Part shown: piece after piece, positions 1 to 64,000 of the stretch
Numbering within the stretch: position 1 is the first letter of the stretch
Layout of the letters: each line of letters begins with the position of its first letter
Assembly: GCA_003247575.1 (NCBI GenBank)
Contig: QJZC01000025.1
Span: 6,498-70,497, forward strand
Origin: Pseudomonadota bacterium
GTDB lineage: Bacteria; Myxococcota_A; UBA9160; SZUA-336
DNA: 64,000 nucleotides
Direction of reading: 5' to 3'
Program-made: the position numbers and the translations under genes
Notes under the pieces: model-generated
What the model saw: the letters and a program-made list of their open reading frames with translations, nothing else
Database searches by the model: none
What the model was told of the DNA's origin: nothing

Positions 1-3000
1 GCGAGAGCTGTTCGAGCAGCAGCGACCGAACTCGGTCCTCCAGACTCTCCAGGGTCGGGTCGGTTCCCGGCTCTGTCGCTCGCATGCGCTGTGTCTCGAG
101 CCAACGCCGGCGGAATGCCAGTGGGATCCACAGCGCCCGGCCATCCGTCGATTCCGCGGGCTCTCCGGTCTCGCGCTCGACCCACTCGATCAGCCGGCGT
201 ACGGCACGCGCATCGTCGAGCGCGCCACGGACCTCGGGGAGATAGCGCCGCAATGCCTCGAGCTGAGCCCAGGACGGACCGTCCACGATCGAGGCGGCGA
301 GCGCCCAACAGCGGAGCGCTTCTCGAACGGTGTCTGCGGTGTCGTCGCCGACAGACGCGTCGCCGTCGCGAGGTGGCAGTGAGGGAAGCACTTGCTTGTC
401 GGGGGGTAGAGCGACCCCGGCCTCTCCGGAGAGGCGGCGGGCGAGCGCCTCGATGCCGCTCTCGTCGAGTGGAAACCGCGCCCAGCCGTGAGCGGCGAGC
501 GTCACGATCTCATCTTGATGCGCGGGCGTTCGTGCGCTGAGCTCGACCGGGTCGGGATCGATCCACGCGCGCTTGGGCCAGGCGGTCTCGAATGCGCACC
601 ACTCGGGTATGGCGCCCAGGCCGGCTCCCGGCGCGGACGCGAGGGAAAGGTTCCGAGAGAACACGATCAACGGAGCGCCGGCACTCTGCCGCGCGATCTC
701 GGCCACGCTCTTGGGCACCCCGGTCGCGGGATCGATCAGCACGTGCGGTGAGAAGCGGAAGTGGAGGCGTCGCATCTGCACGCCCGCGGCCTCCCAGGCA
801 TCGAGGAGGCGCTCGAATGGCCCCAACCACGGATGGTCACCGCGTTCGACGTCAATCCAGACGAATAGGGTTTGCGCAGCCGATGCGGCCGCGGTGTCCA
901 GAGGAGTGGACGCGGCGGTTGACGTCGCTACGTCGGCATCTGCGAGGTTTCCATCTGCTGCCTGCGTGGGGTCGCTACCGGACTCCAGCGTCGCGGCATC
1001 GCATGCGCGCCGTAGCCACACGGCCGTTGCCTCGATGGACGCGGGTTCGAGGGCCGCGCGCGGCTCGACCCCGAAGAGGGGGTGCCCTTCCTTCGCTCGG
1101 GAGACGCTGCTTCCTTCGAGCCCGGCGAGTTCCAGGCGGCGCACTCGTGCAAGTTCCCGCAGATGCGCGCTGCGTTCGTCCGCAAGTTGGTCGGGGAGCA
1201 GTAGCCAGCGCGCGCCCAAGAAGGTACCGATCGCGCTGAATGCAACGAGTGCGAACAAGAAGCCGTTCGAAGCCGGAGGAACGATCGGAGGACGGCGCTC
1301 CGAGATGCGGCTCAACACCGCATAGTGTTCAGTCTCCTCCGGCCCCAAGGGCCGAGCGGTCGGGGCGGCCTCCAACTCGGGAGTGGGGGCGCTGGCCCGG
1401 GTCGCAATTCCAAGCCAGAGCACGAGAGCGACGAGCACCGATCCGCCGGCGATCACACGCGCACTGCGGCCAGGAGCTGCGAGCCGACGGCCGGGTGCAC
1501 GCCTCGACGAAGCTGACTCCTGCGGGTTGCGGTGCGCAGCCGTCGACCCCTGGTTCGAATCCGTATCGATCTGGCCTGTGCGTGAAGAGGTTTGTTCGGT
1601 GACCCCCTCGCTACGAACCGGACTGAGTGCGAGCGCGTCCGCCTCGGAGCTACCGTGGGGAAGGCGTTCATCCAGGCACGCGACGAGATCTCGAAATCCG
1701 AGTGCCGGATCCCGCTGAAGGCGCAGAAACGTCGCGCGCAGATTCGCGCGCACCTGAGGGAGCAGAGGCTCTGGAATGGGGCGGCTCGCCAGGTACGCCT
1801 CCAGGTTCTCCCACTCTACCGTGCGCATGGGGGCGAGCACGGTATGCTTCGCTCTCAACGTGTGCGCAGCGGTCTCGAGCGCGCGACACACGCGCGCTTC
1901 GAACGTGCTTTCCGAGGTCACGCATTCCAGCGCAACCAGGATGCGCAGAGGATGAGACAGCTCCGCGGACTGGAACCGCTCTACGAGTCGCCCTTCGAGA
2001 AATGCACACAGGTCCCCGACGGCCTCGTCGCTCGCGAAGTCCGAACCACGAAGCTTGATGGTCAGGAAGACGCTGGCCTCGCGACTCGCTTCGCCGAGTG
2101 TGCAGACTGTGTCACCGGAGTCGTTCGGATCGTGCACTTGCCTCGCCGCGATCGATCGATTCCCAGCGGGCGAAGGGAGCGCATCCCGCAGCGCGCTCGT
2201 GAGAACCGCCTCCCACCCCTGTACACCCGTCGGATTGTTCGAGATGCCCGCCGGACCTCGAGTCCCTCCGCGGCTGGCCAGATGCACGATCCGGTGCTGC
2301 GGTACCGAGGTCGCTTCCGACAGGAAGCGATCCATTCGCATGAGCAACAGATCGATGTCGGACATGCGAGCCGCTCGGAGGACCAGAATGCTCGGGCCCG
2401 CGGCCTCACTCGCTGCACGGATCGACGCCCACTGCGGTTCGTGCGAGACGAGCAGCGCCGCGCCGTGATACGCGTCGGAGATGGTGCGAAACGTGTTGGC
2501 GGGCGCGGACGAGTCCTCGGTCTCTGGATCCGAGGAGCCGGAGACCGAGGAGCCAGAGCCCTTGGAAGGAAAGTTCGCGGCCGCTGAGGCTCGTGGCGCA
2601 CTGGTGGACACGAGCTGAATGCGCTGCGTCTCGGGGACGTCGGGCCAGAGGTCGAGCGAGGACGAGGCCTCGCCTCCACCGAGCTCGGACGTAGCCGCGG
2701 CGATTCGCGAGGCGCGCACTGCGGCCCCGAGGGAGCATCCAGTCGCGATGCTTCGGTACAGCGCGATCGAGTACTCGATCGGGTACGGTTCGACGGTCCT
2801 TCCTTCGGCTGCGATGAACGCTGGAGCGATCGGCTTGAGTTCCTCGATATCTACCTTGCCATAACAGCAATCGAGTACGAGCAGCCGTAGACCCGAATGT
2901 ACGCTCAACAGGTCGCGCAGTTCGCCTTTGCTGAGAGTGACCGGCCGCCCGGTACTCTGGTGCATCAGGATCACGCCCCCGTTGCTCCGGCCGTGCCCGC

Positions 3001-3199
3001 TCACGTGCAGGACGTCGGGCTCCAGCGCCTGCACCTGCTGCAGGAGATCTCGGGGCGCACAGGCTGGAAGATCATGGTACTCGAGCTCGTCTCGATAGGC
3101 GCCGAGCGCGAGCTTGAGTGCGTTGACCTGAATGTCTGCCGCGGTCTTCGCGGGGCCTGTCGGGTCCGACCAGACGTGAAGAATACGGAGTGGGCTCAT
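1..3199 (-). CDS. Caspase-like CHAT-domain protease, >1066 aa. The C-terminal part lies beyond the window start. Two predicted TM helices mid-protein.
   Basis: Hand translation of the minus strand from the ATG at 3199 gives an uninterrupted reading frame to position 1. The N-terminus carries a CHAT/caspase His-Cys dyad context: 'VLHVSGHG' and 'LRLLVLDCCYG'. Composition is protein-like, whereas the opposite strand gives only Arg-rich junk ORFs. It is absent from the ORF track because there is no stop inside the window. The start is uncertain: the frame stays open up to the SGNH stop at 3419 and contains an upstream GTG. Confidence 0.6.
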   Translation of the reverse strand, partial: MSPLRILHVWSDPTGPAKTAADIQVNALKLALGAYRDELEYHDLPACAPRDLLQQVQALEPDVLHVSGHGRSNGGVILMHQSTGRPVTLSKGELRDLLSVHSGLRLLVLDCCYGKVDIEELKPIAPAFIAAEGRTVEPYPIEYSIALYRSIATGCSLGAAVRASRIAAATSELGGGEASSSLDLWPDVPETQRIQLVSTSAPRASAAANFPSKGSGSSVSGSSDPETEDSSAPANTFRTISDAYHGAALLVSHEPQWASIRAASEAAGPSILVLRAARMSDIDLLLMRMDRFLSEATSVPQHRIVHLASRGGTRGPAGISNNPTGVQGWEAVLTSALRDALPSPAGNRSIAARQVHDPNDSGDTVCTLGEASREASVFLTIKLRGSDFASDEAVGDLCAFLEGRLVERFQSAELSHPLRILVALECVTSESTFEARVCRALETAAHTLRAKHTVLAPMRTVEWENLEAYLASRPIPEPLLPQVRANLRATFLRLQRDPALGFRDLVACLDERLPHGSSEADALALSPVRSEGVTEQTSSRTGQIDTDSNQGSTAAHRNPQESASSRRAPGRRLAAPGRSARVIAGGSVLVALVLWLGIATRASAPTPELEAAPTARPLGPEETEHYAVLSRISERRPPIVPPASNGFLFALVAFSAIGTFLGARWLLLPDQLADERSAHLRELARVRRLELAGLEGSSVSRAKEGHPLFGVEPRAALEPASIEATAVWLRRACDAATLESGSDPTQAADGNLADADVATSTAASTPLDTAAASAAQTLFVWIDVERGDHPWLGPFERLLDAWEAAGVQMRRLHFRFSPHVLIDPATGVPKSVAEIARQSAGAPLIVFSRNLSLASAPGAGLGAIPEWCAFETAWPKRAWIDPDPVELSARTPAHQDEIVTLAAHGWARFPLDESGIEALARRLSGEAGVALPPDKQVLPSLPPRDGDASVGDDTADTVREALRCWALAASIVDGPSWAQLEALRRYLPEVRGALDDARAVRRLIEWVERETGEPAESTDGRALWIPLAFRRRWLETQRMRATEPGTDPTLESLEDRVRSLLLEQLS

Positions 3200-3418
3200 C
3201 TCGTGGAATCCCAATATGTATGCTGATTCGTGTGGCGGACGCACCGCAATGAAGCTGGGACCCGGTGCTCTTGTACGAGCTAGCCGAACGCCGCAGGACC
3301 GTCCGAGTGCGTACAGCCCAAGCGTAGCAGCCGGCCCACCGATCGAACGATGTGCGGCTGAAGAATCCTCTGTGAATCTGAAGCGCGGGCAAAACGCCAC
3401 GCCCCCAACGAACGAACC

Positions 3419-4357
3419 TCACCCTCTCCTACTCCAACCGCTGGAATCCAACGAGAGCTCCCCCGACGAATGCCCGATCCGCGTGAGATCGATCGCGGGC
3501 GTGACGTCGATCCCGGCAGTGCCTTCGCGATGTCTGATGCGCGCCATCGCCTGCCGGGCGACTCTCCAGAGCGTAGCCTGTATCTCCGGGGCGATTGAGA
3601 CTCCGGGCACGACGATCTCCGTCGAGAGCTCGCGTGGCGCGATGGCGAGATAGACCACCGCAGCTTCGAGGTATGCGCCTTCCGGAGTCGTATGGTTCCC
3701 ATCGCGCTGGGTCATGTCGAGCTTCGTGGAGTCCTCTCGAATCAGACGGAACGCGAGTCCAACCGGCGCCACGCCGGCAGCGATCCGCCGCGAGAGCCGA
3801 AGCACATGTTCGGTCGATTGCCGCTCCTGTGCTCGAACCGATGCGGGCGTGCGCTCGGGATGATCAGGAGATTCCTCGTAGGCCCAGGCTCCCACCAAGA
3901 CGACGCGCGCACCCAGGGCGCGTGCCAGCCCAGCACAGTATCCCGCGTCTCTCGCGTATCGATCAGGATGGTAGTGGCTCTGAGCCGACTGCTCCTGGAG
4001 AACCACCACATCGAGGGGAGGTTCGAGCATCGCCGCAAAGAGTCCCAGCTCGCGATGCTGCTCGAGACTGAAGCCGGGACGCGCGATCCCTTCTATGAAG
4101 ATCGGAACGCCCGACGCGTCTCCCATCGCCTGCACGAGGTAGGGCACCTGATTCACGTAGGTATGGCTGTTGCCAACCCATGCGACTCGGAGGGCTTCGC
4201 TCGGAGCGCCGAGCCAATGATACGGCTTGAGCGCATGGCGAGGTCGCGACTTCTCGAGCAAGTGCTCCACACCGGGGGCGGCGACCACGCTCATTCCAAC
4301 GAGTAGGACGAGCAGGAGCGAGAGCCGGAGTTTCGGGACGATCACTGGATGAGTCAT
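3419..4357 (-). CDS. Secreted SGNH/GDSL-family hydrolase (DUF4886-like)
   Basis: ORF 3419..4450. Internal ATG at 4357 precedes a signal peptide (MTHPVIVPKLRLSLLLVLLVGMSVVAAP). Block I 'VAWVGNSHTY' and block V 'DGNHTTPEGAYLEAA' are typical of SGNH hydrolases. Confidence 0.6.
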   Translation of the reverse strand: MTHPVIVPKLRLSLLLVLLVGMSVVAAPGVEHLLEKSRPRHALKPYHWLGAPSEALRVAWVGNSHTYVNQVPYLVQAMGDASGVPIFIEGIARPGFSLEQHRELGLFAAMLEPPLDVVVLQEQSAQSHYHPDRYARDAGYCAGLARALGARVVLVGAWAYEESPDHPERTPASVRAQERQSTEHVLRLSRRIAAGVAPVGLAFRLIREDSTKLDMTQRDGNHTTPEGAYLEAAVVYLAIAPRELSTEIVVPGVSIAPEIQATLWRVARQAMARIRHREGTAGIDVTPAIDLTRIGHSSGELSLDSSGWSRRG

Positions 4358-4524
4358 GCGATCCCTCTGTCCACAAGCGAAGGCCCACCGCGCCTCGCGG
4401 ACGGCGCGAATGGACACGTACTCACCATCGTCGAATCTTTCACCTGACACTACGCCTCTCTTCGCATTCGAGCTGGATCCTGTCCACGTACGCTTCGGCG
4501 TCCCGAACCGCTCGATATCAACTT

Positions 4525-4800
4525 CTACGCTAGGCTACCCGCGAGGCTCCCCGGCCCCTGTAGCGGCTCCAATGCCCCCACGAGATCAGCGAGCCGTGCG
4601 ACGTCCAGTGAGGTCTCGAGGTCGAAGTGGACCACATGCTTGAAGCGGCCGGTGCGCTTCACTTGCCTGGCCAGAGTCGTCTTGCCGACCTGACGCGCTC
4701 TCACGACCGCCACCAGTGGAAGGCCCGTTGCAGCTTCTCGACTCGGGCCATTTCTGGAGGCAGCAACTCCATTTGTGAAATGCAGGAGTCTATCTCCTAA
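4525..4800 (-). pseudogene. N-terminal remnant (~90 codons) of an AAA_14/DUF4143-family ATPase. It is truncated after the Walker A region and has no proper start.
   Basis: 'LPLVAVVRARQVGKTTLARQV...HFDLETSLDVARLADLVGALEPLQG' matches the AAA_14 N-terminus (GPRQVGKTTL ... YFDLEDP..L). It is followed directly by a stop at 4525. The upstream frame opens after a TGA with no ATG/GTG/TTG before the P-loop. It abuts the GC drop of the island. Confidence 0.5.
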
Positions 4801-5096
4801 ATTTCAAAGAAAGCCGACCAGCTCCTGCCAGAACCTCACGGCCGACTTCAGCGTGGGAACAATCTCGGCGTCGGCACCTACCCTGGCTAGATGTAACAAC
4901 GTGGGTGGATTCAACAACGAGGATCTCGCAAACAGACTCCCCATCTCGAGAGTACAGGTCGGTCTGCGGCATCTGCCAAAAACTACGTCCATCGGAGCCT
5001 CAGTCGTGTGTATGATGAAAAAGTCGAGCCGGTCGTTCCATCCGGTCCGACGCCCAGAGCTTAGTCCCCCCTCAACTACGGTAGCAGGAGTCAAAA

Positions 5097-7292
5097 GTGG
5101 CAATCCTCGCGCTGAGTTCGGCCTGGGCAGGGCAACCTTCCGTTAGCCTACGAAGCCTAAGGGAATACCTGCTGGAGAATCTGCTCGCCGTCCTGCCCGA
5201 AGAAACACGCTCCGACTACTGCCTCATCCCCTATGTGCGTCATGTATTCGAAAGCCCGACGGACATCCCCGGGGGAGCCGGAGACAGGATCGGCATTCCG
5301 AATCGAGCGCCCACCCACTTCTGCTTTTCGGCAAGCGACGAAACCCTGCAATCCACGTTCGACACACGCATCGGTGAGTGCGCGATCAAGGGCTTCCGCA
5401 CCCTCCCATCGGTGCTCGACTCTCTCTATACCCCCAAGCAGCCCGACGCTCCCGCCCCGCTGAGCATCGCAATTACTCTGAGCTCGCCAGACGCCCCTAG
5501 TACCGACCGGAACCCTCCTCCTGGTGCGCCGCTCGATGCCCGGTTCCATGCCGAGCTGAGGATTCCCCGAAGCGGCGCCCTGGAGCAAGCATTGCGCGAT
5601 GTCAAGCAGATGTCCGATGTCGACGTATGGCACGGACTCTTCGATCCCAATCGAAGCTTGTACCAAAACCTGCACCTACACGCTCAGCAACTCTGCGAAG
5701 CTTTCGAGATCTCGCCAGGAATCATCGTTTATCAGTCCATCGTTGCGGCTATGTTCGATCAGATTCAAATCGCTTCCGTCTCTAGTAGCCTAGTGCACGC
5801 ACTGACGCTGTTCACTCGTTCGAGCGATCCTCTCAGCTTCGCAACTGGGGCGGTTCTCCTCTCAGCACACGCTGTTCGCAGCGGCGAGCGTCTCGAACTT
5901 GTCCGTATGCTGGAAGACGTGCACCAGAAGCTGTGCTCTCGTCCCGTCCGGCGGGATGTGCCGACGCCTGGTGTTCCTTCCTTCTCCGACACGGCCGCAC
6001 AGCAGATTCGCAAGCTTGAGGCGGTAGGTGAGCCGCCGGGCGATCAGCTGCGCGGCCCACCTTGGTCTATTTGCGAAACCATTCGCGATACGATGTGCAG
6101 ACTGGCGGGAATCGCAGAGGGAGACGATTCACTCGCGCGTCCGAGAACGCACGAAGGCGCGCGTCGCGACCCTATCGCGATGAGTGCGTTCCGGTTCCTT
6201 CATGCGTGCTCTGCCTTCTGCGACACGCGCTCGGAGGGAGTAGAGCTCGAATTCGGCTTCATGCTCGCGAACCCATTCTTGGTGCGGTATTGGCCAGGAG
6301 AGCGCCCCATTCCAATTGGCCGACTCAAGGACGGGGAGTATCAGCCGTTTCAGCTTTCTGCGCTATTGGGCCAGATTCCGGCGATCGAAAACCCGCGTCA
6401 ACGTTGCATCGCATTTCCCTACGGGGACACTCGCCTGGGAGACTCCAGGGCTCCATGTCCTGCCTATGTCATCAATCTCACTGACTTCCAGGAAGCGGTG
6501 GTCAGCTGGCCCGAGGGTAGGCTCTGGTCGTCGACTGGGGGAATCTATGCCTATCTCACCCATCACTATCCGTGGTCGATCGCGGCTCTCGTTGGTCCGG
6601 GATCACAAGTGCGTGTGTTCTGTGGCGGCCAGGTGGTCGCGTTTCGCGACGGGCGCGGTTGGCGATGTCGTGGCGACCCCGTTGCAGAATTCACCTCAGA
6701 AAAAATCTTGAGCGCTCGGGAAGCGAGACGCCTAGCACGCGCGCTGGAAGTCGCGAGTCAGCTCTCGCCGATCCTTAGAGCGACCGGTAGAGGCGGCCTG
6801 CTGGTCTACGCCGAGCAAAGGAGGTACCCCCCACCGAGTGGCTCGAACGGATCCCATGCCCAGGCTCCCCAGTCGGGCCTCTATCTACACACGCTTCATA
6901 ATGGCGAGCCTATGCGGCTCAACGGCCAACCCTGGCTCTCGGGCCGGAGCCTGCTCCGTCTTGACGCGGACTCGGAAGATTTCATCATCCGCTACGACGT
7001 AGCGCGCCTCTTGCTTCGCGCCGCCAAGATCGACGGGGCGGTATGCCTGAGCGAGGGAGCATCCGACGCCTACGACTGCCGGGTGCTCGACTTCGCCCAG
7101 TACCTGACGATCCACGATGCATCGGTTCCGATCTTCGATGCAGCCGGAGCGAAGCGGGCCACCGCTGAGAAGTTCACACAGTTTGCAGGCAGAGGAAGCT
7201 TCGCCATCGCGGTGTCGTCAGACGGCCCGATCAATGTCTACGTCGGAGGCGCCCGCTCCCCTAAACGGTGCTTCAATGAGGTCGTCAACTAA
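5097..7292 (+). CDS. Hypothetical 731-aa protein with a C-terminal divergent DisA_N/DAC (diadenylate-cyclase-like) domain; rest unknown
   Basis: GTG start with an AGGAG RBS 8 nt upstream. Residues ~612-722 align by eye to the DisA/CdaA DAC core: 'LLLRAAKIDGAVCLSEG' vs 'LYELAKMDGAIILSDSG' (DGA motif kept), and 'GAKRATAEKFTQFAGRGSFAIAVSSDGPINVYVGG' vs '[34 protein letters not shown]' (RHR replaced by KR-A). It lies in a ~55% GC island. Confidence 0.65.
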   Translation: MAILALSSAWAGQPSVSLRSLREYLLENLLAVLPEETRSDYCLIPYVRHVFESPTDIPGGAGDRIGIPNRAPTHFCFSASDETLQSTFDTRIGECAIKGFRTLPSVLDSLYTPKQPDAPAPLSIAITLSSPDAPSTDRNPPPGAPLDARFHAELRIPRSGALEQALRDVKQMSDVDVWHGLFDPNRSLYQNLHLHAQQLCEAFEISPGIIVYQSIVAAMFDQIQIASVSSSLVHALTLFTRSSDPLSFATGAVLLSAHAVRSGERLELVRMLEDVHQKLCSRPVRRDVPTPGVPSFSDTAAQQIRKLEAVGEPPGDQLRGPPWSICETIRDTMCRLAGIAEGDDSLARPRTHEGARRDPIAMSAFRFLHACSAFCDTRSEGVELEFGFMLANPFLVRYWPGERPIPIGRLKDGEYQPFQLSALLGQIPAIENPRQRCIAFPYGDTRLGDSRAPCPAYVINLTDFQEAVVSWPEGRLWSSTGGIYAYLTHHYPWSIAALVGPGSQVRVFCGGQVVAFRDGRGWRCRGDPVAEFTSEKILSAREARRLARALEVASQLSPILRATGRGGLLVYAEQRRYPPPSGSNGSHAQAPQSGLYLHTLHNGEPMRLNGQPWLSGRSLLRLDADSEDFIIRYDVARLLLRAAKIDGAVCLSEGASDAYDCRVLDFAQYLTIHDASVPIFDAAGAKRATAEKFTQFAGRGSFAIAVSSDGPINVYVGGARSPKRCFNEVVN

Positions 7293-7350
7293 CTCGTAGT
7301 GACGATCTCTTCGACTTACAAAGTAGCCTGTACGGAACGGAGATCGCAGA

Positions 7351-8475
7351 GTGACTCCCACCAAACCACCTCCCCAGAAAAAGAATGTCAGACGGACATC
7401 CAAGGGGAACGCAGCTTCCGGAGATGGACAAGAGCAGAAATGGATGACTCTGGAACAACAGAGTGACCTTCGGATCTTCATTAGCCACAAGGAGCAGAAC
7501 TCCGGGTACGCAGACGTGCTGTCACAGCATCTCAAGCTGTGGGGACTCGAAGGCGCCCAGATTATGCATACATCGGGCCCCAAGAGCCAAACGCAGGGTC
7601 CCGCGATCGGAGACGAACTGCTCGGCTTTCTGCGGGAGTTCCTGTGGGAATGCAACCTGGTCATCTACATCTACACCCACGCCAAGTTAAACTGGGAATG
7701 GTGCAACTATGAGCTGGGCGTAGCCGAGGATCGAAACACGCCAGCACGAATCGTGATCCTACAGATCTTCGAGGACGAACCCTCCGTACATCGTGATCTG
7801 CGCAGAATTCAGCTCGACAACGATCAAGACATACTGGACTTCGTGTTCGATTTTCATCGAATGCCGGATTTCTTCAAAGGTCTCCCAGGCTACTGGCAGC
7901 GCGACGACGAAACCCTGCGTCTCAATGCGAACGCGTTGATCGAAGCGCTCCGGGACGAGAAGGAGAAGGACCGCCTCGCCGAGGGGATCGAGCGAGAGGC
8001 CCGTTGGGGCTGTTTCCAACTGGGCATCGGCGGCGAGATTCTAGAACCCCTCCATGCTCGCTGGGACAAGGCTCTGACCGACGAGCGCGAGGCGATGCAG
8101 GAGGATCGGCGAGCGACGCTACGAGACAATCTCATCGTGACCGAGCGCGAGGGGTCCGGCCTCCACCACTTCGGGCTAGAGGGAGAAGGCAGCCGTATCC
8201 CCATCAAGCAACGATGGTCCGTCGGAAAGCTGGAATCGGAGTGGCGGAGCATCGTCCGGGTCCATCCTCAGGACTCCTGGCTGAACGAGCTACTCGACGA
8301 GATCTGGAGCTTTCTCGTCGGGCGGGCTAGACCGCTGCGGCTGAGGGGCTACCCCAGTGGTCAGCCTCACGTGTGCTTCGCTCCAGTGGTTACACATTGT
8401 GATCGGCACACCGATGGCAGTTGCGTGTTCAGTGTGGCGGTCTACACGTTTCGCGACGATCCCCCTATCGCATAG
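7351..8475 (+). CDS. TIR-domain protein (N-terminal TIR, C-terminal ~200-aa domain of unknown function)
   Basis: 'RIFISHKEQNSGYADVLSQHLKLWGL' (beta-A/alpha-A) and 'IGDELLGFLREFLWECNLVIYIYTHAKLNWEWCNYELGVAE' (the S..S.WC..E motif with the catalytic Glu at ~7711-7713) are diagnostic of bacterial TIR domains. GTG start at 7351 with a GGAG upstream. An alternative ATG at ~7444 sits just before the TIR. Confidence 0.7.
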   Translation: MTPTKPPPQKKNVRRTSKGNAASGDGQEQKWMTLEQQSDLRIFISHKEQNSGYADVLSQHLKLWGLEGAQIMHTSGPKSQTQGPAIGDELLGFLREFLWECNLVIYIYTHAKLNWEWCNYELGVAEDRNTPARIVILQIFEDEPSVHRDLRRIQLDNDQDILDFVFDFHRMPDFFKGLPGYWQRDDETLRLNANALIEALRDEKEKDRLAEGIEREARWGCFQLGIGGEILEPLHARWDKALTDEREAMQEDRRATLRDNLIVTEREGSGLHHFGLEGEGSRIPIKQRWSVGKLESEWRSIVRVHPQDSWLNELLDEIWSFLVGRARPLRLRGYPSGQPHVCFAPVVTHCDRHTDGSCVFSVAVYTFRDDPPIA

Positions 8476-8791
8476 GTCGTTCTCTACTCTCCGGTGAGGC
8501 TGGGAACGCACCCCGAGCCCCAGTCCGTGTGCCAATGGAGCGTGGAGAGTAGCTCACATGGTCGGCGCTCTCAGCTCGTTCCGTTCAAGGCACGTGGCGT
8601 TTGGCAACGGGGCACATCCCGGTGCGGGAGGATCGGACGGTTCTACAGTCGCCGGAGGACGGCGAAATCGATACCATCGGGCTCGACCGACGCCGTCGCT
8701 CCGCGATATCGCTCGCCCCATGTGATGCGGGAGCCGGCTGATCCCTCGGACTTTACTATCCGCTAGGCACGTTGGAGACCGCTGCTTCGCC

Positions 8792-9640
8792 ATGTCCGCG
8801 CCCACTCGCATTCGGCTGCTCGCGATCGACGTCGACGGGACGCTCGCGATCGAGCGCGACGTCATCTCCGCGCGAACGCGGGCGGCCCTGCACCACGCCC
8901 ATGACGAAGGCCTACAGCTCGCGATCGCGACCGGCCGGCGTTACCGCACGACGCAGAGGATCCTCGACTCCCTGGGTCTCGCCCTCCCCTTCGTGTGCCT
9001 CGGCGGAGCGCTCGTAAAGCGGCACGATCATTCGACTCTAGCCACACAGAGCCTCCCCGGCCCAGATGCGGAGCAACTGATCGAGCTCGCCCGCGAGGTC
9101 GGCGTCGCTCTCGTCGTCCACCACGACACCCAGCTCGCAGACCCACACGACTTCTTGATCGACGATGTCCCCACCTGGTCGTCCTCGGTCGCCGCATATC
9201 ACGACCTCTGGCGCCAGTATGCTCGCACCGGAGATGCGGTCGCCGAAGTCCGCCGGCGCGACGATGTATTGATCTTGAGCGCGTTCTGTGGCGAGCAGGA
9301 GGCTCGGTTGCTGGCCGACTCCGCTCACAGGCTGTTCCCCGGCCGCATCGTCGCGACCGTCGTTCCAAACCCGAGCGACTCCCATTGGTACTGCGAGCTC
9401 GCGCACGCGCAGGTCTCGAAGTGGTCGGGACTCGTCCACCTGACGACCGATCTCGGGATCGAGCTGGATCAGGTCTGCGCCGTGGGCGATCAGGTCAATG
9501 ATCTGTCGATGCTTCGCGGCGCGGCCATTGGTGTGGCCATGGGGAACGCACCCGAAAGCGTACGCGCAGCCGCGGATTGGGTCACCTCGCGCCACGACGA
9601 AGACGGGCTGGTGGGGGTAGTCGAGCGACTACTTCGCTGA
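8792..9640 (+). CDS. HAD-superfamily hydrolase, Cof-like (IIB)
   Basis: 'LLAIDVDGTL' motif I, 'IATGR' motif II, and a C-terminal 'GDQVNDLSMLRGAAIGVAMGNA' motif. Confidence 0.8.
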   Translation: MSAPTRIRLLAIDVDGTLAIERDVISARTRAALHHAHDEGLQLAIATGRRYRTTQRILDSLGLALPFVCLGGALVKRHDHSTLATQSLPGPDAEQLIELAREVGVALVVHHDTQLADPHDFLIDDVPTWSSSVAAYHDLWRQYARTGDAVAEVRRRDDVLILSAFCGEQEARLLADSAHRLFPGRIVATVVPNPSDSHWYCELAHAQVSKWSGLVHLTTDLGIELDQVCAVGDQVNDLSMLRGAAIGVAMGNAPESVRAAADWVTSRHDEDGLVGVVERLLR

Positions 9641-9645
9641 TCGCG

Positions 9646-9683
9646 GCCTCACGATGTCGGCACTGGCGGGGCTACCGTGAGGC
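9646..9683. terminator. Weak inverted repeat between the convergent HAD and DUF1287 genes
   Basis: gcctcacg ... cgtgaggc with a ~22-nt loop and no U-tract. Weak. Confidence 0.2.
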
Positions 9684-10445
9684 GCTCTCCTGTCGACCCG
9701 CATAGCGATAGTGACCCGTGATCGGATAGTCGAAGAGCATGTCCTCGAGCCTCGGGCCCTCGCCGATGTTGTGCACGATCAGGGGCCGCTCACCATCGCC
9801 CGAGCGCCGATCGGAAACGATGCCGATGTGCGGCCGGTGGCCACCGACGGTCCACGTCACCAGGTCACCTGCCGCGTAGATGTCGGGATGATCGCTCACC
9901 GCCAGAGACTCCCCTCGACGCATGAACAAGACGCGCAGATTGGGCACACGCCGATGATCGATGTTGGGATCCGGCGCTTCGAGCCCCCATAGATTCGGGA
10001 ACGCCGAGAAGTTCTCGAGCATCTCCTCGTGCACATCGCGCTGCAGATCGATCCCCAGCGAGCGATACGCCCGGATCACGACGTCTGTACACACACCGAG
10101 ATGCGCGGGCACGTCTCCGCCCGGGTAGGGAATGCGGAGGTAGCGCCCGTCGTAGCGCACCTCTGCCTTGGTTCTCTCGAGAGCAGCCTCAGCCAGACGC
10201 ATGCCGAACGCCGAAGCCATCCGGCTCGGATCCGGCTCCGCATTCGAGTGCGGCGCGAACAGCCACACTGCCAGCCACAGGCACCCGATCGCTGCGATTC
10301 TCGGACTTCTCCCGCACCCCACTCCAGAGCCTCCCCGTCCGCTGTCCACCAAGTCCATCCCTGAGCGCCCTATCGGGCGGAGGGTGGGCGACCTGGAGCT
10401 GGCGAGAGCCAACCTCACGAGCGACGTCCGAGGCCGTGCGACCAT
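9672..10445 (-). CDS. DUF1287-family protein (YijF-like), probably exported
   Basis: 'VRYDGRYLRIPYPGGDVPAHLGVCTDVVIRAYRSLGIDLQRDVHEEM...WGLEAPDPNIDHRRVPNL' resembles DUF1287. A hydrophobic N-terminal segment is present. The true start may be the internal ATG near 10358. Confidence 0.55.
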   Translation of the reverse strand: MVARPRTSLVRLALASSRSPTLRPIGRSGMDLVDSGRGGSGVGCGRSPRIAAIGCLWLAVWLFAPHSNAEPDPSRMASAFGMRLAEAALERTKAEVRYDGRYLRIPYPGGDVPAHLGVCTDVVIRAYRSLGIDLQRDVHEEMLENFSAFPNLWGLEAPDPNIDHRRVPNLRVLFMRRGESLAVSDHPDIYAAGDLVTWTVGGHRPHIGIVSDRRSGDGERPLIVHNIGEGPRLEDMLFDYPITGHYRYAGRQESASR

Positions 10446-10481
10446 TCACTTGGGCCGACACGCTCTATACTCACGTGAGAT

Positions 10482-11462
10482 ATGGCTCGCGATTCGACGC
10501 AGAAGGCACTCGACCGACTTGCAATTCTCCGAGATGCTCCGACCAGCGCAGAGCTGATCCGAGCACTCGAGAGCCTCTTGATCAAGGGATCGGGCCCGGT
10601 CGTGGCCTCGGTCGCGAGACTCCTCGCGGCGCGCGAACTACGCGAGCTCGAGAACGCTCTGATTCGCTCATTCGATCGCTTTCTGGGCCCAGGCCCTAGC
10701 AGGCTGGACCCCTTGTGCATCGCAAAGGAGGCGATCGTGAGGGCTCTGGTCTCGCTCGAGACCGGGATGGTCGCGAGTGAGCTGTACCGGAAAGGGAGCC
10801 TTCACGTTCAACCGGAGGCAACCGCTGATGGAAGAGTCGATACGGCCGCCGAGCTACGCGGGATTTGTGCCGAGGGACTGGTCCTCGCCGGCACCCACGA
10901 TCTCTGGCTGCTCCTCGCGGACCTGCTCGCAGACCCGGAAGTAGCTGCCCAGATCGGAGCCATCCGCGCGGTCGCTCAAACCGGGAATCCCCATATGGGT
11001 GCACCACTGCTGCGCCTGCGACTCGGCTCGGCAGACGCGGACTCGAGAGTGCCTGCCGAGTGTCTATCCGCCTTGATCTCGCTCGATCCGGTGTCGAATC
11101 TAGAGTATGTCGCGGCACGCCTCTCTCACCCGAATCCAAACCTCGCAGAGGGTGCCGCCTTCGCGCTCGGCGAATCGAGAAGCCGCGAGGCTGTCGATCT
11201 GCTTGGGACCTGGCTCGAAGGCTGGATGGACCCTGATCTTCGCCGAGTGGGCTACCTCGCGCTCTCCATGCTCCGGCTGGACGAGGCGACCTCGCTGCTT
11301 CTGCGCGAGCTGGATGAGGCCCCCATCGCGCACGCCGAGCTCGCGCTTCGGGCGCTCACCGTCGCCCAGCCGACGGAAGCCGTGAAACGTCGAATCGAGA
11401 CCGCTGTAACCGCACGGGGAGACGCCGGGCTCGAGAGGCTGCTCGCGGAACTGGTCCCCTAG
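10482..11462 (+). CDS. HEAT/PBS-lyase-type repeat protein
   Basis: Repeated helical 'A.ALG..g...AvdaL' units; no catalytic motif seen. Confidence 0.5.
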   Translation: MARDSTQKALDRLAILRDAPTSAELIRALESLLIKGSGPVVASVARLLAARELRELENALIRSFDRFLGPGPSRLDPLCIAKEAIVRALVSLETGMVASELYRKGSLHVQPEATADGRVDTAAELRGICAEGLVLAGTHDLWLLLADLLADPEVAAQIGAIRAVAQTGNPHMGAPLLRLRLGSADADSRVPAECLSALISLDPVSNLEYVAARLSHPNPNLAEGAAFALGESRSREAVDLLGTWLEGWMDPDLRRVGYLALSMLRLDEATSLLLRELDEAPIAHAELALRALTVAQPTEAVKRRIETAVTARGDAGLERLLAELVP

Positions 11463-11684
11463 CCGTCGGGGACGCAAAATGGTCGGCGGGCACTGGCCGA
11501 CACGCGCAACCGGATCTCTCTTTCACAAGCTCGTGGACCAGCTCACTCCGCTACGCAGCGCACCACCATCAACTATACTCAGCCCCCCTCTCGAGCACGG
11601 CTGCGCGCCGAGAAGCGCACTTCAAGCTCTCGTACCAAAGCCGGAGTTCAACAGAGGTGCAGACGTAGATATGGAGGTTTGAAT

Positions 11685-12719
11685 ATGAAGTCGACGAGCA
11701 TCGTGCGCGTTTTGCTATTGGCGGTCTCTATTACAGTCGGAAGCTTCACTTCCGGCGCACAAGCCGCATCCTCAGAGTTCTGCTACACCGTGGATCTGCG
11801 TGGCGGCACCGCAGAGATCTGTACTGATATCTATGAAAATCCGACAGCTCTACCCGCAGGGGCGACGATTCTGGCGGTGCCGGGTCTCACCGAGACCGCG
11901 GCCGCATGGGAGCCGCTCGTAGAGTCCATTTTTGCCGACCCGCAACTCGCGCCGTTCGTACGGCGCGTGATCGCTCTCGATCTACCGGGGCACGGCGACA
12001 GCCCCGTACCCGTCGGGCTCCCGTTTGGCCTCTTCGGTGAGCTCCTGATCGACGACAACATCAGCGTGATCATCCAATCGCTCGGTATCCTCGATGCGAG
12101 CGGTCTCGGCGCCAACGCCATCATGGCACACAGCATGGGTGGACTAGCGGTCCAGGGCGCGCAGGAAGCGTTGCTCGCAAATGGCGCCAGCCTGTCGCAC
12201 CTGGGTGTCCGCGCAGCCATTCTGCTGGCTCCCGTGCCCGCGGGGGGACAACAGTGGACGCAGCCTCCGCCGGCGGACCTGAGCCCATTCATCGTCTCGG
12301 ACCCGGCTCTCGGCACTTTCCTCGCTCTACCCCCAATCGCATTTCAGCTGGGAAACAGCTTTCGAACGACCAGCGGTGGCCTCATCCCTAATCTTCCAGG
12401 CCTAGCCCAACTGACTCCCTATGTAGGGCTCGAACCCATCGCTACGTTGCTCCAGCTCGTCGGGCAGCTCCCGATTCCACGCCCAACCGCTCGGAGCCGC
12501 GCCTTCGCGCCGAAGCATGGCACCGCGCTGTCGATCGTGTCCTTCAGCGAAGATGTGCTGGTTCCAGCTGGGGACCTGGATGATCTCTATGCGTACCTCA
12601 CGGGCCCTTCGGGCAAGCTCTATCGTCCGATAGTTGCGCCCGATGCGGTCCACGGAATGTTCATCTCCAACCCAGACGGACTGATCGAGGCGATCAAGTC
12701 CCTGCCGCTTCCGTTCTGA
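11685..12719 (+). CDS. Secreted alpha/beta-hydrolase (lipase/esterase-like)
   Basis: Signal peptide 'MKSTSIVRVLLLAVSITVGSFTSGAQA'. Nucleophile elbow 'AHSMGG'. GGAGG RBS ahead of the ATG at 11685. Lower-GC region. Confidence 0.7.
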   Translation: MKSTSIVRVLLLAVSITVGSFTSGAQAASSEFCYTVDLRGGTAEICTDIYENPTALPAGATILAVPGLTETAAAWEPLVESIFADPQLAPFVRRVIALDLPGHGDSPVPVGLPFGLFGELLIDDNISVIIQSLGILDASGLGANAIMAHSMGGLAVQGAQEALLANGASLSHLGVRAAILLAPVPAGGQQWTQPPPADLSPFIVSDPALGTFLALPPIAFQLGNSFRTTSGGLIPNLPGLAQLTPYVGLEPIATLLQLVGQLPIPRPTARSRAFAPKHGTALSIVSFSEDVLVPAGDLDDLYAYLTGPSGKLYRPIVAPDAVHGMFISNPDGLIEAIKSLPLPF

Positions 12720-13616
12720 TCGAACCCTGAAGGAGCTTTCCTCGGTTCCCTGGGATGGGTTGCTAGTCCGATCCCGGGGAACCCTCCGTTTCATCGACCC
12801 ACAGAGCGCACGACTTCCCTCGGATCGATGGAATTGCAGAGAAAGCGGAGAACGATTGGGACACAGGTCAAGCTTCGCTGGTCAACGGCGTGATTTACAC
12901 GTACGAGATCGACGTCCTCGAGCACCTTGCCCAGAACGCTAACCCGTACTTCGCCTACAACTTCGGCTCTACAGATCAAACGGGCGTACCTACTATTCGC
13001 AAATCCTCAGTCCCGTGCTCGAAAACCACTACGTAACTTCAACAGCGCGGCTCCGAACATCGTCTCCATCTCGATCAGCGGGCCAGTCCTCGCAGGCCAG
13101 CACGACGAGTCAAAGGGAGAGGCTCGGGAATCTTCGTACGAACGCTGAGCGCTACACCGTGAGCGCCGCCGTGCAGTCTAGCGCCGCATTGGAGACGCAC
13201 GGTTTCGTCAGGGAGCCACCCACAGTTTCACGGTTCCGGGCGTAATCCAGTGCAACTCGCCGCCGCGAGCCGCTCAAAGCGTCACGAAGCCGAGGCGCTG
13301 GATGACCACATATCAGAGCCTCAATGATTGTCGATCCAAGGCTCAAGACATCGCGCCCACTCGCACAGAGAATCCAGTCGGGAAGCCAACTCCACCCCCA
13401 GTCCCAGCTCAACGAAGACGCGGAAAAGTCCTACCCATCCCGCGAAGTGGCTGCTGGGGACCGCGTTCGCTGTGCGGGTCGTGGAGCGGCTTCACACGAT
13501 CTTGCGCGAGCAGTCGTCGAATCATGAGAGGGAAGCATACACCCTGTGGCTGAACTCGAGGCGCCTTGCGGTGGTCGTACCCGTGTCGTAGCGACGTGAT
13601 GCGCGATTGGCGCGGC

Positions 13617-13632
13617 TGGCATTTGCCTTGCA
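13617..13632 (+). promoter_or_regulatory. Sigma-54 (RpoN) -24/-12 promoter upstream of amt
   Basis: TGGCATTTGCCTTGCA matches TGGCAC-N5-TTGCA with exact GG/GC spacing. It is ~150 nt upstream of the amt GTG. Nitrogen-regulated amt genes are classically sigma-54/NtrC dependent. Confidence 0.5.
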
Positions 13633-13779
13633 AAGCGGCCAGTCGTCGGCGCTTGACTCTCGAGTGAGAGGCGAGCTTCTCGTTCGGCTGCGAAGGTCAG
13701 CGTCGCTGGTCATTTCGATCGCGGCTGCCGCCAACGCGTCCCGATCTCTCCTCTCCAACATCCTTCGATGAGGTGAACC

Positions 13780-15069
13780 GTGGATCCAAAAGCTTCACTC
13801 GAAACTATCGCCGTCGACGTGCAGACCTTGTGGGTACTCGTCTGCACGGCGCTGGTGCTGTTCATGCAGGCGGGGTTTTGCTGCCTGGAGGCAGGTTCCG
13901 TACGCCACAAGAACTCGATCAACGTCGCGGTGAAAAACGTCGTTGATCTATGCATCTCTTTGCCAGCCTTCTTCATAGTCGGCTATGCCTTGATGTTCGG
14001 CAGCGATTGGTTCGGATTGATCGGCACACCGATTCCCGTACTGATCGATCTCGAACCGAGCGAGCTCACGAGCTTTCTCTACCAAGCGGCATTTTGTGCA
14101 ACGGCAGCCACGATCGTGTCCGGCGGGGTCGCGGAGCGTTGCCGCTTCATGCCTTACTTGCTGGTTAGCGCAGGCGTCTCCTTGGTAATCTATCCCCTCT
14201 TCGGGCACTGGGTCTGGGGCGGTGGTTTTCTAGCCGACATGGGTTACCACGATTTCGCGGGATCCTCGGTAGTGCACATCGTGGGAGCTGGCGTGACCCT
14301 CGCGGGAATCCAGGTGCTCGGTCCGCGCCAGGGCCGCTTCGATTCAAACGGGCGATCTAGGCCGATTCCACCCTCGAGTCTCCCCATGGTGGCGCTCGGC
14401 GTGATGATCCTGTTCCTGGGCTGGATCGGCTTCAACGGCGGATCGGCGCCCCTTGGGACAGCCACACCGCAGATCGTGGTCAGCACGCTCCTGGCGGCGT
14501 GCTTCGGAGGCGCGGGAGCCATGCTGCTCGGTTGGGCACTTCGGGGCCTCGCGCAGGTGGACCTCGTCTTCAACGGCCTGCTCGGAGGTCTCGTTGCGAT
14601 CACCGCCTGTGCAGATGTCGTGGGGATTCAAGCAGCGTCGGCAATCGGCTTCCTGGGTGGGATTTCGGTGGTGCTCGGCACCTTTGTACTCGAGGTGCTC
14701 GAGCTCGACGATGCGGTGGGCGCAGTACCGGTGCACGGAGTCGCGGGCGCCGTGGGCATCGTCGCCACTGGATTCTTCGCGCGCGCATCCCTGCTCGATG
14801 AGCTCGGACTGACCCGGTTGGACTTCGTGCTCGTGCAGAGCATCGGGCTGTTCGTTTGCTTCGGGTGGTCGTATTGGGCTGGGCGCACACTCTGGACATG
14901 GGTGGGGAGCTTCACTCAGCTTCGGGTCGGAGAACTCGAGGAGCGACTTGGCATGAACTACAGCGAGCATCAGATGCCTCTCACGCACGGCGATCCATCC
15001 GCCGCCGCGACGGGCGTGTCGAGTGTCTTCGCCGTACCAGCAGCTGTAGAGGCCCGAGATGCTGGTTGA
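13780..15069 (+). CDS. amt: Ammonium transporter (Amt family)
   Basis: Multi-TM protein with 'LVLFMQAGFCCLEAGSVRHKNSINV' and 'HIVGAGVTLAGI' motifs typical of Amt/Rh. Confidence 0.9.
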   Translation: MDPKASLETIAVDVQTLWVLVCTALVLFMQAGFCCLEAGSVRHKNSINVAVKNVVDLCISLPAFFIVGYALMFGSDWFGLIGTPIPVLIDLEPSELTSFLYQAAFCATAATIVSGGVAERCRFMPYLLVSAGVSLVIYPLFGHWVWGGGFLADMGYHDFAGSSVVHIVGAGVTLAGIQVLGPRQGRFDSNGRSRPIPPSSLPMVALGVMILFLGWIGFNGGSAPLGTATPQIVVSTLLAACFGGAGAMLLGWALRGLAQVDLVFNGLLGGLVAITACADVVGIQAASAIGFLGGISVVLGTFVLEVLELDDAVGAVPVHGVAGAVGIVATGFFARASLLDELGLTRLDFVLVQSIGLFVCFGWSYWAGRTLWTWVGSFTQLRVGELEERLGMNYSEHQMPLTHGDPSAAATGVSSVFAVPAAVEARDAG

Positions 15070-16258
15070 ACCCGGCACGTTGCTCGGCCCGGTCGAACTC
15101 GGTCGCCTGCTAGACAAGGAGAAGAACTCCTGCCTCTACGAAGGGCGTCACACTCGGCTCGACCTGAACGTCGTCGTACGAGTCGCGCGCGGCCTCGCGG
15201 AAGGCGACCGGGATCGATATCTCGACGAGCTCTTCGCGACGACACGGCTGCGGAATCCAGCGATCATTCGGGCGATCGACTTCGGGCTCTACGGAGATTT
15301 GCGGTATCTGGTCTCCCTACAACCGCGTGCCGAGACGCTGGAAGCAAAGCTGGCGGCGGCCCGCGATGTCTTCGCTGAAGCACTCATCTGGAGGCTTCTA
15401 GGCGAAGCAGCTCAGGTGCTCTCGATCGCGCATGCAGCTGGAGTGGCACATCGAGAGCTGTTTCCCGCACGCGTCCATTTGGATGCCGACGGAAGCGTCC
15501 GCCTCGGCGGGTTCGGGTTCGCACCGGCTTACCTCGACCCCAGCTTCGACGAGATGAGCTCAGGACGCGGACGGACGCAGTACCTGCCACACGAATGCGT
15601 CACACGGCGCCAGGAGATCGGCCCAGCAGCCGATCTGTTTGCGCTCGGGGTCATCGCCTACGAGCTCGCATTCCAGCGGCTGCCCTTCCCACTCCTGCTT
15701 CCTGATGGGCCGACCGACGCGACCGTGCTGGCGCCCGCGCGGACGGATGGCTCGACGCACTGTTCCTCGCAACTGCTGCGGTTGATCGGGCGCTTGATCG
15801 AGCCCGATCCAGGGGCTCGACTCGCCACCGCAGCAGGCCTCCTGGAGCAGCTGCCAGCGGCGCCGGATACCGGTGAAGGCCTGGATCGAGACCGAGCGCC
15901 GGATGCGCGGACGTGCGGAGTGGGAACCAGGAGCGTGATCGCCAGAGCCGCGGCGAGCAAAGCGGGGCCCGGTTCCGACGCACCGGAGGTGCTTTCGAGG
16001 TGGCCGGAGACGGCGCCGCCGCCTGCGGCGGGAACCTCTCCAATGCAGGCCAGTAGGGACGTGAGTGAGGAGGCAGTGTCAGGCACCCCCAACGAGTTCC
16101 TGGGCGTCGCGGAGTTCCTCCAGCGACGCTTCGGAAGCGCCTCGAGTCGCTTTGCTGGCGGTGCAGTACTGCACTCGAACCTGCGCGAGAGATTTCTCGT
16201 CTGGGCGCTCCTGATCGCGCTCTCTGCAGCCGGAGCAGCGGCGCTCGCCTTCAGCTGA
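15059..16258 (+). CDS. Ser/Thr-kinase-like pseudokinase with C-terminal TM anchor
   Basis: Hanks-kinase fold is recognisable but the catalytic motifs are degenerate. 'VVVRV' replaces VAIK. 'HRELFP' replaces HRDLKP. 'GFGFA' replaces DFG. It overlaps the amt stop by 11 nt. Confidence 0.55.
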   Translation: MLVEPGTLLGPVELGRLLDKEKNSCLYEGRHTRLDLNVVVRVARGLAEGDRDRYLDELFATTRLRNPAIIRAIDFGLYGDLRYLVSLQPRAETLEAKLAAARDVFAEALIWRLLGEAAQVLSIAHAAGVAHRELFPARVHLDADGSVRLGGFGFAPAYLDPSFDEMSSGRGRTQYLPHECVTRRQEIGPAADLFALGVIAYELAFQRLPFPLLLPDGPTDATVLAPARTDGSTHCSSQLLRLIGRLIEPDPGARLATAAGLLEQLPAAPDTGEGLDRDRAPDARTCGVGTRSVIARAAASKAGPGSDAPEVLSRWPETAPPPAAGTSPMQASRDVSEEAVSGTPNEFLGVAEFLQRRFGSASSRFAGGAVLHSNLRERFLVWALLIALSAAGAAALAFS

Positions 16259-16376
16259 TGGCTCCGCCCTTCATCCGGCGGGTGGCAGTGCGACTCGGCA
16301 CACGATCGGCAGCGAGCGGGCGCCCGTCGGGCTGGGTCCAAGAATCCAGAAGACCCGCCACCTCGAGTCCGGCAGG

Positions 16377-16637
16377 TTAGGCTCGGCGTCCGGAACCGAG
16401 TTGACCGTCGCGCACCGATGCTCGCGAAGACTCGACCAGCGCCAGGCTCCGCTCCCGATGCCCCTGGCGCTCGGCCGAGACTCGTTCGGCCTGCTCGCGC
16501 AGGTCCCGAGTCCGCTTCGCGTGCCGCTCCGCGATCTCTTCCTGTTTCTGGGTAGAGATTCCAATCCGTTCTGCAAGCTCACGCTGCGACAGTCCGGCCT
16601 GTTCCTGAAGCTCGGCAAGGTCGAGTGCGGCGGCCAA
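16377..16637 (-). CDS. Small XRE-family helix-turn-helix protein (86 aa)
   Basis: 'LAELQEQAGLSQRELAERIGIS' is an XRE-type HTH. GC3 is ~75%. It is divergent from the SWIM-SNF2 gene. Confidence 0.4.
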   Translation of the reverse strand: MAAALDLAELQEQAGLSQRELAERIGISTQKQEEIAERHAKRTRDLREQAERVSAERQGHRERSLALVESSRASVRDGQLGSGRRA

Positions 16638-16723
16638 GTGCGTTGCGCGAAGAATGGTTCGGTGCGGTACCGGAGGGCATACTGTGCAAAGCCGAACTCG
16701 AACCTCTCTCTACGGATGAATTC

Positions 16724-18897
16724 ATGACCTCGCTTCACGACGTGCAGGCCCCCACTCCCACGAAAGCAGATCCCGAGGCCGATCTCTCGGAAGCGTACGA
16801 GCAGCTGACCGCGATGGGACAGCGTAAGCTGGGGCGGATTCCGCCGGAGCTCATGGCCGGCCACGTGATCGAGATCCATCGCGAAGCCCCCTGGGCGGTC
16901 AAACGCGCGGCGCTGGAGGCACTGCTGCGTCGCTTCGCGTTTGCACGGCGCGATGCGCTGCGCGTGGCGGAGCGTCCAGCGGGCGCGATTCCGTTTGGCC
17001 CCTATCGGACGCGCGCACATGGGGATGCACCGCGGCCGTATCGCACCTTGCTGCACTCGCTGACGCCGTTGGACGGGAGCTGCGATTGCCCCGATTTCTT
17101 GCGCGCGTCATTGGGCGTGTGCAAGCACCTGCTCGTGGTGATCGATGCGCTCGCATCGCAACCGCGCAAGCTGGAGCGCGGCCTGGGCGCAACAGCGACG
17201 ACGAACCCGCGTTGCGCGCGCTGCTCGGGGCGGAGCGGCAACAGCTGGAGTCGCAGCTCGACGCGCGTCGGGGGCGCAGGCCATCGCTGCGGGGCGTACG
17301 CCGCACGCTGTATGCCTATCAGAGAGAAGGCGTGGCCCGCTTCCTGACTGCAGAGCGCTTGTTGCTCGCCGATGACATGGGGCTAGGCAAGACGGTGCAA
17401 GCGGCGGCGGCATGCCACGCCCTGCATCGCTCGGGACACGTGCAACGGGGGCTCGTGATCACGCCGGCGAGTCTCAAGGGACAATGGAAGCACGAGTGGA
17501 ACGCGACCACCAAGATTCCGGTCGCCGTAGTCGATGGATCGCCAGCGGATCGAGCGCGGGCGTACGTCGAGACCACAGACGGATTCCTGATCGTGAACTA
17601 CGAACAGCTACTGCGCGACCTCGACGAGATTCTCGCTTGGGATCCGCAGATCGTGGTGCTCGATGAGGCGCAGCGCATCAAGAACTGGGCCACCAAGACG
17701 GCCACGTACGTGAAGCGACTCGAGCCGCGCTATCGATTGGTACTCACGGGGACACCGATGGAGAACCGGCTGGAAGAGCTGGCCTCGATCATGGACTGGG
17801 TCGATGATCACGCGCTCGAGCCGAAGTGGCGCTTGGCACCCCTGCATTCGGTGTCCGCCGATGGCGCGCGCGAGGTCGTGGGCGCGCGTCACTTGGGCAC
17901 CCTGCGGGAGCGGCTCGCGCCCAGCCTGTTGCGGCGCGTACGCAGCGACGTGCTGTCGCAGCTGCCTCCGCGCGATGCGCTGCTCCGCAGCCTATCCAGT
18001 CCCAAGCTCGCCGAGGCGCGAGCGCTGCTCTCGACACTGGCAATCGAGCAGGGCCGCAAGGTGGTGGTGTTCAGTCAGTGGCGCCGCATGCTGCAACTGG
18101 TGCACTGGGCAGTCGGCGATCTGCTGGATACCGCAGATGTACAAGCCATGTTCCTCACGGGTCGCGAGTCGTCCCGCCGGCGCACGCGCAATCTCGTCGA
18201 GTTTCACGACGATCCCAATGCGCGCATCCTGTTCGCAAGCGACGCGGGCGGGGTGGGACTCAACCTGCAGCGCGCCGCGAGCGCCTGCGTGTTGCTCGAT
18301 CTTCCCTGGAATCCAGCGGTGCTCGAACAGCGCGTCGGGCGCATCTACCGGCTCGGCCAGAAGCATCCGATCGATGTGTACAGCTTGGTGAGCAGTGACT
18401 CGATCGAGGAACGCATCGCCTCCTTGGTCGCGGACAAACGCGCGCTGTTCCGCGGCCTGTTCGATGGCACCGGCGACGACGTGCGCTTCGAGCGCTCGGG
18501 AAGCTTTCTGGACAAGGTCTCCAAGCTGATCGGAAACGAGGGGAACGCGCGCGCGGTGTCACCCGAAGCAGACGAGCTGGCAGACAAGGGCGAGGAAGCG
18601 GCCGAGGGCGAGTTCGAAGCTTGGCTGCGCGAAGAGGAGAAGGACGTTCGAGCCGATTACAGCGGGACATCGCTCGCTCCTCTGCCGCACTCGAGTACGG
18701 AGGACGAATCGGCCCAGCAAGCGTCCGGCGCCGCGTCGCCGGGACCGGCTGACCACGCGGGCGCGCCCCTGGGCGATGGAGGCGGTGCGCACGGGGAGCT
18801 CGCTGAGCACGGACCTTCGCTCGGTCGGCCCGAAGGCGAAGCGGTCGCAACCGATGTGCAGATCGGGGACTCTCGTGCGAATTCGTACGAACTTTGA
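16724..18897 (+). CDS. SNF2-family helicase with N-terminal SWIM zinc finger, interrupted by an apparent -1 frameshift near 17170-17200
   Basis: SWIM: 'CDCPDFLRASLGVCKHLLVV' (frame of ORF 16625..17347). SNF2: 'LYAYQREGVARF...ADDMGLGKTVQ', DEAQ box 'VLDEAQRIKN', and helicase-C 'DAGGVGLNLQ' (frame of ORF 17086..18897). The junction lies between '...ASQPRKLERGLGA' and 'DDEPALRALLGAE' within cgacgacgaa. Confidence 0.6.
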
Positions 18898-19023
18898 GTC
18901 CAAGAGGGCGCACCTGATGCCATTTAGCGCCCGTGATACTGAACGCAAAACTCGATGCCTGGAAATTTAAGGTCCAGATTTCTAGACGTAAACTGATATA
19001 AAGGTGAAGATATTGGTCCTATT

Positions 19024-19368
19024 GTGACGCGACAGACCACGACTCTGCCCATCCCGGTTCGTCGGGCACTTCGCAAGCTCGGCCAGGACATTCGCGACGC
19101 GCGGCGCCGGCGCCGCATTCCCGTCGCCCTGATGGCCGAGCGCGCTTCGATCAGCCGCACCACACTGAACAAGGTCGAGAAGGGCGAGGCAGGTGTCTCG
19201 CTCGGCGTCTACGCGCGTGTCCTCTTCGTACTCGGCATGGAGGGACGCATCGGGGACCTCGTGGACGTTCGATCGGACACCATCGGTCTGGGACTCGAGG
19301 AGGAACGACTCCCACAGCGAATCCGCGGGTCGCGCGGCTCGCGCAAGGCCCAACGGGACTCCGGCTGA
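19024..19368 (+). CDS. hipB: HipB-like XRE HTH antitoxin
   Basis: 'RRRRIPVALMAERASISRTTLNKVEKGE' HTH. Its stop overlaps the hipA start. An AT-rich region with ATAT-N10-ATAT lies upstream. Confidence 0.75.
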   Translation: MTRQTTTLPIPVRRALRKLGQDIRDARRRRRIPVALMAERASISRTTLNKVEKGEAGVSLGVYARVLFVLGMEGRIGDLVDVRSDTIGLGLEEERLPQRIRGSRGSRKAQRDSG

Positions 19369-20624
19369 TGGACCGCGGCGTGTGGGTCTATGTCGATCTC
19401 GAGCAAGAGACGAGGCTGGCGGGCCGTCTCTGGACTCGTTCGCGCAGAGGTCAAGAGAGCGCGAGCTTCGAGTACGATCGGCACTGGCTGGCCGATTCGC
19501 AGACGCGCTTCGCCCTCGAGCCGGCCCTCGCGCTGGATCCGGGTCCATTCCACACGCCGGGTGACCGGTCGATGTTCGGAGCGATCGGAGATTCCGCCCC
19601 GGATCGCTGGGGACGGGCATTGATGCGGCGCGCAGAGCGTCGCCGTGCGGCGCTCGCCGGAGAGGCCCCACGGGCCCTCTCCGAGGTTGACTACGTACTT
19701 CGCGTCAGCGATTTCGCGCGCCAGGGGGCGCTGCGCTTCGCGCTCGAGCAGGGCGGCGGCTTCATAGCGTCCAATGAGGAGCAACCCATTCCACCGTTGA
19801 TCGCACTTCCGCGGCTGTTGGCTGCGGCCGATCACGTGGCCGACGACTCCGATGACGACGAGGATCTTCGGATGCTCTTGGCTCCGGGCTCGTCGCTCGG
19901 CGGTGCTCGCCCCAAGGCCTCAGTCATCGATCGCGAGGGGAGACTATGCATTGCAAAGTTTCCCCATCGGAGCGACGAGCTCGACACCGTCCGGTGGGAG
20001 GCTGTCGCACTGCAGCTTGCCGAGCGCGCGGGAATCGCCGTCGCGACCTTCCGACTCGAGGCGGTGGCTGAGCGCCCGGTACTTCTACTACAGCGATTCG
20101 ATCGTGACGATGCCAAGCGCGTTCCCTTTCTATCTGCGATGAGCATGCTCGGGGCAAGCGATGGTGAGGTTCACTCCTATCTCGAACTGGTCGACGCGCT
20201 GCGCCGGTACGGGGCGGCGCCCGAGGCGGACATGCGCGCGCTCTGGCGGCGGATCGTGTTCAGCGTGCTGATCTCGAACACGGACGACCATTTGCGTAAT
20301 CACGGGTTCTTGTATCGATCTCCTTCGGGATGGCGGCTCTCTCCGGCCTACGACTTGAACCCCGTACCGACCGACATCAAACCCCGGTTGCTCTCCACTG
20401 CCATCGATCTCGACGACACGACCGCTTCGCTGGAACTGGCGTACGAGGTCGCGCCTTACTTCGAGCTCGATGGGAAGAGTGCAGAAGCAATCGTTCGGGA
20501 GGTGGGTCGCGTCGTGGCAGACTGGAGAGCGACCGCGGTTCGGCTCGGGCTTTCTCGCAGCGAGATCGACCGCATCGCCTCGGCCTTCGAACACGAAGAC
20601 CTGGAGGCGACGCGTCGCACGTGA
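19368..20624 (+). CDS. hipA: HipA-family Ser/Thr kinase toxin
   Basis: HipA_N/C organisation. Catalytic 'SNTDDHLRNHGFLY' and 'SLGGARPKASV' motifs. Confidence 0.85.
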   Translation: MDRGVWVYVDLEQETRLAGRLWTRSRRGQESASFEYDRHWLADSQTRFALEPALALDPGPFHTPGDRSMFGAIGDSAPDRWGRALMRRAERRRAALAGEAPRALSEVDYVLRVSDFARQGALRFALEQGGGFIASNEEQPIPPLIALPRLLAAADHVADDSDDDEDLRMLLAPGSSLGGARPKASVIDREGRLCIAKFPHRSDELDTVRWEAVALQLAERAGIAVATFRLEAVAERPVLLLQRFDRDDAKRVPFLSAMSMLGASDGEVHSYLELVDALRRYGAAPEADMRALWRRIVFSVLISNTDDHLRNHGFLYRSPSGWRLSPAYDLNPVPTDIKPRLLSTAIDLDDTTASLELAYEVAPYFELDGKSAEAIVREVGRVVADWRATAVRLGLSRSEIDRIASAFEHEDLEATRRT

Positions 20625-20675
20625 GGCATGTGCGTTGATGCGATCTGGCAGACGGGCAGCGTGCGGCGATGCATG

Positions 20676-21694
20676 TCAGCGTGCTGAAGACGTCGGCCAG
20701 ACCCGACCGGGCAGAAGACTCTGCAAGTCGGCGCGAGGATCCCGCCCGAGCTCGATGTAGCGCTCCATCTCGAGCGATTCGGTCCACTCCGCGTCGTGGC
20801 TCACGACGACCAGTCCCCCCTTCCACGCGCGCAGTATGCGTGACAGGGCGGCGCTGCCGACGAAGTCGAGCGGATCGGCAGGCTCGTCGAGAACGAGCAG
20901 CTCGGGCGGGGTGGCTCGCTGGGACAGCTCGATGAGAGCGGCCCGCACGCGCTCACCCGGAATCAGCGAAGCGAGAGGTCGCACCGCGAGGGCGAATGGA
21001 AATCTGTGCGCCTGCAGGATCTCGGCGATGCGCTCGAGGCTCTCGGTTCGGCGCCCTTGCGCGCTCGGCTCCCGAACCCCGCAATGATTTCGACCAACGT
21101 GGTCTTGCCGGCGCCATTCGGTCCTGTGACCGCGACGCGGCTGCGACCGATCTCCAGGTCGAGATCCTCGAAGAGCACCCGATCGCCCGCGCGAGCCATC
21201 ACGCCCAGCATGCGAACGGTAGCCGAGCGAACCGCAGCTTTCGGCTCCGGAAGCGCGACCTCGAGCGGAAGATCGACGCGGAGTGCGCGCCGCTCGTGGA
21301 GCCGCCCCAGATTCTTCTTGCGCAACCTACGCTCTGCGACGCGCGCAGCCTGTCTCTCCTTGGCCTCTAGACGCGTCAGGCTTCGGGTGTAAGCCAACTG
21401 CTGGGCGGCATCCTGCTGCTCGAGATGGAACAGAAGCTGGTCGAAGCTTCCTGAGAAGCCGGCGCATCCACTTTCGGATACGACCCCGAACTGCGAGAAC
21501 GTCCGGGCGATGGACCGCATGTGCGACACCACGCCGGCGAGCACCGCCAGCAGGGACGACTTGCCGACTCCGTTTCTTCCGACGAGGAGGACTCGCTCTC
21601 TGCCCATACGAAGGTCTAGATCCGTCATCAGCGGTCTTCCGTCGGGGGTCTCGATACAAACCGCCTCTGCCCTGAGCAGAACTGTGTCCGTCAT
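20676..21694 (-). pseudogene. Degraded ABC-F-type ATPase (tandem NBDs with internal deletion and frameshift)
   Basis: NBD1 Walker A 'GRNGVGKSSL' is followed after only ~50 aa by an ABC-F-like linker 'RLEAKERQAARVAERRLRKK' and the NBD2 Walker A 'GPNGAGKTTLVE'. NBD2 then goes out of frame. The signature 'LIPGERVRAAL', Walker B 'LLVLDEP' and 'VVVSHD' are in the separate ORF 20676..20984. Confidence 0.5.
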
Positions 21695-21706
21695 GCGACC
21701 ACCCTT

Positions 21707-23083
21707 CTACCGCTGCCGCTTTCGCGTGGAACGTGCGATCTGATCCACCGTTCGCTTCGGGCCTGCAATCACGAACTGCGTCCCGTGAGGGGTCGCGCGA
21801 GTGCACCGTACCCGGCAACTTCGGTAGATCTGCTGGACGATCGCGCCATGGCCATAGGGGACGAAGACCTCGCGCTCCTTGTGGTCGGAACGCGCGAACT
21901 CCAACATCCGCTCCCGAAGCTCGGAAACGGCAGCCGCATCCCGGGCCGAGAGCGACACGAATGGGTGCCCGGATACGAGCTCGGACAGCTGATTCCGCTG
22001 CGGGGGTGAGACGCAGAGGTCCAGCTTGTTAAAGACCACCAAGCGAGGGATCTCGCTGGCGCCGAGTCTTGCGAGTAGCTGCTCCGTGATCGCGATGTGG
22101 GTCTCGAGCTCGGGGTCCGAGCTGTCGAGCACCCACACGAGCAGAGAAGCCTCGCATAGTTCCGCCAAGGTGGACTCGAAGCTGGCCAGTAGCCGCTCGG
22201 GAAGCCGACGGATGAATCCGACCGTGTCGCTCAGCAGGATATCCCCTCCGTGCCGCGTCAGGCAGCGCGACGTGGTATCGAGGGTCTCGAAGGGTCGATC
22301 ACGTGCGGATAGGCCGGCGCTTGTCAGCGCGTTCATGAGCGAGGTCTTCCCCGCGTTGGTATACCCGATCAACGCGATTCGCGCGCAGTTACCCCGCTTG
22401 TGTCGTTCGGTCGCCTGGCTACGCGCCAGCTGACCGAGAGTCCTCCGCAGGTCGGCCAGCCGCCCATCGAGCCGCCGCGCGAACAGCTCGGATGCCGTCT
22501 CGCCAGGCCCCCGGCTGCCGACCACGCCTCCGGCCTGCTGATCCATGTTCAGGCCGATTCCCCGAATGCGCGGACGCAGGTACTCGAGATGCGCGATCTC
22601 TACCTGGACTCGGGCGCGGCGAGTCGTCGCGTGGCGCTCGAACACGTTCAGAATGACCGCCTCGCGATCGAAGATCGGTAGGCCGGTAGCATGCTCCAGG
22701 TTTCGAGCCTGTGAGGGGGAAATCTCGGCATCGATCACCAACATCTCTGCACCACAGGCGCGCGCAGCCCCCCCGATCCGGTCTGCGACGCCCGACCGAA
22801 GCAAGGTGCGCGGATCTGGACTCGTCAGCAAGTACGCCTCCTCGCCGCATACCGAGTCGCCCTGGGCCTCTACCAAGCCCCGAAGTTCCGCGAGCTGCGA
22901 TCCTGCATCCCCGGGATCATGGGGACGCTGGATCGACAACAGGTAGCAGCGGTGGCCCGGATTTGACGAGTCGGGGGACCCCACGCGCGGACGTGTCCAG
23001 TTCGAAACGATTTGCTCGAGCTGGCCGTGGTCCGCGAGCGGCACCTCGTCGTGCTCTTCAATGGGTTGAGAATGAAACTTCAT
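21707..23083 (-). CDS. hflX: GTPase HflX
   Basis: HflX N-domain plus G-domain ('IALIGYTNAGKTSLMNALT', 'DTVGFI', 'NKLD'). Confidence 0.85.
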   Translation of the reverse strand: MKFHSQPIEEHDEVPLADHGQLEQIVSNWTRPRVGSPDSSNPGHRCYLLSIQRPHDPGDAGSQLAELRGLVEAQGDSVCGEEAYLLTSPDPRTLLRSGVADRIGGAARACGAEMLVIDAEISPSQARNLEHATGLPIFDREAVILNVFERHATTRRARVQVEIAHLEYLRPRIRGIGLNMDQQAGGVVGSRGPGETASELFARRLDGRLADLRRTLGQLARSQATERHKRGNCARIALIGYTNAGKTSLMNALTSAGLSARDRPFETLDTTSRCLTRHGGDILLSDTVGFIRRLPERLLASFESTLAELCEASLLVWVLDSSDPELETHIAITEQLLARLGASEIPRLVVFNKLDLCVSPPQRNQLSELVSGHPFVSLSARDAAAVSELRERMLEFARSDHKEREVFVPYGHGAIVQQIYRSCRVRCTRATPHGTQFVIAGPKRTVDQIARSTRKRQR

Positions 23084-23512
23084 GCTATGGCTCCAAGCGA
23101 TGAGGGCTTTGCGCGGAGGGATTGCAGCCGTCCAAGACGAGATGCGTGCGTACGGCACCGAAGCTTCGCGCTTCGCGGCGGCCGCAGAACCTCTCGCTGC
23201 ACATACACGAATCGCTGTACACAACCGCGTGCGTCGGAGCGAAGTTACCGCTCAGGCGCAGAACTCTGGTCAGGGCTCGCCTGCGGTTCTCAGACGAACT
23301 CGGTTGCCCTGGGTCCGAACGAGTACTCTAGGCGCGCCGTGGCTCAGACACGCGGTGCCGCGGGGCGGCTTCGGCGGGCAGGCTTCGCGACCTCATCGGG
23401 CCGGAACCAACACCAAAACTAAAGCCGAAGCTGAGACTGACTACTGGAAACTTGGAGTCCACATAGTGCGACTCACTATAGCGCGACTCGTCGTCGCGGC
23501 AACACCGGATAG

Positions 23513-25366
23513 CTACGGAAGGCAACTTGCTTCGGTTCGAGTGCGCACCGCCCCGCTCCACGCGCCATCTGGACCCAGGGTGTAGGGGAGCTGAATCGTA
23601 AAGCTGCTTCCTTGGCCCAGCTCGCTGTCGAGAGTCAGGCTGCCGCCGAGCGCCTCGACGGTTCGCCGAGAGAGGGCGAGCCCGAGACCGTTTCCGCCGT
23701 ACCTTCGAGCCTTGGAGGAGTCTCCTTGCTGGAACGGATCGAACAGGCGGGTTTGCTCCTCCGGGGGGATACCGGGCCCGGAGTCTGTGACGCGAATCGA
23801 GACCCATAGGTTCCGACCTGTCTGGCGTCCACTCATACCCACGTGCACGCCGCCAGCAGGCGTGAACTTGAGGGCGTTTTCGAGGAGGCAGCGAAGCGCT
23901 CGAGCCGTGCGGGCACGATCGCCGATCACCTGAGGCGGAACGGGTGACTCCGAGGTCAGACTGAGCGACAGGCCGTTGGCCGTCGCTCGCGGCCGTTCCG
24001 ATTCCACGAGCTCTTCTACCATCTGCAGTAGGCTGAAGGAGTGAGTCTCCGGATTGACTTGGCCGGATTCCAGCTCACTGATCTCGAGCACATCCTCGAT
24101 GACACGTCCTAGGGTCTCCGCATTCTGAGCGATCGCCTGGAGAGGTGCGACTCGATCGTCGGCGCACCCTGCAGCACGCCAGCTGCGCTCTATGCCGCTG
24201 GCTGCTGCGCGAATCGAAGTGACCCGAGTCTGGAGCTCGCCCCCCAAGCTGGCCACGATCGCATGCCTCGCCCGGTCGATAGCGCTGGACTGTTCCTGTG
24301 CCTGTATGAGCCACGAGTCCGCTGCGGCAAGGGTCTGGATCGCTTCGCGCTGCGCGTGCGCGTAGGGTAGCAGGAGAGACAACATCTCGACGCAGAGGAG
24401 CGACGCCGAGACGATATGTGCGGTGGCGACTCGTTCCGGGAGAAGGTGATTCGGGATATCGATTCCGGCCTGCGAGCACGCAAAGAACCCGGCCAACACC
24501 GCAAACATGGCGCCGCCCCATGCAAGCGCCGGTCTCTGTCCAACCAAGGCAACCGCAACCATCGGGATAGGGGCAACCCAGAACGCCGCCGGCGACCCGA
24601 CGCCTCCAGAGAAGAAGGTCACGAGCCCGATCTGGAGACTGAGCGCGGCGAGCAGCAGATGGCCCGCCAGCGAAGCCGACCCGGTTCTGCGATAGATCAG
24701 AATGATCGCGACCTCTACGGGAACGATGGCTGCCAGAAGCCCCACCACAACACCTACGAGATGAGATGGGAACACCCACCAGAGCAGGAGCGCCTGAAGC
24801 AGTGTCTGTGGTAGCCCCAGCGCGGCGACGGACAAGAGCAGGCTGAGTCGTCGCAGAACCCCAGGGTCCTGCGACTGCCCGGGAGGCGTCGCGAACTGGA
24901 GGAGTTGCTTCCAGAGGCGCCGAGCCACAGGCTCTGATCGGGAAGCCGCTTCTTCCGGCTCGTCCGAATCTGGCTCGTGTTGAGCCCACGCTGCCGCGTG
25001 CCTGGCCACCAGTTCGACCAAGGTCCGTTTGTCGATGGGCTTGGTGACATAGTCGTCGAATCCCGAGCGCAGACAGAACTCGCGATCGGTAGAGAGCGTG
25101 TTGGCCGTGAATGCCAGGACTGGCGCCTGAAAACCGCGCTCGCGAAGTACTCGCGCGACCTCGTAGCCATCCATCTCTGGCATCTGAATATCGAGCAGTA
25201 CGACCTGGAAGGGCTCGCCAGCAGCCTCGGCCTTGAATGCAGCGTCGATCCCGGAAGGACCCGAGGGGCAGCACGTGACGACGGCACCAGCGCGGTCCAG
25301 AAAGTGCCGGACCAGGCGGAGGTTCGCCGGAGTGTCATCGATCACCAGCACACGGCACCCGACCAC
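23513..25366 (-). CDS. Hybrid sensor: N-terminal receiver (REC), multi-TM region, HisKA + HATPase_c histidine kinase
   Basis: REC 'VLVIDDTPANLRL...LLDIQMPEMDGYEV'. ~6 TM helices. H-box region and 'GGNGLGLALS' G2 box. Confidence 0.8.
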   Translation of the reverse strand: MVGCRVLVIDDTPANLRLVRHFLDRAGAVVTCCPSGPSGIDAAFKAEAAGEPFQVVLLDIQMPEMDGYEVARVLRERGFQAPVLAFTANTLSTDREFCLRSGFDDYVTKPIDKRTLVELVARHAAAWAQHEPDSDEPEEAASRSEPVARRLWKQLLQFATPPGQSQDPGVLRRLSLLLSVAALGLPQTLLQALLLWWVFPSHLVGVVVGLLAAIVPVEVAIILIYRRTGSASLAGHLLLAALSLQIGLVTFFSGGVGSPAAFWVAPIPMVAVALVGQRPALAWGGAMFAVLAGFFACSQAGIDIPNHLLPERVATAHIVSASLLCVEMLSLLLPYAHAQREAIQTLAAADSWLIQAQEQSSAIDRARHAIVASLGGELQTRVTSIRAAASGIERSWRAAGCADDRVAPLQAIAQNAETLGRVIEDVLEISELESGQVNPETHSFSLLQMVEELVESERPRATANGLSLSLTSESPVPPQVIGDRARTARALRCLLENALKFTPAGGVHVGMSGRQTGRNLWVSIRVTDSGPGIPPEEQTRLFDPFQQGDSSKARRYGGNGLGLALSRRTVEALGGSLTLDSELGQGSSFTIQLPYTLGPDGAWSGAVRTRTEASCLP

Positions 25367-25417
25367 CCCCGAGTCTGCAGGTGGTTCCTCGGGCCGGGGC
25401 GGTGGTGTCGGCGCCGT

Positions 25418-26338
25418 CTAACTCCCAGCGTCTCCGAGAGCGCGATCGAGAGTGCCGAGGAACAGCTGCCCGTCGGCCTGCATCCGATCGATCTCGGCGC
25501 GGGACGAGGCTAGCGATGGATCGCCGTCAGCCTGCTCTCGTGCGATCTCCGTGAAACCCAGGATTGCGGTCAGAGGGGTTCGGAGCTCGTGGTTCAGATT
25601 GGCCACCAGCAGGGTGCGCTCGCGATCTGCAGCTTGCGCGCTGTCGCGCTTGGCTCGAAGCAGGTCGCTGACATGACTCAGTGTGAGAAAGGCTTGAATT
25701 CGGCTTCGATCGAAGCTGATGACTTGCAGGAGCATCAGCCCCGTCAGCATGACAGTGCTGAAAAGCCACAGACGGGAACGTTCGGCCGAGGTTCCAAGAG
25801 TCGGGAACGCGAAACCTAGTTGCTCCGCAGCCCAGAAGCCCCCAAGCACCGCAATCGAGACTCCGCCCCACAATGCGGCCCGGCGCTGTCCACCCGAGAT
25901 CAATGCCGCCAATGGAAGACTGATCAGCCAGAAAAGAGAGGACGCGACCGGCCCACCAAGCGCATAGGCCGAGCCGGAGAACAGGCCGGCGAAGTACAGC
26001 AGGACCAGCTGAATCGGGACCCGCATCCGCCCGGTCTTCTTGCCGATCCATAGGGTCGTGAAGATCAGAGCGGCACCCCCCGCATAGCCGGCGCGCAGCC
26101 CAAGCCCCAGATCTCCGCCAAAGGGCTGCAGCAGTGCGTGAAGCGAACACAATGAGAGCGCCATGAGACCAAGCTGCACAGTCGTGCGATGCTGGTCCGT
26201 GCGGGCCGAGTCGTCGCAGTCGGCGGGCATGAGCCCATCGGTCAACCAGCCAAGCCACTCGGTCAACTTGCCGAGAGACAGGGCGGCGATGCGTCGAGCA
26301 GCCGTCGATGATCGATGATCTATGGATCGCTCATCCAT
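25418..26338 (-). CDS. Membrane sensor with HisKA phosphoacceptor domain but no ATPase domain
   Basis: Several TM helices followed by the H-box 'LNHELRTPLTAILGFTEI'. The ORF ends ~45 aa later with no N/G1/G2 boxes. Confidence 0.6.
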   Translation of the reverse strand: MDERSIDHRSSTAARRIAALSLGKLTEWLGWLTDGLMPADCDDSARTDQHRTTVQLGLMALSLCSLHALLQPFGGDLGLGLRAGYAGGAALIFTTLWIGKKTGRMRVPIQLVLLYFAGLFSGSAYALGGPVASSLFWLISLPLAALISGGQRRAALWGGVSIAVLGGFWAAEQLGFAFPTLGTSAERSRLWLFSTVMLTGLMLLQVISFDRSRIQAFLTLSHVSDLLRAKRDSAQAADRERTLLVANLNHELRTPLTAILGFTEIAREQADGDPSLASSRAEIDRMQADGQLFLGTLDRALGDAGS

Positions 26339-26447
26339 GGACGCTCCGCATCGCGGAATCTCCTTGCCAGAATGGCTCCTTCCCCCTACCGCTGCCTATC
26401 ATCGGCAGGACGGTTCCGGATCTGGTGTGGGAGACCTCGCGAGGCGA

Positions 26448-27647
26448 TCACGCCGAGGAAACGCAGACCGCAGAGAATCCTCCTCCCGGCGTCCGCATCG
26501 TCGTCACTTGACCTTGGTACACACGGGCTCCAAGCATCAGGACCCGGTCGCGGTAAACATACGCCCGCACATCGAACTTCATCCGCTGCGTTCCGCGCTC
26601 AGTGCGCACTTCCACGGCACCGGGCTCCACCCGTTCCTGCGCGACGTAATCCGAACGCGCATGAACTTCCTCGAGCTTGCGCCGAGTGATCTTGTCGCCG
26701 CGATAGACTGCGCGACTGCCGAACGCTGCTGCAGGCTTGAAAACCCAGCGTTTCCTTTCCTGCCACGCACGCGAGAGCTCCAGATCCTGCAGCCGGAGGG
26801 TACGCGGCACTACTCGCCCGAGGAGCGCCTGCTCCTCCTCGGTGGCGCCCAGAGAACGCAGCAACCGTGGGTCCGAAAACGCAACCAAGCGTCGCTTGTC
26901 GGCCAACCGCAGATACTCGCGGGGAGATGGCGTGACGACCACCCGATTGGCGAACCATGCGCGGCGCAGAACCCGCGCGCGCGGGGTTTGAAGCAAGAAG
27001 TCGGTGTCCCGCAGATAGACGAGGTCCAGTGGCAGGCCGGGCCGCTCGGGACTCGCCACCCCACCATCAGGCAACTCGACCAACCGCTTCGTATCGATGA
27101 CCTCACTCTCGATGCCGAAGCGCCGAAACAGGTCGCAGTAGAGCTCGAACTCTCCGCGCAGAAACTGAGACTCTGGCGCATCATCGACGAGTGCAACATT
27201 CCGCAAAGGGCGCTCGGCACACACGGAGCGGAACTCTTCGCGAAAGCTTTCGACGATCCGTTCCTCGAGACGCTCGAGCGGCATCCAATCGCGGCACAGG
27301 CACTCCCGTGCCGATACTCCAACCAGGCGATCGGTATGGCGCGCGTTGATCAGCGCCCCTCCGGCGTTCGTATTGATCTCGATCAAGTGCGCCTGGCCTT
27401 CGCTGATGTGGAAGTCGTAGCCCATCATCACCGCCGCATTTCGGACGTTGCGCGCCTCGATCTCCGGGTCGCCAGCCTCTTCGCCCAGGCTGGGAAAAGC
27501 AGGCAGGTGAGCGATTCGATACAACGCACGAACGGTCGCCGCGATCTGCTCGACCACGCCGCCATCGAGAACGACGACGGATGCCGCAAGAGGCAGCTGG
27601 GCCCAAGAACCATCGGAGGCGCTCGGATGGGGCATACTCGAGAGCAT
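26448..27647 (-). CDS. Circularly permuted ATP-grasp family protein
   Basis: The ATP-grasp C-terminal motif 'YDFHISEGQAHLIEINTNAGGALI' is at the N-terminus. The N-terminal/central motif 'RWVFKPAAAFGSRAVYRGD...AQERVEP' is at the C-terminus. The overlapping + ORF 26322..27776 is Arg-rich junk. Confidence 0.6.
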   Translation of the reverse strand: MLSSMPHPSASDGSWAQLPLAASVVVLDGGVVEQIAATVRALYRIAHLPAFPSLGEEAGDPEIEARNVRNAAVMMGYDFHISEGQAHLIEINTNAGGALINARHTDRLVGVSARECLCRDWMPLERLEERIVESFREEFRSVCAERPLRNVALVDDAPESQFLRGEFELYCDLFRRFGIESEVIDTKRLVELPDGGVASPERPGLPLDLVYLRDTDFLLQTPRARVLRRAWFANRVVVTPSPREYLRLADKRRLVAFSDPRLLRSLGATEEEQALLGRVVPRTLRLQDLELSRAWQERKRWVFKPAAAFGSRAVYRGDKITRRKLEEVHARSDYVAQERVEPGAVEVRTERGTQRMKFDVRAYVYRDRVLMLGARVYQGQVTTMRTPGGGFSAVCVSSA

Positions 27648-27753
27648 GCCACCTCGCGTTCCAGCCCACCACTCTGGGCCCTGATCGAGAACCGGCCGAG
27701 CCGGCGAATCGAGCCGCCTTGGAATGGAACAGCGTACCCGATCTCACATCGCA

Positions 27754-29076
27754 TCATCGGTCGAAGCGGAGACTGAGCTCGGCGGGGAGTAGAGGGCAGA
27801 TCCCCGCTTCCGAGCGCCGCCTGCCTCGCGCGATGAGATCGTACACATGATCCCGTAGCCTTCGTGGCAGCCCCTTGGCGACGAGCGCACTCAGGCGCCA
27901 GACTCCGCCGAGAACTCCCAGCAGATACAGCAAGGCTTCGGATCGCGTCAGCACGGTCCCTTCTGCCGTCTGAACGACCAAGCTATCGGGCAGACTCGAA
28001 CGCACGGACTCCGGCAGGCAACTCTGAAACGTGTCTCCCCGAAGGGGTGCGAATCGGAGCCGCCCGGCGACTGCGTCCTCGGAGAGCAAGAATCGAACGA
28101 TCCCCTGGCACATCCCGCAGTCCGCATCGAAGTAGACCCGATCCAGCTCGCACCACGTGCGCGCGCCTCTCAGTCCGTCTCCCAGCGGAGTACTGCCGGC
28201 CCAAACGCCTCGGGTCCCGGGAATCCAGGCAGGATCGAAGGTGAACGCGTGTAGCATGACCATTCCCAGTGTGAGATCAGCGAAGTCGAGCACCACCAGC
28301 AGCCCGAGATGCATCGCAAGCAACCCCAGCCAGAGCCAGCGCCGAATCTGCGGGAACAGGGCGAGCGGCGCGGCGAAGAGCTCGAGTGCGAGCGCCGCGT
28401 AGCTCGCGAGACAGAGCATCGAGTCCGGCAAAGCGAGCAGGGCTTCGCGCAGCCACGATGGACGCGCAAGTGGGTTCGCCAGGACCTCTGCCAGCGCTGA
28501 TCCGTCGCCCCATGAGGGGCTGATCAGCTTCATGTAGCCGCTGTACGAGTATCCGACGACCATGACGATCCAGGCCGCAGCGTGGATTCCCGCCGGCATC
28601 GACCAGGCATGAATCGGTTTGCCGCGCCCATCCCAGGAACCCAACGGCTCGCGCGGCAGGGCGATGTGGGCCAGCAGCAGCCACCCTACGTAGGGAAGCG
28701 AAGGATTCGAGATCAAAGGATTCCGCGCGAAGAGACACGCGAGCACATACCAGATCACCGCCGCTGCAGTCCGGTCCCAGAAGCCGAAAGCAAAGGCGAC
28801 GGCCGCTCCGGCCGATCCCATCAGAACCAGTTCGACACCCACCGCAGAACCGATCCAACCGATCGCGTTGGGCAACACTCCATAGAGAGGACTTGCCGCC
28901 GGTTCGGGCAACATGCCTGCCGAAGAGAAGAGCTCTGCGCCATAGGGAACGAGGGCCGCGAAGTGAACAGCCAGGTAGGCTCCAAACAGCATCCTGAACA
29001 GACTGTACTGGCCTCCGGTCCAGCCGTTACGCGTTCGCCCCCACGCTTCGATACGTTCGACTCCGGTCATGAGCAC
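27754..29076 (-). CDS. HTTM-domain (gamma-carboxylase-like) membrane protein fused to DCC-type thiol-disulfide oxidoreductase (DUF393)
   Basis: N-terminal multi-TM HTTM-like region. C-terminal 'VYFDADCGMCQGIVRFLL' CxxC motif of DUF393/DCC. Confidence 0.6.
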   Translation of the reverse strand: MLMTGVERIEAWGRTRNGWTGGQYSLFRMLFGAYLAVHFAALVPYGAELFSSAGMLPEPAASPLYGVLPNAIGWIGSAVGVELVLMGSAGAAVAFAFGFWDRTAAAVIWYVLACLFARNPLISNPSLPYVGWLLLAHIALPREPLGSWDGRGKPIHAWSMPAGIHAAAWIVMVVGYSYSGYMKLISPSWGDGSALAEVLANPLARPSWLREALLALPDSMLCLASYAALALELFAAPLALFPQIRRWLWLGLLAMHLGLLVVLDFADLTLGMVMLHAFTFDPAWIPGTRGVWAGSTPLGDGLRGARTWCELDRVYFDADCGMCQGIVRFLLSEDAVAGRLRFAPLRGDTFQSCLPESVRSSLPDSLVVQTAEGTVLTRSEALLYLLGVLGGVWRLSALVAKGLPRRLRDHVYDLIARGRRRSEAGICPLLPAELSLRFDR

Positions 29077-29555
29077 GATACCTCGAGCTGAAGATCGACT
29101 TCGGGATGCGTTCCGGGACGCGGATCCAGTTCGATCCGAATCGTGTGCGGGTCTGGAGTCGGATCCAGACCAAGCTCCTGCAGCAAGGGCGCTGCTCCAC
29201 AGAGGGCGTAGCGGGAAACACTCTCGAACATTTCCCGTGTTCTCGGGTCGTCTCTCAGGATCGGCCCGTACGCCAGCACGGCCCCGTACGCGTTTCGCCG
29301 ATTGTACGGCCCTCGAAGCTCCGCATACCTCTCGGGGGTCAACTGAATTCGCTGGGGATGCCCCACTGAATCCTCGAAACTGATCCAGAAGTCGGTCGAA
29401 TACGTCTCGAGTCCGCGGGCGGCCGAGAAGACCTTGGGGGCTGGAGACGCGCCCGTCGCTGCAGCCAACCCTCGCAGCCGGGGAGCGGCGAGGACATCTG
29501 CTCCCATCTGCGCGACTCCGAGCACGATTAGAGCGAGTGTCGCGATGTTTCTCAT
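29067..29555 (-). CDS. Secreted hypothetical protein
   Basis: Signal peptide 'MRNIATLALIVLGVAQMGADVLAAP'; no recognisable domain. Confidence 0.4.
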   Translation of the reverse strand: MRNIATLALIVLGVAQMGADVLAAPRLRGLAAATGASPAPKVFSAARGLETYSTDFWISFEDSVGHPQRIQLTPERYAELRGPYNRRNAYGAVLAYGPILRDDPRTREMFESVSRYALCGAAPLLQELGLDPTPDPHTIRIELDPRPGTHPEVDLQLEVSCS

Positions 29556-30304
29556 GAGGACACCTCGCAAACGGCAGGCCGCGCCTCGGGATGATTCACA
29601 TCCCGACCGAGGAGCATCGCAGTCAACCTGTGCTCCGAGTCCTCGGCAAACCCGCAGCGTCCATCGAAGCTCTCCGGATTCTCGAAGGTTCCGAAGAGCA
29701 TGTCCCAGACAGGGAGATCGGCATAGTTCTGAGCGTGCCTACCCATCTCGTGATGGACGCAGTGGCTCTCCGGACGCTGGATGAGATAGCCGATCCAACG
29801 CGGCGTCGAGACGTTCCAGTGATAGAAGAGCTCGGCGAGTCCCGTCAAAGTCACGACCAGTGCGGCCGCCTCTGTGTCGAGCCCAACCACGAGGTAGAGC
29901 ACGGCGCTCGAGAGCAGCCCATTCGCCGCAATCTCGAGTGGATGCTTGTAGAAGCTCGCAACCACCTCGAGCCGCTGCGGGCTATGATGGATTTGATGGA
30001 ACCAGCGCCAAAGGATGGGCGACTGATGACGTGCACGATGCCAGAAGTAGTACACCCACGTAATCGCCAGGTATCCGAGGAGCACCCCTGCGAACGTGCC
30101 GAGCGGAGCGGCCGACCAGGGGCGATGAGCCCGCATCCAATCATCCCAGAGTGAACCTGTCGCGAAGACCATTGCGACCTGAACACCGTTGAGCGCGATC
30201 ACGCGCCAGATCCATCCCGGGACCTCGGGCCACGTCCGACCCGGCGCGAGCCGCTCGATCGCCATCAACACCGCTGCCGCTGCTGCTACGACCCCTGCAA
30301 TCAT
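29552..30304 (-). CDS. Fatty-acid hydroxylase/sterol desaturase superfamily membrane protein
   Basis: His boxes 'HRARHQ', 'HQIHHS', 'HCVHHEMGRH'. Confidence 0.7.
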   Translation of the reverse strand: MIAGVVAAAAAVLMAIERLAPGRTWPEVPGWIWRVIALNGVQVAMVFATGSLWDDWMRAHRPWSAAPLGTFAGVLLGYLAITWVYYFWHRARHQSPILWRWFHQIHHSPQRLEVVASFYKHPLEIAANGLLSSAVLYLVVGLDTEAAALVVTLTGLAELFYHWNVSTPRWIGYLIQRPESHCVHHEMGRHAQNYADLPVWDMLFGTFENPESFDGRCGFAEDSEHRLTAMLLGRDVNHPEARPAVCEVSS

Positions 30305-31144
30305 GCTGCACTCCTACTTCCATGGCTCCAGAGGAGAACTCCCCTCCCCTGGATGCGAGTCGGAAGGATGCGATAGCAGACGCCGTGCCGAGTCCCACCA
30401 GATACCAAAACACCAATGAAATCGGAGGGTTCGAAATCGAGCGGGCGCCCCTCACGCCCCCACCACGAGAGGCTCTCGGACATTCGCTGCACCGCGACAG
30501 TCACCCCACGTACAGCAGCTCGTGTGCAGCCTCCACGCCAGCGGATCTGGCGCGGGCCGCAAGACCGCGTGGGACACGCCCGGCGGGCGAGAACTCCACT
30601 CGGGCATCTTGGAGTGGGCAGCTCACATCAACTCCCATCGCTCAAGCGGTAGCTCCACCCCCAGAGGCTTCCTCGTCCAGTCTTGCGGGTAATCGTATGT
30701 GTCCCCAGCCGACCGCGCGAACGACCTGATCTCTCGCTGGGACAAGTCGAAGAAATATTTCGTCGCCGAGCTCCGGCGAACACGGGAGTGCGTCGACCGA
30801 GTCAAATGCATGCGCCGCGAACGGGACCTACACGCTCTGGCGGCTGCACGCGCGGCAAGCCGTCGAGCTCAGATGTTGGAGAGCCCAGCGACCGGATTCG
30901 AATGGATGCGGCGATGTGCATGCGCGAATGCCGGAGCTCGCGTCGCCCTCTCGGCAGCGTCCGTCAGGTATTCGGATGGAAGCCTGCGCTTGGGGAAGAT
31001 GTGATGCCTGCTCTCACGACTTCCACTGGAGAACGAAGTGACGTAGCATGGGCTCGCCCGGCGCCCTTCCTGAGCGGGTGAATGCGGAGTGGGGAGTCCG
31101 TGAGTGGGGACCGCACCGAAGTTCTGCAGACTCGAGAGGCCAAT

Positions 31145-32854
31145 ATGAGAGGATCTGGGGCCGGCATCGCCGGCTGCTACGGGAACCCCCTCGTGTCGGG
31201 TCGAAGGACGGCAGGTAGGACGGCGGTGAGTCGGCTCCTGCTGTGCCTTGGAATGATGTTCGCGGTGGCGTGCTCGAGCGATAGCGAATCGTCTCGAGAG
31301 GAGTCCCGCGCAGGCGAGCAAGGCGAAGGCCAGCTCGCGCGCGACTCTCGAGCGGAGGGCCAGGAGGCGGAGCTCGATCCGACGATCCCGTTCCTCCAGA
31401 CCCCCCTCATGTCGGACGAGGCGTTCGAGATCTTTCGTCTGATCGACGAGCGCAAGCTCAACGCCGCAGAAGCTCGTATACGCCAGAGGGAAGTCATGCT
31501 GGCCGAGGAACCTATGTTCATGGTGCTGCAGCGGTGGGCGGCGCTGCGCCAGTACGACTGGACCATGACCTCGACCTGGGAAACGAAGCTTCAGGAGTAC
31601 GACGAGCTCACACTGCTCGAGGCGGCAAAGAAGTCGCTCTCGGCTGCGGTCGAGCTCGACCCGAGTGTCGCGCCATTCGCCGCTGACGTGCTGGTGGAGA
31701 CTGCCTCCGAGTCCCTGGCGGCGGCCGCCAAGGAGAATCGAAGCCTCCTGCAGTTCGGCGAGTTGACGATCCTATCGGCGCCAGAGCGTGTTGCGAACGC
31801 ACGAGTGGCGGGTCTGCCGCGAGTGACGGATCAGATCGCAGGGCCGTTTCTGCTCTTCAGCGTAAAGGAGCCCCAGGCTGCACTGAACGATCTCTATGGT
31901 GGGGATCTCCAAGAGCTCGGCAGCATGCAAGCGTTCCAATTGCAGATGCAGTTCAACGCGCTCCAGCTCCAGCCGAACGTCGAACACTTCGGTCCGAGAA
32001 CAGGCCCCTGGTACGAAATGCTCTGGAAGGCACGCGAGCTCGACCCGGACGTTCATCGGCGTTGGGCCGAACCACTGGATGAGGTCGCGCTGCAGTTCAG
32101 GGAGCTGGGACTGTACTACTCGGCACTCGTGTCGAACGTGCAGAGCGAGCTCCTCAGAGGAACCGAATGGGAGGGGGCCGTCCAAGCGTCATGGGCCACG
32201 ATCCAGGCACACCTGACCGAGCCGCGTCGCGCAGACGACCCGTTGGCTCAAGAGCAGCGGGATCTTCTGGCATTGGTTGCCTTCGTGGCGGCCATGGAGG
32301 GCACGCGCGACAGCTACCTCGAGCTCTACAAAGAGGATCGAGGAGGTGTTCGCTCCTTCGTGCAGCACCTGGCGGATCGTGTGCCGCGCCCGTATCTGAT
32401 GACCGCCCTGCGATTCGAGGGCTTGAATCCAGCGCTGCTCCGACTCGACCTGCCCCGACGTGCACCGGCGAGCGTCGCCGCTCCTGCTCCTTCCCCCACC
32501 TCCACGACGGCCGAGATGCAGGAGTCGCGCGAAGCCGCATCGGGCACGGAAGCACCCTCGGGCGCGGGCGTGCAGGAGCCCCAGACGATCACGCGAGTGC
32601 GGCGACCTGAATCCAAGCAACCTGACTCCGGGCAGCCTGAATCCAAACAACCTGAGCCCAAGCAACCAGAGTCGAAGGAGGGCTGCCAAGGTTCGGCCGT
32701 CCTTTGTGCGCGGATCCAGGCAGCCGAGTCCATGGCTCAGAACCAGCCTTGCGAAGCCGTTCGCATTCTCGAGCCGCATCTAGCGCAGCGGGACCGCAAG
32801 GTCGTGGGCATGCACACGTTGGCCCGCGAGGCCTGTCGGGGAGGAACACGATGA
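31145..32854 (+). CDS. Lipoprotein of unknown function with C-terminal PESKQP-type repeats
   Basis: Lipobox 'LGMMFAVAC|SS'. ORF 31082..32854; the ATG at 31145 is the first Met. Confidence 0.55.
   Translation: MRGSGAGIAGCYGNPLVSGRRTAGRTAVSRLLLCLGMMFAVACSSDSESSREESRAGEQGEGQLARDSRAEGQEAELDPTIPFLQTPLMSDEAFEIFRLIDERKLNAAEARIRQREVMLAEEPMFMVLQRWAALRQYDWTMTSTWETKLQEYDELTLLEAAKKSLSAAVELDPSVAPFAADVLVETASESLAAAAKENRSLLQFGELTILSAPERVANARVAGLPRVTDQIAGPFLLFSVKEPQAALNDLYGGDLQELGSMQAFQLQMQFNALQLQPNVEHFGPRTGPWYEMLWKARELDPDVHRRWAEPLDEVALQFRELGLYYSALVSNVQSELLRGTEWEGAVQASWATIQAHLTEPRRADDPLAQEQRDLLALVAFVAAMEGTRDSYLELYKEDRGGVRSFVQHLADRVPRPYLMTALRFEGLNPALLRLDLPRRAPASVAAPAPSPTSTTAEMQESREAASGTEAPSGAGVQEPQTITRVRRPESKQPDSGQPESKQPEPKQPESKEGCQGSAVLCARIQAAESMAQNQPCEAVRILEPHLAQRDRKVVGMHTLAREACRGGTR
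32590..32680 (+). repeat. Tandem ~18-nt repeats (cctgaatccaagcaacct and variants) encoding 'ESKQPDSGQPESKQPEPKQPESK'
   Basis: Directly visible in the sequence. Confidence 0.6.
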
Positions 32855-33498
32855 AGACAGGGGTATCGACGACACCGGTCCAGCTCGGACTGGCTTTGCG
32901 AAGACCGCTGGGCCTGCTGGTGCTCGCATTCGCCTCGAGCCTCGTTGCGACACCGACACAGGCGCAGAGCAACTGGCAGCAGCAGCAAGAGCAGATGATG
33001 CGCCAGCAGCGCGAGCAACAGCGCCGCCAGCAGGAAGCTGCGGCCTACCAGCAGAGACAGCAGCAGGAGATGCAGCGTCGAGAAGAGATGCAGCGCCAGC
33101 AGGACCGGATGAACCAGGAGGCGATGCGGCGTCAGCGCGAGCTCCAGGAGCAGCAGCAACGCTGGAACCAGCAGGAGATGGAGCGTCAGCGCAAGACCCA
33201 AGAGCAGCTCCAGAGGCAGATGCGCGAGTCGTCGGAGCAGCAGCTGGAGCAACAACGTCGCTACTTCGAGGCTCAGCAGCAGGAGGAGTTCCGCCGTCAG
33301 GAAGAGCTCCGAGTAGGGCGCGCCCGCCGGAACGATGAGATGAGTCGACGCGAGGAACAGTCCATCCAGAGCGCACGAGTTCCGGACCCGCTCGATGAGC
33401 AGCGACGCTATGCCGAGCAGATGGAGTGGAAGCGCCGCCGCGAGGCCGAAGTTCTCAAACAGCGCGCGGCAAAGCGCGGCGGCCAGGGAGAACGCTGA
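32850..33498 (+). CDS. Secreted Gln/Arg/Glu-rich coiled-coil protein
   Basis: ATG at 32850 follows GGAGGA. Signal peptide 'MKTGVSTTPVQLGLALRRPLGLLVLAFASSLVATPTQAQS', then QQQEQ/RRQ low-complexity sequence. Confidence 0.5.
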
Positions 33499-33615
33499 GA
33501 GCTCGGCCTGGCGTCGAACGCGGATGGGCAATGCACCCCACCCACCCATCCGTTGACGACAGACCCCTGCGCAATCGGAAGCAGGCCATGGCGCTCTCGA
33601 CGGGCGAGCGAACGG

Positions 33616-33885
33616 CTACTCCAACAGAAGCCGGATCAGTTTCCGCTGACGCGCTCCGAAGGCAGTTGCATGCAGCGACTGAGCGCGCTCGCTGTGCGCG
33701 AGAGCCACCTGAATCTGACCCCGGCCGAGCTCTGCGGCCGCGCGCTCGCGTAGTCGCTGAGCGCGCACGATCAGCAGCATGAGACGCGTCAGATCGGCGC
33801 CGCAACGAGAGCATGTGCGTTCGCTGCGAAAGCGCGCACGACATACGGGGCAAGCGGGAGTGTGGCTCGAAGCCGAACTGGGCAC
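33616..33885 (-). CDS. Small zinc-ribbon protein (89 aa)
   Basis: 'CPVCRARF...CSRCGADL' C4 ribbon. Its start overlaps the Hsp70 stop (translational coupling). Confidence 0.4.
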   Translation of the reverse strand: MPSSASSHTPACPVCRARFRSERTCSRCGADLTRLMLLIVRAQRLRERAAAELGRGQIQVALAHSERAQSLHATAFGARQRKLIRLLLE

Positions 33886-33887
33886 CG

Positions 33888-35783
33888 TCAGCGTCCCTCG
33901 ACGAAGAAGAGAAGCTCGCTCAGCGCGCTGGTGGCGTCCTCGAGATCTGCGGAGTCACGTGCCTCGACCGCCTCGTAAATTCGCTCGTGCGCGGCGATCG
34001 CTTCTTCGCGGTCCTCATCGTGCATCTGCGTGAGCAGTCCTTGCGATCGCTCCACGAGTGCTTGCGCGCGCTCTACGGACTTCTGCCAAGCCGGAGCCAG
34101 GTCGGACTCGCCTTCTGTGGCGCGACCAGCTGGGTCGCCGACGGGATTCTGGACGGGGCTTGTACCCAAGGACTGAGAGGAAGCGAATTCCGAAACATCG
34201 AGCTCACTGCGATCGGGATCGAATGGGGCAACGAACTCCTCATCCTGGAACGCGCGTCCCTGGTGAAGCCCTGCGATGCGCTCCCGCGCGCGTGCGATCT
34301 CACCCTCGGAGCGATGGCGCAGGGCCTGCTCGATCGTGATCTGCTTGCTCTTGCCCGTGCGTTTCTCGATCGCCGAGACGCGCAAGATTCCGTCCAGATC
34401 CAGGCTCATGCGACACAGGATCTCGTTTGCCTCCTCGACCTCGGTGAGCCCCTCGATGCGAAACTGACCGATCGGAATGTTCTTGAGGGCGTCAGGGTCA
34501 TCGCCCTGATAGACCTCGATCTCGACGGTGTCCTGACAGGGGGAGCTCGTGTAGTAGCTCTCCGTGCGCGTGATGGGTAGCGGAACATTACGCTCGATGA
34601 TCGGACGGTAGCAATGCAGATACGGCTCTCCATAGAGCTCGCCCAAGTGGCTGGGACCGAAGGAGTAGGGTGACACGTCTACTAAAATTCGCTCCACATC
34701 CCGCCCTGCCAGTCGAGAAGCCAGAACACCCGCCCCGAGCGCAACACACAGATCCGGATGCACCTCGCGGCTCGGTTCGACCCCAGTTCGTTCCTGCAGA
34801 CGGGTCGCGATCGAGGGGATGCGTGTGGCGCCACCGACCAGCAGGATGCCATCCAGTTGGGTCGCCTGGATCCCGGAGTCCTGGATCGCTCGATGAACGC
34901 TATCGAGTGTACGTTCGAGAAACGGGTCGATCAGCGACTCGAACTCGTCACGCGAGAGCTCCCATGCGAGATGACATCCACTGCCCCCACGCTGGGCCAG
35001 GTTGTCCTCGCGGATCGCTGCGTAGGGCTCGTAGGAAAGCGTTCGCTTGGCCTGCTCTGCGGCCCACCAGAGACGCGACCAGGCGAGGTCGTGCCCCTTG
35101 CGCAGGTCGATCCCGTGCTGTTTCTCGAACTCTTGGGCCAGCCGCTCGGCGATCACGCGATCGAAGTCATCGCCGCCAAGCCGGTTGTCCCCATGGCTCG
35201 CCAGCACCTCAGTCACATCTCCCTCGATTCGCACGATCGAGACGTCGAAGGTACCACCTCCCAGGTCGTACACGAGTTCGGTACGGGGACCGCTCGCCGC
35301 GTGGCCATACGCCAGGCTCGCCGCGGTCGGTTCATTCAAGATGCGGACGACCTCGAGACCCGCGAGCTCTCCCGCCTCACGTGTCGCGAGCCGCTGCGTG
35401 TCGGAGAAATATGCGGGGACCGTGATCACTGCGCGCTCGGGGCGATGACCCAAGTGGGCAGCAGCCCAGTCGACGAGAGTTCGCAGCACGAGCGCCGAGG
35501 CTTCTTGAGGCGTGAGCGTTCGGTCACCGAGCTGCAGCTTGGCACTCGAACCCATCTCGCGCTTGAAGCTGCGCAAGGTCCGCTCCGGCGCGAACAGCGC
35601 CTGATTGCGAGCGGGCTCTCCAACCAACAGGGCTCCCTCGCTGTCCAGACCGACACAGGAGGGAAGGACCTTGCTTACGCCAGGTCCCAGCACCTCGACG
35701 CGGCCGTTCGCGTCTACCCACGCGGCAACCTCCGAGTTGGTAGTACCGAGATCGATGCCTAGAATGGTTTCACTGTTCGACAT
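33888..35783 (-). CDS. Hsp70-family chaperone (DnaK paralog)
   Basis: 'ILGIDLGTTNSEVA', 'DLGGGTFDVSIV', 'VLLVGGATRIP' motifs. Confidence 0.9.
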   Translation of the reverse strand: MSNSETILGIDLGTTNSEVAAWVDANGRVEVLGPGVSKVLPSCVGLDSEGALLVGEPARNQALFAPERTLRSFKREMGSSAKLQLGDRTLTPQEASALVLRTLVDWAAAHLGHRPERAVITVPAYFSDTQRLATREAGELAGLEVVRILNEPTAASLAYGHAASGPRTELVYDLGGGTFDVSIVRIEGDVTEVLASHGDNRLGGDDFDRVIAERLAQEFEKQHGIDLRKGHDLAWSRLWWAAEQAKRTLSYEPYAAIREDNLAQRGGSGCHLAWELSRDEFESLIDPFLERTLDSVHRAIQDSGIQATQLDGILLVGGATRIPSIATRLQERTGVEPSREVHPDLCVALGAGVLASRLAGRDVERILVDVSPYSFGPSHLGELYGEPYLHCYRPIIERNVPLPITRTESYYTSSPCQDTVEIEVYQGDDPDALKNIPIGQFRIEGLTEVEEANEILCRMSLDLDGILRVSAIEKRTGKSKQITIEQALRHRSEGEIARARERIAGLHQGRAFQDEEFVAPFDPDRSELDVSEFASSQSLGTSPVQNPVGDPAGRATEGESDLAPAWQKSVERAQALVERSQGLLTQMHDEDREEAIAAHERIYEAVEARDSADLEDATSALSELLFFVEGR

Positions 35784-35784
35784 T

Positions 35785-36624
35785 TCAGGAAGACTCCTCG
35801 GAGGCGGAGTGCGAGGGAGCGTGGGATCTACGAGACGCGACCTTCACCTGTGCAATACGTAGGATCTCGTCGCCCAGGAGGTACCCGGCGCGAAGCACCT
35901 CCAGCACGAGCCCCTCTTCCGCATCGCTCCTCTCGAGAGCGACTGCCTGCATGCTGTGGGGATCGAAGGGCTTGCCCACGCACTCGATGCGCGACACGCC
36001 GAGCTGCCCCAGCGCTGCGTCGATCTCTGCGAGTGCGAGTGTGTAGCCTTCGGCCAGTGCCCAGGCGGCGCGCTTCAGGGAGTCGAGCTTTTCCGTGCTA
36101 CGCCGTCGCCAGTAGTGGTTGCGCGGCGCCTCGTTCGCCTGCGCAATCAACGTTCGTCCCGCGGAGTCGCCGCGCTCCAGACGTTCGCGCAGATTGAAGA
36201 AGAGCTCGAGCCGATCGCGCTGTACATCCACGCGCGCGCGGGCAACCTGAGTGGCGATTACGCGTTCGAAGTTCGCTGCCGTATCTCCGAGCAACGAGGC
36301 ATCGCGCGCGAGCGGCTCGATCTGATCAGCTAGCTGCTTGAAACTGCGTCCCTGCAGCTTGACCTCCTGGCTGAGTGCCGTCACCGCAGCCCACACCGAG
36401 TAGAGGTCAGACTTGGAGTCGAGGTCGGAGTGCGAGCGCGGCTCGGAGTGCTGCGCACGGTCCTCCGCATCGGCGGGTTGATCCTCCAGGAGTTCTGTGG
36501 CCAGGCCCAGAGGCAGCTCGGGGCCCGCGAGTGCTTCGTCGAGGCGGGCTTCGAAGGCTCGGAGCAGTCGCGTTCGAATGGCCTCGCGTTCGGAATTCCT
36601 CTCTGAACTCGTAGGTGAACTCAT
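35785..36624 (-). CDS. grpE: GrpE-like nucleotide exchange factor
   Basis: C-terminal 'GKPFDPHSMQAV...GLVLEVLRAGYLLGDEILRIAQVKV'. The ATG at 36624 overlaps the upstream TGA stop (ATGA). Confidence 0.65.
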   Translation of the reverse strand: MSSPTSSERNSEREAIRTRLLRAFEARLDEALAGPELPLGLATELLEDQPADAEDRAQHSEPRSHSDLDSKSDLYSVWAAVTALSQEVKLQGRSFKQLADQIEPLARDASLLGDTAANFERVIATQVARARVDVQRDRLELFFNLRERLERGDSAGRTLIAQANEAPRNHYWRRRSTEKLDSLKRAAWALAEGYTLALAEIDAALGQLGVSRIECVGKPFDPHSMQAVALERSDAEEGLVLEVLRAGYLLGDEILRIAQVKVASRRSHAPSHSASEESS

Positions 36625-36932
36625 CGGCCGCGCAGAACCTCGAGCCAGGGAACAGGGCCCGTGTGGATGCGGCGAGGCGGGAGTTCGTCCAGCAGGTCTA
36701 CGAAGCAACCGCAGCCAGGCTCTTCGATCCAGCGCCTCGCGCGCCGCTCCGGACTGCGCACGCGGTCGTAGGCGTCGCGCACGCGCTCGAACTGTTCTGG
36801 CGCTCGGTCCGGTGGAAACTCGCGCACTTTCCGCAGGTAGGCGGCGCGGAGCTCGTCCTCGGTGACGCTCGCCGCGACTTCGAGCACGACGTAGGGATCG
36901 AGCGGACGCAGTGTGTCGGTCACTGAATTCAT
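36621..36932 (-). CDS. J-domain-like protein with variant HPD motif (FPPD)
   Basis: 'DPYVVLEVAASVTEDELRAAYLRKVREFPPDRAPEQFERVRDAYDRV' follows the J-domain pattern but has Pro in place of His in HPD. A CGC motif follows. Confidence 0.55.
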   Translation of the reverse strand: MNSVTDTLRPLDPYVVLEVAASVTEDELRAAYLRKVREFPPDRAPEQFERVRDAYDRVRSPERRARRWIEEPGCGCFVDLLDELPPRRIHTGPVPWLEVLRGR

Positions 36933-36942
36933 CCTCCGCAAA

Positions 36943-39750
36943 TCAAGTGGGGGCCAGAGAGGAGAGGCACACCGCGACTTCCGCTCGGATCTTTGCATGT
37001 AGCTCCGGATTTCGCTCGGCTACAACGCTCATCCACGGGATGTGCCTGGGAGTGGCGCCATACTTCATCGCCGCTTCCAGCAGCAGGCGCATCAGTCGCG
37101 GGGGGAGCCCTTGCAACTTCGCAACTGGCGCCCCTTCGATGCTTGCCAGAAACGAAACCGACAGATCGAGATCCTCGACCGGGTCTTCGTCCTCGAGGTC
37201 TAAGTGGCCTCGACCGCCGCGTTGGAGCTCGCACCTTCGGCAGGGGCAGCCTGAGCCGTGTGGATGCGCCCCCCGCCGGTTCTGGGGTGGACGCTGATGC
37301 TCGAGCTCAGCATCGAAAACCGCCTCTGGGTGTGCGCTGGGTTGCGGGCCTTCGCTCCAGATGTCGCTCAGATCCCGTCGTACATCGACCGCGTCGTCGA
37401 GAAGGCGCGCATTGCGATCGCGCTGCGCGAGCGCGATGACCGCGTCCACGCAGCACAGCGCTCGTTCGTCGTCGAAGCCCTCCAGCGAGCGTCCCCGGAG
37501 TAGAAGAAACCGCGCGCCATAGGCGTCGCGTCGAGCCAGGCCCGCATGGCTGGCTAGATAGGCCAGCTGCTGTTCCCCTCCCTGGAGTGCGCACTCGGCC
37601 AGAGCGCAGAGAGCTCCGCTCTCGAGAGTCTCGGCGATCGTTCCGCGAAGTGCGCGACACAGCGACCGCACCTCGGTTTCCATGAACTCGACATCCAACT
37701 CGAGCGCACGGCAGAGTGAACAGACGCGAGCTGCCCCGTCGAGCAGGGAAGCGTCGGTCCCCTGAGCGCTCTTCTTCGAACTGCGCGTTCGGCGGTGTCC
37801 GGGTTCCGCCCCTTCTTTGCCTCGTCGCAGATCCAACCGCGCGACGGCCCGCAGCAACAATTCTGCAGCGCGGGCATCGCCCACTTCTTGTGACAGCGCA
37901 TCTTGGTGCAGTCGAAACCCAGCCGGATCCTGCGCGAGCGCTGCATGCGCACAGCGAAGAGCCGAGAGCGCCAGATGGCTGTCCATCGACTCCTTCGACC
38001 CCAGCTCTGCGATCGTCTGCTCCAAAGCCGCAATGTCACCAGCCAGGAGCTTCGGTTTGTTGCCCGCAAGGTGGCGCTGTGCGGTCTTGATCTGGAGACG
38101 TCGCCGCGCGTGAAGCACGCTCGAATCGAGGGGGTTCCGTTGCGCCGCTTGCTCCAGAAAGCCCAGGGCCTTTCGCAGCGCACCGCGAGACTCCGCCGAC
38201 TGCATTCGGATCAGCAGCGGGTGGGGATCGTTGGGATGGGTTTCGGTCCAGGCCTCCGCTGCGCGTTCCATCTGTTTGTCATCGCCTCGGCTACGCGCCG
38301 ACTCGATCCAGGCGCGAAATCCATCCGGGCTCGAATCCCATTCGCACGCGCGCGCATGCAACCACAGCGGATCCCGCGCTCGGTGTTCGGAGGTCGAGCT
38401 GGTCGATGCCTTGGCGCCCCGGGACCTGCGGCCTCGCGCGCTGCGTCGTCCACCCGGTTGGCTCCTCTGCGTCGGGTCCAGATCCTTGGCCTCGCGAAAC
38501 AACTCCTCGATCTCGTCCGCAGCGTACCCTTCGAGCAGCGAGGCCGTGTGCCGATAGATGGCGGCGGCTTCGAGACCTTCGCTCGCCAGCTGCCCTTCCG
38601 CCACGGCTGCCTTCAGGAAGGAGATCCACACCGGCGCGGCGAATGCATGCGGCAATCCCGGCGCTCCTTCGATCGACTTCGCGAGTCGTCGCAGGTACCC
38701 GGCATCGCGCTTCGGGGCCCTGCCGATCATGTGCTCGATCCACTCAGGATCGAACATGTGCACGATCGCGTAGATCTCGATCCACTGGAGGAGTCGCTCC
38801 AGGAGTTCTGGGGCCTCCGACCGGACCTGTCGCACCGCTGCTTCGATGTTGTGAGGAACCTCGAATGGATCTTCCGCGGCGAAAGCTGCATCCAGGCGTC
38901 CAAGCGCGCTCCGGAGCTTGTCCGGGCGCCCGAGCACTCGATTGTACAGCCGGGTCGGGGCCGCTGGGGCGACCGCAGCCGTCATCGCGCGCAGCTCGGG
39001 GACCAAGCGCGCTGGGGCCGAGTCCGTAGGGATCGCTGCGAGGCTGCGCTCGCATTCCTCGTCTTCGCAGCGATAGAACGCGGCAAGTGCGCGCACCAGC
39101 AGCTTCCAGGGAGCGAGTGGGCTACGCCGCGACACTTCTGGCAGAGCGACTTCGACATCTGTGACGCTGCGCGTGGTCACACGGGCCAATGCATCCGTGA
39201 TCGCTCCCGCGGCTCTCCGAAGCGGATGATTCTCCGGTAGAGAGGCGGCGCTCGCCAGGGCGCTGGGATCACATAGGTGCTTCCGGATAGCGTCCTCGAT
39301 CTCCTCACGTGTGGCGGGCGCAAGATCGGGATCGGCCAGCGGAGCGACTGCGTCGTCCACCTCGCGCCCCTTTACAGCGAAGCGCAGGCGAAGGGAGCGA
39401 ACCGGATCTCGTGCCTCGGCATGGTTCTGTTCGAGGAGCTCGAGCAGTGCGATGGCCTCCCGGTCGAGCCCCTTGGCGGCCAGCGCCTCGGCACGCGCCA
39501 GGTAGCTGCGGATCAGGAGCGTACGTGAAGCCTCGCTCGGCGCACTCCGGTGGAGTCCCTTGGCAATTGCGAGAGCGCGGGTGGAGATTCCCCGCGCCAG
39601 CAGATCCTCGACTTGAGCTTCGAGCTCGTGAGCACCCTGCTGCGGCGGTCCAGCAATCGTGGATGTCGCTTCTCCGCTTGCATCTGGCGGCGCAAGGGCA
39701 CTGGAGCGCGTTCCGCGGCGGTCGCCGCGAATCGTAGCTGCCCTTTTGCG
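36943..39750 (-). CDS. Large (~900-1000 aa) all-helical protein of unknown function, first gene of the J/GrpE/Hsp70 operon
   Basis: The maximal ORF reaches 40176, but its first ~150 codons are Arg-rich and contain no Met, so the start is uncertain. The C-terminus has a 'GCPCRRC' motif. Confidence 0.5.
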   Translation of the reverse strand, partial: RKRAATIRGDRRGTRSSALAPPDASGEATSTIAGPPQQGAHELEAQVEDLLARGISTRALAIAKGLHRSAPSEASRTLLIRSYLARAEALAAKGLDREAIALLELLEQNHAEARDPVRSLRLRFAVKGREVDDAVAPLADPDLAPATREEIEDAIRKHLCDPSALASAASLPENHPLRRAAGAITDALARVTTRSVTDVEVALPEVSRRSPLAPWKLLVRALAAFYRCEDEECERSLAAIPTDSAPARLVPELRAMTAAVAPAAPTRLYNRVLGRPDKLRSALGRLDAAFAAEDPFEVPHNIEAAVRQVRSEAPELLERLLQWIEIYAIVHMFDPEWIEHMIGRAPKRDAGYLRRLAKSIEGAPGLPHAFAAPVWISFLKAAVAEGQLASEGLEAAAIYRHTASLLEGYAADEIEELFREAKDLDPTQRSQPGGRRSARGRRSRGAKASTSSTSEHRARDPLWLHARACEWDSSPDGFRAWIESARSRGDDKQMERAAEAWTETHPNDPHPLLIRMQSAESRGALRKALGFLEQAAQRNPLDSSVLHARRRLQIKTAQRHLAGNKPKLLAGDIAALEQTIAELGSKESMDSHLALSALRCAHAALAQDPAGFRLHQDALSQEVGDARAAELLLRAVARLDLRRGKEGAEPGHRRTRSSKKSAQGTDASLLDGAARVCSLCRALELDVEFMETEVRSLCRALRGTIAETLESGALCALAECALQGGEQQLAYLASHAGLARRDAYGARFLLLRGRSLEGFDDERALCCVDAVIALAQRDRNARLLDDAVDVRRDLSDIWSEGPQPSAHPEAVFDAELEHQRPPQNRRGAHPHGSGCPCRRCELQRGGRGHLDLEDEDPVEDLDLSVSFLASIEGAPVAKLQGLPPRLMRLLLEAAMKYGATPRHIPWMSVVAERNPELHAKIRAEVAVCLSSLAPT

Positions 39751-39938
39751 ATTTCTCCGTCTTCTCGGCACGCGCTCCCCACCAGCAGGAGAGAGTTCGA
39801 AACGGGTGCTCCTAGACGCTGGAAGTGTGCTGCGCCGGAGCAGCCCCCATCCGGCGGTGGCCCGGTGGATTCCCCTGCAACGCCCGCAGTCTCGCACAGT
39901 CGCGTGGAGGGATTCCAGCGCGTCGCTGGGGAAGCTCC

Positions 39939-39968
39939 GGACCCATGCGGACCCATGCGGACCCGCTC
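39939..39968. repeat. Three tandem 10-bp direct repeats: GGACCCATGC x2 then GGACCCGCTC
   Basis: Visible in the sequence. They lie in the probable divergent promoter region between the Hsp70-operon first gene and the lipoprotein gene at 40250. Confidence 0.4.
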
Positions 39969-40249
39969 GATCGTGCTCGCGCACTTGGTGAAGTCGACCG
40001 GGAGCGGATCGGAAAGGATGGCACCCACAGTATGCTCGGCGCGGGCGGCTCGTTCGAGGTGCGAGTGGTACGAAAACTGGGCGAGATCTGCGCCGAAACT
40101 GCGCCGACACACCGCACCTCTCTCTGGATACTGAGCAGGTTGCGATTCCTCGGGCGCATTGGTGAAAGGGGTCCAAGCAGTCCTCACCCCAGATGGCTCC
40201 GGATCATCGGCCGCGCAGCGAGGAAACAACGCCATCCAAGGAGATTACA

Positions 40250-40780
40250 ATGCTAGCTCTCAGACCCACGTCTCTCGCTCTTGCAAGCTTGATCGCCTCG
40301 TGCCTCGTGGCGTGCACGTTGGATCCTCGCCATCAATCGGTCGTCGATCGTCGAGACAGCCCGTTCACGCTGAATATGGTGACCCCTCGCCAGGAGTTTG
40401 CCATGTTCGTGGAAGCGCTTCACCCGACGCGCAAGGTGTACGACACCATCGCGACGTTCAGTGCCGACCGCGGGACATCCATCGGCGAAGACGCCACGGG
40501 GATTACCTACTACAACCGCCTCGCCTCATTCAGAATCCCGGATGCGTACTGGGTCGAGCTCATAGGACAGAACAGATATCGCGCGGACATCCGCTTCTTC
40601 GTGATGACAGCTGATGGAAAGAACAAGACCGTGACCTTCAAGTTGGGTCCAGGCACGGACTCCTGTCTCCTAAATCAATTCACGAACGTGAGCGGACTCA
40701 GCGTCTCGGATATCTGTGGACGCCGAAATTCCTTCACGAACGAGCCTCTGAATGCGATTCAAGTGTTCGCGCGCAACTGA
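40250..40780 (+). CDS. Lipoprotein, hypothetical
   Basis: Lipobox 'LIASCLVAC|TL'; lower-GC coding sequence. Confidence 0.55.
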   Translation: MLALRPTSLALASLIASCLVACTLDPRHQSVVDRRDSPFTLNMVTPRQEFAMFVEALHPTRKVYDTIATFSADRGTSIGEDATGITYYNRLASFRIPDAYWVELIGQNRYRADIRFFVMTADGKNKTVTFKLGPGTDSCLLNQFTNVSGLSVSDICGRRNSFTNEPLNAIQVFARN

Positions 40781-41388
40781 TCCCAAGGGGTATATGCCTG
40801 CTCGCGCTACGTAAGGATTCTTGCGAGGAGGGGCGTCCGGCCGCAGTCCGGATGCCCCTCTTCTCCGAAGACCTTCTTTGAAAGGTCTCGCCGCAGCCAC
40901 GTCGATTGCAAGTGCGGCCATGGAGGGTGAAGAGAGGCTCCGACTCTACGCACCGGAGCAGCCGGGCATACGTAGGCCATGACCTGAGTCTCGATTACAG
41001 ACCGAACGTGATGGCACCGAAGGCGACTTTCACGGTCGTTCGACCGGCCGCCGGGTGACCGTGCTCGCGCTCACAGACTGAAACTCAGCCTGCGAGGGAA
41101 TGCCTTCGCCTCGAGGGAGCAATCGCTCAGGATCTTACCGCACTCTTCCCACGCGCGACTCAGACCTGGGGAGCGAGGCCGGCTTCGCCCCCAGACTCAC
41201 GGCCTGCCTGGGTGGAGGTGGGGAGGGTTTCAGAGGGTCCGCTGGGTCTGGTTCTCCGAGTGACGGCACCCCTACGGAAACTTCGTCGCGCGTGCCATCT
41301 TGTAGCCAGGTGCGTGCCCTCTGGTGCCGCGGCGGATCCAGGTTCCGGCGCGGCGTTCGCGAAGAGATGGAGCACCGAATGAGGCCCC

Positions 41389-42729
41389 TTGATGTCCAAC
41401 TCAGAGATCGGGATCCGGTTGTTTCTTCAGCTCGCGGTCATCATCGCCACGTGCCGAGCCATTGGGTGGCTGGGAAGGCGATTTTTGGGACAGACGCAGG
41501 TATTCATGGAGATGCTCGCTGGAGTGTTGTTGGGCCCCTCGCTCCTGGGTCTCGTCTGGCCCGAGGCGCAGGCCTGGCTCTTTCCGCAGCAGTTGCTCGT
41601 CGATTCCGACGCCGAGATCGCGATTGCACATCCGAACATGACCATTCTCTATGCACTCGCCCAGGTCGGACTGGTGCTCTACATGTTCGTAATCGGTCTC
41701 GAATTCGACCTGCGCTTGCTTCGGGGACGGGCGCGCAGCGCGGGCTTGGTGTCAGCCGCGGGAATCATCGTGCCGTTCGCGGCGGGAGCCGTACTCTTGC
41801 CGTATCTACTCGGGAGACCCGACTTCTTCGCAGGCGACGTGCGCCCGAGCGTCGCCTGGCTCTTCGTCGGGTCGTCGATCTCGATCACCGCATTCCCGAT
41901 GCTCGCGCGCATTCTATACGAACGCGGGATCGCAAGCACACCGCTCGGGACCCTCACTCTGGCGGCCGGGTCGATCGACGATGCCATTGCCTGGTGCTTG
42001 CTCGCCCTGGTACTCGCGCTGTTCCAGAGGAGCCCCGAGATTGCGATGCTGACGGTCGGAGGTGGCCTCGCCTATGGCATAGCGATGTTTACCGTTGGAC
42101 GCACGCTGCTGCGTGGCTTCGCTCGCGCACTCGAGCATCGCGGTGAGTTGTCGATGGACCTCTTCACGAGCGTGGTGGTCGTGCTGCTCACGTGCGCCTG
42201 GATTACAGATGCGATCGGAATCTACGCCGTGTTCGGTGCTTTCATCTGTGGAGCTGCCATGCCCAAGGGGGAGCTCGGCGAGCTGCTGACGCATCGCATC
42301 GAGCAGCTCACCACGTCGTTGTTCCTGCCGATGTTCTTCGTGTACTCCGGACTGAATACTCGCATCGAGCTGGTGAATTCCCTCGAGCTCTGGCTGGTCA
42401 CGGCAGTTGTGGTATCGATCTCCATTCTAGGCAAAGGGATCGCTTGCATGCTGGCTGCGCGCCTCGCGGGCGAGACCTGGCATCATTCCGCAATCGTCGG
42501 AACGCTGATGAACGCCCGCGGATTGATGGAACTGATTCTGCTCAATATCGGTCTCGAACGCGGCGTGATCACACCGACCTTCTTCACGATCATGGTCCTG
42601 ATGGCGGTCGTGACGACAGGCATGGCCTCTCCTCTGTATCACTTGTTGAGCCGCGGTCTGGTGCTCGACGGTGCGCGCGTGCCCGGGACTCGCAAGCCGC
42701 TGATGACCTCACTCAAACGCGCGAGCTGA
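41389..42729 (+). CDS. Cation:proton antiporter (CPA2/Kef-NhaP type)
   Basis: 12-TM Na_H exchanger pattern, e.g. 'MEMLAGVLLGPSLLG' and 'GLEFDL'. Confidence 0.85.
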   Translation: MMSNSEIGIRLFLQLAVIIATCRAIGWLGRRFLGQTQVFMEMLAGVLLGPSLLGLVWPEAQAWLFPQQLLVDSDAEIAIAHPNMTILYALAQVGLVLYMFVIGLEFDLRLLRGRARSAGLVSAAGIIVPFAAGAVLLPYLLGRPDFFAGDVRPSVAWLFVGSSISITAFPMLARILYERGIASTPLGTLTLAAGSIDDAIAWCLLALVLALFQRSPEIAMLTVGGGLAYGIAMFTVGRTLLRGFARALEHRGELSMDLFTSVVVVLLTCAWITDAIGIYAVFGAFICGAAMPKGELGELLTHRIEQLTTSLFLPMFFVYSGLNTRIELVNSLELWLVTAVVVSISILGKGIACMLAARLAGETWHHSAIVGTLMNARGLMELILLNIGLERGVITPTFFTIMVLMAVVTTGMASPLYHLLSRGLVLDGARVPGTRKPLMTSLKRAS

Positions 42730-43356
42730 CCTGCGGGCGGGCAAGCGCCGGCATCACGGACACGAGGCATCAAGGCACCAGGCCATCGATTTGCACTTCC
42801 GGGGGTGGGTCCGCCCCTTCGTTCATCGCCTCGGCACCCTCTTGTACACCTAGCAACCATACGGAGTGCAGTGTTTCGATCACGCATCCTTCCCTTCTAC
42901 GTCATGACTGGATAGCTCGTGTCAATTTCGTGAGTGGATGAATGGCGAGAAGCGTTGAGTGACGCAGCACACAAGCTCGCCGGTCGAATCGACCGGAAAC
43001 TTGTCGGTGGCGACGAGATCCGGGGCGATATTCCCAGGCCGAACAGTTCTTCACAGCCCACCCGGGCCTGGGGGAAGGCGCATTCCCGTGGACATCGGCC
43101 CAAAATCCCCAGTAGAGTGGACCAAGTCGTAGAGGCGCGCGTCGTGCGAGCCCGAGCGAGGAGCTGAGCGCTCCAGCCCGAGGTAGGCTGAAGCCGGAAC
43201 CAACCCGCGGAACCGACCCGGAATGAGAGAAGAAAGTCCTTGGCTGAATGCTCGCCCGGCAGAAGCGGACTCTGACTGCAGCATGCCCCTCGCCCGGCTG
43301 CATCCGGGTGAGCTCCGGAGCGGCGCGTCGTCGCATCACGCGATCAGGACCAGTGC

Positions 43357-44190
43357 ATGACGCCCTTCGCCGACGATACGCGATTCAGCGGCTCGATTCC
43401 CGCACAGTATGAGCGATATCTGGCCCCTATCCTCTTCGAGCCATACGCAACGCAACTGACCGAGCAGCTCTGCCGGCACCTGGACTCTCGCCTTGGCGAT
43501 GCGACTGTACTCGAGATCGCTGCAGGAACTGGCGTGGCGACACGCGCGATGGCGCGTGCCTTATCCACGAAGGTCGAGATCGTGGCCACAGACTTCAACC
43601 CAGCAATGCTCGACCAGGCTGCGCAGATTCCGATTGCACGACCCGTGCAGTGGCACCAAGCCGATGCGATGCAGCTCACGTTTCCCGAGTCAGCCTTCGA
43701 CGCAGTGCTGTGCCAGTTCGGCGTCATGTTCTTCCAGGACAAGGCGCGCGCGTTCGGCGAGGTGCGCCGCGTACTGAAAGAAGGCGGGATCTGGCTGTTC
43801 AACTCATGGGACTGCATCGAACAGAATGAGTTCGCCCAGCTTGTCTCGATTGCGCTTGCAAAGCTGTTCCCCGAAAACCCGATTCGCTTCATGGCTCGAA
43901 CGCCACACGGATACCATGACACGGCAATGATCCAGCGCGATCTAGCTGCCGGCGGCTTCGTCGGCCCAGCCAGTATCGCGACGATCACGATGCAGAGTCG
44001 CGCACGGAGCGCGCGCGAAGTTGCCGTCGCGTTCTGCCAGGGGACTCCGATCCGCAGCGAGATCGAAGCGCGGGATGCGACCGCATTGGAAGACACGACC
44101 GATGCTGTTGCCGAGGAACTCGAACGTCACTACGGGTCAGGAGCAATCGAGGGCAGGATGCGAGCACACGTCGTGGCGATCACGAAGTGA
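43357..44190 (+). CDS. Class I SAM-dependent methyltransferase
   Basis: Motif I 'VLEIAAGTGVATRAMA'. Confidence 0.8.
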   Translation: MTPFADDTRFSGSIPAQYERYLAPILFEPYATQLTEQLCRHLDSRLGDATVLEIAAGTGVATRAMARALSTKVEIVATDFNPAMLDQAAQIPIARPVQWHQADAMQLTFPESAFDAVLCQFGVMFFQDKARAFGEVRRVLKEGGIWLFNSWDCIEQNEFAQLVSIALAKLFPENPIRFMARTPHGYHDTAMIQRDLAAGGFVGPASIATITMQSRARSAREVAVAFCQGTPIRSEIEARDATALEDTTDAVAEELERHYGSGAIEGRMRAHVVAITK

Positions 44191-44330
44191 GAGTCGCGGC
44201 GCCGCCGGCGGATCCGTGGGTCCACCGGACTCCGATCTGCTATCGTGAGCATTCGCTGCTGCGCGAGACTCTCACGGCCTCTCTGCTGCCGACGGATGGG
44301 TTCTGGCAAAGCGATATCCCGTAATCTGAA

Positions 44331-44771
44331 ATGGGGAGCTTCTCGATGCGCACACCCGCTCCGTTCCACCTGGCCTTTCCGGTCGACGACCTCACCGTAG
44401 CGCGAGAGTTCTACGGCAAGGTTCTGGGTTGTAGGGAGGGCCGCTCGTCCGACTGCTGGATCGACTTCGACTTCTGGGGACATCAGCTCGTAGCGCATCT
44501 AGGAGAGCGCATCTCGTCCGGGCAGAGCCACGTAGATGGCAGCTCGGTGCCAGTGCCACACTTTGGAGCCGTTCTCACCTATCCGGCGTTCCAGGAGCTC
44601 GTCGAGCGTCTAGGTCGTGCGGGTGTCGCGCCCGAGTCGGGGCCTACGTTGCGACACGCCGGCAAGGTGGGCGAGCAGTGGACGCTCTTCTTGCGGGATC
44701 CCTCGGGCAACGCGCTCGAGTTCAAGGCCTTTCGAGACCCCGCGGAGATGTTCGGCTTTGATGATGCCTGA
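44331..44771 (+). CDS. VOC/glyoxalase-family protein
   Basis: 'FHLAFPVDDLTVAREFYGKVLGC' VOC signature. Confidence 0.75.
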   Translation: MGSFSMRTPAPFHLAFPVDDLTVAREFYGKVLGCREGRSSDCWIDFDFWGHQLVAHLGERISSGQSHVDGSSVPVPHFGAVLTYPAFQELVERLGRAGVAPESGPTLRHAGKVGEQWTLFLRDPSGNALEFKAFRDPAEMFGFDDA

Positions 44772-44834
44772 CGGCACGCAGCGGAATGTCACGGCGCTGT
44801 ATCGAGCGCCTTCTGGCGCGGAAGGGCGGCGCCG

Positions 44835-45728
44835 CTGACCGAGACTCTCGCGACGGGCTCGGCGTGGTGCCCGGGCACCTGCGGTGAGCTCGTCCAGGGC
44901 TTTCTCGGCGGGGGCGAGCCATTTCACGTCACTTGCCCCGTGCGCCTCTACGCGCGAGTGCGCCTTTCGGTGCAGCCGGCACCACAGCTTCGTATCGACG
45001 GAATTCCGTCCGAATACAGCAAGATGCGTCAGAGCCTGCTCGATACGCTTCGCATGCTGGGGATGGATTCCGTTCGAATCCAGGCTCACAGGGAATCCGA
45101 CCTCCCGGTATGCAAGGGCATGGCGTCGAGCACAGCCGACGTGCTGGCGGCCGCCGCCTCGCTTGCAGACGCGGTCGGACAGCGCCTGTCTCCCCCTACC
45201 CTCGCGCGCATCGCCACTGGCATCGAGTCGTCCGACGGCGTCATGTACCCGGGCGTCGCCGCGGTGAATCATCGAACCGGTCGCCTGATTCACTCCTTCA
45301 GCTGGTGGCCGCGGCTATGGGTCGTCATCGCCGTCCCGCACACGCGTCTCGACACCTCGACGGTCTCCTTTGCCGGTAAGTCAGCTCGCTCGGCTGAGTT
45401 CGACACACTACTCGCTACGCTCCGTCGAGCGGAGGGAGAGCGCGACGCGCACAGCATTGCGGCCTGCGCCACGCGTTCCGCCGAGATCAACCAGGAGTGG
45501 GTCGCGAACCCGCTCTTCGACACCTTCCAAGGGCTCTCGGTCAGCCTGGGCGCACTCGGGGTCGCGGTCGCCCACACAGGGGTCGTGCTCGGCATGCTCT
45601 TCCCAGACACGCAGGATGGGTGCGCGGCTGCACGCAAAGCGATGAATCAGCTTCCTGACCGGTGCCCGCCCGGCACCACGTTCTTGCTCACCCAGCTCGA
45701 AGGGACACGAGCCTGGCCCGACGCCTGA
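44835..45728 (+). CDS. Small GHMP-family kinase (PduX/threonine-kinase-like) with anomalous start
   Basis: 'PGTCGELVQG' N-terminal motif at ~44871-44900 and 'KGMASSTADVLAAAASL' P-loop. The first canonical start in frame is the GTG at 44940, downstream of the conserved motif. A CTG at ~44835 is a possible start. Confidence 0.5.
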   Translation: MTETLATGSAWCPGTCGELVQGFLGGGEPFHVTCPVRLYARVRLSVQPAPQLRIDGIPSEYSKMRQSLLDTLRMLGMDSVRIQAHRESDLPVCKGMASSTADVLAAAASLADAVGQRLSPPTLARIATGIESSDGVMYPGVAAVNHRTGRLIHSFSWWPRLWVVIAVPHTRLDTSTVSFAGKSARSAEFDTLLATLRRAEGERDAHSIAACATRSAEINQEWVANPLFDTFQGLSVSLGALGVAVAHTGVVLGMLFPDTQDGCAAARKAMNQLPDRCPPGTTFLLTQLEGTRAWPDA

Positions 45729-45983
45729 CGCAGCGCCTGGCAGAGATGGAGAACCGCTGAACCGAGGGTCCACATGCGGATCCGAGTGGGGTACGAGCTC
45801 CTCTATACCTCCCCCAGAACACACAACCTTCTTGGACTCGTCATGCTGGTGCGAAATGCTCCGGGCACTCTGGGCACGGCGAGGAGGAACCTTGATGAAG
45901 GAGGTACGCGACCAGTACGGTGATTGCGGATCCCCTTCCAGGGAGAGTCGCGCAATAGGTCGATAGACAACACGGAGTTCCCC

Positions 45984-46355
45984 ATGCACATACAAAGCGA
46001 TTCGGAGCTTTCTGCGGACCAGATCTGGAAGCGGTTCGAGCCCATGACGGCGGCGGCGGAGGTCGCCCTTCACCCGAGCAGTAGCGGCACAAAGGTCGTC
46101 CTACGTCTCATGTGGGGCTCACTCCCGGCTCCGTTTCCCCGTGCCGTCGCACTGGCGGGGGTGGTGCTGGCTGCGGCGTGGCTCGTCTTTGCGGCTCCGA
46201 GGCTCGAGTCCTTCGCTTGGACCTGTGTGATCCAGGCCGTTCTCTCTGCGCTTCCGGTTGTGGCACTCGTCTTCCAACGGCGAGGGGAAAACGGATTGCA
46301 GAACGAGCTGGCAACGCTGTTGGGCTGTGCGCCGTTCGAGTCGGCTCCGCACTGA
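45984..46355 (+). CDS. Small membrane protein (2 TM), hypothetical
   Basis: ATG with GGAG 8 nt upstream; two hydrophobic helices. Confidence 0.4.
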   Translation: MHIQSDSELSADQIWKRFEPMTAAAEVALHPSSSGTKVVLRLMWGSLPAPFPRAVALAGVVLAAAWLVFAAPRLESFAWTCVIQAVLSALPVVALVFQRRGENGLQNELATLLGCAPFESAPH

Positions 46356-46415
46356 CTGCCAGAGAGCTCGCGCGACGTCTTTATGGTCGCAGGTCCGTCT
46401 CGCCGCCGAGAAGTG

Positions 46416-47093
46416 TCAGCGCGCTTTCCCGCAGAGCAACTCTGCGGCCTGATCGGCAAGGTCTCGCAATGCCATCGCCCGAGACAGTGATGCCGCCATC
46501 GGTCGATCCTCGGGTCGGTAGAAGTTGGAGACGTAGCGGAGGCGACTGGTGACCTCTAGCACCTGCGGCGGGCCAGCGTCCGCGAAGATACGAACCGTGG
46601 CGACCCCATCGACCGGGACTGACAGCGGGGCTCCGATCACATATACGAGCGTCATGGCCTCCGTCAGCAGCAGGGCCCAATCCAGTATCCCAGGCGCAGG
46701 TCGCGAGCTGGACTCCAGCTCGATTCGAAGGACTGAAGGAGGTCTGACATCGGATCTGTCGATCACATCAACGCGAGAAACACACTTTGTACTCTCGAGG
46801 AGCTTCGCAAAGAGAAACTCTTCGGAGAGATCCGAAAAGCGATCATCGAGACTCTGGCCCAAGATGCCGAGGCCTACTCGAGCTGCGATCAGGTTCGCCC
46901 GTTCCGCGGTCGCAACGGGCCCCTTGAGCCGTGAAACGCTCCGAACGGATGCGGCCTGGAACTTCGCTGGATATTCTCGCGGTGGAGTTTGATAGCGGCT
47001 GGGCACACTCATGCAGCCAGCCGCTGGTGCGAGCGCCAATGCAAGCAGGGCTCGGCGCCAGCCAGACCTGCAGCGATCACGATCCCTCATCAT
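46416..47093 (-). CDS. Lipoprotein, hypothetical
   Basis: 'RRALLALALAPAAGC|MS' lipobox after an internal Met of ORF 46416..47336. Confidence 0.5.
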   Translation of the reverse strand: MMRDRDRCRSGWRRALLALALAPAAGCMSVPSRYQTPPREYPAKFQAASVRSVSRLKGPVATAERANLIAARVGLGILGQSLDDRFSDLSEEFLFAKLLESTKCVSRVDVIDRSDVRPPSVLRIELESSSRPAPGILDWALLLTEAMTLVYVIGAPLSVPVDGVATVRIFADAGPPQVLEVTSRLRYVSNFYRPEDRPMAASLSRAMALRDLADQAAELLCGKAR

Positions 47094-47095
47094 CA

Positions 47096-47764
47096 CTAGT
47101 GGATCCCGCCGGCCAAGGAGAGCGCTACGGTGTAGAGAACCACGTCGATCCCCGCGAGGACCGACACCAGCGGCGACACCGCTAGATCTCGCAACTTTTC
47201 CGCGTCCAACAGCCTCCGCTCCGCCGGAACTTCGAAAGCGCCCAGCTCCTGCCCCGAGTCCGACAGTGCGACGATGAAGCACTGGACACCGCCTGACGGA
47301 GAGTCTCTGAGCTCTGCCAGGAGCACGACCGTGCACTCTGGGTTCTCGGACAACTCCCGCTTGTCTAGGTAGGTCGCCGCATAGCTGGGCGAACCGCCTC
47401 GCAACGAGAAACGTCCGAGCCCCTCCCCTGGGACCAGCACTGTGCCCGCGGCGAGCACGAAATGCTGGGCGCAGCTCTGCTGAGGCGGGACGGTATCGAC
47501 CGAGAAGGGTCCACCATCACTCGAGGTCCCGAACCGCAGCTCGCGAAGTCCGAGGAGCCGCAAAGACAAGGACTCGTAGTCATATCCACGCGTCACCGCC
47601 CATTCGAGCTCGAGCCGGTCCTCCTGATCCGAGATCAAGCGCACGTCGACCAGAGCGGCGGGTCGGCTTCTAGGAAGATCCAGGGCCGCTGGGATCCCCA
47701 TGCAGCCGGAGATCGAACCGAGCCAAGTACCTACGACTGCGAGCGTGATACGCGCACGGTGCAT
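47096..47764 (-). CDS. Lipoprotein, hypothetical
   Basis: Internal start 'MHRARITLAVVGTWLGSISGC|MG' of maximal ORF 47096..48475. The upstream part of that ORF is the antisense of a + strand gene. Confidence 0.45.
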   Translation of the reverse strand: MHRARITLAVVGTWLGSISGCMGIPAALDLPRSRPAALVDVRLISDQEDRLELEWAVTRGYDYESLSLRLLGLRELRFGTSSDGGPFSVDTVPPQQSCAQHFVLAAGTVLVPGEGLGRFSLRGGSPSYAATYLDKRELSENPECTVVLLAELRDSPSGGVQCFIVALSDSGQELGAFEVPAERRLLDAEKLRDLAVSPLVSVLAGIDVVLYTVALSLAGGIH

Positions 47765-48055
47765 GTGTTGCACATCGGCGATTCTGGTGACCCTCTGAAG
47801 GAGCGCTTGCCTCGATCCAGCGTCAATGTCCATCCGACTCCGTCCGAAGAGGGTCCTGTCGCTTCGAGGCCGAGCGACGAATCCACGAAAAGGCAAACCC
47901 AGGCGAATCTGGGGACGCAAAGCGCACGACCCAGAATCTGGCGGGATTATGACGAGGCTCGATCCGGGTTCATCTACGGAGCGCGCTTCGACCTCGGCGT
48001 CGATCCCACGACCTACCTCAAGATCGTACCCGAAGCGGGCTCGACTGCGATCGCG

Positions 48056-48721
48056 ATGAACCTGACCGGCTTCTATGTCGGCGAGGAATGCGATGTCATG
48101 CGGATCGAGGTCGCCACCATCGACGGCGAGGTTCACGAGTTCAGTCACAGCTCTCGCGCGATGCCCGGCGCGTGGAGCGTCCCCGATGGAAACGGATTCC
48201 TCGGCATCGTCGCGGACTCCGAGATTCAGTACGTGCGCATCAATATCGTGGAGTCGGTCACCTTCTACACGTACGACTTCCTGATCCTCGACAACGTCAT
48301 GTCCGGTGTCGTACTGAATTCCTCCGCAGTCGGCCATACCCCCAGCGAATTCAACGGGTGCAACCCCGACTCCTATCCATTCGCAGGCTTCGACAACGAT
48401 CCCGTCGCGACGGCGCTCCTCGCATGCGAGGCCGATCTGGTCTCGACCGAATCGAAGGTGCAGACCTGCGAGCAAGACCTGGCTTCCGCACTGGCAAGTC
48501 CGCGGATCGAGTACGTAGAGGTCCCGGTCGAGGTCATCAAGGTCGTCGAGGTGGAGCGAATCGTGAATGTCTGTGAGCCTCCATCCGAGACTCAGACCAG
48601 CGATGTGCCGAATACGTCTCGGTCTCGTTCAGGACTTGCGGATGGCACCAATCCCGGTCGAGGCGACGGCCGATCCCGTGCACCGAAGAGCGGGTGGAGC
48701 AATCCGACAGCGCGAAAGTAA
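48056..48721 (+). CDS. Hypothetical protein (start uncertain; may extend upstream to ~47950)
   Basis: Strong GC3 bias and balanced composition in this frame from ~47950; ATG at 48056. Confidence 0.4.
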   Translation: MNLTGFYVGEECDVMRIEVATIDGEVHEFSHSSRAMPGAWSVPDGNGFLGIVADSEIQYVRINIVESVTFYTYDFLILDNVMSGVVLNSSAVGHTPSEFNGCNPDSYPFAGFDNDPVATALLACEADLVSTESKVQTCEQDLASALASPRIEYVEVPVEVIKVVEVERIVNVCEPPSETQTSDVPNTSRSRSGLADGTNPGRGDGRSRAPKSGWSNPTARK

Positions 48722-48862
48722 CCCCGAAGACCCACCGGGGGATTCCTCTGAGACAGCCCGAGACGTTCGAACGGAAGGAATCACCTGGGAACACCAGAGC
48801 AGAGCGGCCCCATAGCGAGTACCTATGGGGCCGCTCACTTCGAGAGAACCGTCATAAGGAAA

Positions 48863-49510
48863 CTACGGCAGCAGCCCCGCTTCCTGCGCGAGGCGCTTGA
48901 GCTCGGTCTTCACGCGTTCGAAGCGCTTGCGCAGTCGTGCAGACTCGCGATCTACAGCCGCGTCGTCGAGGGCCGGCTGCGAGGGGTCGTCTCCACCGCA
49001 CATCACGAGAGCCAGATCGCGCCAGGGCATCTGGCGATCCACACGCAGGATCAACAACATCTGATCGTCGGGCTCGAGTCTCTCTCGCAGCGCGCGCACC
49101 CGATCCTTGACCTCGGACCGGCGATAGACTTCGGTGCGCGAGCGCACCTGATCTACAAGCTGAGAGAGCCGCACGTTGTTGCTGAGCGTGAGATTACGGT
49201 CCTTCCTACGCGCAGGAGTACGGACGTAGCGCGCGGCCGCGTGCCGGGTGACGGTGTAGGCCCATGTCCGGACGCTACTACGAAACTCGAACTTGGGAAG
49301 ACCCAGCCAAAGATCCTCGGCCAGCATCGAAAAGGCCTCGTCGGCATGGCTGCGGTCGCCGAGCCGCGCAACCAGGAACGAGAGCAACTCATCCCCGTAG
49401 AGCTGTAGCAGCAAGGTAACCCCGGTCTCGGGGTTGCCGGCTTCACAGGCCGCTCGGATGCCCGCTTCGAGCGCCGCCCGCTCGCTCGGCGCTTCGGGCG
49501 TTTCCTGCAT
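48863..49510 (-). CDS. ECF-type RNA polymerase sigma factor
   Basis: Sigma-70 region 2 ('EAFSMLAEDLWLGLPKFE...VRTWAYTVTRHAA') and region 4 ('MPWRDLALVM'). Confidence 0.8.
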   Translation of the reverse strand: MQETPEAPSERAALEAGIRAACEAGNPETGVTLLLQLYGDELLSFLVARLGDRSHADEAFSMLAEDLWLGLPKFEFRSSVRTWAYTVTRHAAARYVRTPARRKDRNLTLSNNVRLSQLVDQVRSRTEVYRRSEVKDRVRALRERLEPDDQMLLILRVDRQMPWRDLALVMCGGDDPSQPALDDAAVDRESARLRKRFERVKTELKRLAQEAGLLP

Positions 49511-49899
49511 CGTCTCTCCGTTCCCGCGCGCGGGCTCCTTGGGTGCAACCATTGTCCAACTTCTCCTCGGCAAAGTGTATCGGGTCTCGCGCCAGCAGCT
49601 GCGCTCGCGCGCGGCTGGTCGAGCGGTAGAGCGACCTCCGGCTTCGTTGTGACAGAAAAACCGACGGCGGTCTTACTTTTTTCTACTTCTCCCACCCGAG
49701 CCGAGCGGGCCGATCCGGTCCTGCGCTCCGCAGGTGGCCTCCCACCTTGCAGGCGGTTGTGACAGGTCCGCTTCAGTGAATGGGGCAGCGCGCACCGGGC
49801 GGGCGCGCCCAGTGCGAGGTGACGAGCCGGGCGGGATGGGCTCGACAGGTCGTCGGAGTAGTCGCGCATCTCGCAGAAGCGGGCGTTCTCGTTGGCCAG

Positions 49900-50205
49900 C
49901 TCCTCTGGGCTGATCGGGATCGGATGAAGGATCCGCTCCGAGAAGGCGCGCTCGGCGCCGCCGCGATGGCAGGGGACCGCGACGCGATGGCACAGGCGCG
50001 AGCGCTGCGCGCCCAGCCCTGGTGGTGGCAAGGCGCACTTCTCACTGCGAAACACGAAGCGCTCGTGGCCCGGGTCGAAGGCGACCCGGATGGTTACCTG
50101 CACGCACTGCTGCGCGCGGAAGCGCTCGTGACCCCGAACTACGAAGGCTACCGCCCGTCCCCGCGCGGCTTCGGCAATCAGGTCCCCTACGCTGCGTGCT
50201 CGTGA
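49900..50205 (+). pseudogene. Remnant paralogous to the 3' end of the Ser/Thr-kinase-NTPase gene at 57425..61059
   Basis: 'GALGAAAMAGDRDAMAQARALRAQPWWWQ...ALVARVEGDPDGYLHALLRAEALVTPNYEGYR' vs 'GALGAAALAGDRSALASARELRAESWWPQ...ALMARLSGDSDAYLQMLLRAEALVTPNVEGYR'. A ~48-nt near-identical DNA stretch is shared (ctgctgcgcgcggaagcgctcgtgaccccgaac). Confidence 0.5.
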
Positions 50206-51344
50206 GCGGTGCGGGCCCCTCGGGCTTCGGCCGCGAACACTTCGAGCGCTTCGCCCACGCGCCAGTCGTCGAATGCTGCACCAACGCGGCCGAGAATACA
50301 CTCGCGCCAATCCGCGCCCTCCGCCTGCGCGATCGCGGCGAGGTTGGCGGTATCGGTCTGCAGCGCGCCGACGGCGTTGTTGCAGAAATTCCAGACGTGA
50401 CCGACCGCGATCTGCAGCCACAAGCGCGACTTGTCGAGGTCGGCGACCCCGCGCTTACACAGTTCGGCGTGATAATGATCCACGAGCGCACGCTCGTGCA
50501 AACGGCGATCGTCCACCGAGAGGCCCGTGACCAGCAGACGCGCAACGTCGTTCGCGCCCCAAGACAAGGTCGCTGACTGCCAGTCGAACAGCGCGAAGCG
50601 CGGCGCCTGCTCGGTGGCGAAGAACATCTGCTGCGGGTGAGCGTCGCCGTGCACCAAGGTGTCCGCGTCCGGAGCATAACCAAGCAGGTCGTCCCAGAGC
50701 CGGAGCCAAGTGTCCAAAGCTTTGAGCGCGGACGGCGAGAACTGATCGGTGAACAGCGCATGCGCGGCGGGCACGAGCTCCTCTACGAGGCCCTTGAGCT
50801 TCGCGTTCCACTCCGGCTCGTGGAGGTCGCGCACGAAATCGAGCTCCGCTAGTCCCGGATCGTTCCAGAACTCCGCGTGGATGCGCGCGAGCTGGCCGAG
50901 CGCAGCCTTTACGTCTGCGACCTGGCTTCGGAAGAGCGATCCACGACGCGCATCGCCAAGGTCCTCGAGCAGCAGGATGAACTCTCCGCTCGCTGGATCG
51001 GCATGGGCGGCGTACGCCCGAGGCACCGGCAGATCGCGTCCCGCCGCGAGCTCGAGATAGAAGCGCACCTCTCTCTGGTAGAGATCGTACTCATGCGCCA
51101 CCGCGCGCGCGTCTGCGAAGCTCGCCGGCAGCTTGGCCACCAGTGAGCGAGGGGCGTCGCCGGCATCCCCCGCATAGTCGAGAAACAGGCGGTAGATCTC
51201 CGCGGTCTGTCCGGGGTCGGTCAGCATCTCGACGCGCACGTCCGCAACCCGTCCGCGCCCCAAGAGTCCGTGCTCGCGCAAGACCGTCGTGAGCCACGGG
51301 GCGGTGATCTGATCCGGTCGGATAGGGAATTCAAACTTGTTCAT
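50187..51344 (-). CDS. Phosphotransferase-family kinase (APH/CHK-like)
   Basis: 'LVHGDAHPQQ' catalytic loop and 'DWQ' motif. ATG 'MNKFEFPIRP' at 51344. Confidence 0.75.
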   Translation of the reverse strand: MNKFEFPIRPDQITAPWLTTVLREHGLLGRGRVADVRVEMLTDPGQTAEIYRLFLDYAGDAGDAPRSLVAKLPASFADARAVAHEYDLYQREVRFYLELAAGRDLPVPRAYAAHADPASGEFILLLEDLGDARRGSLFRSQVADVKAALGQLARIHAEFWNDPGLAELDFVRDLHEPEWNAKLKGLVEELVPAAHALFTDQFSPSALKALDTWLRLWDDLLGYAPDADTLVHGDAHPQQMFFATEQAPRFALFDWQSATLSWGANDVARLLVTGLSVDDRRLHERALVDHYHAELCKRGVADLDKSRLWLQIAVGHVWNFCNNAVGALQTDTANLAAIAQAEGADWRECILGRVGAAFDDWRVGEALEVFAAEARGARTAHEHAA

Positions 51345-51462
51345 GCTGGCCTCCAAGGGGTGATACTCGGTAGAGGCACCCTTCCTCACGATGTGACGAG
51401 AGCGACGATGTGACGGAGCCGATGGAACCAAGCCACAGGAACGGCAGCGATCCGGGCCGCGC

Positions 51463-52668
51463 CTACGCCTCGGCAGCGACGGAGGTCGGCGCGTCGGCGG
51501 ACAAGGTCCGCGGATAGCGGCGGCCGTTCAGGAACTGGCCGACGACGGTCGCCCGCACCCAGAGCTGGTAGCTAGCCAAGGTGGCGACGGTTGCGACCGC
51601 CAAGGTCAGTCCGAACTTGGCCAGCGCTGGCATCGCGAGCGGCGCCAGTGCGGTCTGGCACCAGACGACCACCGGGAGGTGGGCGAGATAGACCCAGTAG
51701 CTGGCGTCGGAAAGGTAGCGAGCACCCACGCTGAACTGGTTCTGGTGGCGCAGGAAGAGACCGACGACACCGAACGTCAGGAGCCACGTGTTCAGTGCGC
51801 TGACGGCGGCCGCCGCGATGCGCGCGGCCTCATGCGGCTCGCCGGTGGCGGAGAGGGTCTCTAGGTTCTCACCGATCAGCACGAACGCGATCGGCAGCAG
51901 CAAGATGCCCAGGATCAGCTGCTCGACGCAACGACGCTCGAGCATGGACAGCAGATCGCGGTGTCGGTGGAGCGCCCAGCCAAAGGCGAAGAAGCCCCCG
52001 TAGGCCCAGAACACGGCCGCATCGGGAACGATGCTGGTGGAGGTATCGAGCCCCCCGGTACGCATGAACACCAGGGCAGTGAAGGTCAGCCCCGAGAGCG
52101 GCAGGGCGCGCCAGGGCGAGGCAATCAGCGCTCGCAGCCGAAGGTCCAAGCGTTCCACCCAGCGAACCGGGAGCCGCCTCGCCCCGAACGCGACCAGCTC
52201 GGTGGCGACGTAGAACATCAGCAAGTAGTACAGGAACCACAGGTGCCCGAGGTTCACCGGGGAAAGCAGCGCGTCCCAGCCGAGCTCCGCAGACAGCGGG
52301 CTCACCGAGCTTGGCGCTGCCTCGAGGAAGCCCGCGAACGTCAGCGGCACAAACGCGACCCACCCCGCTACGAGCGGCAGTCCCACGCGCCGGGCCCGGT
52401 TGTCGAGCATGCCACCGAGCCCACGGCGCGCGACGAGCAGGCAGGTGAAGAAGCCCGCAACCAGAAAGAACGCCGGCATTCGGAAGGCGTGGATCGCGAC
52501 CAGGATCACGTCCATCAGCCCGCTCTGATGCTCATCCTTGAACGGCCACGCCTCCCCCATGGGGAGCGCGCCGTAGGCGCAGGCCGCGTGGAGAACCACT
52601 CCCAGCAGCATCATCCAGCCGCGCAGACTGTCCATTGCGTGAAACCGCATCGGGCTCTCGTTCGACAT
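51463..52668 (-). CDS. Acyltransferase-3 family membrane protein
   Basis: 10-TM protein with 'MDSLRGWMMLLGVVLHA' N-terminal motif. Confidence 0.8.
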   Translation of the reverse strand: MSNESPMRFHAMDSLRGWMMLLGVVLHAACAYGALPMGEAWPFKDEHQSGLMDVILVAIHAFRMPAFFLVAGFFTCLLVARRGLGGMLDNRARRVGLPLVAGWVAFVPLTFAGFLEAAPSSVSPLSAELGWDALLSPVNLGHLWFLYYLLMFYVATELVAFGARRLPVRWVERLDLRLRALIASPWRALPLSGLTFTALVFMRTGGLDTSTSIVPDAAVFWAYGGFFAFGWALHRHRDLLSMLERRCVEQLILGILLLPIAFVLIGENLETLSATGEPHEAARIAAAAVSALNTWLLTFGVVGLFLRHQNQFSVGARYLSDASYWVYLAHLPVVVWCQTALAPLAMPALAKFGLTLAVATVATLASYQLWVRATVVGQFLNGRRYPRTLSADAPTSVAAEA

Positions 52669-52764
52669 CGCATCCTCCTCGGCCCGGGTCTGGGCTCGGG
52701 AGGTAGAGGCCGGATCGATGCGATTGTGACCCGGGCCCCACCAGAGTGGGCTCGGGAGATGGGC

Positions 52765-55700
52765 TCAAGCCTCGAAGCGCACCGTCCAGGCCGCGATCCA
52801 GCCTGGTGGGCAGCCTTGGTCAGCCAACGCGGCCTCCGCTTCGGCCCGCAGGGCCGCGCCGCGCTCGCCGCCGATCAGATCCCCCAAGCGCGCATTGCAG
52901 TAGTGGCGTTGCTGGGCGGAGGGACTCTCGCGGGCGGCCGCGGCCGCGGACTCGAACAGGGTGCGGGCTGGGTCGAGCTGTCCAGCAGCTGCGCGGAGCT
53001 GTCCGTAGAGGAATTCCGAGCAGCCAGCGAGCACTGGGGGTGCGAGGGGCTCGCCGAGCCACGTCGTCGGTCGGGCGAGCAGGGCTGCATACTGCTCGAC
53101 CTTGGCGAGCAAGCTGGCCCGATCGCCGACGCCTCGCGACACCGCGCAGAGCAGGAGCGCGGCCAGACCGGAGACGACGAGTAGATTGCTTGTCGACTTT
53201 CCACGATCGAAGCGGCCTCCGACCTCGTCCACCAGACGCAGAGCCTCTTCCAGGTTGCCTTCGGCCATCTCGAGCAACGCGAGACTGAGCAGCCCGAACC
53301 ACCGGTTGTTGTTCGAGTGCGCAGAGACGCCGATCGCGTCCGCGAGCTCGAGCCCACGGCGAATCTCGGCTCGTGCGCGATTGGCGTCGAGCGGGCCATT
53401 GAGAAGATATCCCCCTAGACAGCGCAACGTCACGCTCCCGAAGAAGTCACCCGCCGCATCTGCGAGGCGAATGCCGCGTAGACAGTGCTCACCTCCCGCC
53501 CCCATTCCGACATGATGATTGTGCGCGAGGATGACGTGGGTTCGACACATGCTGAGCTCTCTCTGCATGCCGCGGTTCTCGGGCAGGCTCAAAAGCTCCT
53601 CGGCGCGTTGCAAGTCCGCGAGCCCGAGGTCGCCGCTGCCGGAAAAGAATGCGACGTGACCGCGACAAAAGGCGATCCAGGCGCGCATCATCGGGGTATC
53701 CTGCCGCTCGAGCAAAGCGACCACGTCTGCAAGCTGACCGCCCGCGCCGACCGGGTCGAAGCTCGCCTCGAAGCAGGCCAGCAGAAGCGCGCGGCCTCGG
53801 GCGACGTGCCCTGGCTCCCCTGCTTCGAGCGCTTCGCGCACGTAGGCGATCACCAGGCCCGCGTAGCCATCGTGCACCCACGTGGTGCCCAGCGCCGCGG
53901 CCCAGAGCGTCTCGAGCCGCGCGAGTCGGGCCGGGTCGATGGCGTTCGCGTTCGTGGGTTCGAACCGGAAGCCGCGCTCGAGCAAGGCAGTCCGCGCGGG
54001 AAATCGGGCCTTCGGGTCGGTCAGGGCGTCGTAGTCGACTCCGGCATTCGCGAGCGCACGGCGCATGGCGTCGGTGCCCGCCGCGAGGTCGCCGTTGATG
54101 AAGAACTGCTCTCCGGCGCGCCGCTGCAACTCCTGCAGCCGCGTGGGATCGAGCTCGGACGCCTGCAGCAACGTGCGCGCCGCATCGCCGCGGCGCCCGC
54201 TCCCAACGCGTGCCTCGGCGAGCTCGACCAGAAGCTCCGCGCGCTCGACGTCCGAGAGCCCCGGATGCGTACACGCGGTCTCGAACAGGCTCACCGCGCG
54301 ATCGAAGGCGAACGCTTGCACCGCCGCTCTCGCCGCTCGGCGGGCGTACTCGGCACCGCGTTCGCGCTCGCCCGCACCGAGGCTGTGCTCGGCGAGCGCA
54401 TCCAGATCGAGGGGCTCCATGGATTCGAGCGCGACGGCGTAGCGGCGATGCCAGCTCGCGCGCTCCGGCAAAGGCATCGCATCGCGCACGGTCTCGCGGA
54501 TGCGATCGTGGTAGGGCCCGAGCCGACGTTCTTGAAACGCGCCGTCCCGCTTGCCCGCCACTTCGCGCACGAGGCGTTCGGCAAGCAGCGAACGCAGCTC
54601 CGCAGACACGTCGGCCTGCTGCGCAACGCGCGCGAGCAGCTCCGGCGTCACCGGTCGCGGCGCAATGCAGAGCGCCTGCACCATGGCGCGAGCGCCTTCC
54701 GATAGCTTTGCGAGCCGTGACAGGATTGCACTCCGCAGGTCGCCCGGGGCTTGCCCCGAGTGCACGGCGCGGCTGAGCTCGCCGAGCAGAAACGGGCTGC
54801 CGCCAGCTTCGCGCGCGATCTGCTCGACCCGCTCCACCTCGTCGGGGGGGAGAAGCTGCTGCGCCAGCCGACGCGACTCGGCGGGGGTGAGCGCACTGAG
54901 CTCGATCGTGCGCACGTCCAGCTCGCGCTTCACTTCGTCCTCCGCCAGCATCTGCCGGAGCGACGAAAGCCCCTCGGCGTCGGGCTCGTCGTCGCGGTAC
55001 GTGGCGACGAGCAAGAGCAGCGGCGGATCCGGCGGCAGCAGCAGATGTTTGAGCAGCCGTGCGCTGTCGCGGTCGCTCCACTGCAGATCGTCGATGTACA
55101 GGATGAGCGGTCGCTCCTCGGCGAGCTTGGCGAGCAATTCCTTGAGCGCGTCGAACGCGCGCAGCCGCAGCTCGGCGTCGTTGTTCGGCAGGCCCCGGCG
55201 CTGCGGCGCATGACTGATGGCCTCGACCCGACCGAGCACCGGGAAGACTCGCACCAGCGCGTTGACGTGCCGGGGCACCAGACGTGCCGCCACCACCTCG
55301 GGCAAGCGCGCGAGATAGCGGGTGAGCGCGTCTACGATGCCATCGAAGCCCTTGAACGGCACCGACTCGCGCTCATAGCAACGGCAGCCGAGCACGACCG
55401 CATCCCCGCGTTGCTTCACAGAGGCCAGGAAGTGCTCGACGAACGTGGTCTTGCCGATCCCCGACGGCCCGCCGGCCAAGCAGAGCACGGGCTTACCCGC
55501 ATTGGTGTCGGCCAGCGCCAGCTCCAGCGCCGCCAGTTCGCGACCACGGCCTACGAACGTCCCTTTGGGAAACGAGTCCGCCAGCTCCGCGTCGTCGCCC
55601 GACGGTCCGGACTTGGATGCACGCGTGGAACCAGGGACGCGGGCTGCACCGGGCGACGCATGCGACACCGCGCTGCCGAGCATGGCATGGATGTCGGCGT

Positions 55701-56700
55701 GAGTCGGACGCTCCGAAGGATTCCGAGCGAGCAGCCGATCGCACAGCTCAGCCAGGTCCGCCGGCGCCGAAGGATTGAGCGAGCGCACGGCGGGCGCCGC
55801 GCCCGTCTGCTTGGCCATCAGCATCCGCAGCGACTCGCCTTCGAACGGCAGCCGCCGCGTGAGCGCCTCGAACAACATCACTCCGACCGCGTACCAGTCA
55901 CTCGCCGGTGTCGCCCACTCCGCGCGCGCCTGCTCGGGCGCCATGTAGGCGGGCGTGCCGGCTACCCCGCGCTCGATCGTCTGCGTCACACCTGCGCTCA
56001 AGACATCGCTCGCCAGCCCGAAGTCCAAGATCGCAACCCTTGGCCCGTCCGCACTCTCGGCCACCAGCACGTTGCTGGGCTTCAGATCGCGATGCAGCTT
56101 GCCCGCATCGTGGATCGCCTGCACACCGGCCGCGAGCTGAGCGAGCACCGTGCGCAGTCGAGCTTGGTCGACGGGCGCCTTACCGCCTAAGGTGGTCCGC
56201 GGATCGCCCTCGATGGACCGCAGATCGTCGCTGGCCCGCAGATAGCGATCGAAACGCTCGCCCGCGACCAGCTCCATGCTGAAGAACCAAAGCTCGCCAT
56301 CGGCGAACAACTCGTGGAGCGGCACGAGGTAGGGGTGCACCACATCCGCGATCGATCGGAACTCGCGCTTCATGCGGTAGATGCCCGCAGCGTCTACTCG
56401 CGAGAGTGTCTTGATCGCGACGATCCGGTCCTGGCGCAGGTCGCGCGCCTCGAATACGACCCCCATTCCACCTTCGCCCAGGCGCCGCAGGATCGCGAAG
56501 CGCCCATCGCAGAGCTTGGAGCCCGGCGCCAGCATGCGTCCGGGCGACGTCACCTTTGCCGCGGCGTGCAACAGCCGATCGAACGCACTGTCCTGGGTCG
56601 AATCGACGGAGGCATCCCGCCCCAAGGTCTCGGACCTTCGGGATTCCTCCTCGGGTCGGCTTTCCTCGTTGGATGGGTGGCTCGGATGCTTCGACGTCAT
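52765..56700 (-). CDS. Ser/Thr protein kinase fused to AAA+/STAND NTPase and C-terminal helical (TPR-like) domain
   Basis: 'LGEGGMGVVFEA', 'VAIK', 'HRDLKPSNVL', 'DFG', 'APE'; Walker A 'GGPSGIGKTT' and Walker B 'LILYIDDLQWSD'. Confidence 0.85.
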   Translation of the reverse strand: MTSKHPSHPSNEESRPEEESRRSETLGRDASVDSTQDSAFDRLLHAAAKVTSPGRMLAPGSKLCDGRFAILRRLGEGGMGVVFEARDLRQDRIVAIKTLSRVDAAGIYRMKREFRSIADVVHPYLVPLHELFADGELWFFSMELVAGERFDRYLRASDDLRSIEGDPRTTLGGKAPVDQARLRTVLAQLAAGVQAIHDAGKLHRDLKPSNVLVAESADGPRVAILDFGLASDVLSAGVTQTIERGVAGTPAYMAPEQARAEWATPASDWYAVGVMLFEALTRRLPFEGESLRMLMAKQTGAAPAVRSLNPSAPADLAELCDRLLARNPSERPTHADIHAMLGSAVSHASPGAARVPGSTRASKSGPSGDDAELADSFPKGTFVGRGRELAALELALADTNAGKPVLCLAGGPSGIGKTTFVEHFLASVKQRGDAVVLGCRCYERESVPFKGFDGIVDALTRYLARLPEVVAARLVPRHVNALVRVFPVLGRVEAISHAPQRRGLPNNDAELRLRAFDALKELLAKLAEERPLILYIDDLQWSDRDSARLLKHLLLPPDPPLLLLVATYRDDEPDAEGLSSLRQMLAEDEVKRELDVRTIELSALTPAESRRLAQQLLPPDEVERVEQIAREAGGSPFLLGELSRAVHSGQAPGDLRSAILSRLAKLSEGARAMVQALCIAPRPVTPELLARVAQQADVSAELRSLLAERLVREVAGKRDGAFQERRLGPYHDRIRETVRDAMPLPERASWHRRYAVALESMEPLDLDALAEHSLGAGERERGAEYARRAARAAVQAFAFDRAVSLFETACTHPGLSDVERAELLVELAEARVGSGRRGDAARTLLQASELDPTRLQELQRRAGEQFFINGDLAAGTDAMRRALANAGVDYDALTDPKARFPARTALLERGFRFEPTNANAIDPARLARLETLWAAALGTTWVHDGYAGLVIAYVREALEAGEPGHVARGRALLLACFEASFDPVGAGGQLADVVALLERQDTPMMRAWIAFCRGHVAFFSGSGDLGLADLQRAEELLSLPENRGMQRELSMCRTHVILAHNHHVGMGAGGEHCLRGIRLADAAGDFFGSVTLRCLGGYLLNGPLDANRARAEIRRGLELADAIGVSAHSNNNRWFGLLSLALLEMAEGNLEEALRLVDEVGGRFDRGKSTSNLLVVSGLAALLLCAVSRGVGDRASLLAKVEQYAALLARPTTWLGEPLAPPVLAGCSEFLYGQLRAAAGQLDPARTLFESAAAAARESPSAQQRHYCNARLGDLIGGERGAALRAEAEAALADQGCPPGWIAAWTVRFEA

Positions 56701-56779
56701 CGTGGTCTCGTATACCACACCCACGGCTCGCGGATTTCCTGACCGTAGGTTCGTTCAAAGGGTCGCGGCACCGAGAGAC

Positions 56780-57226
56780 CTAGGCAGGCTGCGAGAACTC
56801 ACTCGGTGCGCCGATCGTCATCCAGCAGCGACCGTCCTCTCCGCGCTGACAGTGATATCGGGCAAACTCGAACCGACGGTCGCCCGCCCGCCCGGGAAGG
56901 CTCACGGCGAAGTCCATTCCGAACCCCAGACCCAGCGCCTCATCGAAGGCGGTGCCGAAGTACGCGCGGGCCCGCTCGAGCGCCCGAAGCGACTTGCCCA
57001 CCATGTCACGGATTCGCTGCTCGGTGGTGATGCGTCCAACGCACGCGAACGGCAGGGTGTCCGCGCGATCCCAGAGCTCGGCCGTGATGGCCACGGAGAG
57101 CTCGACCCCGCACGTGCGGACCTCTCGAGCCCAGCCAGAGACATCGACGAGCTCCTCTTCATCGAGCGTCAGATCCCAAGGCGAGAATGGGGACTTCACT
57201 TCCAGGGATGGCTTCGTGTGATACAT
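56780..57226 (-). CDS. Hypothetical 148-aa protein between the two kinase genes
   Basis: Strong RBS GGAGGA-N6-ATG. 'MYHTKPSLEV...RYHCQRGEDGRCWMTIGAPSEF'. No known domain. Confidence 0.55.
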   Translation of the reverse strand: MYHTKPSLEVKSPFSPWDLTLDEEELVDVSGWAREVRTCGVELSVAITAELWDRADTLPFACVGRITTEQRIRDMVGKSLRALERARAYFGTAFDEALGLGFGMDFAVSLPGRAGDRRFEFARYHCQRGEDGRCWMTIGAPSEFSQPA

Positions 57227-57424
57227 CGATCTTCCTCCAGTCGCGCCCGGATGCGTAACCACCAGGCGGGTTGCAAGGCTCCAATCCGACGAAGGGTTTT
57301 CCGGGATGCGCCCGATCGTCGTGCTCGGACGTTTCATCTCATCCCTCTGCCCCCTTCTGATGGATAGGGGCCATCCGCGGGCGGTTGTGACCGGGCGGCC
57401 TCCATTTGCCACCAGGCCACCGGA

Positions 57425-60400
57425 GTGAATGGAGCTACATGCCGAAGGCCTTCTCCGTCGAGCACCCGAAGTGACTTTCCTCACACCGCGCGGCTACACG
57501 CGCAGTATCCTGCGGAGCCGCAGATGGCGAGTGACGAGCTGACCCCCGACGACGAAGGATTCGAGGCCTTCTTGCGCGAAGTCGCCCGAGCCCCCAGCGC
57601 GCCGGTCATGCTCGGGCGCGAGCTTCTCGACGGACGCCTGTCGATCACCCGCAGGCTCGGCGAGGGAGGCATGGGCGTCGTCTACCAAGCGCGAGACCAG
57701 CAGCGCGCAGAGGACGTGGCCCTCAAGACCCTGACCCGCATCGAGCCCGCCGCCATCTACCGCCTCAAGAACGAGTTCCGTCAGCTCGCCGACGTGCAGC
57801 ACGAAAACCTCGTCGCGCTCTACGAGCTCTTCAACGACCACGAGCTCTGGTGCTTCACCATGGAGCGCGTCGATGGTGCGCGCTTCGGCGATTGGGTCCG
57901 CCCCGAGGGCGCGCTCGATCTGCCCCGATTGCGCGCGGCGCTGCCCCAGCTGCTGGCCGGCATCGACGCGATCCACGCCGCCGGCAAGCTCCACCGCGAC
58001 CTCAAGCCCAGCAACGTCCTCGTCACCCCACAGGGACGCGTCGTCGTCCTCGACTTCGGCCTGGCCAGCGACCGCAAGCTCGGCGGCGTCGGCCAGACCA
58101 TCGTCGACGACTCCCGCAGTGGCACGCCCGGCTACATGTCGCCGGAACAGGCCGCCGGATACGGCGCCACCGAGGCCAGCGATCTCTACTCGCTCGGGGC
58201 CATGCTGTTCGAGGCGCTGACCGGAAGGCTGCCCTTCGAAGGAAGCTCCCACGAAGTCCTCGTCGCCAAACAGGCAGGCGCGCCGCCCCGCGTGCGCGAG
58301 CTCGACGCCGACGCTCCCGAAGACCTGGCCGAGCTCTGCGACCGGCTGCTCCTGCGCGACACCGCCAAACGTCCGGACACAAACGCGGTACGCGTCGTCG
58401 TCGGAGAGCCCAGGACCCAAGGCGGCCTGACACTCACTCACCCCACCCCTCACTCTGAACCGGACCGCGCGCCCTTCGTCGGTCGCGTCACCGAACTCTC
58501 GCAACTGGAGCGTGCATTCGAGTGCGCCCGCGCCGGCGAGATCTCGCTCGCGCTGGTCTGCGGCGAATCGGGCATGGGCAAGACCGCGCTCGTCGAACAC
58601 TTCATCGAGAGCGCGCCGCAGGCCCTCGTGCTCGCGGGACGCTGCTACGAGCGCGAGGCCGTGCCCTTCAAGGCCTTCGACGGCGTGGTAGACGAGCTCA
58701 GCCGCCATCTCAAGGCGCTGCCGGCGCACGAGGTGGGAGTGCTCCTGCCGCGCGATATCCCCGCATTGTGCAAACTGTTTCCCGTGCTCTCGCGGGTGGA
58801 CGCCGTCGCCAGCGCCAAGGGGCGGCCGGTCCCCGGTAACGACCCGCTCACCGTGCGCCGGCGCGCCTTCTCCGCGCTCAAGGAGCTGCTCGCACGCATC
58901 GGCGACGAGCAGCCGCTGATCGTGTTCCTCGATGATCTGCAGTGGGGCGACGACGACAGCCTGCACCTGCTCGCCGAGCTGGTCGGCCCGCCCGACCCCC
59001 CGGCCCTCTTGCTCGTCGGCACCTATCGATCCGAGGAACGAAACCAGAGCCCCTTCGTGCGCGAGCTCCTCAGCGCCGGCGGGCCCGCTGAGACGGTGGA
59101 TCATCGCTGCGACCTCGAGCTCGAGCCGCTCGCCGAGAGCGACGCCCGTGCCTTGGCGCTCGAGCTGCTCGGCGACGACGCGAGGGCCGAGGCGGTGGCC
59201 ACAGAATCAGCGGGCGCGCCTTTCTTCGTGCAGCAGCTCGCGCAGCTCGACCGCGATGGGACGCAGGCCGTGTCGGTCGTGAACCTGCTCTCAGTGCAGA
59301 TGGCCGCGCTGCCGGAGCCGGCGAAACGCTTGCTCCGGACGGTCGCGGTCGCAGGGCGACCCATCCCGCGCTCGTGCGCGCTCGCAGCGGCTCAGAGTAG
59401 CCTCGGCGACGCCCGCAAGCTGCTCGCCGCCCAGCTGCTCCGCGAGATCCGCGGCGCGGGCAACGAACCGAGCTTCATGAGCTCCCACGACCGCGTGCGC
59501 GAGGGCGTCACCGCCGCACTCGACGCAGAATCCCTACGCGACTGCCATGCGGGATTGGCGCAGGCCCTGGCAGACCGCGCTCCCCCGGATCAGTTGATGC
59601 GCCACCTCGAAGGTGCAGGCGGGGTCGCGACTCCGACGCCGCGGATGTCTGCATGCAGGCGGCCACAGAGGCGGAGCCCGAAGCCGCTCGCGCCTTCGAA
59701 CTGCGTGTGGCCAACCATCTCGCTCGAGCAGGCCGCGTCGAGGAATGGTGGCCGATCGCCGAGCGACTGCTCGCCGCGGTGGGGATTCCGCTGCCCGAGG
59801 AAGGCCCGGAGTCGGTGCGAGCGATTCGCGAAGCGCTAGCCGAGCTGGAATCTCGCGGCCTCCGCTACGACCTCGACGAGAGCCGCCCTCTCTCTCCCCA
59901 GATTCGCGATCGTCTCAACACGCTGCGCTTGGTAGGGAGCATCTTGTCCGGAACCTATCCCGCGATGGGAGGCTACCTCGTGGCGAAGTCCATCCCGGAC
60001 GCGCTCGGCAGTGGCCATGCGGCTCGGGTGTTTTTTGCACTCCTAGGCCGAGCGCACATCCATGCGCTGCTAGCTGCCGACGATGCCTTTGAGCACATCA
60101 CGCGTCTTTGGTGGGAGACCGAGGCGCTGCTTCCGCGGATCGCATCCCCACGGGCTCAGCAGGCGGCGTCGCTGGCCTTTCGAGTCCAGGCAGTGGCGGA
60201 TCGAAATTGGTGCCTGCGCTTTCACGAAACCTTGGAGTTCGCCGATGAGCTCGAGCGGTTCATGGCGACCGAAGATCTAGGTAGCTTCTGGGAGCGGCAC
60301 TTCCCTCGCGGGGTCGCAGTAGAATCGCTCTGGGCCAGCGGGCAGCTCGTACGGCTGCAGCAAGAGGGCCCAAGCATGATCCGAGCCGCCCGCGACGCGC

Positions 60401-61059
60401 GCAACCCGTTCCTGCGCGCGCTGCTATCGGGCACCGAGGTACATCTAGAGATGATTCGGGATCGGCACCAGGCCGCGCTCGCGGCGAGCGACCTCGACGC
60501 CGATCGCCTCCTAGGCTCGCGCTTCAGCACGGTGCATGTCACGGTCGCCGCGGCACGGGCATTGGCGCTGCTGTATGCCGGCGCGACCGCCGAGGCCAAA
60601 CGTTTCACAGACGCTTTCCTGCAGCGCTTCGGGAGCTCGGCGCCTCGACTCGTACCGCTGATCTCTTGGTGGGTCTGTTTGGTCCCCGCGGGCGCGCTGG
60701 GCGCAGCCGCGCTGGCCGGGGACCGCAGCGCGCTTGCATCGGCACGCGAGCTGCGCGCCGAGTCCTGGTGGCCGCAAGACTCTTCGCCCTTACCCACCGC
60801 AATGTACGACGCGCTCATGGCCCGGCTAAGCGGTGACAGCGATGCCTACCTGCAGATGCTGCTGCGCGCGGAAGCGCTCGTGACCCCGAACGTCGAAGGC
60901 TACCGCGCGCCGCTCCGCCGCCGGCGCGGCATGCTGATCGGTGGCGATGAGGGCGCCGCACTCGTACGCGAGGTCGACGCCGCACTCAGCGCGCAGGGCG
61001 TCAAGAACCCCGCCCGCTATTGCGTCACCTTGACCGCAATGCTCGGCATGGACGACTGA
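57425..61059 (+). CDS. Second Ser/Thr kinase-AAA+ NTPase-helical domain protein, split by an apparent +1 frameshift at a GGGG run near 59628-59633
   Basis: Kinase motifs 'LGEGGMGVVYQA', 'HRDLKPSNVLV', 'DFGLAS'; 'GESGMGKTALVE'. The ORFs 57425..59839 and 59653..61059 overlap. Homology to the 52765-56700 protein continues across the frame change ('HLEGAGG' then 'AAR...AFELRVANHL'). Confidence 0.7.
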
Positions 61060-61090
61060 GCGCTGGGCGACCTCGCGCGAGGTACACGGG

Positions 61091-62485
61091 TCAGAGGGAC
61101 TCGATGACGATCGGAACCCCGGCTTCGGGCGCTAGGGTGAGCCCACGACGCACGGTGCGCAGGGGACGCGGCGATTCCAGCCGAAACTGCACGCGCGAGA
61201 GCAAGGTGCCAAGGACCACCTTCATCTCGTTCATGGCGAAGGCCGCACCGAGGCAGTGGCGATGTCCACCGCCGAAGACGGCGAACTCGTGCGGAGCGAA
61301 GCGCCGCTCCAGAAACCGTTCCGGGCGGAAGACTTCAGGCTCGGGATACAGCTGGGGATTACGGTGTAGCTCGATGATCGCCCCTGCGAGATGGATTCCC
61401 GCTGGGATCGTGTAGTCTCCGATTCGAAAGCTGTGCTTCACCGTGCGGATGAACTCCGCGACGATCGGGTGTACCCGCAGCGTTTCGCAGCAAAAGGCTT
61501 CGAGCTCGGGCAACGCGGCCAAGGCATCGGCCTCGGGGTCGGGGCCGAGTTCTCCGATACGCGCGCGCAGCTGATCCGCGTAAGAGGGATTGCGACACAG
61601 CTCGTACACCGCCCAAGCCAATGCCGTGGCAGTGGTCTCATGCCCAGCCAAGACAAGCGTCAAGAGCTGCGAGCGGAGCGCCCGATCGCCGAGCGCGGCT
61701 GCGGCCTGGCCCCGATCATCGCGAGCATCGGCCGGGGCATCCGCCACCTGCGCAAACACGAGCCGAGACAGCAAATCGTCCGACGGCTTGCCGCGCTCGC
61801 GTGCCGCGTCGATCTGAGCCTGGATCATCCGATGCAGCTCGTCGCGTGCTCGCAGGAAGCGCCCCCAGCCGCCGCGCCCGAAGGACAGGCGCTGCAAAAT
61901 CGGAAAGAACAAGAACGCGGGACTCACCTCAGTCACGGCCCTGCGCAGCACGTCGGTGAAATGCGCGATCGCAGCAGGCTCTCGAAGCCCGAAGACCGCA
62001 CGCAGGATCACCTCGATCGTGATCTGCTGCATGAGCAGCCGGGTCGTGAGCGAGACACCCGGCCGCCACTCCGCTGCGGCGGACGTCGTCGCCAACTTGG
62101 CCACCGGACCGTAGGCACGCATGCGGGCGCCATGAAATGCCGGGGACATCCACCTGCGTTCACGCCGGTGGGCATCGCCCGAAATCAACAGGAGCGAGTC
62201 TTCACCGATGATCGGCGCGAGGGCGGCCTGGCCGAAGCCCGCCTCGAAGTCCTCCTCGCGCCCCGCCAGAATCTGACGCGCATGTTCGGGATCACATGCG
62301 AGCACGAGCCTGCCATTGACCGACGGAAGCGTGAACAGATCCCCATAGCTGGCGCGCATCTGCTCGTAGTACACGAACGGATCGCGCATATAGCGGAAAC
62401 TGTGAAGCCATCCGGGACCTCGGGGACCCGGAGGCAGCGAGCATGGTCCAGGAGGATCCAATGGGGCGAGGCTAGAGGTCTGCAT
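61091..62485 (-). CDS. Cytochrome P450
   Basis: Heme-binding loop 'FGGGHRHCLGAAFA', 'ETLR' and 'AGHETT' motifs. Confidence 0.85.
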   Translation of the reverse strand: MQTSSLAPLDPPGPCSLPPGPRGPGWLHSFRYMRDPFVYYEQMRASYGDLFTLPSVNGRLVLACDPEHARQILAGREEDFEAGFGQAALAPIIGEDSLLLISGDAHRRERRWMSPAFHGARMRAYGPVAKLATTSAAAEWRPGVSLTTRLLMQQITIEVILRAVFGLREPAAIAHFTDVLRRAVTEVSPAFLFFPILQRLSFGRGGWGRFLRARDELHRMIQAQIDAARERGKPSDDLLSRLVFAQVADAPADARDDRGQAAAALGDRALRSQLLTLVLAGHETTATALAWAVYELCRNPSYADQLRARIGELGPDPEADALAALPELEAFCCETLRVHPIVAEFIRTVKHSFRIGDYTIPAGIHLAGAIIELHRNPQLYPEPEVFRPERFLERRFAPHEFAVFGGGHRHCLGAAFAMNEMKVVLGTLLSRVQFRLESPRPLRTVRRGLTLAPEAGVPIVIESL

Positions 62486-62763
62486 CGCAGTCGCTCCCAG
62501 GGCACAGATCTCGTTCACCGTAGCAGGTCGCGGCTTCTGCGCCACCCACCATGACTTCGCGACCACGCGCGCGCGCCCGGTCGAGTAGGCGCCCGGCGCA
62601 TCCGTTGTGGCGGGACCGCCGCGAGATAGCGAAGGCGGGTCAGCGACCTGACCGCGGGGATCGTGACGGGATCGACCGTGGTTCACAAACCAGCGGCGGA
62701 GCGCGTCACAGGACGCACTCCGCCGGGGTCGTGGTACTTGCTATCCAGGCAGCGATGAACGGC

Positions 62764-63906
62764 TCACCAGGCGACGATTCCGACCGCCCCCGAATCCTCG
62801 GGCAGACCATGAACCTCACCGAGCGGAGTGAGTTCGCCATCCGCCTCGATGCGGTAGCCGGAGATCGTTCCCGAACCCGCATTGACGTTGTAGAGGAAGT
62901 TTCCCTCTGGGGTCAGCGCCAGATCCACGGGAGCCGTCCCCGTACGCGCTGCCGCGGCATCGAGCAAGTTCAGATTCCCGGCGGCATCGATCGCGAACAC
63001 AGATACCGTATCCGAGCCATTGTTGGTGGTGAAGGCGAATCGCTGCGACCTGTCGATGCCCACCCAACACGTAGCGGACTGTCCGTTCTCGATCGACGCG
63101 CTGATCAGCTGGAGCGAGCCATCGGGACGGACCCGGTAGGACGAGACCGCACTCGCACCGGGCGTGCCGACGCTCGCGTTTCCGAATGGCTCTGCCACGA
63201 GGAGGCGACCTCGTTGATCGAAGGCAAACCCGAACGGGGTGCTCCCATGCGACATCGTCGTCACCGGACTCGCACTCGGCTGTCCATCTGGACCGATCGA
63301 GAAGAGCCGCAGCTCATTGGAGCCCTTGATCGTGACTGCCAAGAGGTCTCCACTCGGATTGAAGCCGACCTGAGCAGGAGAGACCAAGAAGAACGGAGGG
63401 TTCGTGCCGCCCACATCGAGTGCTCGGGTAGAGCCGGCGAGCGCGTGCAGCCGTCCGTCGTGGTCGCGTGTGAATCCGGTGATGTTTCCTTCGCCGCCCG
63501 CATTGAGGACATACACGAGCTGTCGATGCACGGCGATGCTCGCGGGAAACTGACCGCCCGACCTTACCTTGTCGACGAGGGTCAATGAGCCCGCTCGCAC
63601 GCGGAACACCGAAATCTCATCGCTGCCGGCGTTCACCGCGAACAGCCAGCGATGATCCGGAGACATGACGAGGGGACCTTGAGATCCCAGTGCGTCGATC
63701 GGTTCCGTAGTATTCCCGACGCCGTGCCCGCCCGTGGCGACATACTCGCGCAGCTCGAGTCGGCCATCGCCTGCTCGATCGTAGACCGCGATCTCATTCT
63801 TTTCGAGTGAGTTGGTCATCGCATAGACAGATCCTGCCTCCGCATGTCCCACACCCACATGTCCCACGATGCTCAGCACCACACCCATCCAGAGACGTCG
63901 CAGCAT
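62764..63906 (-). CDS. Secreted 7-bladed beta-propeller lactonase-family protein
   Basis: Signal peptide. Repeated 'YV.N.GS..IS.F' blades (Lactonase/6-phosphogluconolactonase-like). Confidence 0.7.
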   Translation of the reverse strand: MLRRLWMGVVLSIVGHVGVGHAEAGSVYAMTNSLEKNEIAVYDRAGDGRLELREYVATGGHGVGNTTEPIDALGSQGPLVMSPDHRWLFAVNAGSDEISVFRVRAGSLTLVDKVRSGGQFPASIAVHRQLVYVLNAGGEGNITGFTRDHDGRLHALAGSTRALDVGGTNPPFFLVSPAQVGFNPSGDLLAVTIKGSNELRLFSIGPDGQPSASPVTTMSHGSTPFGFAFDQRGRLLVAEPFGNASVGTPGASAVSSYRVRPDGSLQLISASIENGQSATCWVGIDRSQRFAFTTNNGSDTVSVFAIDAAGNLNLLDAAAARTGTAPVDLALTPEGNFLYNVNAGSGTISGYRIEADGELTPLGEVHGLPEDSGAVGIVAW

Positions 63907-64000
63907 GTCATTTTCTCCTGTTTATCTACTACGGTCTGCGACTCGACTCGCTCGAGGCGAGGCCGACCGTCTTTCGATCGTTGAGATGCTCGAGATCGCC

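Follow-up and report, generated by a model that had tools for sequence, protein, structure and literature searches.

A CHAT-type caspase-fold protease in one chain with a predicted ternary-system membrane component: a candidate single-chain sensor-effector

Introduction

The iSTAND-type MoxR-vWA ternary systems form a class that has so far been described purely as a computational prediction (PMC7159879; PMC8195603). Their third component carries an N-terminal TIR, caspase or trypsin domain on an inactive-STAND module (Kaur, Burroughs, Iyer & Aravind 2020, eLife, PMC7159879). The vWA component has N-terminal TM segments in 28% of cases, and FGS is its commonest C-terminal domain (PMC7159879). 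A helical vWA-L linker was described in a later extension of this work (PMC8195603). A related arrangement is found in the DGR clade-5A loci, in which the gene for a MoxR-like ATPase immediately precedes that of a long CLec target whose N-terminal extension carries no annotation (Dore et al. 2024, PNAS, PMC10907252). These loci also contain a short target, made of CLec only, with TIR or caspase effectors nearby, and have been called a "variation on the ternary system" (PMC10907252). Finally, the Peptidase_C14/orthocaspase proteins include forms in which a caspase-fold protease is joined to a C-terminal FGE-sulfatase domain (Asplund-Samuelsson et al. 2012, PMC3501461), and in a cyanobacterial variant a TM-helix pair separates these domains (PMC3501461).

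The gene described here and the loci related to it share features with these proteins and systems. As in the iSTAND ternary systems, a caspase-like domain is followed by a module probably of inactive-STAND type and by a TM component with a presumed vWA domain and helical linker and with FGS, and five related loci (L001-L005) fit the described systems gene for gene. It differs in that a single polypeptide holds both the third and the vWA-type component, and in that the window, by which we mean the whole 64-kb stretch of DNA analysed, contains neither the MoxR ATPase nor the head that begins the membrane component elsewhere. The likeness should be read with the proviso that the iSTAND identity here comes from sub-threshold matches and that we infer the vWA identity. 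The C14 proteins with FGE-sulfatase have p20 domains of C14 type and have not been described with X and vWA-like modules, whereas the protease here belongs to the CHAT clade and is separated from its FGE-sulfatase domain by around 1000 residues of ternary-system modules.

Results

The reading frame and the full-length protein

Translation of the minus strand from position 3199 to position 1 gives 1066 codons without a stop, and the protein begins MSPLRILHVW, with HVSGHG at residues 65-70 and LLVLDCCYG at residues 106-114. A database protein of 1524 residues, P0001, is 100% identical to it across all 1066 residues and adds what the window cuts off, namely one more TM helix, the third, followed by a C-type-lectin-like FGE-sulfatase domain. 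Beyond the left edge lie the gene's final 458 codons and all of the downstream DNA. GC content at codon positions 1/2/3 is 0.71/0.55/0.75, which resembles the native genes of the window, and we therefore take the minus-strand frame as coding and the plus-strand ORFs over the same interval as its antisense shadows. An earlier note on this DNA had proposed an edge-truncated gene with a frame open for more than 1066 codons, His/Cys dyad motifs, two TM helices and spurious antisense ORFs listed in its place. On each of these points it was right: re-translation meets no stop, both motifs are present, Kyte-Doolittle analysis places two helices inside the window (Table 1), and the GC3 value marks the minus strand as coding. 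P0001 also supplies the full-length product that the note wanted recovered.

Table 1. Coordinates of the gene, its domains and its upstream neighbour in the window
Feature	Residues	Position	Strand	Basis or remark
Truncated gene, first 1066 of 1524 codons	1-1066	1..3199	(-)	ATG at 3199-3197; exits left edge
CHAT-type caspase-fold protease domain (predicted)	1-200	2600..3199	(-)	Homologues, family profile, AF2 model
Catalytic His codon	69	2993-2995	(-)	Conserved in homologue alignments
Catalytic Cys codon	112	2864-2866	(-)	Conserved in homologue alignments
Domain X	217-520	1640..2551	(-)	BLASTP to relatives' effectors; X-HMM
Low-complexity Ser/Thr/Gln/Arg-rich linker	521-578	1466..1639	(-)	Sequence, alignment ends
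TM helix 1	579-604	1388..1465	(-)	Kyte-Doolittle hydropathy 2.25
TM helix 2	639-668	1196..1285	(-)	Kyte-Doolittle hydropathy 1.73
Conserved cytosolic module	669-1066, on to ~1157 beyond window	2..1195	(-)	Homologues
TM helix 3	1158-1179	past window edge		Kyte-Doolittle windows on P0001
Spacer, 219 nt, non-coding		3200..3418	(-)	No codon-position signal
Probable SGNH-type hydrolase gene, exported or membrane-anchored		3419..4357	(-)	Alternative GTG start 4450

The protease domain

The protein of the window has no direct Pfam or PADLOC match for its CHAT, X or module regions, and for PF12770, the CHAT family of caspase/hemoglobinase-fold cysteine proteases, none is found with the 1066-residue product at E<=1 or with the full protein and the 200-residue domain at E<=10. 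The assignment comes instead from relatives. An exhaustive search with residues 1-200 returns homologues at E 1e-38 to 1e-12, of which 24 of 27 match PF12770 (best E 1.2e-19), and the family profile recovers 1564 proteins, with PF12770 in 120 of the 120 matches listed. The same profile matches the CHAT domain of the SAVED-CHAT structure 8tl0 at E 7e-36, against E 0.46 for the window sequence alone. In two independent alignments His69 is invariant and Cys112 ranges from at least 90% conserved to invariant, and both residues are present here, the His after strand 3 in the motif xHxSGHG and the Cys in hhhLxxC. An AlphaFold (AF2) model of the domain (pLDDT 81.7, pTM 0.81) has 8tl0 as its top Foldseek match (E 1.6e-13, TM 0.75), followed by C11 protease, caspase-3/7/9, CED-3, gingipain, MALT1, Raptor, Csx29 and DdvA. 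By homology and predicted fold, the N-terminal domain belongs to the CHAT-type caspase-fold proteases and has kept its His/Cys dyad, and proteolytic activity is predicted. The CHAT label of the earlier note is thereby upheld through homologues, family profile and model, and fails on the direct PF12770 test.

SAVED-CHAT is the closest solved relative; its CHAT domain is likewise compact, at about 190 residues, and the GHG and NAC/DCC motifs align. The 8tl0 protein is the CRISPR type III-B-associated cascade protease. The SAVED domain of SAVED-CHAT binds a cyclic oligonucleotide. The sensors differ, as that of 8tl0 is this cytosolic SAVED domain, whereas the protein here has a periplasmic lectin-like domain connected via three TM helices.

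Related loci and the ATPase

In the related loci the parts of this protein are found as separate genes, in the order TIR/CHAT effector with X, MoxR-like AAA+ ATPase, and a protein made of two TM helices, the conserved module, a further TM helix and FGE-sulfatase. The AAA+ gene stands immediately upstream of the membrane FGS protein in all five, and the effector with X is found in 4/4 loci with a visible upstream region. The ATPases match AAA_5 (E 8e-9) and have midasin as their best PDB match; the effectors are TIR/ThsB-like. One locus, L002, has exactly the DGR clade-5A layout, with a reverse transcriptase and a template repeat that has A where its two variable repeats differ; one of these two lies at the 3' terminus of the FGS gene. 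From its sequence, this diversity-generating retroelement looks to be in working order.

No AAA+ homologue is detected across the 64-kb window (tblastn, E<=0.1), which ends short of the downstream side of the gene. Nor does the window hold a reverse transcriptase or a template-repeat-like copy; any variable repeat would be expected at the gene's 3' end, again outside. The gene may be followed, past the left edge, by an ATPase gene, a DGR or a short FGS gene, since neither the final codons nor the DNA that follows them is included.

Domain X and the presumed junction

Domain X follows CHAT in the window protein, and in the related operons the same module closes the TIR/CHAT effectors at their C-terminus. 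By BLASTP it matches residues 263-525 of the L003 TIR protein (E 3e-16) and residues 400-608 of the L002 CHAT-TIR protein (E 6e-13), and with the X-HMM the window protein reaches E 4e-100. The X domains of relatives match the iSTAND family PF19995 weakly, below the 24-bit cut-off (E 0.0036, 0.0047 and 0.031); the window's own X has no iSTAND match in Pfam, and a profile of X matched nothing in the PDB. X is probably an inactive-STAND-like (iSTAND) module, and could be another type of third component, such as TERNS3.

The end of X coincides exactly with the end of the relatives' proteins, and the low-complexity linker that follows is presumed, from the alignments, to be a fusion junction, occupying the place where relatives have a stop codon, the ATPase gene and the N-terminal head. 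No AAA+ remnant is detected at the linker by tblastn, and the window has no second copy of X, module or CHAT. The best non-self match of the whole protein among 1.84 billion representatives covers only residues 655-1065 (173 bits), and P0001 is the only protein with both X and module among the 150 best hits. By these searches, the joining of CHAT-X to a membrane component is unique among the best hits from the 1.84 billion representatives.

The membrane component

A cluster of five K/R residues precedes TM1 and indicates that this side is cytoplasmic. Relatives carry TM helices at equivalent positions, and the three-TM topology is conserved. The cytosolic module between TM2 and TM3 shares homology with the protein whose gene follows the ATPase gene in relatives; it has around 100 homologues (E 1e-46 to 1e-12) and contains the motifs DVERGDHPWL, WPKRAWIDPDP and IVDGPSWAQLEALRR. 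It gave no Pfam match, no PDB sequence match and nothing in a PDB profile search. Residues 669-1157 are presumed to be a divergent vWA domain with a helical vWA-L linker. A C-terminal FGE-sulfatase domain is present in 22 of the 32 module homologues scanned, and in P0001, where it is encoded outside the window, PF03781 is matched above the cut-off at residues 1223-1479 (E 2.1e-17). The score of 64 bits is far below the 146-208 bits of relatives, and the domain may for this reason be degenerating.

The neighbouring genes

The upstream ORF at 3419-4450 (ATG at 4357), probably for an SGNH/GDSL-type hydrolase, is real and encodes a hydrophobic N-terminus. Its GNSHT and DGNH motifs, corresponding to the block I Gly-x-Ser nucleophile and the block V Asp-x-x-His, align with GNSLT and DGVH of PDB 4s1p_A (E 5.6e-8), and it matches DUF4886 at E 1.4e-4 with 21.4 bits, under the 26.7-bit cut-off. 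This SGNH ORF and the CHAT ORF lie in one frame with a single TGA between them, as the earlier note had reported. The GC content of the spacer at codon positions is 0.64/0.63/0.55, without a coding pattern, and about 11% of shuffles of the spacer remain open in a given frame; the shared frame is consequently ascribed to chance and not to readthrough. An SGNH hydrolase lies beside the homologous genes in 0/5 related loci. Judged by this neighbourhood comparison, the SGNH gene is not part of the CHAT system.

The TIR gene of the window (7351-8475) has SpbK/ThsB-like matches. Its product lacks domain X, the mark of this system's TIR effectors, and the gene is divergently placed on the opposite strand about 4 kb off, in a patch of GC 0.57-0.61 against 0.64-0.69. 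The tie between CHAT gene and TIR island drawn in the earlier note is not borne out, and neither that island nor the SGNH gene shows a link to the CHAT gene except adjacency.

Discussion

The protein combines, in one chain, a protease domain with its catalytic dyad and a membrane part of three-TM topology, and each of its parts is homologous to a separate operon gene. We consider it rather likely that it is a single-chain membrane sensor-effector derived from two ternary-system components. Its order would be CHAT, X, linker, TM1-TM2, the presumed vWA and vWA-L module, TM3 and a periplasmic FGE-sulfatase/C-type-lectin-like domain, and its origin would be an in-frame fusion of an effector-X gene with one encoding head-TM-TM-module-TM-FGS, in which the MoxR-like ATPase gene and the head were lost. 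The outward lectin-like domain would bind an invader-derived or foreign surface molecule; the corresponding domain of a relative is hypermutated by a DGR, the hallmark of ligand-binding sensors. The signal would be relayed inward through the membrane, and the cytosolic module and X would then release or assemble the CHAT protease; the nearest solved relative, SAVED-CHAT, was determined as an activated filament. The protease would then cut cellular targets, leading to growth arrest or death. The step that the MoxR ATPase normally powers would either be bypassed through the covalent tether or be supplied in trans. The defence role is itself a prediction, as the literature searched yielded no experimentally tested member of this system class.

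A different role is conceivable, in which the protein is a physiological transmembrane signalling protease outside immunity, whose lectin-like domain senses an envelope or extracellular cue and elicits regulated proteolysis, for instance of a regulator, or developmental death in a social bacterium. The DdvA structures found by Foldseek (8rw5, 8rot) show a CHAT-type domain in a transmembrane anti-sigma factor, proteins with caspase and FGE-sulfatase domains occur widely without an assigned role, some with a TM-helix pair between the domains (PMC3501461), the gene is native in composition, and no known defence gene has been shown to be linked to it. We regard this as unlikely, however, since the parts derive from an operon with TIR/ThsB-like effectors whose sensor is DGR-hypermutated in at least one relative, both of which are typical of conflict systems and not of housekeeping signalling.

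Decay offers another account, whereby a deletion took the ATPase and joined the flanking genes into a non-functional product. The ATPase of all five related loci is missing from the window, the FGE-sulfatase match is weak, the WDQLEA motif is divergent, of the P-loop-like motif not even the residual glycine is left in X, and the fusion is a singleton. Against this, the 1524-codon frame is still open in DNA of 65-69% GC, the codon-position GC pattern is normal, and the protein retains its catalytic dyad, its three TM helices and the motifs GDHPW and DPDP, which makes a remnant improbable. Still less credible is that the protease acts with the adjacent secreted SGNH hydrolase, through tandem expression or readthrough, as a member of the TIR island. 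The two genes are adjacent on the same strand and share a frame, the TIR gene has its SpbK/ThsB-like matches, TIR effectors do occur in related systems, and hydrolase-caspase pairings are known from VMAP ternary systems (Kaur et al.). Those pairings, however, involve an alpha/beta-hydrolase, to which the SGNH/DUF4886 protein may or may not be comparable. CHAT resides in the cytosol but the SGNH product is exported or anchored, and the chance frame, the related loci without an SGNH gene and the distance, orientation, composition and missing X of the TIR gene all speak against it. The earlier suggestion of a conflict-system role was a reasonable hunch, and the SGNH/TIR context proposed for the gene is not supported.

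Returning to a fusion of two ternary-system components, the gene would be a variant of an already predicted system class, and its novelty would lie in the fusion of CHAT-X to the membrane component without an ATPase in the window. A bolder version, which we hold only tentatively and think doubtful, is that the protein is independent of MoxR and "death-receptor-like", a single chain in which a periplasmic ligand directly activates a cytosolic caspase-like protease. If true, the fusion would provide Rosetta-stone evidence that, in the unfused systems, the iSTAND-type effector docks physically onto the membrane vWA-FGS sensor at the sensor's N-terminus, and information would run from the lectin sensor to the effector, as in the model of Dore et al., and not in the reverse direction, as in that of Kaur et al.

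The truncated gene and its full-length product

The minus-strand frame that runs from position 3199 off the left edge of the window comprises 1066 codons without a stop, and its product begins MSPLRILHVW. Because this frame is open and has a codon-position GC content (0.71, 0.55 and 0.75 at positions 1, 2 and 3) of the same pattern as the neighbouring native genes, the plus-strand ORFs listed over 1-3199 are antisense shadows in GC-rich DNA. The earlier note had called these ORFs spurious and had proposed in their place an edge-truncated gene with two transmembrane (TM) helices, and both claims are upheld. An ORF track without edge-running frames had concealed the largest gene at the left end of the window. 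A word-indexed protein search with the whole 1066 residues gave P0001 as its sole match, a database protein of 1524 residues, encoded on a 108,732-bp contig, that is 100% identical over those 1066 and supplies the missing C-terminal end; genome and metagenome collections scanned with this protein yielded no relative. A scan of the 64 kb for tRNA genes and Rfam families returned none. The window does have several genes for eukaryotic-type Ser/Thr protein kinases, which, taken with its GC content of 65-69%, may point to a myxobacterium-like or comparably complex bacterium.

In hydropathy windows the two helices span aa 579-604 (TM1) and 639-668 (TM2). P0001 adds a third at aa 1158-1179, together with an FGE-sulfatase domain, which is C-type-lectin-like, at aa 1223-1479 (PF03781, E 2.1e-17), and relatives have the three helices at equivalent positions. 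Under the positive-inside rule, the K/R clusters (5 residues before TM1, 5 after TM2 and 4 before TM3) would make the first 578 residues and aa 669-1157 cytoplasmic and put the FGE-sulfatase domain on the outer side of the membrane.

A divergent CHAT protease domain

The gene had been described as a CHAT protease on the basis of the motifs HVSGHG (aa 65-70) and LLVLDCCYG (aa 106-114), with a search for PF12770 as the test. The direct match is absent, since PF12770 does not match the window product at E<=1 or the full protein at E<=10, and the window protein has no Pfam, NCBIfam or PADLOC match over the CHAT region, the following module X (aa 217-520) or the middle region. When 1.84 billion representatives were searched exhaustively with HMMER, 2481 relatives were retrieved, and these show the protein to be modular, with a separate set of homologues for aa 1-200 (E 1e-38 to 1e-12). 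PF12770 is matched by 24 of 27 of these homologues (best E 1.2e-19), and their domain partners include SAVED, TIR, EAD9 and TPR. His69 is invariant and Cys112 at least 90% conserved in a trimmed alignment, and both are invariant in a second alignment of profile-search hits only. The family profile of this region matches the CHAT domain of PDB 8tl0 (E 7e-36) and retrieves 1564 proteins, with PF12770 present in all 120 listed among them.

AlphaFold modelling of aa 1-200 gave a pLDDT of 36 from the single sequence, and of 81.7 (pTM 0.81) with 45 homologues. In a Foldseek search of the PDB the top match to this model was the activated SAVED-CHAT filament (E 1.6e-13, TM 0.75), followed by C11 protease, caspases 3/7/9/11, CED-3, gingipain, MALT1, Raptor, Csx29 and DdvA, the last being a CHAT-bearing anti-sigma factor. 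The homologues' PF12770 matches, the conserved dyad, the 8tl0 profile match and the modelled fold together identify the domain as a compact caspase-fold member of the CHAT clade, a predicted protease with its dyad intact. The CHAT assignment is thus correct, although the domain is too divergent for direct recognition by the Pfam CHAT model. Two other proteins have tandem copies of the same compact domain, P0053 (937 aa; aa 520-696 and 727-905) and P0110 (628 aa; aa 25-187 and 297-440).

The middle module and its operons

Residues ~575-1065 of the window protein match around 100 proteins of ~1000 aa, with the match starting ~130-220 residues into them. Among 32 homologues scanned, 22 have a C-terminal FGE-sulfatase domain, and the matched region itself is free of Pfam domains in all 32. 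The conserved motifs of this middle module are D[VI]ExGDHPWL, WPxRAW[LI]DPDPRP and LVPD[PA]xWDQLEAIRRHF. A word-indexed search with its alignment found nothing and a PDB profile search nothing meaningful; synteny and the literature suggest that it is of the vWA type.

With a four-sequence alignment of the module as query, four genomic loci (three in Acidobacteriota, one in Polyangiaceae) and one metagenomic locus were recovered. An AAA+ ATPase gene (~331-343 aa) lies directly upstream of the membrane protein gene in all five; its product matches AAA_5 (E 8e-9) and has midasin, of the dynein-midasin-MoxR clade, as its best PDB match. The gene upstream of the ATPase encodes an effector in the four of four loci where it is visible, and three of the five loci have a short FGE-sulfatase-only gene downstream, which in L003 and L001 directly follows the long membrane FGE-sulfatase gene. 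The window shows no counterpart of this short gene, the corresponding region being beyond its left edge.

Features of the window and of the related loci (L001-L005)
Locus	Feature	Coordinates	Strand	Details
Window	TIR island, two genes	5097-8475	+	731-aa protein, then 374-aa TIR protein
Window	Imperfect 18-nt tandem direct repeat	4884-4919		TGGCTAGATGTAACAACG / TGGGTGGATTCAACAACG
Window	18-nt inverted repeat flanking the tandem repeat	4785-4802 / 4923-4940		72% complementary
Window	Eukaryotic-type Ser/Thr protein kinase genes	15059-16258, ~55678-56505, ~57632-58246
L001	Short FGE-sulfatase-only gene	3500-4453		317-345 aa (with that of L003), N-terminal TM or signal anchor
L002	Effector			CHAT+TIR
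L002	Diversity-generating retroelement, with a repeat in three copies	10046-10181, ~12163-12291, 13310-13451 (also 11140-12510)		126-139 nt
L002	Second direct-repeat pair, downstream of the retroelement	14947-15068 / 15506-15625		~122 nt, 82% identical
L003	Effector			TIR
L003	Short FGE-sulfatase-only gene	7201-8238		317-345 aa (with that of L001), N-terminal TM or signal anchor
L004	Effector			ThsB-like TIR
L005	Effector			TIR

L002, from Acidobacteriota (Ca. Multivoradales), also encodes an RVT_1 reverse transcriptase and contains a repeat in three copies. The second copy, the template repeat, has A at the positions that differ in the other two, a pattern that marks a diversity-generating retroelement (DGR). 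One variable repeat lies at the 3' end of the gene for the 998-aa membrane FGE-sulfatase protein and the other at that of ORF 12396-13496, both counted as FGE-sulfatase genes.

Module X

All four effectors (L002-L005) carry a C-terminal module X of ~270 aa, which has its homologue in the window protein at aa 217-520 (BLASTP E 3e-16 and 6e-13; HMM E 4e-100), and X of the window protein stops exactly where the effector proteins of its relatives terminate. PF19995 (iSTAND) is the top Pfam match for X of L002, L003 and L004, and the sole one for L002 and L003; these matches, at E 0.0036-0.031, fall below the gathering score and are consistent with an iSTAND reading. The window's own X gave no PF19995 match, and a PDB profile search with X returned nothing meaningful. 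A degenerate P-loop-like motif is found in X, reading FLLHGxRxQxLDLF in relatives and ILVLRAARMSDIDLL in the window.

The representative search also returned P0067 (347 aa), in which an Xre-type HTH_3 domain is fused to X. This architecture suggests that the outputs served by X include transcription besides TIR or CHAT, and it recalls Thiohalocapsa DGR 8, where a helix-turn-helix gene replaces VMAP (Dore et al., PMC10907252).

A fusion without the ATPase

As read from its sequence, the window gene is a CHAT-X effector component fused in frame to a TM-TM-module-TM-FGE-sulfatase membrane component, the presumed junction being a 58-residue low-complexity linker. What is missing is the ATPase gene, along with the N-terminal head (~130 residues) that the membrane component has in relatives. 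Neither an AAA+ homologue, a reverse transcriptase or a template-repeat-like copy nor a second copy of CHAT, X or the module occurs in the 64 kb, and the idea that any of these components lies elsewhere in the window was rejected. Among the 1.84 billion representatives the best non-self match covers aa 655-1065 only (173 bits); X and the module occur together only in P0001 among the best 150 matches, where P0067 is the only other X-bearing one. The CHAT-X/membrane-sensor fusion appears to be unique.

Among socially living bacteria, MoxR-vWA ternary conflict systems, together with their DGR-diversified lectin sensors, have a wide distribution, and to our knowledge the evidence for them comes from comparative genomics only. 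The relatives' operons match the published computational description of iSTAND ternary systems, which combine a MoxR ATPase, a vWA component and a third component (Kaur et al. 2020, PMC7159879). There, the vWA component has N-terminal TM segments in ~28% of cases and FGS as its commonest C-terminal domain, and the third component bears TIR, caspase-like, trypsin-like or adaptor domains N-terminal to an inactive STAND (PMC7159879); a 2021 paper adds a helical vWA-L linker and the third-component types iSTAND2 and TERNS3 (PMC8195603). DGR clade-5A loci, with a MoxR-like ATPase upstream of a long CLec target, a short CLec-only target and nearby TIR or caspase-like effectors (Dore et al. 2024, PMC10907252), are fitted exactly by the L002 arrangement, and what the DGR literature calls a 'short CLec-only target' may correspond to the short FGE-sulfatase-only proteins of L003 and L001. 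Proteins with both caspase and FGE-sulfatase domains are listed in a 2012 catalogue (33 sequences), some with a TM pair between the two domains (PMC3501461). The literature searched contained no experimental work on iSTAND-type systems. In its architecture, a fusion that lacks the ATPase, the window gene departs from the other members of this known, purely predicted class of conflict system.

Alternative readings

The gene had also been placed in tandem with an SGNH hydrolase gene beside a TIR island. The upstream ORF 3419-4450 (ATG at 4357) does share its frame across a single TGA, as had been claimed. Since codon-position signal is lacking in the 219-nt spacer and ~11% of shuffles are open per frame, the shared frame is regarded as chance, and readthrough or fusion with the SGNH gene was rejected. 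A functional link to the SGNH gene or the TIR island, for which adjacency is the sole support, is highly improbable: the SGNH gene is absent from all five related loci and its product is predicted to be exported or anchored, and the window TIR protein lacks X, which removes a link through a common module, and is divergently placed ~4 kb off in a lower-GC patch (~4500-8500, GC 0.57-0.61 against 0.64-0.69 around). That TIR protein matches TIR_2 (E 3.5e-5), PADLOC spbK (E 3.6e-8) and several ThsB models, and its 731-aa partner has no Pfam, NCBIfam or PADLOC match. Because the TIR protein carries no X and resembles none of the TIR effectors in the related operons, the island appears to be an uncharacterised TIR system in its own right. 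The tandem repeat, which may be an operator, lies in the intergenic region from which the SGNH gene and the 731-aa gene diverge.

A decaying deletion product would account for an ATPase that is missing, an FGE-sulfatase domain that scores weakly and a fusion that is a singleton, but the 1524-codon frame is intact and the catalytic and structural motifs are conserved, which makes decay very unlikely. A physiological signalling or developmental protease, for which DdvA offers a precedent as a TM protein with a CHAT-type domain, is an unlikely reading that nonetheless deserves to be kept in mind.

Proposed mechanism

The roles of sensor, transducer and ATPase are assigned differently by two published models, with the invader sensed by the third component in that of Kaur et al. 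(PMC7159879) and by the lectin domain in that of Dore et al. (PMC10907252). The fusion is compatible with either signalling direction, and the latter fits 'more naturally'. The sequences establish the domain order, the intact dyad, the conserved TM pattern and the fact that the parts have homologues in a conserved operon of three to four genes, and in L002 the predicted sensor is targeted by a DGR. In the conflict-system reading, the periplasmic lectin-like domain of the window protein would bind a foreign molecule and the signal would cross via TM3 to the cytosolic module and X, whereupon the CHAT protease would be freed or assembled and cellular targets cleaved. The covalent tether may replace a docking or remodelling step carried out by the ATPase in unfused systems, or the ATPase may act in trans.

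The natural fusion of effector (iSTAND-type) and membrane sensor components without the ATPase argues, as Rosetta-stone evidence, for their direct contact. The single-gene construct would also provide a simpler way to ask whether a bacterial caspase-like protease is activated from the outside in. The main value of the gene lies in what it suggests about contacts between components, and in the one-gene handle that it offers on a predicted class of systems.

Follow-up and report, generated by a model that had tools for sequence, protein, structure and literature searches.

DAC domains are now known from anti-phage defence, in Panoptoo/PanDA and CBASS-DAC, and the activation of TIR-SAVED by DAC-made c-di-AMP has likewise been described (2025–2026). 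In Haloferax, TIR-SAVED effectors respond to c-di-AMP, a case of a TIR NADase driven by a DAC product (bioRxiv 2025.06.19.660554). The CdaG family of CBASS-DAC (DS-2C) keeps select residues of the DGA and RHR motifs and makes c-di-AMP, and its DACNH domain has been reported as a catalytically dead, distant DAC relative.

The locus described here lies in a stretch of 64,000 nucleotides (the window), for which an earlier note had proposed that a DAC-like protein (gene A) and a TIR-domain protein (gene B) form a defence module of an undescribed kind. The premise of novelty is partly outdated, because DAC-based defence and c-di-AMP-driven TIR-SAVED have already been published. Neither gene is placed in a known system by PADLOC. 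In our estimate, there is about an even chance that the islet holding these genes is a horizontally acquired patch in which A and B are independently functioning accessory genes, and that they do not constitute a conserved system.

The islet and its surroundings

Genes A and B occupy a lower-GC islet (4745..8490, defined irrespective of strand) with a GC content of 59.2%, the lowest of the window; windows of the same size elsewhere have 64.9±2.0% (mean, SD) and bottom out at 61.1%. The poorest 500-nt window falls to 54%, while the flanks range from 62 to 70%, and the drop reported earlier is therefore real but was overstated, both in its depth and in taking the flanks to be uniformly at 70%. 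The GC3 values of genes A and B are 0.67 and 0.70, respectively, and those of neighbouring genes 0.71–0.80. As the earlier note had observed, the two ORFs, 5097..7292 (gene A) and 7351..8475 (gene B), are co-oriented on the plus strand and 58 nt apart. Coding-type codon-position GC backs both reading frames, and Shine-Dalgarno-like AGGAG and GGAG sequences stand 6–8 nt 5′ of the starts of A and B, respectively. In the spacer (7293..7350, plus strand), where GGAG precedes the GTG of gene B, a search for a terminator-like site found none. The spacing, the co-orientation, the lack of a terminator-like site and the common GC dip fit a single transcription unit acquired together, and in this respect they speak against independence of the two genes.

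On the 5′ side, the islet adjoins what is left of a P-loop ATPase gene (AAA_14/DUF4143-like; 4525..4772, minus strand), a frameshifted N-terminal piece that serves here as context only. Its translation reads MELLPPEMARVEKLQRA, shifts frame to LPLVAVVRARQVGKTTLARQ... and then meets a stop; the Walker A motif is present, in agreement with the truncated ATPase called previously. The genes 3′ of the islet, encoding a HAD hydrolase, a DUF1287 protein, a HEAT protein, an ammonium transporter and a Ser/Thr kinase, are ordinary chromosomal genes, which weakens the defence-island context that had been claimed for the locus and is more in keeping with independent accessory genes. A CHAT protease and an SGNH hydrolase had been part of that claim. 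For the former, an HVSGHG...LDCCYG motif is present, but the PDB match is non-significant (E 0.52) and Pfam and PADLOC returned nothing; all that corresponds to the latter is a weak DUF4886 match.

Gene A and gene B

Gene A (5097..7292, plus strand), supported as an ORF and by codon-position GC, starts at GTG and encodes 731 aa. It belongs to a rare, previously unmodelled family in which sensor-like domains are joined to a divergent DAC-fold domain: a full HMMER scan yielded 58 representatives (clusters) among 1.84 billion, and the protein has no Pfam, NCBIfam, PADLOC or PHROG match. Its AF2 model is confident across the whole length (pLDDT 85.4, pTM 0.90). Residues 1–545 (5097..6731, plus strand) form N-terminal and middle α/β domains that are GAF- or LuxR-ligand-binding-like, and residues 546–731 (6732..7292, plus strand) adopt the DAC α/β fold (DisA_N-like). 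The Pfam DAC model PF02457 does not match the gene A protein at E<=0.1 and detects 2 of 48 relatives weakly (best E 5.1e-5), but the profile of the gene A family reaches DisA in the PDB with an E value of 3.3e-4. The fold, the DisA profile match and the DGA motif thus agree on the DAC-like C-terminal domain that had been recognised from the sequence.

The DGA motif (Asp646-Gly647-Ala648; 7032..7040, plus strand) aligns with that of DisA, and across the family its Asp and Gly are found in 48/48 members and its Ala in 44/48. The copy in the window carries a 5-residue insertion after this motif, seen in only 4/48. In alignment with the DisA GTRHRTAE segment, gene A has G-A-K-R (7146..7157, plus strand) where the canonical G-T-R-H-R is expected. 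Canonical RHR is absent, the window copy reading G-A-K-R-A and the family consensus being G-T-K-R-x (G 48/48, T 41/48, K 45/48, R 34/48); Ala at the position of Thr685, as in the window copy, occurs in only two of the 48. A third motif, S-S-D-G-P (7215..7229, plus strand), lies on the strand that follows the motif helix and was recognised by family conservation, with S707 and G710 invariant and D709 present in 46/48; it probably corresponds to the VSEETG or VSRRR segment of canonical DACs. The window copy is thus atypical at active-site motifs, an observation on the side of independence.

Gene B (7351..8475, plus strand) starts at GTG and encodes an orphan TIR-domain protein of 374 aa; the database version begins at Met32 (alternative ATG 7444) and has 343 aa. 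This entry is its sole database match, and searches of plasmids, phages and viral contigs brought up no homologue. The TIR domain (approximately residues 37–171; 7459..7863, plus strand) is indicated by Pfam TIR_2, PADLOC and alignment to SpbK (PDB 9phb). The match to TIR_2 (PF13676) covers profile positions 1–110 of 122 at 24.7 bits (E 3.5e-5), which falls below the gathering score of 28 bits; independent TIR models in PADLOC point the same way, with E values of 3.6e-8 for spbK and 4.3e-5 for the best of several ThsB models. Glu121, within WCNYEL (codon 7711..7713, plus strand), aligns with the Glu of the SpbK CLNEMG motif and is the candidate catalytic residue; the catalytic role of the TIR Glu rests on established TIR NADase work. 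Downstream, residues ~190–374 (7918..8472, plus strand) form a C-terminal domain of about 200 aa with no Pfam, PADLOC, NCBIfam, PHROG or PDB match, the SAVED, STING and CARF nucleotide receptors included (Pfam, PADLOC, PDB). The single-sequence AF2 model of gene B is unusable (pLDDT 36). Both features of the protein noted earlier, a TIR domain with conserved Glu and an unknown C-terminal domain, were correctly called.

Coupled or independent function

The pairing was counted from the gene A side, at 17 loci with gene A relatives, and a TIR gene or B-like ORF was found near the relative at none of them, a count that more distant partners would escape, since many of the contigs are 3–7 kb long. 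Co-occurrence elsewhere was the test that the earlier note had set for its own proposal, and based on this negative outcome A–B is not a demonstrated defence system. The neighbours that are conserved around the gene A family are other genes. One clade is found in an operon with an SBP/permease/ATPase ABC importer and a heme-oxygenase-like PF14518 enzyme, and a small convergent gene of 82–105 aa adjoins the closest relatives of gene A, often within its own clade. In several loci this clade is located on mobile or defence islands, one of them an ICE that carries CBASS, NERD and ArdC; IS elements, and an integrase accompanied by a PIN toxin, mark others. These different partners, together with the absence of TIR neighbours, favour independence, as does the fact that gene B most resembles single-protein TIR defence proteins such as spbK and has an extra domain of its own. 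The mobile and defence islands of the gene A clade weigh on the other side, as do DAC enzymes known as defence signal synthases.

If A and B function independently, gene A would be a ligand-regulated nucleotide-signal synthase. Its upstream GAF/LuxR-type ligand-binding-like domains may read a small-molecule or protein cue. Two DAC domains would associate head-to-head, and nucleoside triphosphates would be bound by the K-R pair together with the invariant aspartate of DGA and linked into c-di-AMP or a related nucleotide, which may be non-canonical. In other settings, the family would work alone or with other partners. Gene B probably acts on its own, in the manner of SpbK-type single-gene TIR abortive-infection proteins, with the C-terminal domain as a putative sensor and the TIR domain as the predicted NAD+-cleaving output.

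A possible but less probable reading couples the two genes in a CBASS-like signalling module with a DAC-fold synthase at its base. Gene A would sense infection through its GAF-like domains and make a DAC-type nucleotide, the C-terminal domain of gene B would bind this nucleotide, and B would oligomerise and its TIR domain deplete NAD+ in abortive infection. The evidence for a common transcription unit given above is consistent with such coupling, as are the DAC fold with its invariant DGA, the TIR Glu motif, an extra domain in gene B of a size suited to a receptor, and the occasional location of the gene A clade on mobile or defence islands; DAC-product immune signals in CBASS-DAC and PanS/PanE and the response of TIR-SAVED to c-di-AMP provide precedents. 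However, the pairing was seen once, with neither a TIR gene nor a recognisable effector in that position at any of the 17 related loci, and the closest relatives carry the small convergent gene instead. In addition, gene A lacks the canonical RHR, its copy in the window has also lost the conserved Thr, and the C-terminal domain of gene B matches none of the known nucleotide receptors. Effector swapping is common in such signalling systems, and a unique pairing is therefore compatible with coupling of A and B.

The module interpretation of the earlier note thus retains its domain calls and its PADLOC-unclassified status, but is left without co-occurrence, with a weak defence-island context and with a diminished claim to novelty. 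Its most novel form, a new nucleotide-signalling defence module in which the product of a GAF-regulated, non-canonical DAC-fold synthase is read by a new receptor–TIR NADase fusion, we regard as doubtful. If it were correct, the module would combine DGA with K-R in place of RHR, and its signal might not be c-di-AMP; the gene A family would represent a branch of the DAC enzymes that has gone unrecognised and has been recruited to immunity or to the control of an operon in which a di-iron oxidase accompanies an importer of the amino-acid type.

It is very unlikely that the islet is decaying cargo, one or both genes being non-functional remnants of an old insertion. The adjoining frameshifted ATPase fragment does show local gene decay, T685A and the insertion after DGA are rare changes at family-conserved positions, and gene B is without relatives, but both ORFs are intact, with coding-type codon-position GC and good ribosome-binding sites, and the gene A model folds confidently over its full length. 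A Panoptes/Panoptoo-like guard, in which gene A would constitutively make a decoy nucleotide that holds the TIR of gene B off until a phage sponge or nuclease releases it, is likewise very unlikely: PanS DAC enzymes work in this way with PanE and the synthase-then-effector layout is found here, but PanS is a minimal DAC of ~150 aa accompanied by a 2TM-beta effector in >90% of cases, the large sensor-like domains of the 731-aa gene A protein argue for regulated rather than constitutive synthesis, and the pairing is not conserved. Least probable, by a small margin, is a Thoeris-like system with roles reversed, in which gene B, as a ThsB-like TIR protein, would make an NAD-derived signal upon infection and gene A, as a ThsA-like effector, would bind it via its GAF-like or DAC-like domains; the weak ThsB matches of gene B and a gene order resembling thsA-thsB, in which the TIR gene comes second to one for a large multi-domain protein, are offset by the absence from gene A of a ThsA model match, of a SIR2, Macro, SLOG or transmembrane effector domain and of any recognisable toxic output domain, and by the occurrence of its relatives without any TIR.

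Comparison with known systems

Relative to the canonical DACs (DisA, CdaA, CdaM/DacM; PF02457), the gene A family has K-R-x where these have R-H-R, the window copy reading A-K-R-A, and SSDGP where these have the SEETG/SRRR segment; the upstream domains of gene A match none of the Pfam models for described DAC N-terminal domains. CBASS-DAC/DS-2C (CdaG family: DACNG-DACNH-DAC, ~550–575 aa) resembles gene A in being a large multi-domain DAC linked to defence islands, and its reportedly dead DACNH domain means that CdaG, too, has non-catalytic α/β domains ahead of the DAC domain. Pfam finds neither DACNG nor DACNH in gene A, and no domain at all in 46/48 relatives. By Pfam and PADLOC, no SMODS/CD-NTase, patatin or 2TM effector gene lies near gene A in the window; a CBASS operon immediately adjoins a gene A relative at one locus only, on an ICE-like island; this operon is of type II, and the relative is convergent with it and not inside it.

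Panoptoo/PanDA shares with A–B the arrangement of two genes, a DAC-fold synthase followed by an effector, and a GC content below that of the host has been noted there as well. In that system, however, PanS has ~150 aa and no sensor domains and is accompanied by PanE, a membrane β-barrel, whereas the 731-aa synthase found here has a soluble TIR neighbour; gene A has two domains beyond the minimal DAC, and no 2TM-beta is predicted in gene B. The TIR-SAVED system of Haloferax follows the logic that the coupled reading assigns to A and B, but its DAC enzyme (DacZ) has a housekeeping role and a gene at another location, and its receptor is SAVED, for which gene B has no match (bioRxiv 2025.06.19.660554). 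With respect to Thoeris, the window contains no thsA partner, gene A has no ThsA-type match in PADLOC or Pfam, and gene B gives only weak ThsB matches. The SpbK and ThsB profile matches to gene B span the TIR core only, and its C-terminal domain resembles neither. While the TIR domain is C-terminal in SpbK and N-terminal in gene B, both proteins are single polypeptides made up of TIR and one further domain, and they have the conserved Glu motif in common.

The islet and its surroundings

The lower-GC segment at positions 4745–8490, here called the islet, holds two open reading frames on the forward strand, gene A (5097–7292, 731 aa) and gene B (7351–8475, 374 aa). They are separated by 58 nt, as the earlier note had described. 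A coding-type codon-position GC pattern is present in exactly these two frames, and Shine-Dalgarno-like sequences lie upstream of both starts; the database copy of gene B starts later, at Met32, and has 343 aa. The islet is the lowest-GC stretch of the window at its size (59.2% versus a mean of 64.9%, SD 2.0 and minimum 61.1%, for same-size segments elsewhere in the 64 kb), with a minimum of 54% per 500 nt against 62–70% in the flanks and GC3 values of 0.67 for gene A and 0.70 for gene B against 0.71–0.80 in neighbouring genes. The GC dip noticed earlier is thus real, but its depth is about 5–6 points rather than 12–20. No direct or inverted repeats bounding the islet were found, and a promoter and terminator scan, in which site counts were at chance level, revealed neither a terminator-like nor a promoter site in the spacer between the two genes.

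The case for a defence-island context is weak: the region looks like ordinary chromosome interrupted by a small variable patch, not like a large defence island. The reverse-strand open reading frame that runs off the window start (2–3199, >1066 aa) does carry an N-terminal caspase/CHAT-like His...Cys dyad (HVSGHG...LDCCYG), consistent with the CHAT protease that had been proposed, but it matched no Pfam or PADLOC model, and its sole PDB match, the CHAT protein 8tl0, was non-significant (E 0.52). Beside it lies a gene with a weak match to DUF4886 (3419–4450, reverse strand; Pfam E 1.4e-4), which has a PDB relative of unknown function. The truncated ATPase gene was recovered as a frameshifted N-terminal P-loop fragment (4525–4772, reverse strand; Walker A RQVGKTT, AAA_14/DUF4143-like by eye), which has the DUF4886 gene on one side and gene A on the other and points to local decay of genes or to past insertion. 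Downstream lie genes for a Cof-type HAD hydrolase, a DUF1287 protein, a HEAT-repeat protein, an alpha/beta hydrolase, an ammonium transporter, a Ser/Thr kinase, HflX and a hybrid histidine kinase, as well as an SNF2-family helicase (17086–18897) and a HipA-type kinase (19368–20624), both approximately 9–12 kb from the islet.

A rare family with a DAC-like domain

What is new here is the family to which gene A belongs (the A family), which combines a diadenylate cyclase (DAC) fold with an altered catalytic motif and sensor-like domains, occurs in two genomic contexts and is missed by current models. DACs were long regarded as housekeeping c-di-AMP synthases, and their censuses were based on the Pfam DisA_N model. 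Gene A matched no Pfam, NCBIfam, PADLOC or PHROG model, and word-indexed searches with gene A or with the family profile retrieved nothing beyond the query. Only when 1.84 billion cluster representatives were scanned in full with HMMER did the family emerge, real but rare, as 58 clusters, mostly of 650–890 aa and 28–41% identical to gene A. Conservation peaks across residues 356–731, and a profile of 48 members matched Thermotoga maritima DisA in the PDB (E 3.3e-4), placing LDGAIvL on MDGAIVL and GGTKRaTAE on GETGTRHRTAE, while two of the 48 members matched Pfam DAC weakly. The earlier assignment of a DAC-like domain to the C-terminus of gene A is correct. Foldseek searches against the PDB and against viral structures gave no significant match.

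Among the 48 members, Asp646 and Gly647 of the DGA motif, Gly684, Ser707 and Gly710 are invariant, and Ala648, the third residue of DGA, is present in 44. Asp709 (46/48), Lys686 (45/48), Thr685 (41/48) and Arg687 (34/48) are also widely kept, such that DGA is retained, the canonical RHR is replaced by K-R-x, and the SEETG-type segment reads SSDGP. Gene A of the window is atypical for the family, with Ala at the Thr685 position (2/48) and a five-residue insertion directly after DGA (4/48). The strong purifying selection at the motif positions speaks for a functional nucleotide site, which may serve c-di-AMP synthesis, formation of another product or binding only. Because the fold and the DGA aspartate are kept while RHR is replaced and the DisA_N model is largely escaped, the A family may be an overlooked branch whose members synthesise nucleotide signals but differ in product or in regulation. 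It was compared with the 22 DAC families of the Galperin 2023 census solely through Pfam models and the descriptions in the 2026 preprints.

Two other ideas about gene A were discarded. The look-alike strings AALVGPGSQVRVF and AIAVSSDGPINVY had raised the notion of a tandem DAC, with the middle domain as a degenerate repeat, to which hhalign gave a probability below 1%. Residues 410–493 showed a marginal sequence match (E 0.011, GDS on GDSGGP) to trypsin-like proteases, in their C-terminal barrel; it was judged to be due to chance because the structural model gave it no support.

Genomic contexts of the A family

Four A homologues branch off as a clade of their own in a rough neighbour-joining tree and share an operon-like order, in which genes for a family-3 solute-binding protein, a permease and an ABC ATPase precede the homologue, and a PF14518 gene encoding a heme-oxygenase-like iron enzyme of approximately 210 aa follows it (loci L002, 3950–8792; L003, 5651–10627; L005, 214–5312; L006, 71–2291). 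This order suggests that the DAC-like protein is linked to uptake or oxidation of a compound resembling an amino acid.

In the same tree, gene A of the window clusters with the family proteins P0003, P0004, P0005, P0010, P0011 and P0012, and P0013 falls outside this cluster. The genes for P0003, P0004, P0005 and P0013 are each followed by a small convergent gene of 82–105 aa (reverse strand; L008, 2806–3123; L009, 3521–3778; L010, 2245–2556; L016, 6204–6452). These genes are homologous: BLASTP comparisons within a set of three gave 1e-14 to 1e-18, and an HMM of that set recovered the fourth at E 7e-4. They have no Pfam match; a winged-helix-like motif (LF.RGFL....Y.SLTP.G) is apparent by eye. 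The HMM search detected no such gene in the window, where gene B occupies its position. Part of the clade of gene A behaves like accessory, island-borne cargo. Several family members have mobile or defence surroundings: one homologue resides on an ICE-like island (L015, 6784–15543; GCA_030428945.1) with a relaxase, NikA, ArdC, YhcG, NERD and an integrase, another (L016) comes after an integrase and a FitA-PIN pair, and IS elements lie near two more (L011, L017). Other family members adjoin housekeeping genes, e.g. MreCD or SpoIIE/nitroreductase. The importer/heme-oxygenase-like operon and the mobile-island copies together offer two hypotheses on the targets of DAC signals outside Firmicutes and Actinobacteria.

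Gene B and its relation to gene A

Gene B had been called a TIR protein with an intact catalytic glutamate and an unassigned C-terminal domain of ~200 aa, and this description holds. Its Pfam TIR_2 match (E 3.5e-5) spans nearly the full profile but, at 24.7 bits, falls below the gathering cut-off of 28; it also matches PADLOC models for spbK (3.6e-8) and several for ThsB (down to 4.3e-5). Glu121 (WCNYEL) aligns by phmmer with the Glu of CLNEMG in SpbK (PDB 9phb). We take this to be the catalytic-type glutamate position of TIR NADases. Residues ~190–374 matched nothing in Pfam, PADLOC, NCBIfam, PHROG or the PDB, and a single-sequence AF2 model of gene B was unusable (pLDDT 36). No relatives were found in plasmids, phages, viral contigs or a word-indexed search of 5.8 billion proteins, the sensitivity of which is limited, since the A family was missed in that way.

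The A family has no conserved TIR partner. In 17 loci carrying relatives of gene A (three species-representative genomes, four metagenome contigs and ten contigs obtained by exact look-up), neither precomputed Pfam annotation nor reading of the open reading frames placed a TIR gene nearby, and phmmer with gene B against all six-frame open reading frames found nothing like it. The co-occurrence expected of an undescribed two-gene defence module was thus absent, and the proposal, unsupported as a conserved system, remains a single-instance hypothesis. In the most likely reading, to which we give about an even chance, the islet is home to two accessory genes with independent functions. Gene A, as a member of a new DAC-like family, would then synthesise a nucleotide signal under the control of a ligand, and gene B would be a self-contained TIR protein that uses its own C-terminal domain as a sensor, in the single-gene manner of SpbK. 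If the two are indeed uncoupled, an attractive juxtaposition of domains, seen once, does not make a system.

The main rival, which we consider possible but clearly less probable, is a CBASS-like module in which the product of gene A activates gene B. The tight, co-oriented spacing of the genes, their common GC dip, the island-borne relatives of gene A and published precedents speak for such coupling, whereas the lack of a second A-B pair in the 17 loci and the atypical active-site residues of gene A in the window weigh against it. Gene decay in the islet is improbable, as is a Panoptes-like guard formed by the two genes, and a reversed Thoeris-like arrangement is the least likely of all.

The precedents are recent. 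Two August 2026 preprints show that DAC domains act in anti-phage defence, both as the minimal PanS DACs that accompany 2TM-beta PanE effectors in Panoptoo/PanDA and as the CBASS-associated CdaG/DS-2C (DACNG-DACNH-DAC, ~550 aa), which makes c-di-AMP in vitro. Protection of E. coli by CBASS-DAC is DAC-dependent (2026 NAR paper), and the L015 island, where a complete type II CBASS (CD-NTase, E1/E2-like, JAB, lipase-SAVED) adjoins the A homologue, is reminiscent of that system, although in L015 the two are convergent. In addition, c-di-AMP from the host DAC DacZ activates a TIR-SAVED effector (2025 preprint, bioRxiv 2025.06.19.660554). We found no description in the literature of an operon in which a DAC-fold gene and a TIR gene stand together; a DAC-to-TIR link is nevertheless mechanistically plausible, and partly anticipated, in light of these studies. 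If gene A and gene B do cooperate, they would add a TIR effector carrying a new receptor domain to the DAC-based immunity described in 2026.

Follow-up and report, generated by a model that had tools for sequence, protein, structure and literature searches.

The question raised by this locus is whether a 731-aa protein encoded on the forward strand carries a diadenylate cyclase (DAC) domain of the DisA_N type at its C-terminus and, if so, whether this domain generates a nucleotide signal or senses one. A part for DAC domains in phage defence was first demonstrated in August 2026, for two classes, both of which had been recognised by their Pfam signature. Our analysis of the window (the whole 64,000-nt stretch of DNA under study) leads us to lean, by a small measure, towards the reading that the product of this ORF is a nucleotide cyclase of the DAC superfamily under sensor control, belonging to an unannotated and highly divergent family. 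The features on which the argument is built are collected in Table 1.

Table 1. Coordinates of the 731-aa protein gene, its domains and motifs, and the adjacent TIR gene within the window.
Feature	Position (nt)	Strand	Remarks
Gene for the 731-aa multidomain protein	5097..7292	+	From the ORF list; GTG start
N-terminal alpha/beta region, aa 1-350	5097..6146	+	Varies across the family
Middle domain, aa 355-535	6159..6701	+	Strongly conserved in the family of the 731-aa protein
Complete divergent DAC (DisA_N-type diadenylate cyclase) fold, aa ~540-728 (predicted)	6714..7280	+	
Family-specific DAC insert, aa 573-617	6813..6947	+	Between the first strand ('GGLLVY') and the next strands; alignment A3
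DGA motif, D646-G647-A648	7032..7040	+	Aligns with the DGA of DisA
G-A-K-R-A-T-A (G684..A690), replacing G-T-R-H-R-T/A-A	7146..7166	+	
V-S-S-D-G-P loop, counterpart of the DAC 'VSEETG'	7212..7229	+	Aligned to CdaA 7l8n 'VVSEEtGAIS' and to the DAC profile
TIR-domain gene	7351..8475	+	374 aa from GTG 7351; database version 343 aa from ATG 7444

An earlier note on this DNA had recognised a DAC domain by eye in the translation of positions 6930-7262 of the plus strand ('PWLSGRSLLRLDADSEDFIIRYDVARLLLRAAKIDGAVCLSEGAS...AAGAKRATAEKFTQFAGRGSFAIAVSSDGPINVYVGGARSP', aa 612-722 of the 731-aa ORF), and this assignment is confirmed by three approaches. A profile of the family searched against the PDB retrieved DisA at E=1.6e-4, with DAC proteins as all five best matches; hhalign against 12 DisA/CdaA/CdaS sequences gave a probability of 95.6% (E=1.2e-8); and the predicted structure superposes on DisA. 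The note would have given up its proposal had neither sensitive profile searches nor structure comparison returned a significant DAC match, but such matches were found. Two confident models of the protein, a full-length AlphaFold2 model (pLDDT 85.4, pTM 0.90) and a second structure model (pLDDT 88.9, pTM 0.87), show residues ~540-728 adopting a complete mixed alpha/beta DAC fold, so that the stretch first proposed lies inside the DAC domain and falls short of its full extent. The fold is a divergent one: of 196 residues, no more than about 134 can be superposed on DisA, and the identity to known DACs is 16-23%. It is interrupted by a family-specific insert of about 45 residues with a conserved EP.RL...WL.GR motif and an invariant W613, inside which the model pLDDT dips (aa 585-590).

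Judged by these comparisons, the resemblance to DACs is beyond chance at the profile level, but not at the pairwise level. The Pfam search proposed in the earlier note gave a sub-threshold match on the isolated fragment (PF02457, E=0.015), the score of 15.3 bits lying below the cut-off of 27, and the full 731-aa protein gave no match to this model at all. The same signature is found at E<=0.01 in just two of 48 family members, with a best value of 5e-5. BLASTP against 12 reference DACs yielded 23-31% identity with E-values between 4e-4 and 0.04, although the database was as small as 1.8 kb, and a phmmer search of the PDB with the single protein found no DAC.

HMMER and hhalign set the active-site motifs in the same register as the by-eye alignment, whose comparison strings proved to be authentic B. 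subtilis DisA except for one residue (as shown by locus L018), and both programs bear out its reading of a DGA that is kept and a K-R-A that replaces R-H-R. D646 is the counterpart of the metal-binding Asp75 of Thermotoga maritima DisA (TmDisA), and the Asp and Gly of this motif are present in 48/48 family members and the Ala in 44. A 5-residue insertion that follows the DGA strand in the 731-aa protein is common to only 4/48 members. K686, R687 and A688 correspond to R108, H109 and R110 of TmDisA, and A685 and T689 sit at the adenine-contacting positions T107 and T111. Across the family this motif reads G-T-K-[R/H]-x-[T/A]-A: G684 is found in all 48 members, 686 is Lys in 45 (94%) and Arg in 3, 687 is Arg in 34 and His in 6, 688 is variable, 689 is Thr in 24 and Ala in 20, and A690 is kept in 46. 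Position 685 is Thr in 41 members, Ser in 5 and Ala in 2, the 731-aa protein having Ala where 46/48 have Thr or Ser. One of the three members with the canonical Arg at 686 reads GTRH. In the following loop, which is one residue shorter than that of CdaA, S707 lines up with the conserved Ser of the DisA 'AVS', and D709 pairs with the second Glu of CdaA; all 48 members have S707 and G710, whereas 46 have D709 and 44 have P711.

How much weight the substitution of RHR should carry can be gauged from characterised enzymes. In TmDisA, the metal is held by D75 and the ribose is contacted by R108, and EcPanS loses its activity when it carries D68A or R105A. ATP binding is lost in a DAC whose RHR has been changed to AAA. 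Among about 1200 curated DACs, 100% conservation has been reported for the Arg that opens this motif (R108 of TmDisA). It is the only position of the motif reported as universal, the third being already Leu in two of our 12 reference DACs, and the real anomaly is thus the conservative replacement of Arg by Lys, which may impair or alter catalysis. The Ala at 685 and the 5-residue insertion of the 731-aa protein, together with its low score against the Pfam model, likewise count against the cyclase reading. The partly substituted RHR to which the earlier note drew attention is real, but it is no oddity or decay of one protein: since Lys occupies position 686 in 45/48 members, K-R-x is a selected trait of the family, and the three members with Arg indicate that Lys and Arg interchange at this position. 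As far as the alignment can tell, the near-invariant Asp, Gly, Ser and loop acid favour a working active site over a purely sensing pseudo-enzyme. An unusual nucleotide product had also been considered, for which we found no positive evidence; the Ala/Thr pair formed by A685 and T689 in the alignment is that of AbPanS, an enzyme that makes c-di-AMP only, so that c-di-AMP would be the default expected product.

Across the family, purifying selection maintains the Asp and Gly of the DGA, the Gly-Thr in front of the basic residue that binds phosphate and ribose, this basic residue itself, the phosphate-binding Ser and the loop acid. These observations suggest a model in which the DAC pocket would still bind NTP and metal. 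DACs require head-to-head dimers, and two DAC domains paired in this way would yield a 3'3' cyclic dinucleotide. The N-terminal GAF-like region and the middle domain may gate this pairing in response to some ligand or partner. In the same model, the exchange of R-H-R for K-R-x would be a lineage-specific solution for the same contacts, and not a lost function.

The regions upstream of the DAC domain (aa 1-535) gave no Pfam match of any kind at E<=10, whether whole or in fragments. The first 350 residues are the probable site of a sensor fold resembling GAF or LuxR ligand-binding domains. The middle domain is marked by the motifs FCDE..EGR.L.FG..LGNP, YAYLT.RYPW and VGPGS.IRVF..G.LVA.RDGKGW, with G500, G511 and W522 invariant (family alignments A1 and A4), and has no match to the PDB, Pfam or the DAC profile. 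That it might be a degenerate second DAC of the DACNH type is unsupported at the sequence level: hhalign against the protein's own DAC domain gave E=0.038 with a probability of 1.4%, and against the reference DACs a probability of 0.2%. A trypsin-like match at aa 410-493 (E 0.011; 'GDSRAP' compared with 'GDSGGP') was likewise rejected, the motif not being conserved in the family and a profile of this region retrieving no protease. In favour of a second DAC, the order of helices and strands in the middle domain resembles that of a DAC, and its hairpin 'VGPGSxIRVF' resembles 'VSSDGPIRVY'.

An exhaustive HMMER search of 1.84 billion representatives delimited the family to 58 cluster representatives at E<=1e-3, 49 of them at E<=1e-30 (clusters at 50% identity; the residue counts above are from 48 aligned members). 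This exhaustive search was needed because word-indexed homologue searches, with either the single protein or the 48-sequence alignment, retrieved the query alone. The members are about 650-890 aa long, come from Planctomycetota, Myxococcales and Longimicrobium, and every one that has a name is called 'hypothetical protein'; none was found in viral contigs. Of about 13 independent loci, 4 have defence genes next to the family member, namely the TIR gene in the window, a type II CBASS (L013), Gabija (L014) and PDC-S31 (L010), and integrase or transposase genes lie near members in three loci. A role in anti-phage signalling is plausible given how often the family is embedded in defence or mobile regions. 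Other contexts are different: a tight operon, with overlapping stop and start codons, of an amino-acid ABC transporter, the DAC-family gene and a PF14518 gene occurs in two separate 50%-identity clusters, and in a planctomycete MAG the family gene directly follows mreBCD. Such heterogeneity argues that a defence role is not general. Some members also stand beside a small winged helix-turn-helix (wHTH) gene; the window has no homologue of these wHTH genes of the relatives or of the PF14518 gene.

In the window, the gene that follows encodes a protein with an N-terminal TIR domain and a C-terminal region of about 210 aa. The TIR domain contains a 'WCNYELG' motif of the catalytic-Glu type (E121). 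Its match to Pfam TIR_2 is just under the cut-off of 28 (24.7-27.7 bits, E=4e-6 to 3.5e-5), and the precomputed domain of this protein (P0060) is PF13676; PADLOC gave matches to spbK (3.6e-8) and, weakly, ThsB (4e-5). Searches of the C-terminal half with Pfam, PADLOC and NCBIfam turned up neither a SAVED or STING domain nor any other that binds nucleotides. The TIR gene and the gene of the 731-aa protein share a strand, are separated by 59-151 nt and form an islet with a GC content of 0.58-0.61 compared with 0.646 for the whole window; no tRNA, obvious repeat boundary or informative promoter or terminator was seen around it. The other neighbours in the window are a HAD hydrolase gene and a DUF4886-like gene, and no receptor for the putative DAC product was identified within the window. 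In 15 other family loci, neither a TIR gene nor a homologue of the C-terminal domain of the TIR protein is present, and it is possible that the TIR gene is a partner of the DAC-type gene or an independent defence gene.

If the DAC fold were not catalytic, it could serve as a receptor for a cyclic or linear nucleotide, such as c-di-AMP of the host or an NAD-derived signal made by the TIR protein, and relay its binding to the other domains. The replacement of the universal Arg, the lack of conservation of the His and second Arg of RHR, and the presence of a signal-generating type of enzyme encoded 59 nt downstream would all fit such a role, and degenerate DAC-like domains without catalytic residues (DACNH) have already been described. 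We nevertheless consider a receptor rather unlikely. Metal ligands are usually the first residues to go in pseudo-enzymes, and here they are retained: few if any members have lost the metal-binding Asp, the Gly, the Ser or the loop Asp, and residue 686 alternates between Lys and Arg. Moreover, sensing of a TIR product cannot be the function of the family, as none of the 15 other loci examined has the TIR gene. This same absence weighs on the proposal, which we judge unlikely, that the DAC and TIR genes form a single CBASS-like anti-phage system, in which a cyclic dinucleotide made by the DAC protein once it senses infection is bound by the C-terminal domain of the TIR protein, whose TIR domain then depletes NAD+. 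The arrangement of the two genes and their shared dip in GC content are compatible with such a system, as are the retained WC..EL catalytic-Glu motif and the order of an N-terminal TIR followed by an unassigned domain, which recalls TIR-SAVED and TIR-STING effectors; DAC enzymes are known as synthases of defence signals, and a TIR-SAVED effector can read c-di-AMP. However, the pairing is seen at the window locus only, the C-terminal half of the TIR protein has no nucleotide-binding domain recognisable by Pfam, PADLOC or NCBIfam, the protein is similar to SpbK, which acts as sensor and effector by itself, and the two genes could be mere neighbours in a defence islet.

A broader version of this idea, which we hold to be quite unlikely, would make the family a third, cryptic class of defence-associated DAC enzymes that Pfam-based surveys do not see, represented here by a two-gene 'DAC-TIR' system in which a novel C-terminal domain of a TIR NADase reads the cyclic dinucleotide, perhaps of a non-canonical type, that the Lys-type DAC produces. 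At the other extreme, the family could provide a housekeeping or physiological c-di-AMP synthase for solute transport or cell-envelope homeostasis in Planctomycetota, Myxococcota and Gemmatimonadota, with the nearby defence genes being coincidental. Canonical c-di-AMP biology is the control of osmolyte and K+ transport, and both the ABC transporter operon of the two separate clusters and the member behind mreBCD would suit this role. Yet a family so rare and patchy (58 clusters among 1.84 billion representatives), with variable neighbours, mobile-element genes close by and a low local GC content, is unlike a core enzyme, and we regard a housekeeping role as very unlikely.

The family is of interest beyond this locus. 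It escapes the Pfam signature, and signalling enzymes of the c-di-AMP type have therefore been undercounted, above all in Planctomycetota, Myxococcota and Gemmatimonadota; the family is probably missing from the 22 DAC families of Galperin (2023). It also offers a naturally occurring test of the single Arg that is regarded as invariant in DACs. Should Lys prove able to support catalysis, the DAC active site will have to be defined less strictly; should it not, the family would provide the first receptor-type DAC fold in which the metal site has been kept. Other features of the family that deserve attention are its conserved middle domain and the small wHTH and PF14518 genes that recur beside its members.

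Compared with the classical DACs of the PF02457 family (DisA, CdaA, CdaS and CdaM), the family described here has Lys for the universal Arg, Arg for the His and no conserved residue at the third position of RHR, a shorter loop that reads SSDG in place of SEETG or SRRR, and the insert with its invariant Trp. The 731-aa protein has neither a transmembrane domain nor the linker/HhH of DisA nor the helices of YojJ, and its N-terminal architecture is unlike that of any of these four enzymes. The presence of a TIR gene beside that of a nucleotide-signalling enzyme, and the matches of its product to the ThsB and SpbK models, are reminiscent of TIR-effector CBASS and Thoeris. Unlike in these systems, however, the window encodes neither a CD-NTase nor ThsA (SIR2/Macro-SLOG), and SAVED or STING domains could not be recognised; no PADLOC model matched the 731-aa protein.

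The PanS enzymes (Panoptoo/PanDA) are bare, minimal DACs of about 150 aa that are constitutively active and work with a Cap15-like 2TM-beta membrane effector, whereas the protein studied here has 731 aa with putative sensor domains and Lys in place of Arg; an S2TM-beta effector partner was found neither in the window nor in 15 related loci. PanS is a DAC recruited to phage defence, as the present family may be, and the two have in common variable base-contact positions, at which the Ala/Thr of AbPanS equals A685/T689. CdaG (DS-2C) proteins have a DACNG-DACNH-DAC organisation and are associated with CBASS (Galperin 2023, as relayed by the papers that cite it). They are shorter (about 550-575 aa, compared with 650-890 aa), and DS-2C keeps the canonical DGA and RHR, passes the DAC signature and makes c-di-AMP in vitro. 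The 731-aa protein gave no match to Pfam DACNG or DACNH or to PADLOC models, and the window differs from the CdaG setting in having no CD-NTase and no 2TM-beta or other CBASS effector. Nevertheless, the two groups share the plan of a large cytoplasmic protein in which a pair of uncharacterised domains precedes the DAC at the C-terminus, both are encoded in defence islands, and one relative (L013), the only one to do so, lies directly beside a CBASS operon.

Our analysis showed that the C-terminal domain of the 731-aa protein belongs to the diadenylate cyclase (DAC) superfamily by both fold and profile. An earlier note had proposed this from a by-eye alignment; the strings it quoted are the translation of its interval on the plus strand, and the DisA strings set beside them agree with B. 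subtilis DisA (reference record L018) save for one residue. At that pairwise level the likeness to DACs is not beyond chance: the Pfam DAC model (DisA_N, PF02457) found no match in the whole protein and gave the 111-aa fragment alone 15.3 bits (E=0.015), below the cut-off of 27, phmmer against the PDB found no DAC protein, PADLOC and NCBIfam scans returned nothing, and BLASTP against twelve reference DAC domains gave 23-31% identity with E values that are meaningless at real-database size. With a family profile in place of the single sequence, the DAC signal becomes clear. A word-indexed protein search returned only the query itself; HMMER, run exhaustively over 1.84 billion cluster representatives, yielded a family of 58 at E<=1e-3 (49 at E<=1e-30), mostly of 650-890 aa and conserved chiefly over residues ~360-725. 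A profile built from the C-terminal 196 residues placed T. maritima DisA (TmDisA) at the top of the PDB (E=1.6e-4), the best five matches all being DisA/DAC chains, and the full-length family profile likewise ranked DisA/DAC first. As an independent reference we aligned twelve domains from annotated records, six of them DisA and six from CdaA, CdaS or further DACs. Against this alignment hhalign gave the C-terminal profile a probability of 95.6% (E=1.2e-8) over 72 columns from the DGA motif to the domain end.

AlphaFold2 predicts a complete DAC fold from ~540 to ~728, both in the full-length model from the 48-sequence alignment (pLDDT 85.4, pTM 0.90) and in that of residues 536-731 from the C-terminal alignment (pLDDT 88.9, pTM 0.87). 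The interpretation in the earlier note is supported in part; it was right about the DAC assignment and about KR-A replacing RHR, but drew the domain too short. It had held that the lack of a DAC match in a sensitive profile or structure search would refute it; the family profile and hhalign gave such a match, and the confident AlphaFold2 models show the DAC fold. In the model the domain opens with a helix (540-556) followed by the strand 'GGLLVY'; an insert at 573-617, peculiar to the family, includes an invariant Trp. Residues 1-535 have no match in Pfam. Their last part, a middle domain (355-535; window 6159-6701), shows the strongest conservation in the family: it contains the motifs VGPGSxIRVF and RDGKGW, its G500, G511 and W522 do not vary, and its profile matches no known family. 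Its helix/strand order is DAC-like, yet profile comparison gives no support for homology to DAC domains.

Positions of the features discussed, in the window and in loci elsewhere that carry family members (L003-L015)
Feature	Location	Strand	Remarks
Interval of the earlier note	6930-7262	+	residues 612-722 of 731-codon ORF 5097-7292
DGA (D646-G647-A648)	7032-7040	+	translation
GAKRATA	7146-7166	+	translation
VSSDGP	7212-7229	+	translation
TIR gene	7351-8475	+	TIR_2; SpbK/ThsB-like; 'WCNYELG' catalytic-Glu-type motif at E121
Small wHTH-like genes	L004 2806-3123; L005 2245-2556; L006 3521-3778	-	
Further small wHTH-like genes	L003 2932-3213; L007 3900-4175; L011 8423-8689; L013 8241-8525		
ABC transporter/family gene/PF14518 operon	L010 3789-8723; L014 3-4956; L015 941-6074		
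Type II CBASS beside family member	L013 8561-13417		cyclase 3e-118, E1-E2, SAVED effector
Gabija beside family member	L014 6342-10291		GajA 1.6e-97, GajB
PDC-S31/DUF2971 beside family member	L010 8790-9722		known or candidate defence system

The motif observation itself is confirmed, and column counts over 48 family members show how far it extends. D646, G647, G684, S707 and G710 are invariant (48/48 each), and A648 (44/48), A690 (46/48), D709 (46/48) and P711 (44/48) nearly so. Position 685 is Thr in 41, Ser in 5 and Ala in 2 (the window protein and one other member), position 686 is Lys in 45 and Arg in 3, one of which reads GTRH, position 687 is Arg in 34 and His in 6, position 688 is variable, and position 689 is Thr in 24 and Ala in 20. 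Both HMMER and hhalign set K686, R687 and A688 against TmDisA R108, H109 and R110, S707 against the conserved Ser of DACs and D709 against the second Glu of the CdaA 'VSEETG', in a loop one residue shorter. The window protein also has a five-residue insertion, 'EGASD', after the DGA strand (window 7053-7067, aa 653-657), shared by only 4/48 members. A further natural variant of the DAC motifs is an annotated 'diadenylate cyclase' on a Bacillus velezensis plasmid (NZ_CP076292.1 170313-171116) with NGA for DGA and GSRHL for GTRHR.

TmDisA uses D75 to bind the metal and R108 to contact the ribose; the equivalent sites in EcPanS (D68, G69, G103, R105) are the sole residues conserved throughout a curated set of ~1200 DACs, and its activity is lost in the mutants D68A and R105A. 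In M. tuberculosis DacA, changing RHR to AAA removes both ATP binding and activity. Since the third RHR position is Leu in two of our 12 reference DACs and the other core sites are conserved, the true deviation is a conservative Arg-to-Lys change at the sole basic residue thought universal, fixed family-wide. Such a pattern fits purifying selection on a working nucleotide/metal site and not a decaying pseudo-enzyme. The adenine is contacted by T107 and T111 (TmDisA numbering), where EcPanS, with G/A, makes cUA and AbPanS, with A/T, makes c-di-AMP as its sole product; the A685/T689 pair of the window protein gives no ground for expecting an exotic product.

The best-supported reading, which we consider somewhat probable, is that the protein is a sensor-regulated DAC-type cyclase that generates a signal. 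DAC catalysis requires two DAC domains head-to-head, and the N-terminal domains would control this pairing. That the DAC fold serves only as a receptor is unlikely, because the metal ligands do not vary among the members and the TIR neighbour is not shared by other family loci. This neighbour, a 374-aa ORF (343 aa from M32 in the database version) starting 59 nt 3' of the DAC-family gene on the same strand, has an N-terminus that matches Pfam TIR_2 (E 4e-6 to 3.5e-5, slightly below the gathering score) and, by PADLOC, SpbK (3.6e-8) and ThsB (4e-5); its C-terminal half (~210 aa) received no assignment from Pfam or PADLOC scans, and the word-indexed database held no homologue besides itself. The two genes form a modestly GC-poor islet (4451-8791; GC 0.60, range 0.58-0.61, TIR gene 0.58, vs 0.646 for the whole window; GC3 0.67-0.70 vs 0.72-0.80 in adjoining genes) around which we found no tRNA or repeat boundary, amid ordinary genes (DUF4886-like, HAD hydrolase, DUF1287, HEAT, Amt, kinase, SNF2). 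Upstream of the DAC-family gene, a 650-nt gap contains a 62-aa ORF (4525-4713, minus strand) whose P-loop string reads 'RQVGKTTLA'; it resembles an AAA_14-type ATPase truncated to its N-terminus, a gene remnant. A dedicated DAC-TIR two-gene system is attractive but quite unlikely, as it is based on one locus and leans on a C-terminal TIR-protein domain that has no domain assignment.

All 15 loci with relatives that we examined (~13 independent) lack both a TIR gene and any homologue of the window TIR protein. At least 7 carry, directly 3' of the family gene, a small wHTH-like gene (85-105 aa) that is absent from the window and may be a conserved partner or receptor; homology among three of these is clear (E<=1e-14). 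Two separate 50%-identity clusters have the family gene in a tight operon of SBP_bac_3, ABC permease, ABC ATPase, family gene and PF14518, an amino-acid ABC transporter operon with overlapping stop/start codons and heme-oxygenase-like PF14518 proteins 43% identical. This operon is compatible with a housekeeping role, which we nevertheless regard as improbable, the family being rare, patchy and island-like in distribution. Integrase/transposase genes lie near the family gene in three loci, NERD, ArdC and integrase genes lie near the type II CBASS of L013, and one planctomycete copy comes after mreBCD. The named members are from Longimicrobium, Planctomycetota, Myxococcales and Phycisphaeraceae MAGs, every one annotated 'hypothetical protein', and a search of viral contigs found none.

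The sensor-regulated cyclase that we favour differs from the known systems. CdaG/DS-2C has DACNG and DACNH domains and a CBASS partner, PanS/Panoptoo a minimal DAC and a 2TM-beta effector, and Thoeris ThsA, none of which was found in the window protein or its locus. In two preprints of August 2026, defence-associated DACs were identified through the Pfam signature, an approach that would have missed this family; the window DAC domain scores under the PF02457 threshold and departs from the 'invariant Arg' criterion. We infer that the family falls outside the 22 DAC families of Galperin's 2023 classification, and it is a divergent variant within the known DAC superfamily.

Follow-up and report, generated by a model that had tools for sequence, protein, structure and literature searches.

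SpbK, the abortive-infection TIR NADase of the Bacillus subtilis element ICEBs1 (PDB 9phb), stays inactive as long as its non-TIR domain is not bound to the phage portal; on docking, the TIR domains cluster head to tail, and this clustering forms a composite NAD+ site (PMC12847820). ThsB proteins have been found to sense phage capsid (structural) proteins directly (PMC12578639). In E. coli, 12 of 32 tested TIR systems are antiphage, and TIR-II, V, VI and IX are stand-alone systems whose antiphage activity needs the conserved TIR active-site residues (PMC11350192). TIR-SAVED, TIR-STING and TIR-APAZ (SPARTA) follow a similar principle to SpbK, as the TIR NADase is switched on by assembly via an attached non-TIR domain.

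In this work, we have analysed an open reading frame (ORF) whose product joins a TIR domain to a C-terminal region covered by no curated library. The ORF lies in a window of 64,000 nucleotides, i.e., the whole stretch of DNA that was analysed, and its features and the upstream neighbours are collected in Table 1.

Table 1 Features of the TIR ORF and its upstream surroundings, in positions of the window.
Feature	Position	Strand	Basis or remark
Whole ORF	7351..8475	+	374 codons from GTG 7351, then stop
Optional N-terminal extension, 31 aa	7351..7443	+	Between the GTG and ATG starts
TIR domain, aa ~37-172	7459..7866	+	Pfam TIR_2, PADLOC SpbK/ThsB, AlphaFold, Foldseek
E121 codon, putative catalytic Glu of the TIR NADase site (WCNYELG)	7711..7713	+	SpbK alignment
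Linker, aa 173-216	7867..7998	+	Conserved 'FFxG', then long helix at aa ~186-206
C-terminal domain core, aa 217-369	7999..8457	+	Alignment, AlphaFold models, composition
AAA_14 ATPase remnant, 62 aa	4525-4713	minus	Truncated, with Walker A motif
Orphan ORF, 731 aa, upstream neighbour	5097..7292	+	58 bp before the TIR ORF; same low-GC patch

The public annotation of this protein (P0001) takes the in-frame ATG at 7444 as start, which gives 343 aa. As a GGAG is found 8-10 nt upstream of GTG 7351 and of ATG 7444 alike, we have left the two starts as candidates, and residues are numbered throughout according to the 374-aa version. Over its full length, the ORF shows the GC1/GC2/GC3 pattern of coding DNA in this frame (0.69/0.45/0.74 for the C-terminal half). 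The 31-aa extension is Lys/Pro-rich, with a pI of 10.6 and weaker coding statistics, and it may not be translated. Some relatives carry a helix-turn-helix-like segment of ~45 aa in its place, namely 4 of the 10 recovered with phmmer (see below).

The TIR assignment is weak from the single sequence and firm once the relatives are added. In the ORF protein, Pfam TIR_2 (PF13676) matches aa 42-157 with 24.7 bits (E=3.5e-5) against a gathering score of 28, while relatives P0009, P0006, P0008 and P0003 score above this cut-off (54.7, 38.1, 33.6 and 30.6 bits). Among the PADLOC profiles, SpbK matches the ORF protein at 3.6e-8 and several ThsB models match at 4e-5 to 5e-3 (4.3e-5 among them), and the ThsB and SpbK models match all 11 aligned family members (best 1.7e-12 and 1.7e-11). 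The closest PDB sequence match is also SpbK (E 0.19). In the AlphaFold model, the domain has five strands and five helices in TIR order, including the motifs 'IFISH' (aa 42-46) and 'RIVILQ' (strand beta-D, aa 133-138); beta-D is followed by strand beta-E and helix alpha-E, which bring the TIR to its end near aa 172. Foldseek gives the SpbK TIR filament 9phb as the top PDB match of this model (E=7.7e-5, prob 1.0), followed by the TIR domains of plant RUN1 and Roq1 and of animal MyD88 and MAL. The profile matches of the relatives, the modelled order and the 9phb match bear out the identification as a TIR protein in the first-pass annotation, which had also pointed to a conserved Glu in 'WEWCNYELG'.

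This Glu is E121. We have taken as the mark of a catalytic TIR a Glu that lies in helix alpha-C and corresponds to SpbK E192 or SARM1 E642; phmmer aligns 'WCNYELG' with 'YCLNEMG' of SpbK, so that E121 falls opposite E192. The same stretch of SpbK holds N191, E192, G194 and W197, of which E192 has been modelled at the NAD+ site and changed to alanine (PMC12847820). In the family alignment, E121 and the next Gly are invariant in 11 of 11 sequences. This invariance argues for retained catalysis, and judging by the alignment the ORF protein is probably an NAD-cleaving TIR enzyme.

The undescribed region comprises aa 173-374, or 202 aa. Pfam, NCBIfam, PADLOC and the PDB sequences contain nothing that matches it. 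With the E-value limit relaxed to 10, no weak Pfam match is consistent across the C-terminal parts of ten members, and a PDB sequence search with the C-terminal profile yields at best a designed helical protein (E 0.1). The first-pass annotation was thus right in regarding ~200 C-terminal residues as uncharacterised, but it set their start about 45 residues too early: the segment from which it let the unknown half begin, 'DRNTPARIVILQ' (aa 127-138), actually contains TIR strand beta-D.

According to the AlphaFold models, the C-terminal ~200 aa is one long helix plus a compact alpha/beta domain, predicted to be folded. The full-length run, made with an 11-sequence alignment, has a mean pLDDT of 80.4 and a pTM of 0.67, and a separate run on the C-terminal part alone has 77.4 and 0.70. 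The core is modelled in the order strand-helix-helix-strand-loop-helix-helix-strand-strand, where the last two strands form a long beta-hairpin and the loop, which is poorly modelled, holds 'HFG'. Disorder and a common structural repeat, either of which would have spoken against the first-pass annotation, are both at odds with the models: in the two independent runs the elements of secondary structure agree, at pLDDT 77-80. The linker helix exceeds a pLDDT of 90 solely in the model containing the TIR, which suggests that this helix packs on the TIR. With Foldseek, the C-terminal model has no significant neighbour among all PDB chains (cut-offs E<0.1 or TM>0.35) or in BFVD. A PAS/LOV-like fold has been considered and is unsupported, the best such matches having TM 0.32-0.49 and probability <=0.2. 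The fold is apparently an unrecognised one.

In a word-indexed search of the full protein against 5.8 billion proteins, the protein matches itself alone. When aa 165-374 served as the sole query of an exhaustive phmmer search in 1.84 billion cluster representatives, 10 relatives were recovered (E 2.5e-32 to 6e-4, identity 24-40%), and in 10 of 10 TIR_2 lies directly before the matched region. One of them, P0009, has two TIR domains in tandem and then the C-terminal domain. When the C-terminal profile is run on the 5.8-billion protein set, it matches TIR-plus-domain proteins only. Scans of contigs from species-representative genomes and metagenomes have added about 25 members from at least six phyla, and in ~26 locus-encoded members local profiles place the TIR immediately before the C-terminal domain. 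These locus scans favour TIR fusions because they were seeded with TIR motifs, whereas the phmmer search with aa 165-374 was made without a TIR seed. A search for the domain on other effectors, as the first-pass annotation had proposed, came out negative, since the TIR-unseeded phmmer search found no other architecture: at the sensitivity available, every relative found carries the same TIR subtype directly before the domain, and none carries it on another effector.

The members are spread over Planctomycetota, Verrucomicrobiota, Acidobacteriota, Alpha- and Gammaproteobacteria, Cyanobacteria and Actinomycetota at 23-38% identity. Their hosts include Phycisphaerales, Planctomicrobium, Verrucomicrobia, Thermoanaerobaculia, Pyrinomonadaceae, Limibaculum, Pelagimonas (cultured, DSM 26923), Arenicellales, Woeseiaceae, Crocosphaera and Egibacteraceae. 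That is, the family is rare, patchy and widely scattered across bacteria. One locus (L050) carries tandem paralogues. Plasmid and phage collections hold no homologue of the ORF protein; among viral contigs there are only weak TIR-only matches, and the C-terminal alignment alone matched nothing there. Using jackhmmer on a local set, we have further linked the second half of the domain to wider TIR proteins of ~350 aa from soil and water metagenomes, in which no Pfam domain was found behind the TIR. They were first included at 13-23 bits, and their profile-profile comparison with the domain (hhalign) gives P=0.002 and a probability of 13%. From these profiles, the wider proteins probably share the second half of the C-terminal domain.

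Across 36 members, F174, F175, L196, L200, W219, F274, G275, W298, W310 and P345 are conserved at 80% or above, and one further Trp position at this level reads Leu331 in the ORF protein. Nearly all the conserved C-terminal positions are thus aromatic, aliphatic, Gly or Pro, and no polar residue of the C-terminal region reaches 80% in the 36 members. R218, H273, E313 and E317 look invariant in the ten closest sequences but are under 80% once the larger set is taken. In 9 of 10 members the domain is acidic (pI about 4.4-6.6), and no membrane-like segment was found in it. The mean pairwise identity is 39% for the TIR, 27% for the linker and 30% for the C-terminal core; that is, the C-terminal domain evolves faster than the TIR. 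As read from the alignment, conservation of this kind speaks against an enzymatic function and also against a small-molecule pocket that is strictly conserved, and it fits a structural module with a surface free to vary. Since the conserved residues are of the aromatic and structural kind, a scaffold or sensor appears likelier than an enzyme.

Compared with the described systems, the working logic of the ORF protein would be closest to SpbK and other sensor-fused TIR effectors. SpbK is its top PADLOC profile as well as its top PDB sequence and TIR structural match, the catalytic Glu is aligned, and in both proteins a non-TIR domain is joined through a linker. Both also appear as single genes without a conserved partner, which for the ORF is read from the absence of neighbour conservation. 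On the other hand, the sensor of SpbK is N-terminal while the extra domain of the ORF protein is C-terminal, and in place of a 94-residue four-helix bundle there is a region of ~200 residues, made up of a helix plus alpha/beta domain, in which no similarity to that bundle is detectable. The SpbK match covers the TIR part only, and a SpbK-type N-terminal four-helix-bundle sensor is absent. In addition, structural alignment of the two TIR domains gives no more than ~14% identity, and the ORF protein is seen without mobile-element context. With the domain order reversed and the sensor unrelated, the ORF protein does not belong to the SpbK family.

The ThsB profiles, which match all family members, recall Thoeris, but no ThsA-type effector (SIR2-SLOG, TM-Macro or other) lies beside the ORF or its relatives, so this is not a Thoeris system. 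ThsB proteins are mostly ~200 aa and are not known to carry the C-terminal domain of the ORF protein. In contrast to the TIR-SAVED, TIR-STING and TIR-APAZ proteins, the ORF protein has no cyclase or Argonaute partner gene, and Foldseek detects no SAVED, STING, APAZ, Macro or SLOG fold in the C-terminal model; lacking such a fold, it is none of these. TIR-II, V, VI and IX of E. coli are stand-alone TIR proteins like the ORF protein, but by description they have TPR, ATPase or only a short TIR, and none has been reported with the C-terminal domain.

The genomic surroundings of the relatives are diverse. No neighbour family is conserved across 21 core loci or 76 wider loci, and neighbours common to several loci occur only between near-identical contigs. 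Among 54 immediate neighbours, the commonest Pfam families occur twice each. When 141 neighbours, drawn from about 70 loci, were screened with PADLOC, only some 5 matched a model; these comprise a methyltransferase accompanied by Vsr, a single patatin-like effector, and matches of the subtilase and mad2-like types. No ThsA-type signal-binding domain was found among the neighbours. The gene thus travels alone, and no 'guilt by association' ties it to defence genes; neither the neighbours nor the plasmid and phage collections reveal enrichment beside defence genes or on mobile elements.

In the window itself, the gene sits in a lower-GC patch at ~4.5-8.5 kb (0.57-0.61 vs 0.64-0.69 around, in summary 0.59 vs 0.65). 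Downstream follow a Cof-type HAD sugar phosphatase at a distance of 316 bp, a DUF1287 protein and a protein with HEAT repeats. In the 7 flanking ORFs there is no PADLOC match and no SIR2, SLOG, Macro or other ThsA module. Island-like signs are limited to the local low-GC patch and the ATPase remnant; at the borders, no tRNA, no convincing flanking repeats and no informative promoter or terminator sites were found. Among 5.8 billion proteins the 731-aa orphan has no match other than itself, and Pfam, NCBIfam and PADLOC assign it to no family. Its last ~80 aa (nt 7020-7250) show a sub-threshold, in-register Pfam DAC match of 15 bits (E 0.018), and this DAC/DisA_N-like C-terminus is degenerate, with the RHR motif replaced. 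A trypsin-like stretch in the orphan (E 0.011) was set aside as chance, the GDSGGP serine context being absent. As a conserved partner the orphan was rejected too, because tblastn against the loci of all relatives found no counterpart, and it is probably not part of the TIR unit.

By analogy with SpbK, TIR-SAVED and similar proteins, the C-terminal domain probably controls the switch-on of the enzyme. Ligand sensing or oligomerisation by this domain, as suggested in the first-pass annotation, would follow from the same analogy. Our preferred reading, which we hold tentatively and at somewhat less than an even chance, is a stand-alone single-gene sensor-effector with SpbK-like logic, where the C-terminal domain would gate TIR clustering and NAD+ cleavage. 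Until a trigger arrives, the long linker helix, together with the alpha/beta domain at the C-terminus, would block the head-to-tail TIR contacts, i.e., those that build the composite NAD+ site. A trigger, most likely a protein made in phage infection, would bind the C-terminal domain, and the trigger-bound domains would gather several copies together. The clustered TIR domains would then cleave NAD+ to ADPR and/or a cyclic ADPR isomer, and the cell would be arrested or killed before the phage cycle ends, as in abortive infection.

We have counted for the sensor-effector the TIR identity with its catalytic Glu, the folded domain, the exclusive fusion to TIR and the lack of a conserved neighbour, and further the patchy spread, the faster evolution of the C-terminal domain, the tandem TIR and tandem paralogues, the low-GC patch with the ATPase remnant, and the precedents of SpbK and of the single-protein TIR defence systems. 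Counted against it are the few PADLOC neighbours, the lack of a phage or plasmid homologue and the TIR_2 score below gathering, as well as the operon-like spacing with trehalose synthesis genes, which would suit a metabolic role equally.

This spacing leads to the alternative that survives best, namely that the protein is a non-immune TIR enzyme which would hydrolyse or convert NAD(P)+ or a related nucleotide on a physiological cue, e.g., osmotic or carbon status, sensed by the C-terminal domain; it would then be a housekeeping regulator and not a phage sensor. In two phyla, members lie 1-3 nt from genes for trehalose-6-phosphate synthase/phosphatase (Thermoanaerobaculia, L007 and L051; Crocosphaera, L009), the neighbours of the relatives are overwhelmingly housekeeping genes, and the Cof-type phosphatase stands downstream in the window. 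An extra CBS match in one relative and the N-terminal helix-turn-helix-like segments in several point the same way. However, the trehalose coincidence is roughly at the level of chance, as a rough estimate expects about one shared single-copy family among the neighbour pairs, and the CBS match is marginal (23.8 bits vs the cut-off of 24). The rare and patchy spread with low identity would be unusual for a housekeeping function, and no conserved polar pocket residues were found. We consider a non-immune enzyme of this kind unlikely. A broader sugar-metabolism theme among the neighbours was set aside, since the sugar enzymes other than GT20 and the trehalose phosphatase are generic. As to whether the C-terminal domain could be a new fold that ties TIR NAD+ cleavage to the physiological state of the cell and not to phage, the trehalose-gene spacing in Acidobacteriota and Cyanobacteria, the CBS and helix-turn-helix modules and the near-absence of defence neighbours may be taken as hints, and we would give this proposal a very low probability.

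It is also quite unlikely, in our estimate, that the C-terminal domain serves only for constitutive oligomerisation or stability, or that we are dealing with a TIR scaffold or adaptor without catalysis and without a regulated NADase switch. The core-type aromatics among its conserved residues would agree with this, as would the leucine-conserved linker helix, which is confident only together with the TIR, and the duplication in P0009 of the TIR and not of the C-terminal domain. However, the catalytic Glu and Gly do not vary among the family members, and an active TIR NADase that clustered constitutively would be toxic. Finally, we regard as highly improbable a Thoeris-like pair private to the source genome, in which the TIR would make an ADPR-derived signal for the DAC-like C-terminus of the orphan to bind, because, although the two genes share strand, a 58-bp gap and lower GC, the TIR protein matches ThsB-type profiles and DAC is the only Pfam match of the orphan, this match is far below threshold with its RHR motif replaced, a known ThsA module such as SIR2, SLOG or Macro is missing, the orphan has no homologue anywhere and is absent beside all relatives, and no relative has a conserved partner.

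The means by which bacterial TIR proteins are kept silent, and their triggers, have been worked out in few cases, among them SpbK with the phage portal and ThsB with the capsid. TIR fusions to unknown domains are common, and if neither the immune nor the metabolic reading is true, the present family would be one more entry in a long list. The trehalose genes and the CBS match, weak hints as they are, allow for a non-immune role, and such a role would be the greater surprise. If the domain answers to a metabolite, bacterial TIR signalling would extend beyond immunity, and if the tie to the physiological state is true, a bacterial TIR would be serving metabolic or stress signalling. Overall, we have in this family a TIR that is compact and free of partners and that carries a putative control domain of ~200 residues, so far undescribed; the proposal is directly testable, and this C-terminal domain is a candidate for a new trigger-recognition module.

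Within the lower-GC patch of the window (4.5–8.5 kb), whose left edge is marked by the AAA_14 fragment, an ORF that looks like a truncated pseudogene, the TIR gene follows a long orphan ORF. For the product of this ORF, no homologues were found among the 5.8 billion proteins searched, and no domain matches except one sub-threshold match to diadenylate cyclase (DAC/DisA_N), which is in-register, covers the last ~80 residues (7020–7250, E 0.018) and carries KRA in place of the RHR motif. In addition, aa 410–493 show a weak trypsin-like match (E 0.011), which is probably due to chance.

We have also observed, in two phyla, trehalose genes lying only 1–3 nt away from relatives of the TIR protein. 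Since about one such coincidence is expected, this sugar/trehalose adjacency is possibly a chance occurrence. A Cof-type sugar phosphatase is present in the window itself.

Coordinates of the features in the window and in the loci (L) that carry relatives or wider TIR proteins
Locus	Positions	Strand	Feature
Window	4525–4713	-	62-aa ORF, AAA_14-type ATPase N-terminal fragment (E 6.6e-4, Walker A GKTT)
Window	5097–7292	+	731-aa orphan ORF directly upstream of TIR gene
Window	8792–9640		Cof-type sugar phosphatase
L007, Thermoanaerobaculia (also L051)	908–4653		GT20 synthase, trehalose phosphatase, TIR, in this order
L009, Crocosphaera (also L052, L054)	9995–12434		TIR, GT20 synthase, in this order
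L050	1–261 and 487–1497		Second C-terminal-domain gene fragment immediately 5' of TIR gene
L041, unicellular cyanobacterium SU3	4627–7964		3 TIR ORFs in 3.5 kb
L004, uncultured-bacterium MAG	9767–10924		Relative in adjoining ORFs 9767–10570 and 10574–10924
L013, Woeseiaceae	9668–11371		Relative with C-terminal extension
L106	5263–6315		Wider TIR set
L021	10001–10900		Wider TIR set
L064	4095–5027		Wider TIR set

Among the relatives, paralogues are in tandem or clustered at L050, L041, L027 and L105. The relative in L004 is broken into two ORFs of different frames; it is a pseudogene with a frameshift, or else the assembly is at fault here. Some members (at L013, L016, L011, L055 and L060) extend ~140 aa beyond the C-terminal domain, and for L013 this extension gives a marginal CBS-domain match, with E 5.7e-5 and a score of 23.8 bits where the cut-off is 24. 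At the other end, a helix-turn-helix-like segment with weak HTH_23 / HTH_Tnp_1 matches precedes the TIR in four relatives (P0003, P0004, P0006 and P0007), while P0009 has two tandem TIRs followed by the C-terminal domain.

Beyond these relatives there is a far larger set of TIR proteins of ~300–380 aa, found at about 60 loci of soil and water metagenomes and including Burkholderiales, Rhodocyclaceae, Thermoleophilia and other taxa. Their C-terminal regions are unannotated and similar in length to the C-terminal domain of the window protein. Judged from the sequence comparisons, namely a jackhmmer link and an hhalign P=0.002, the C-terminal regions of the wider set appear to be distantly akin to the second half of this domain.
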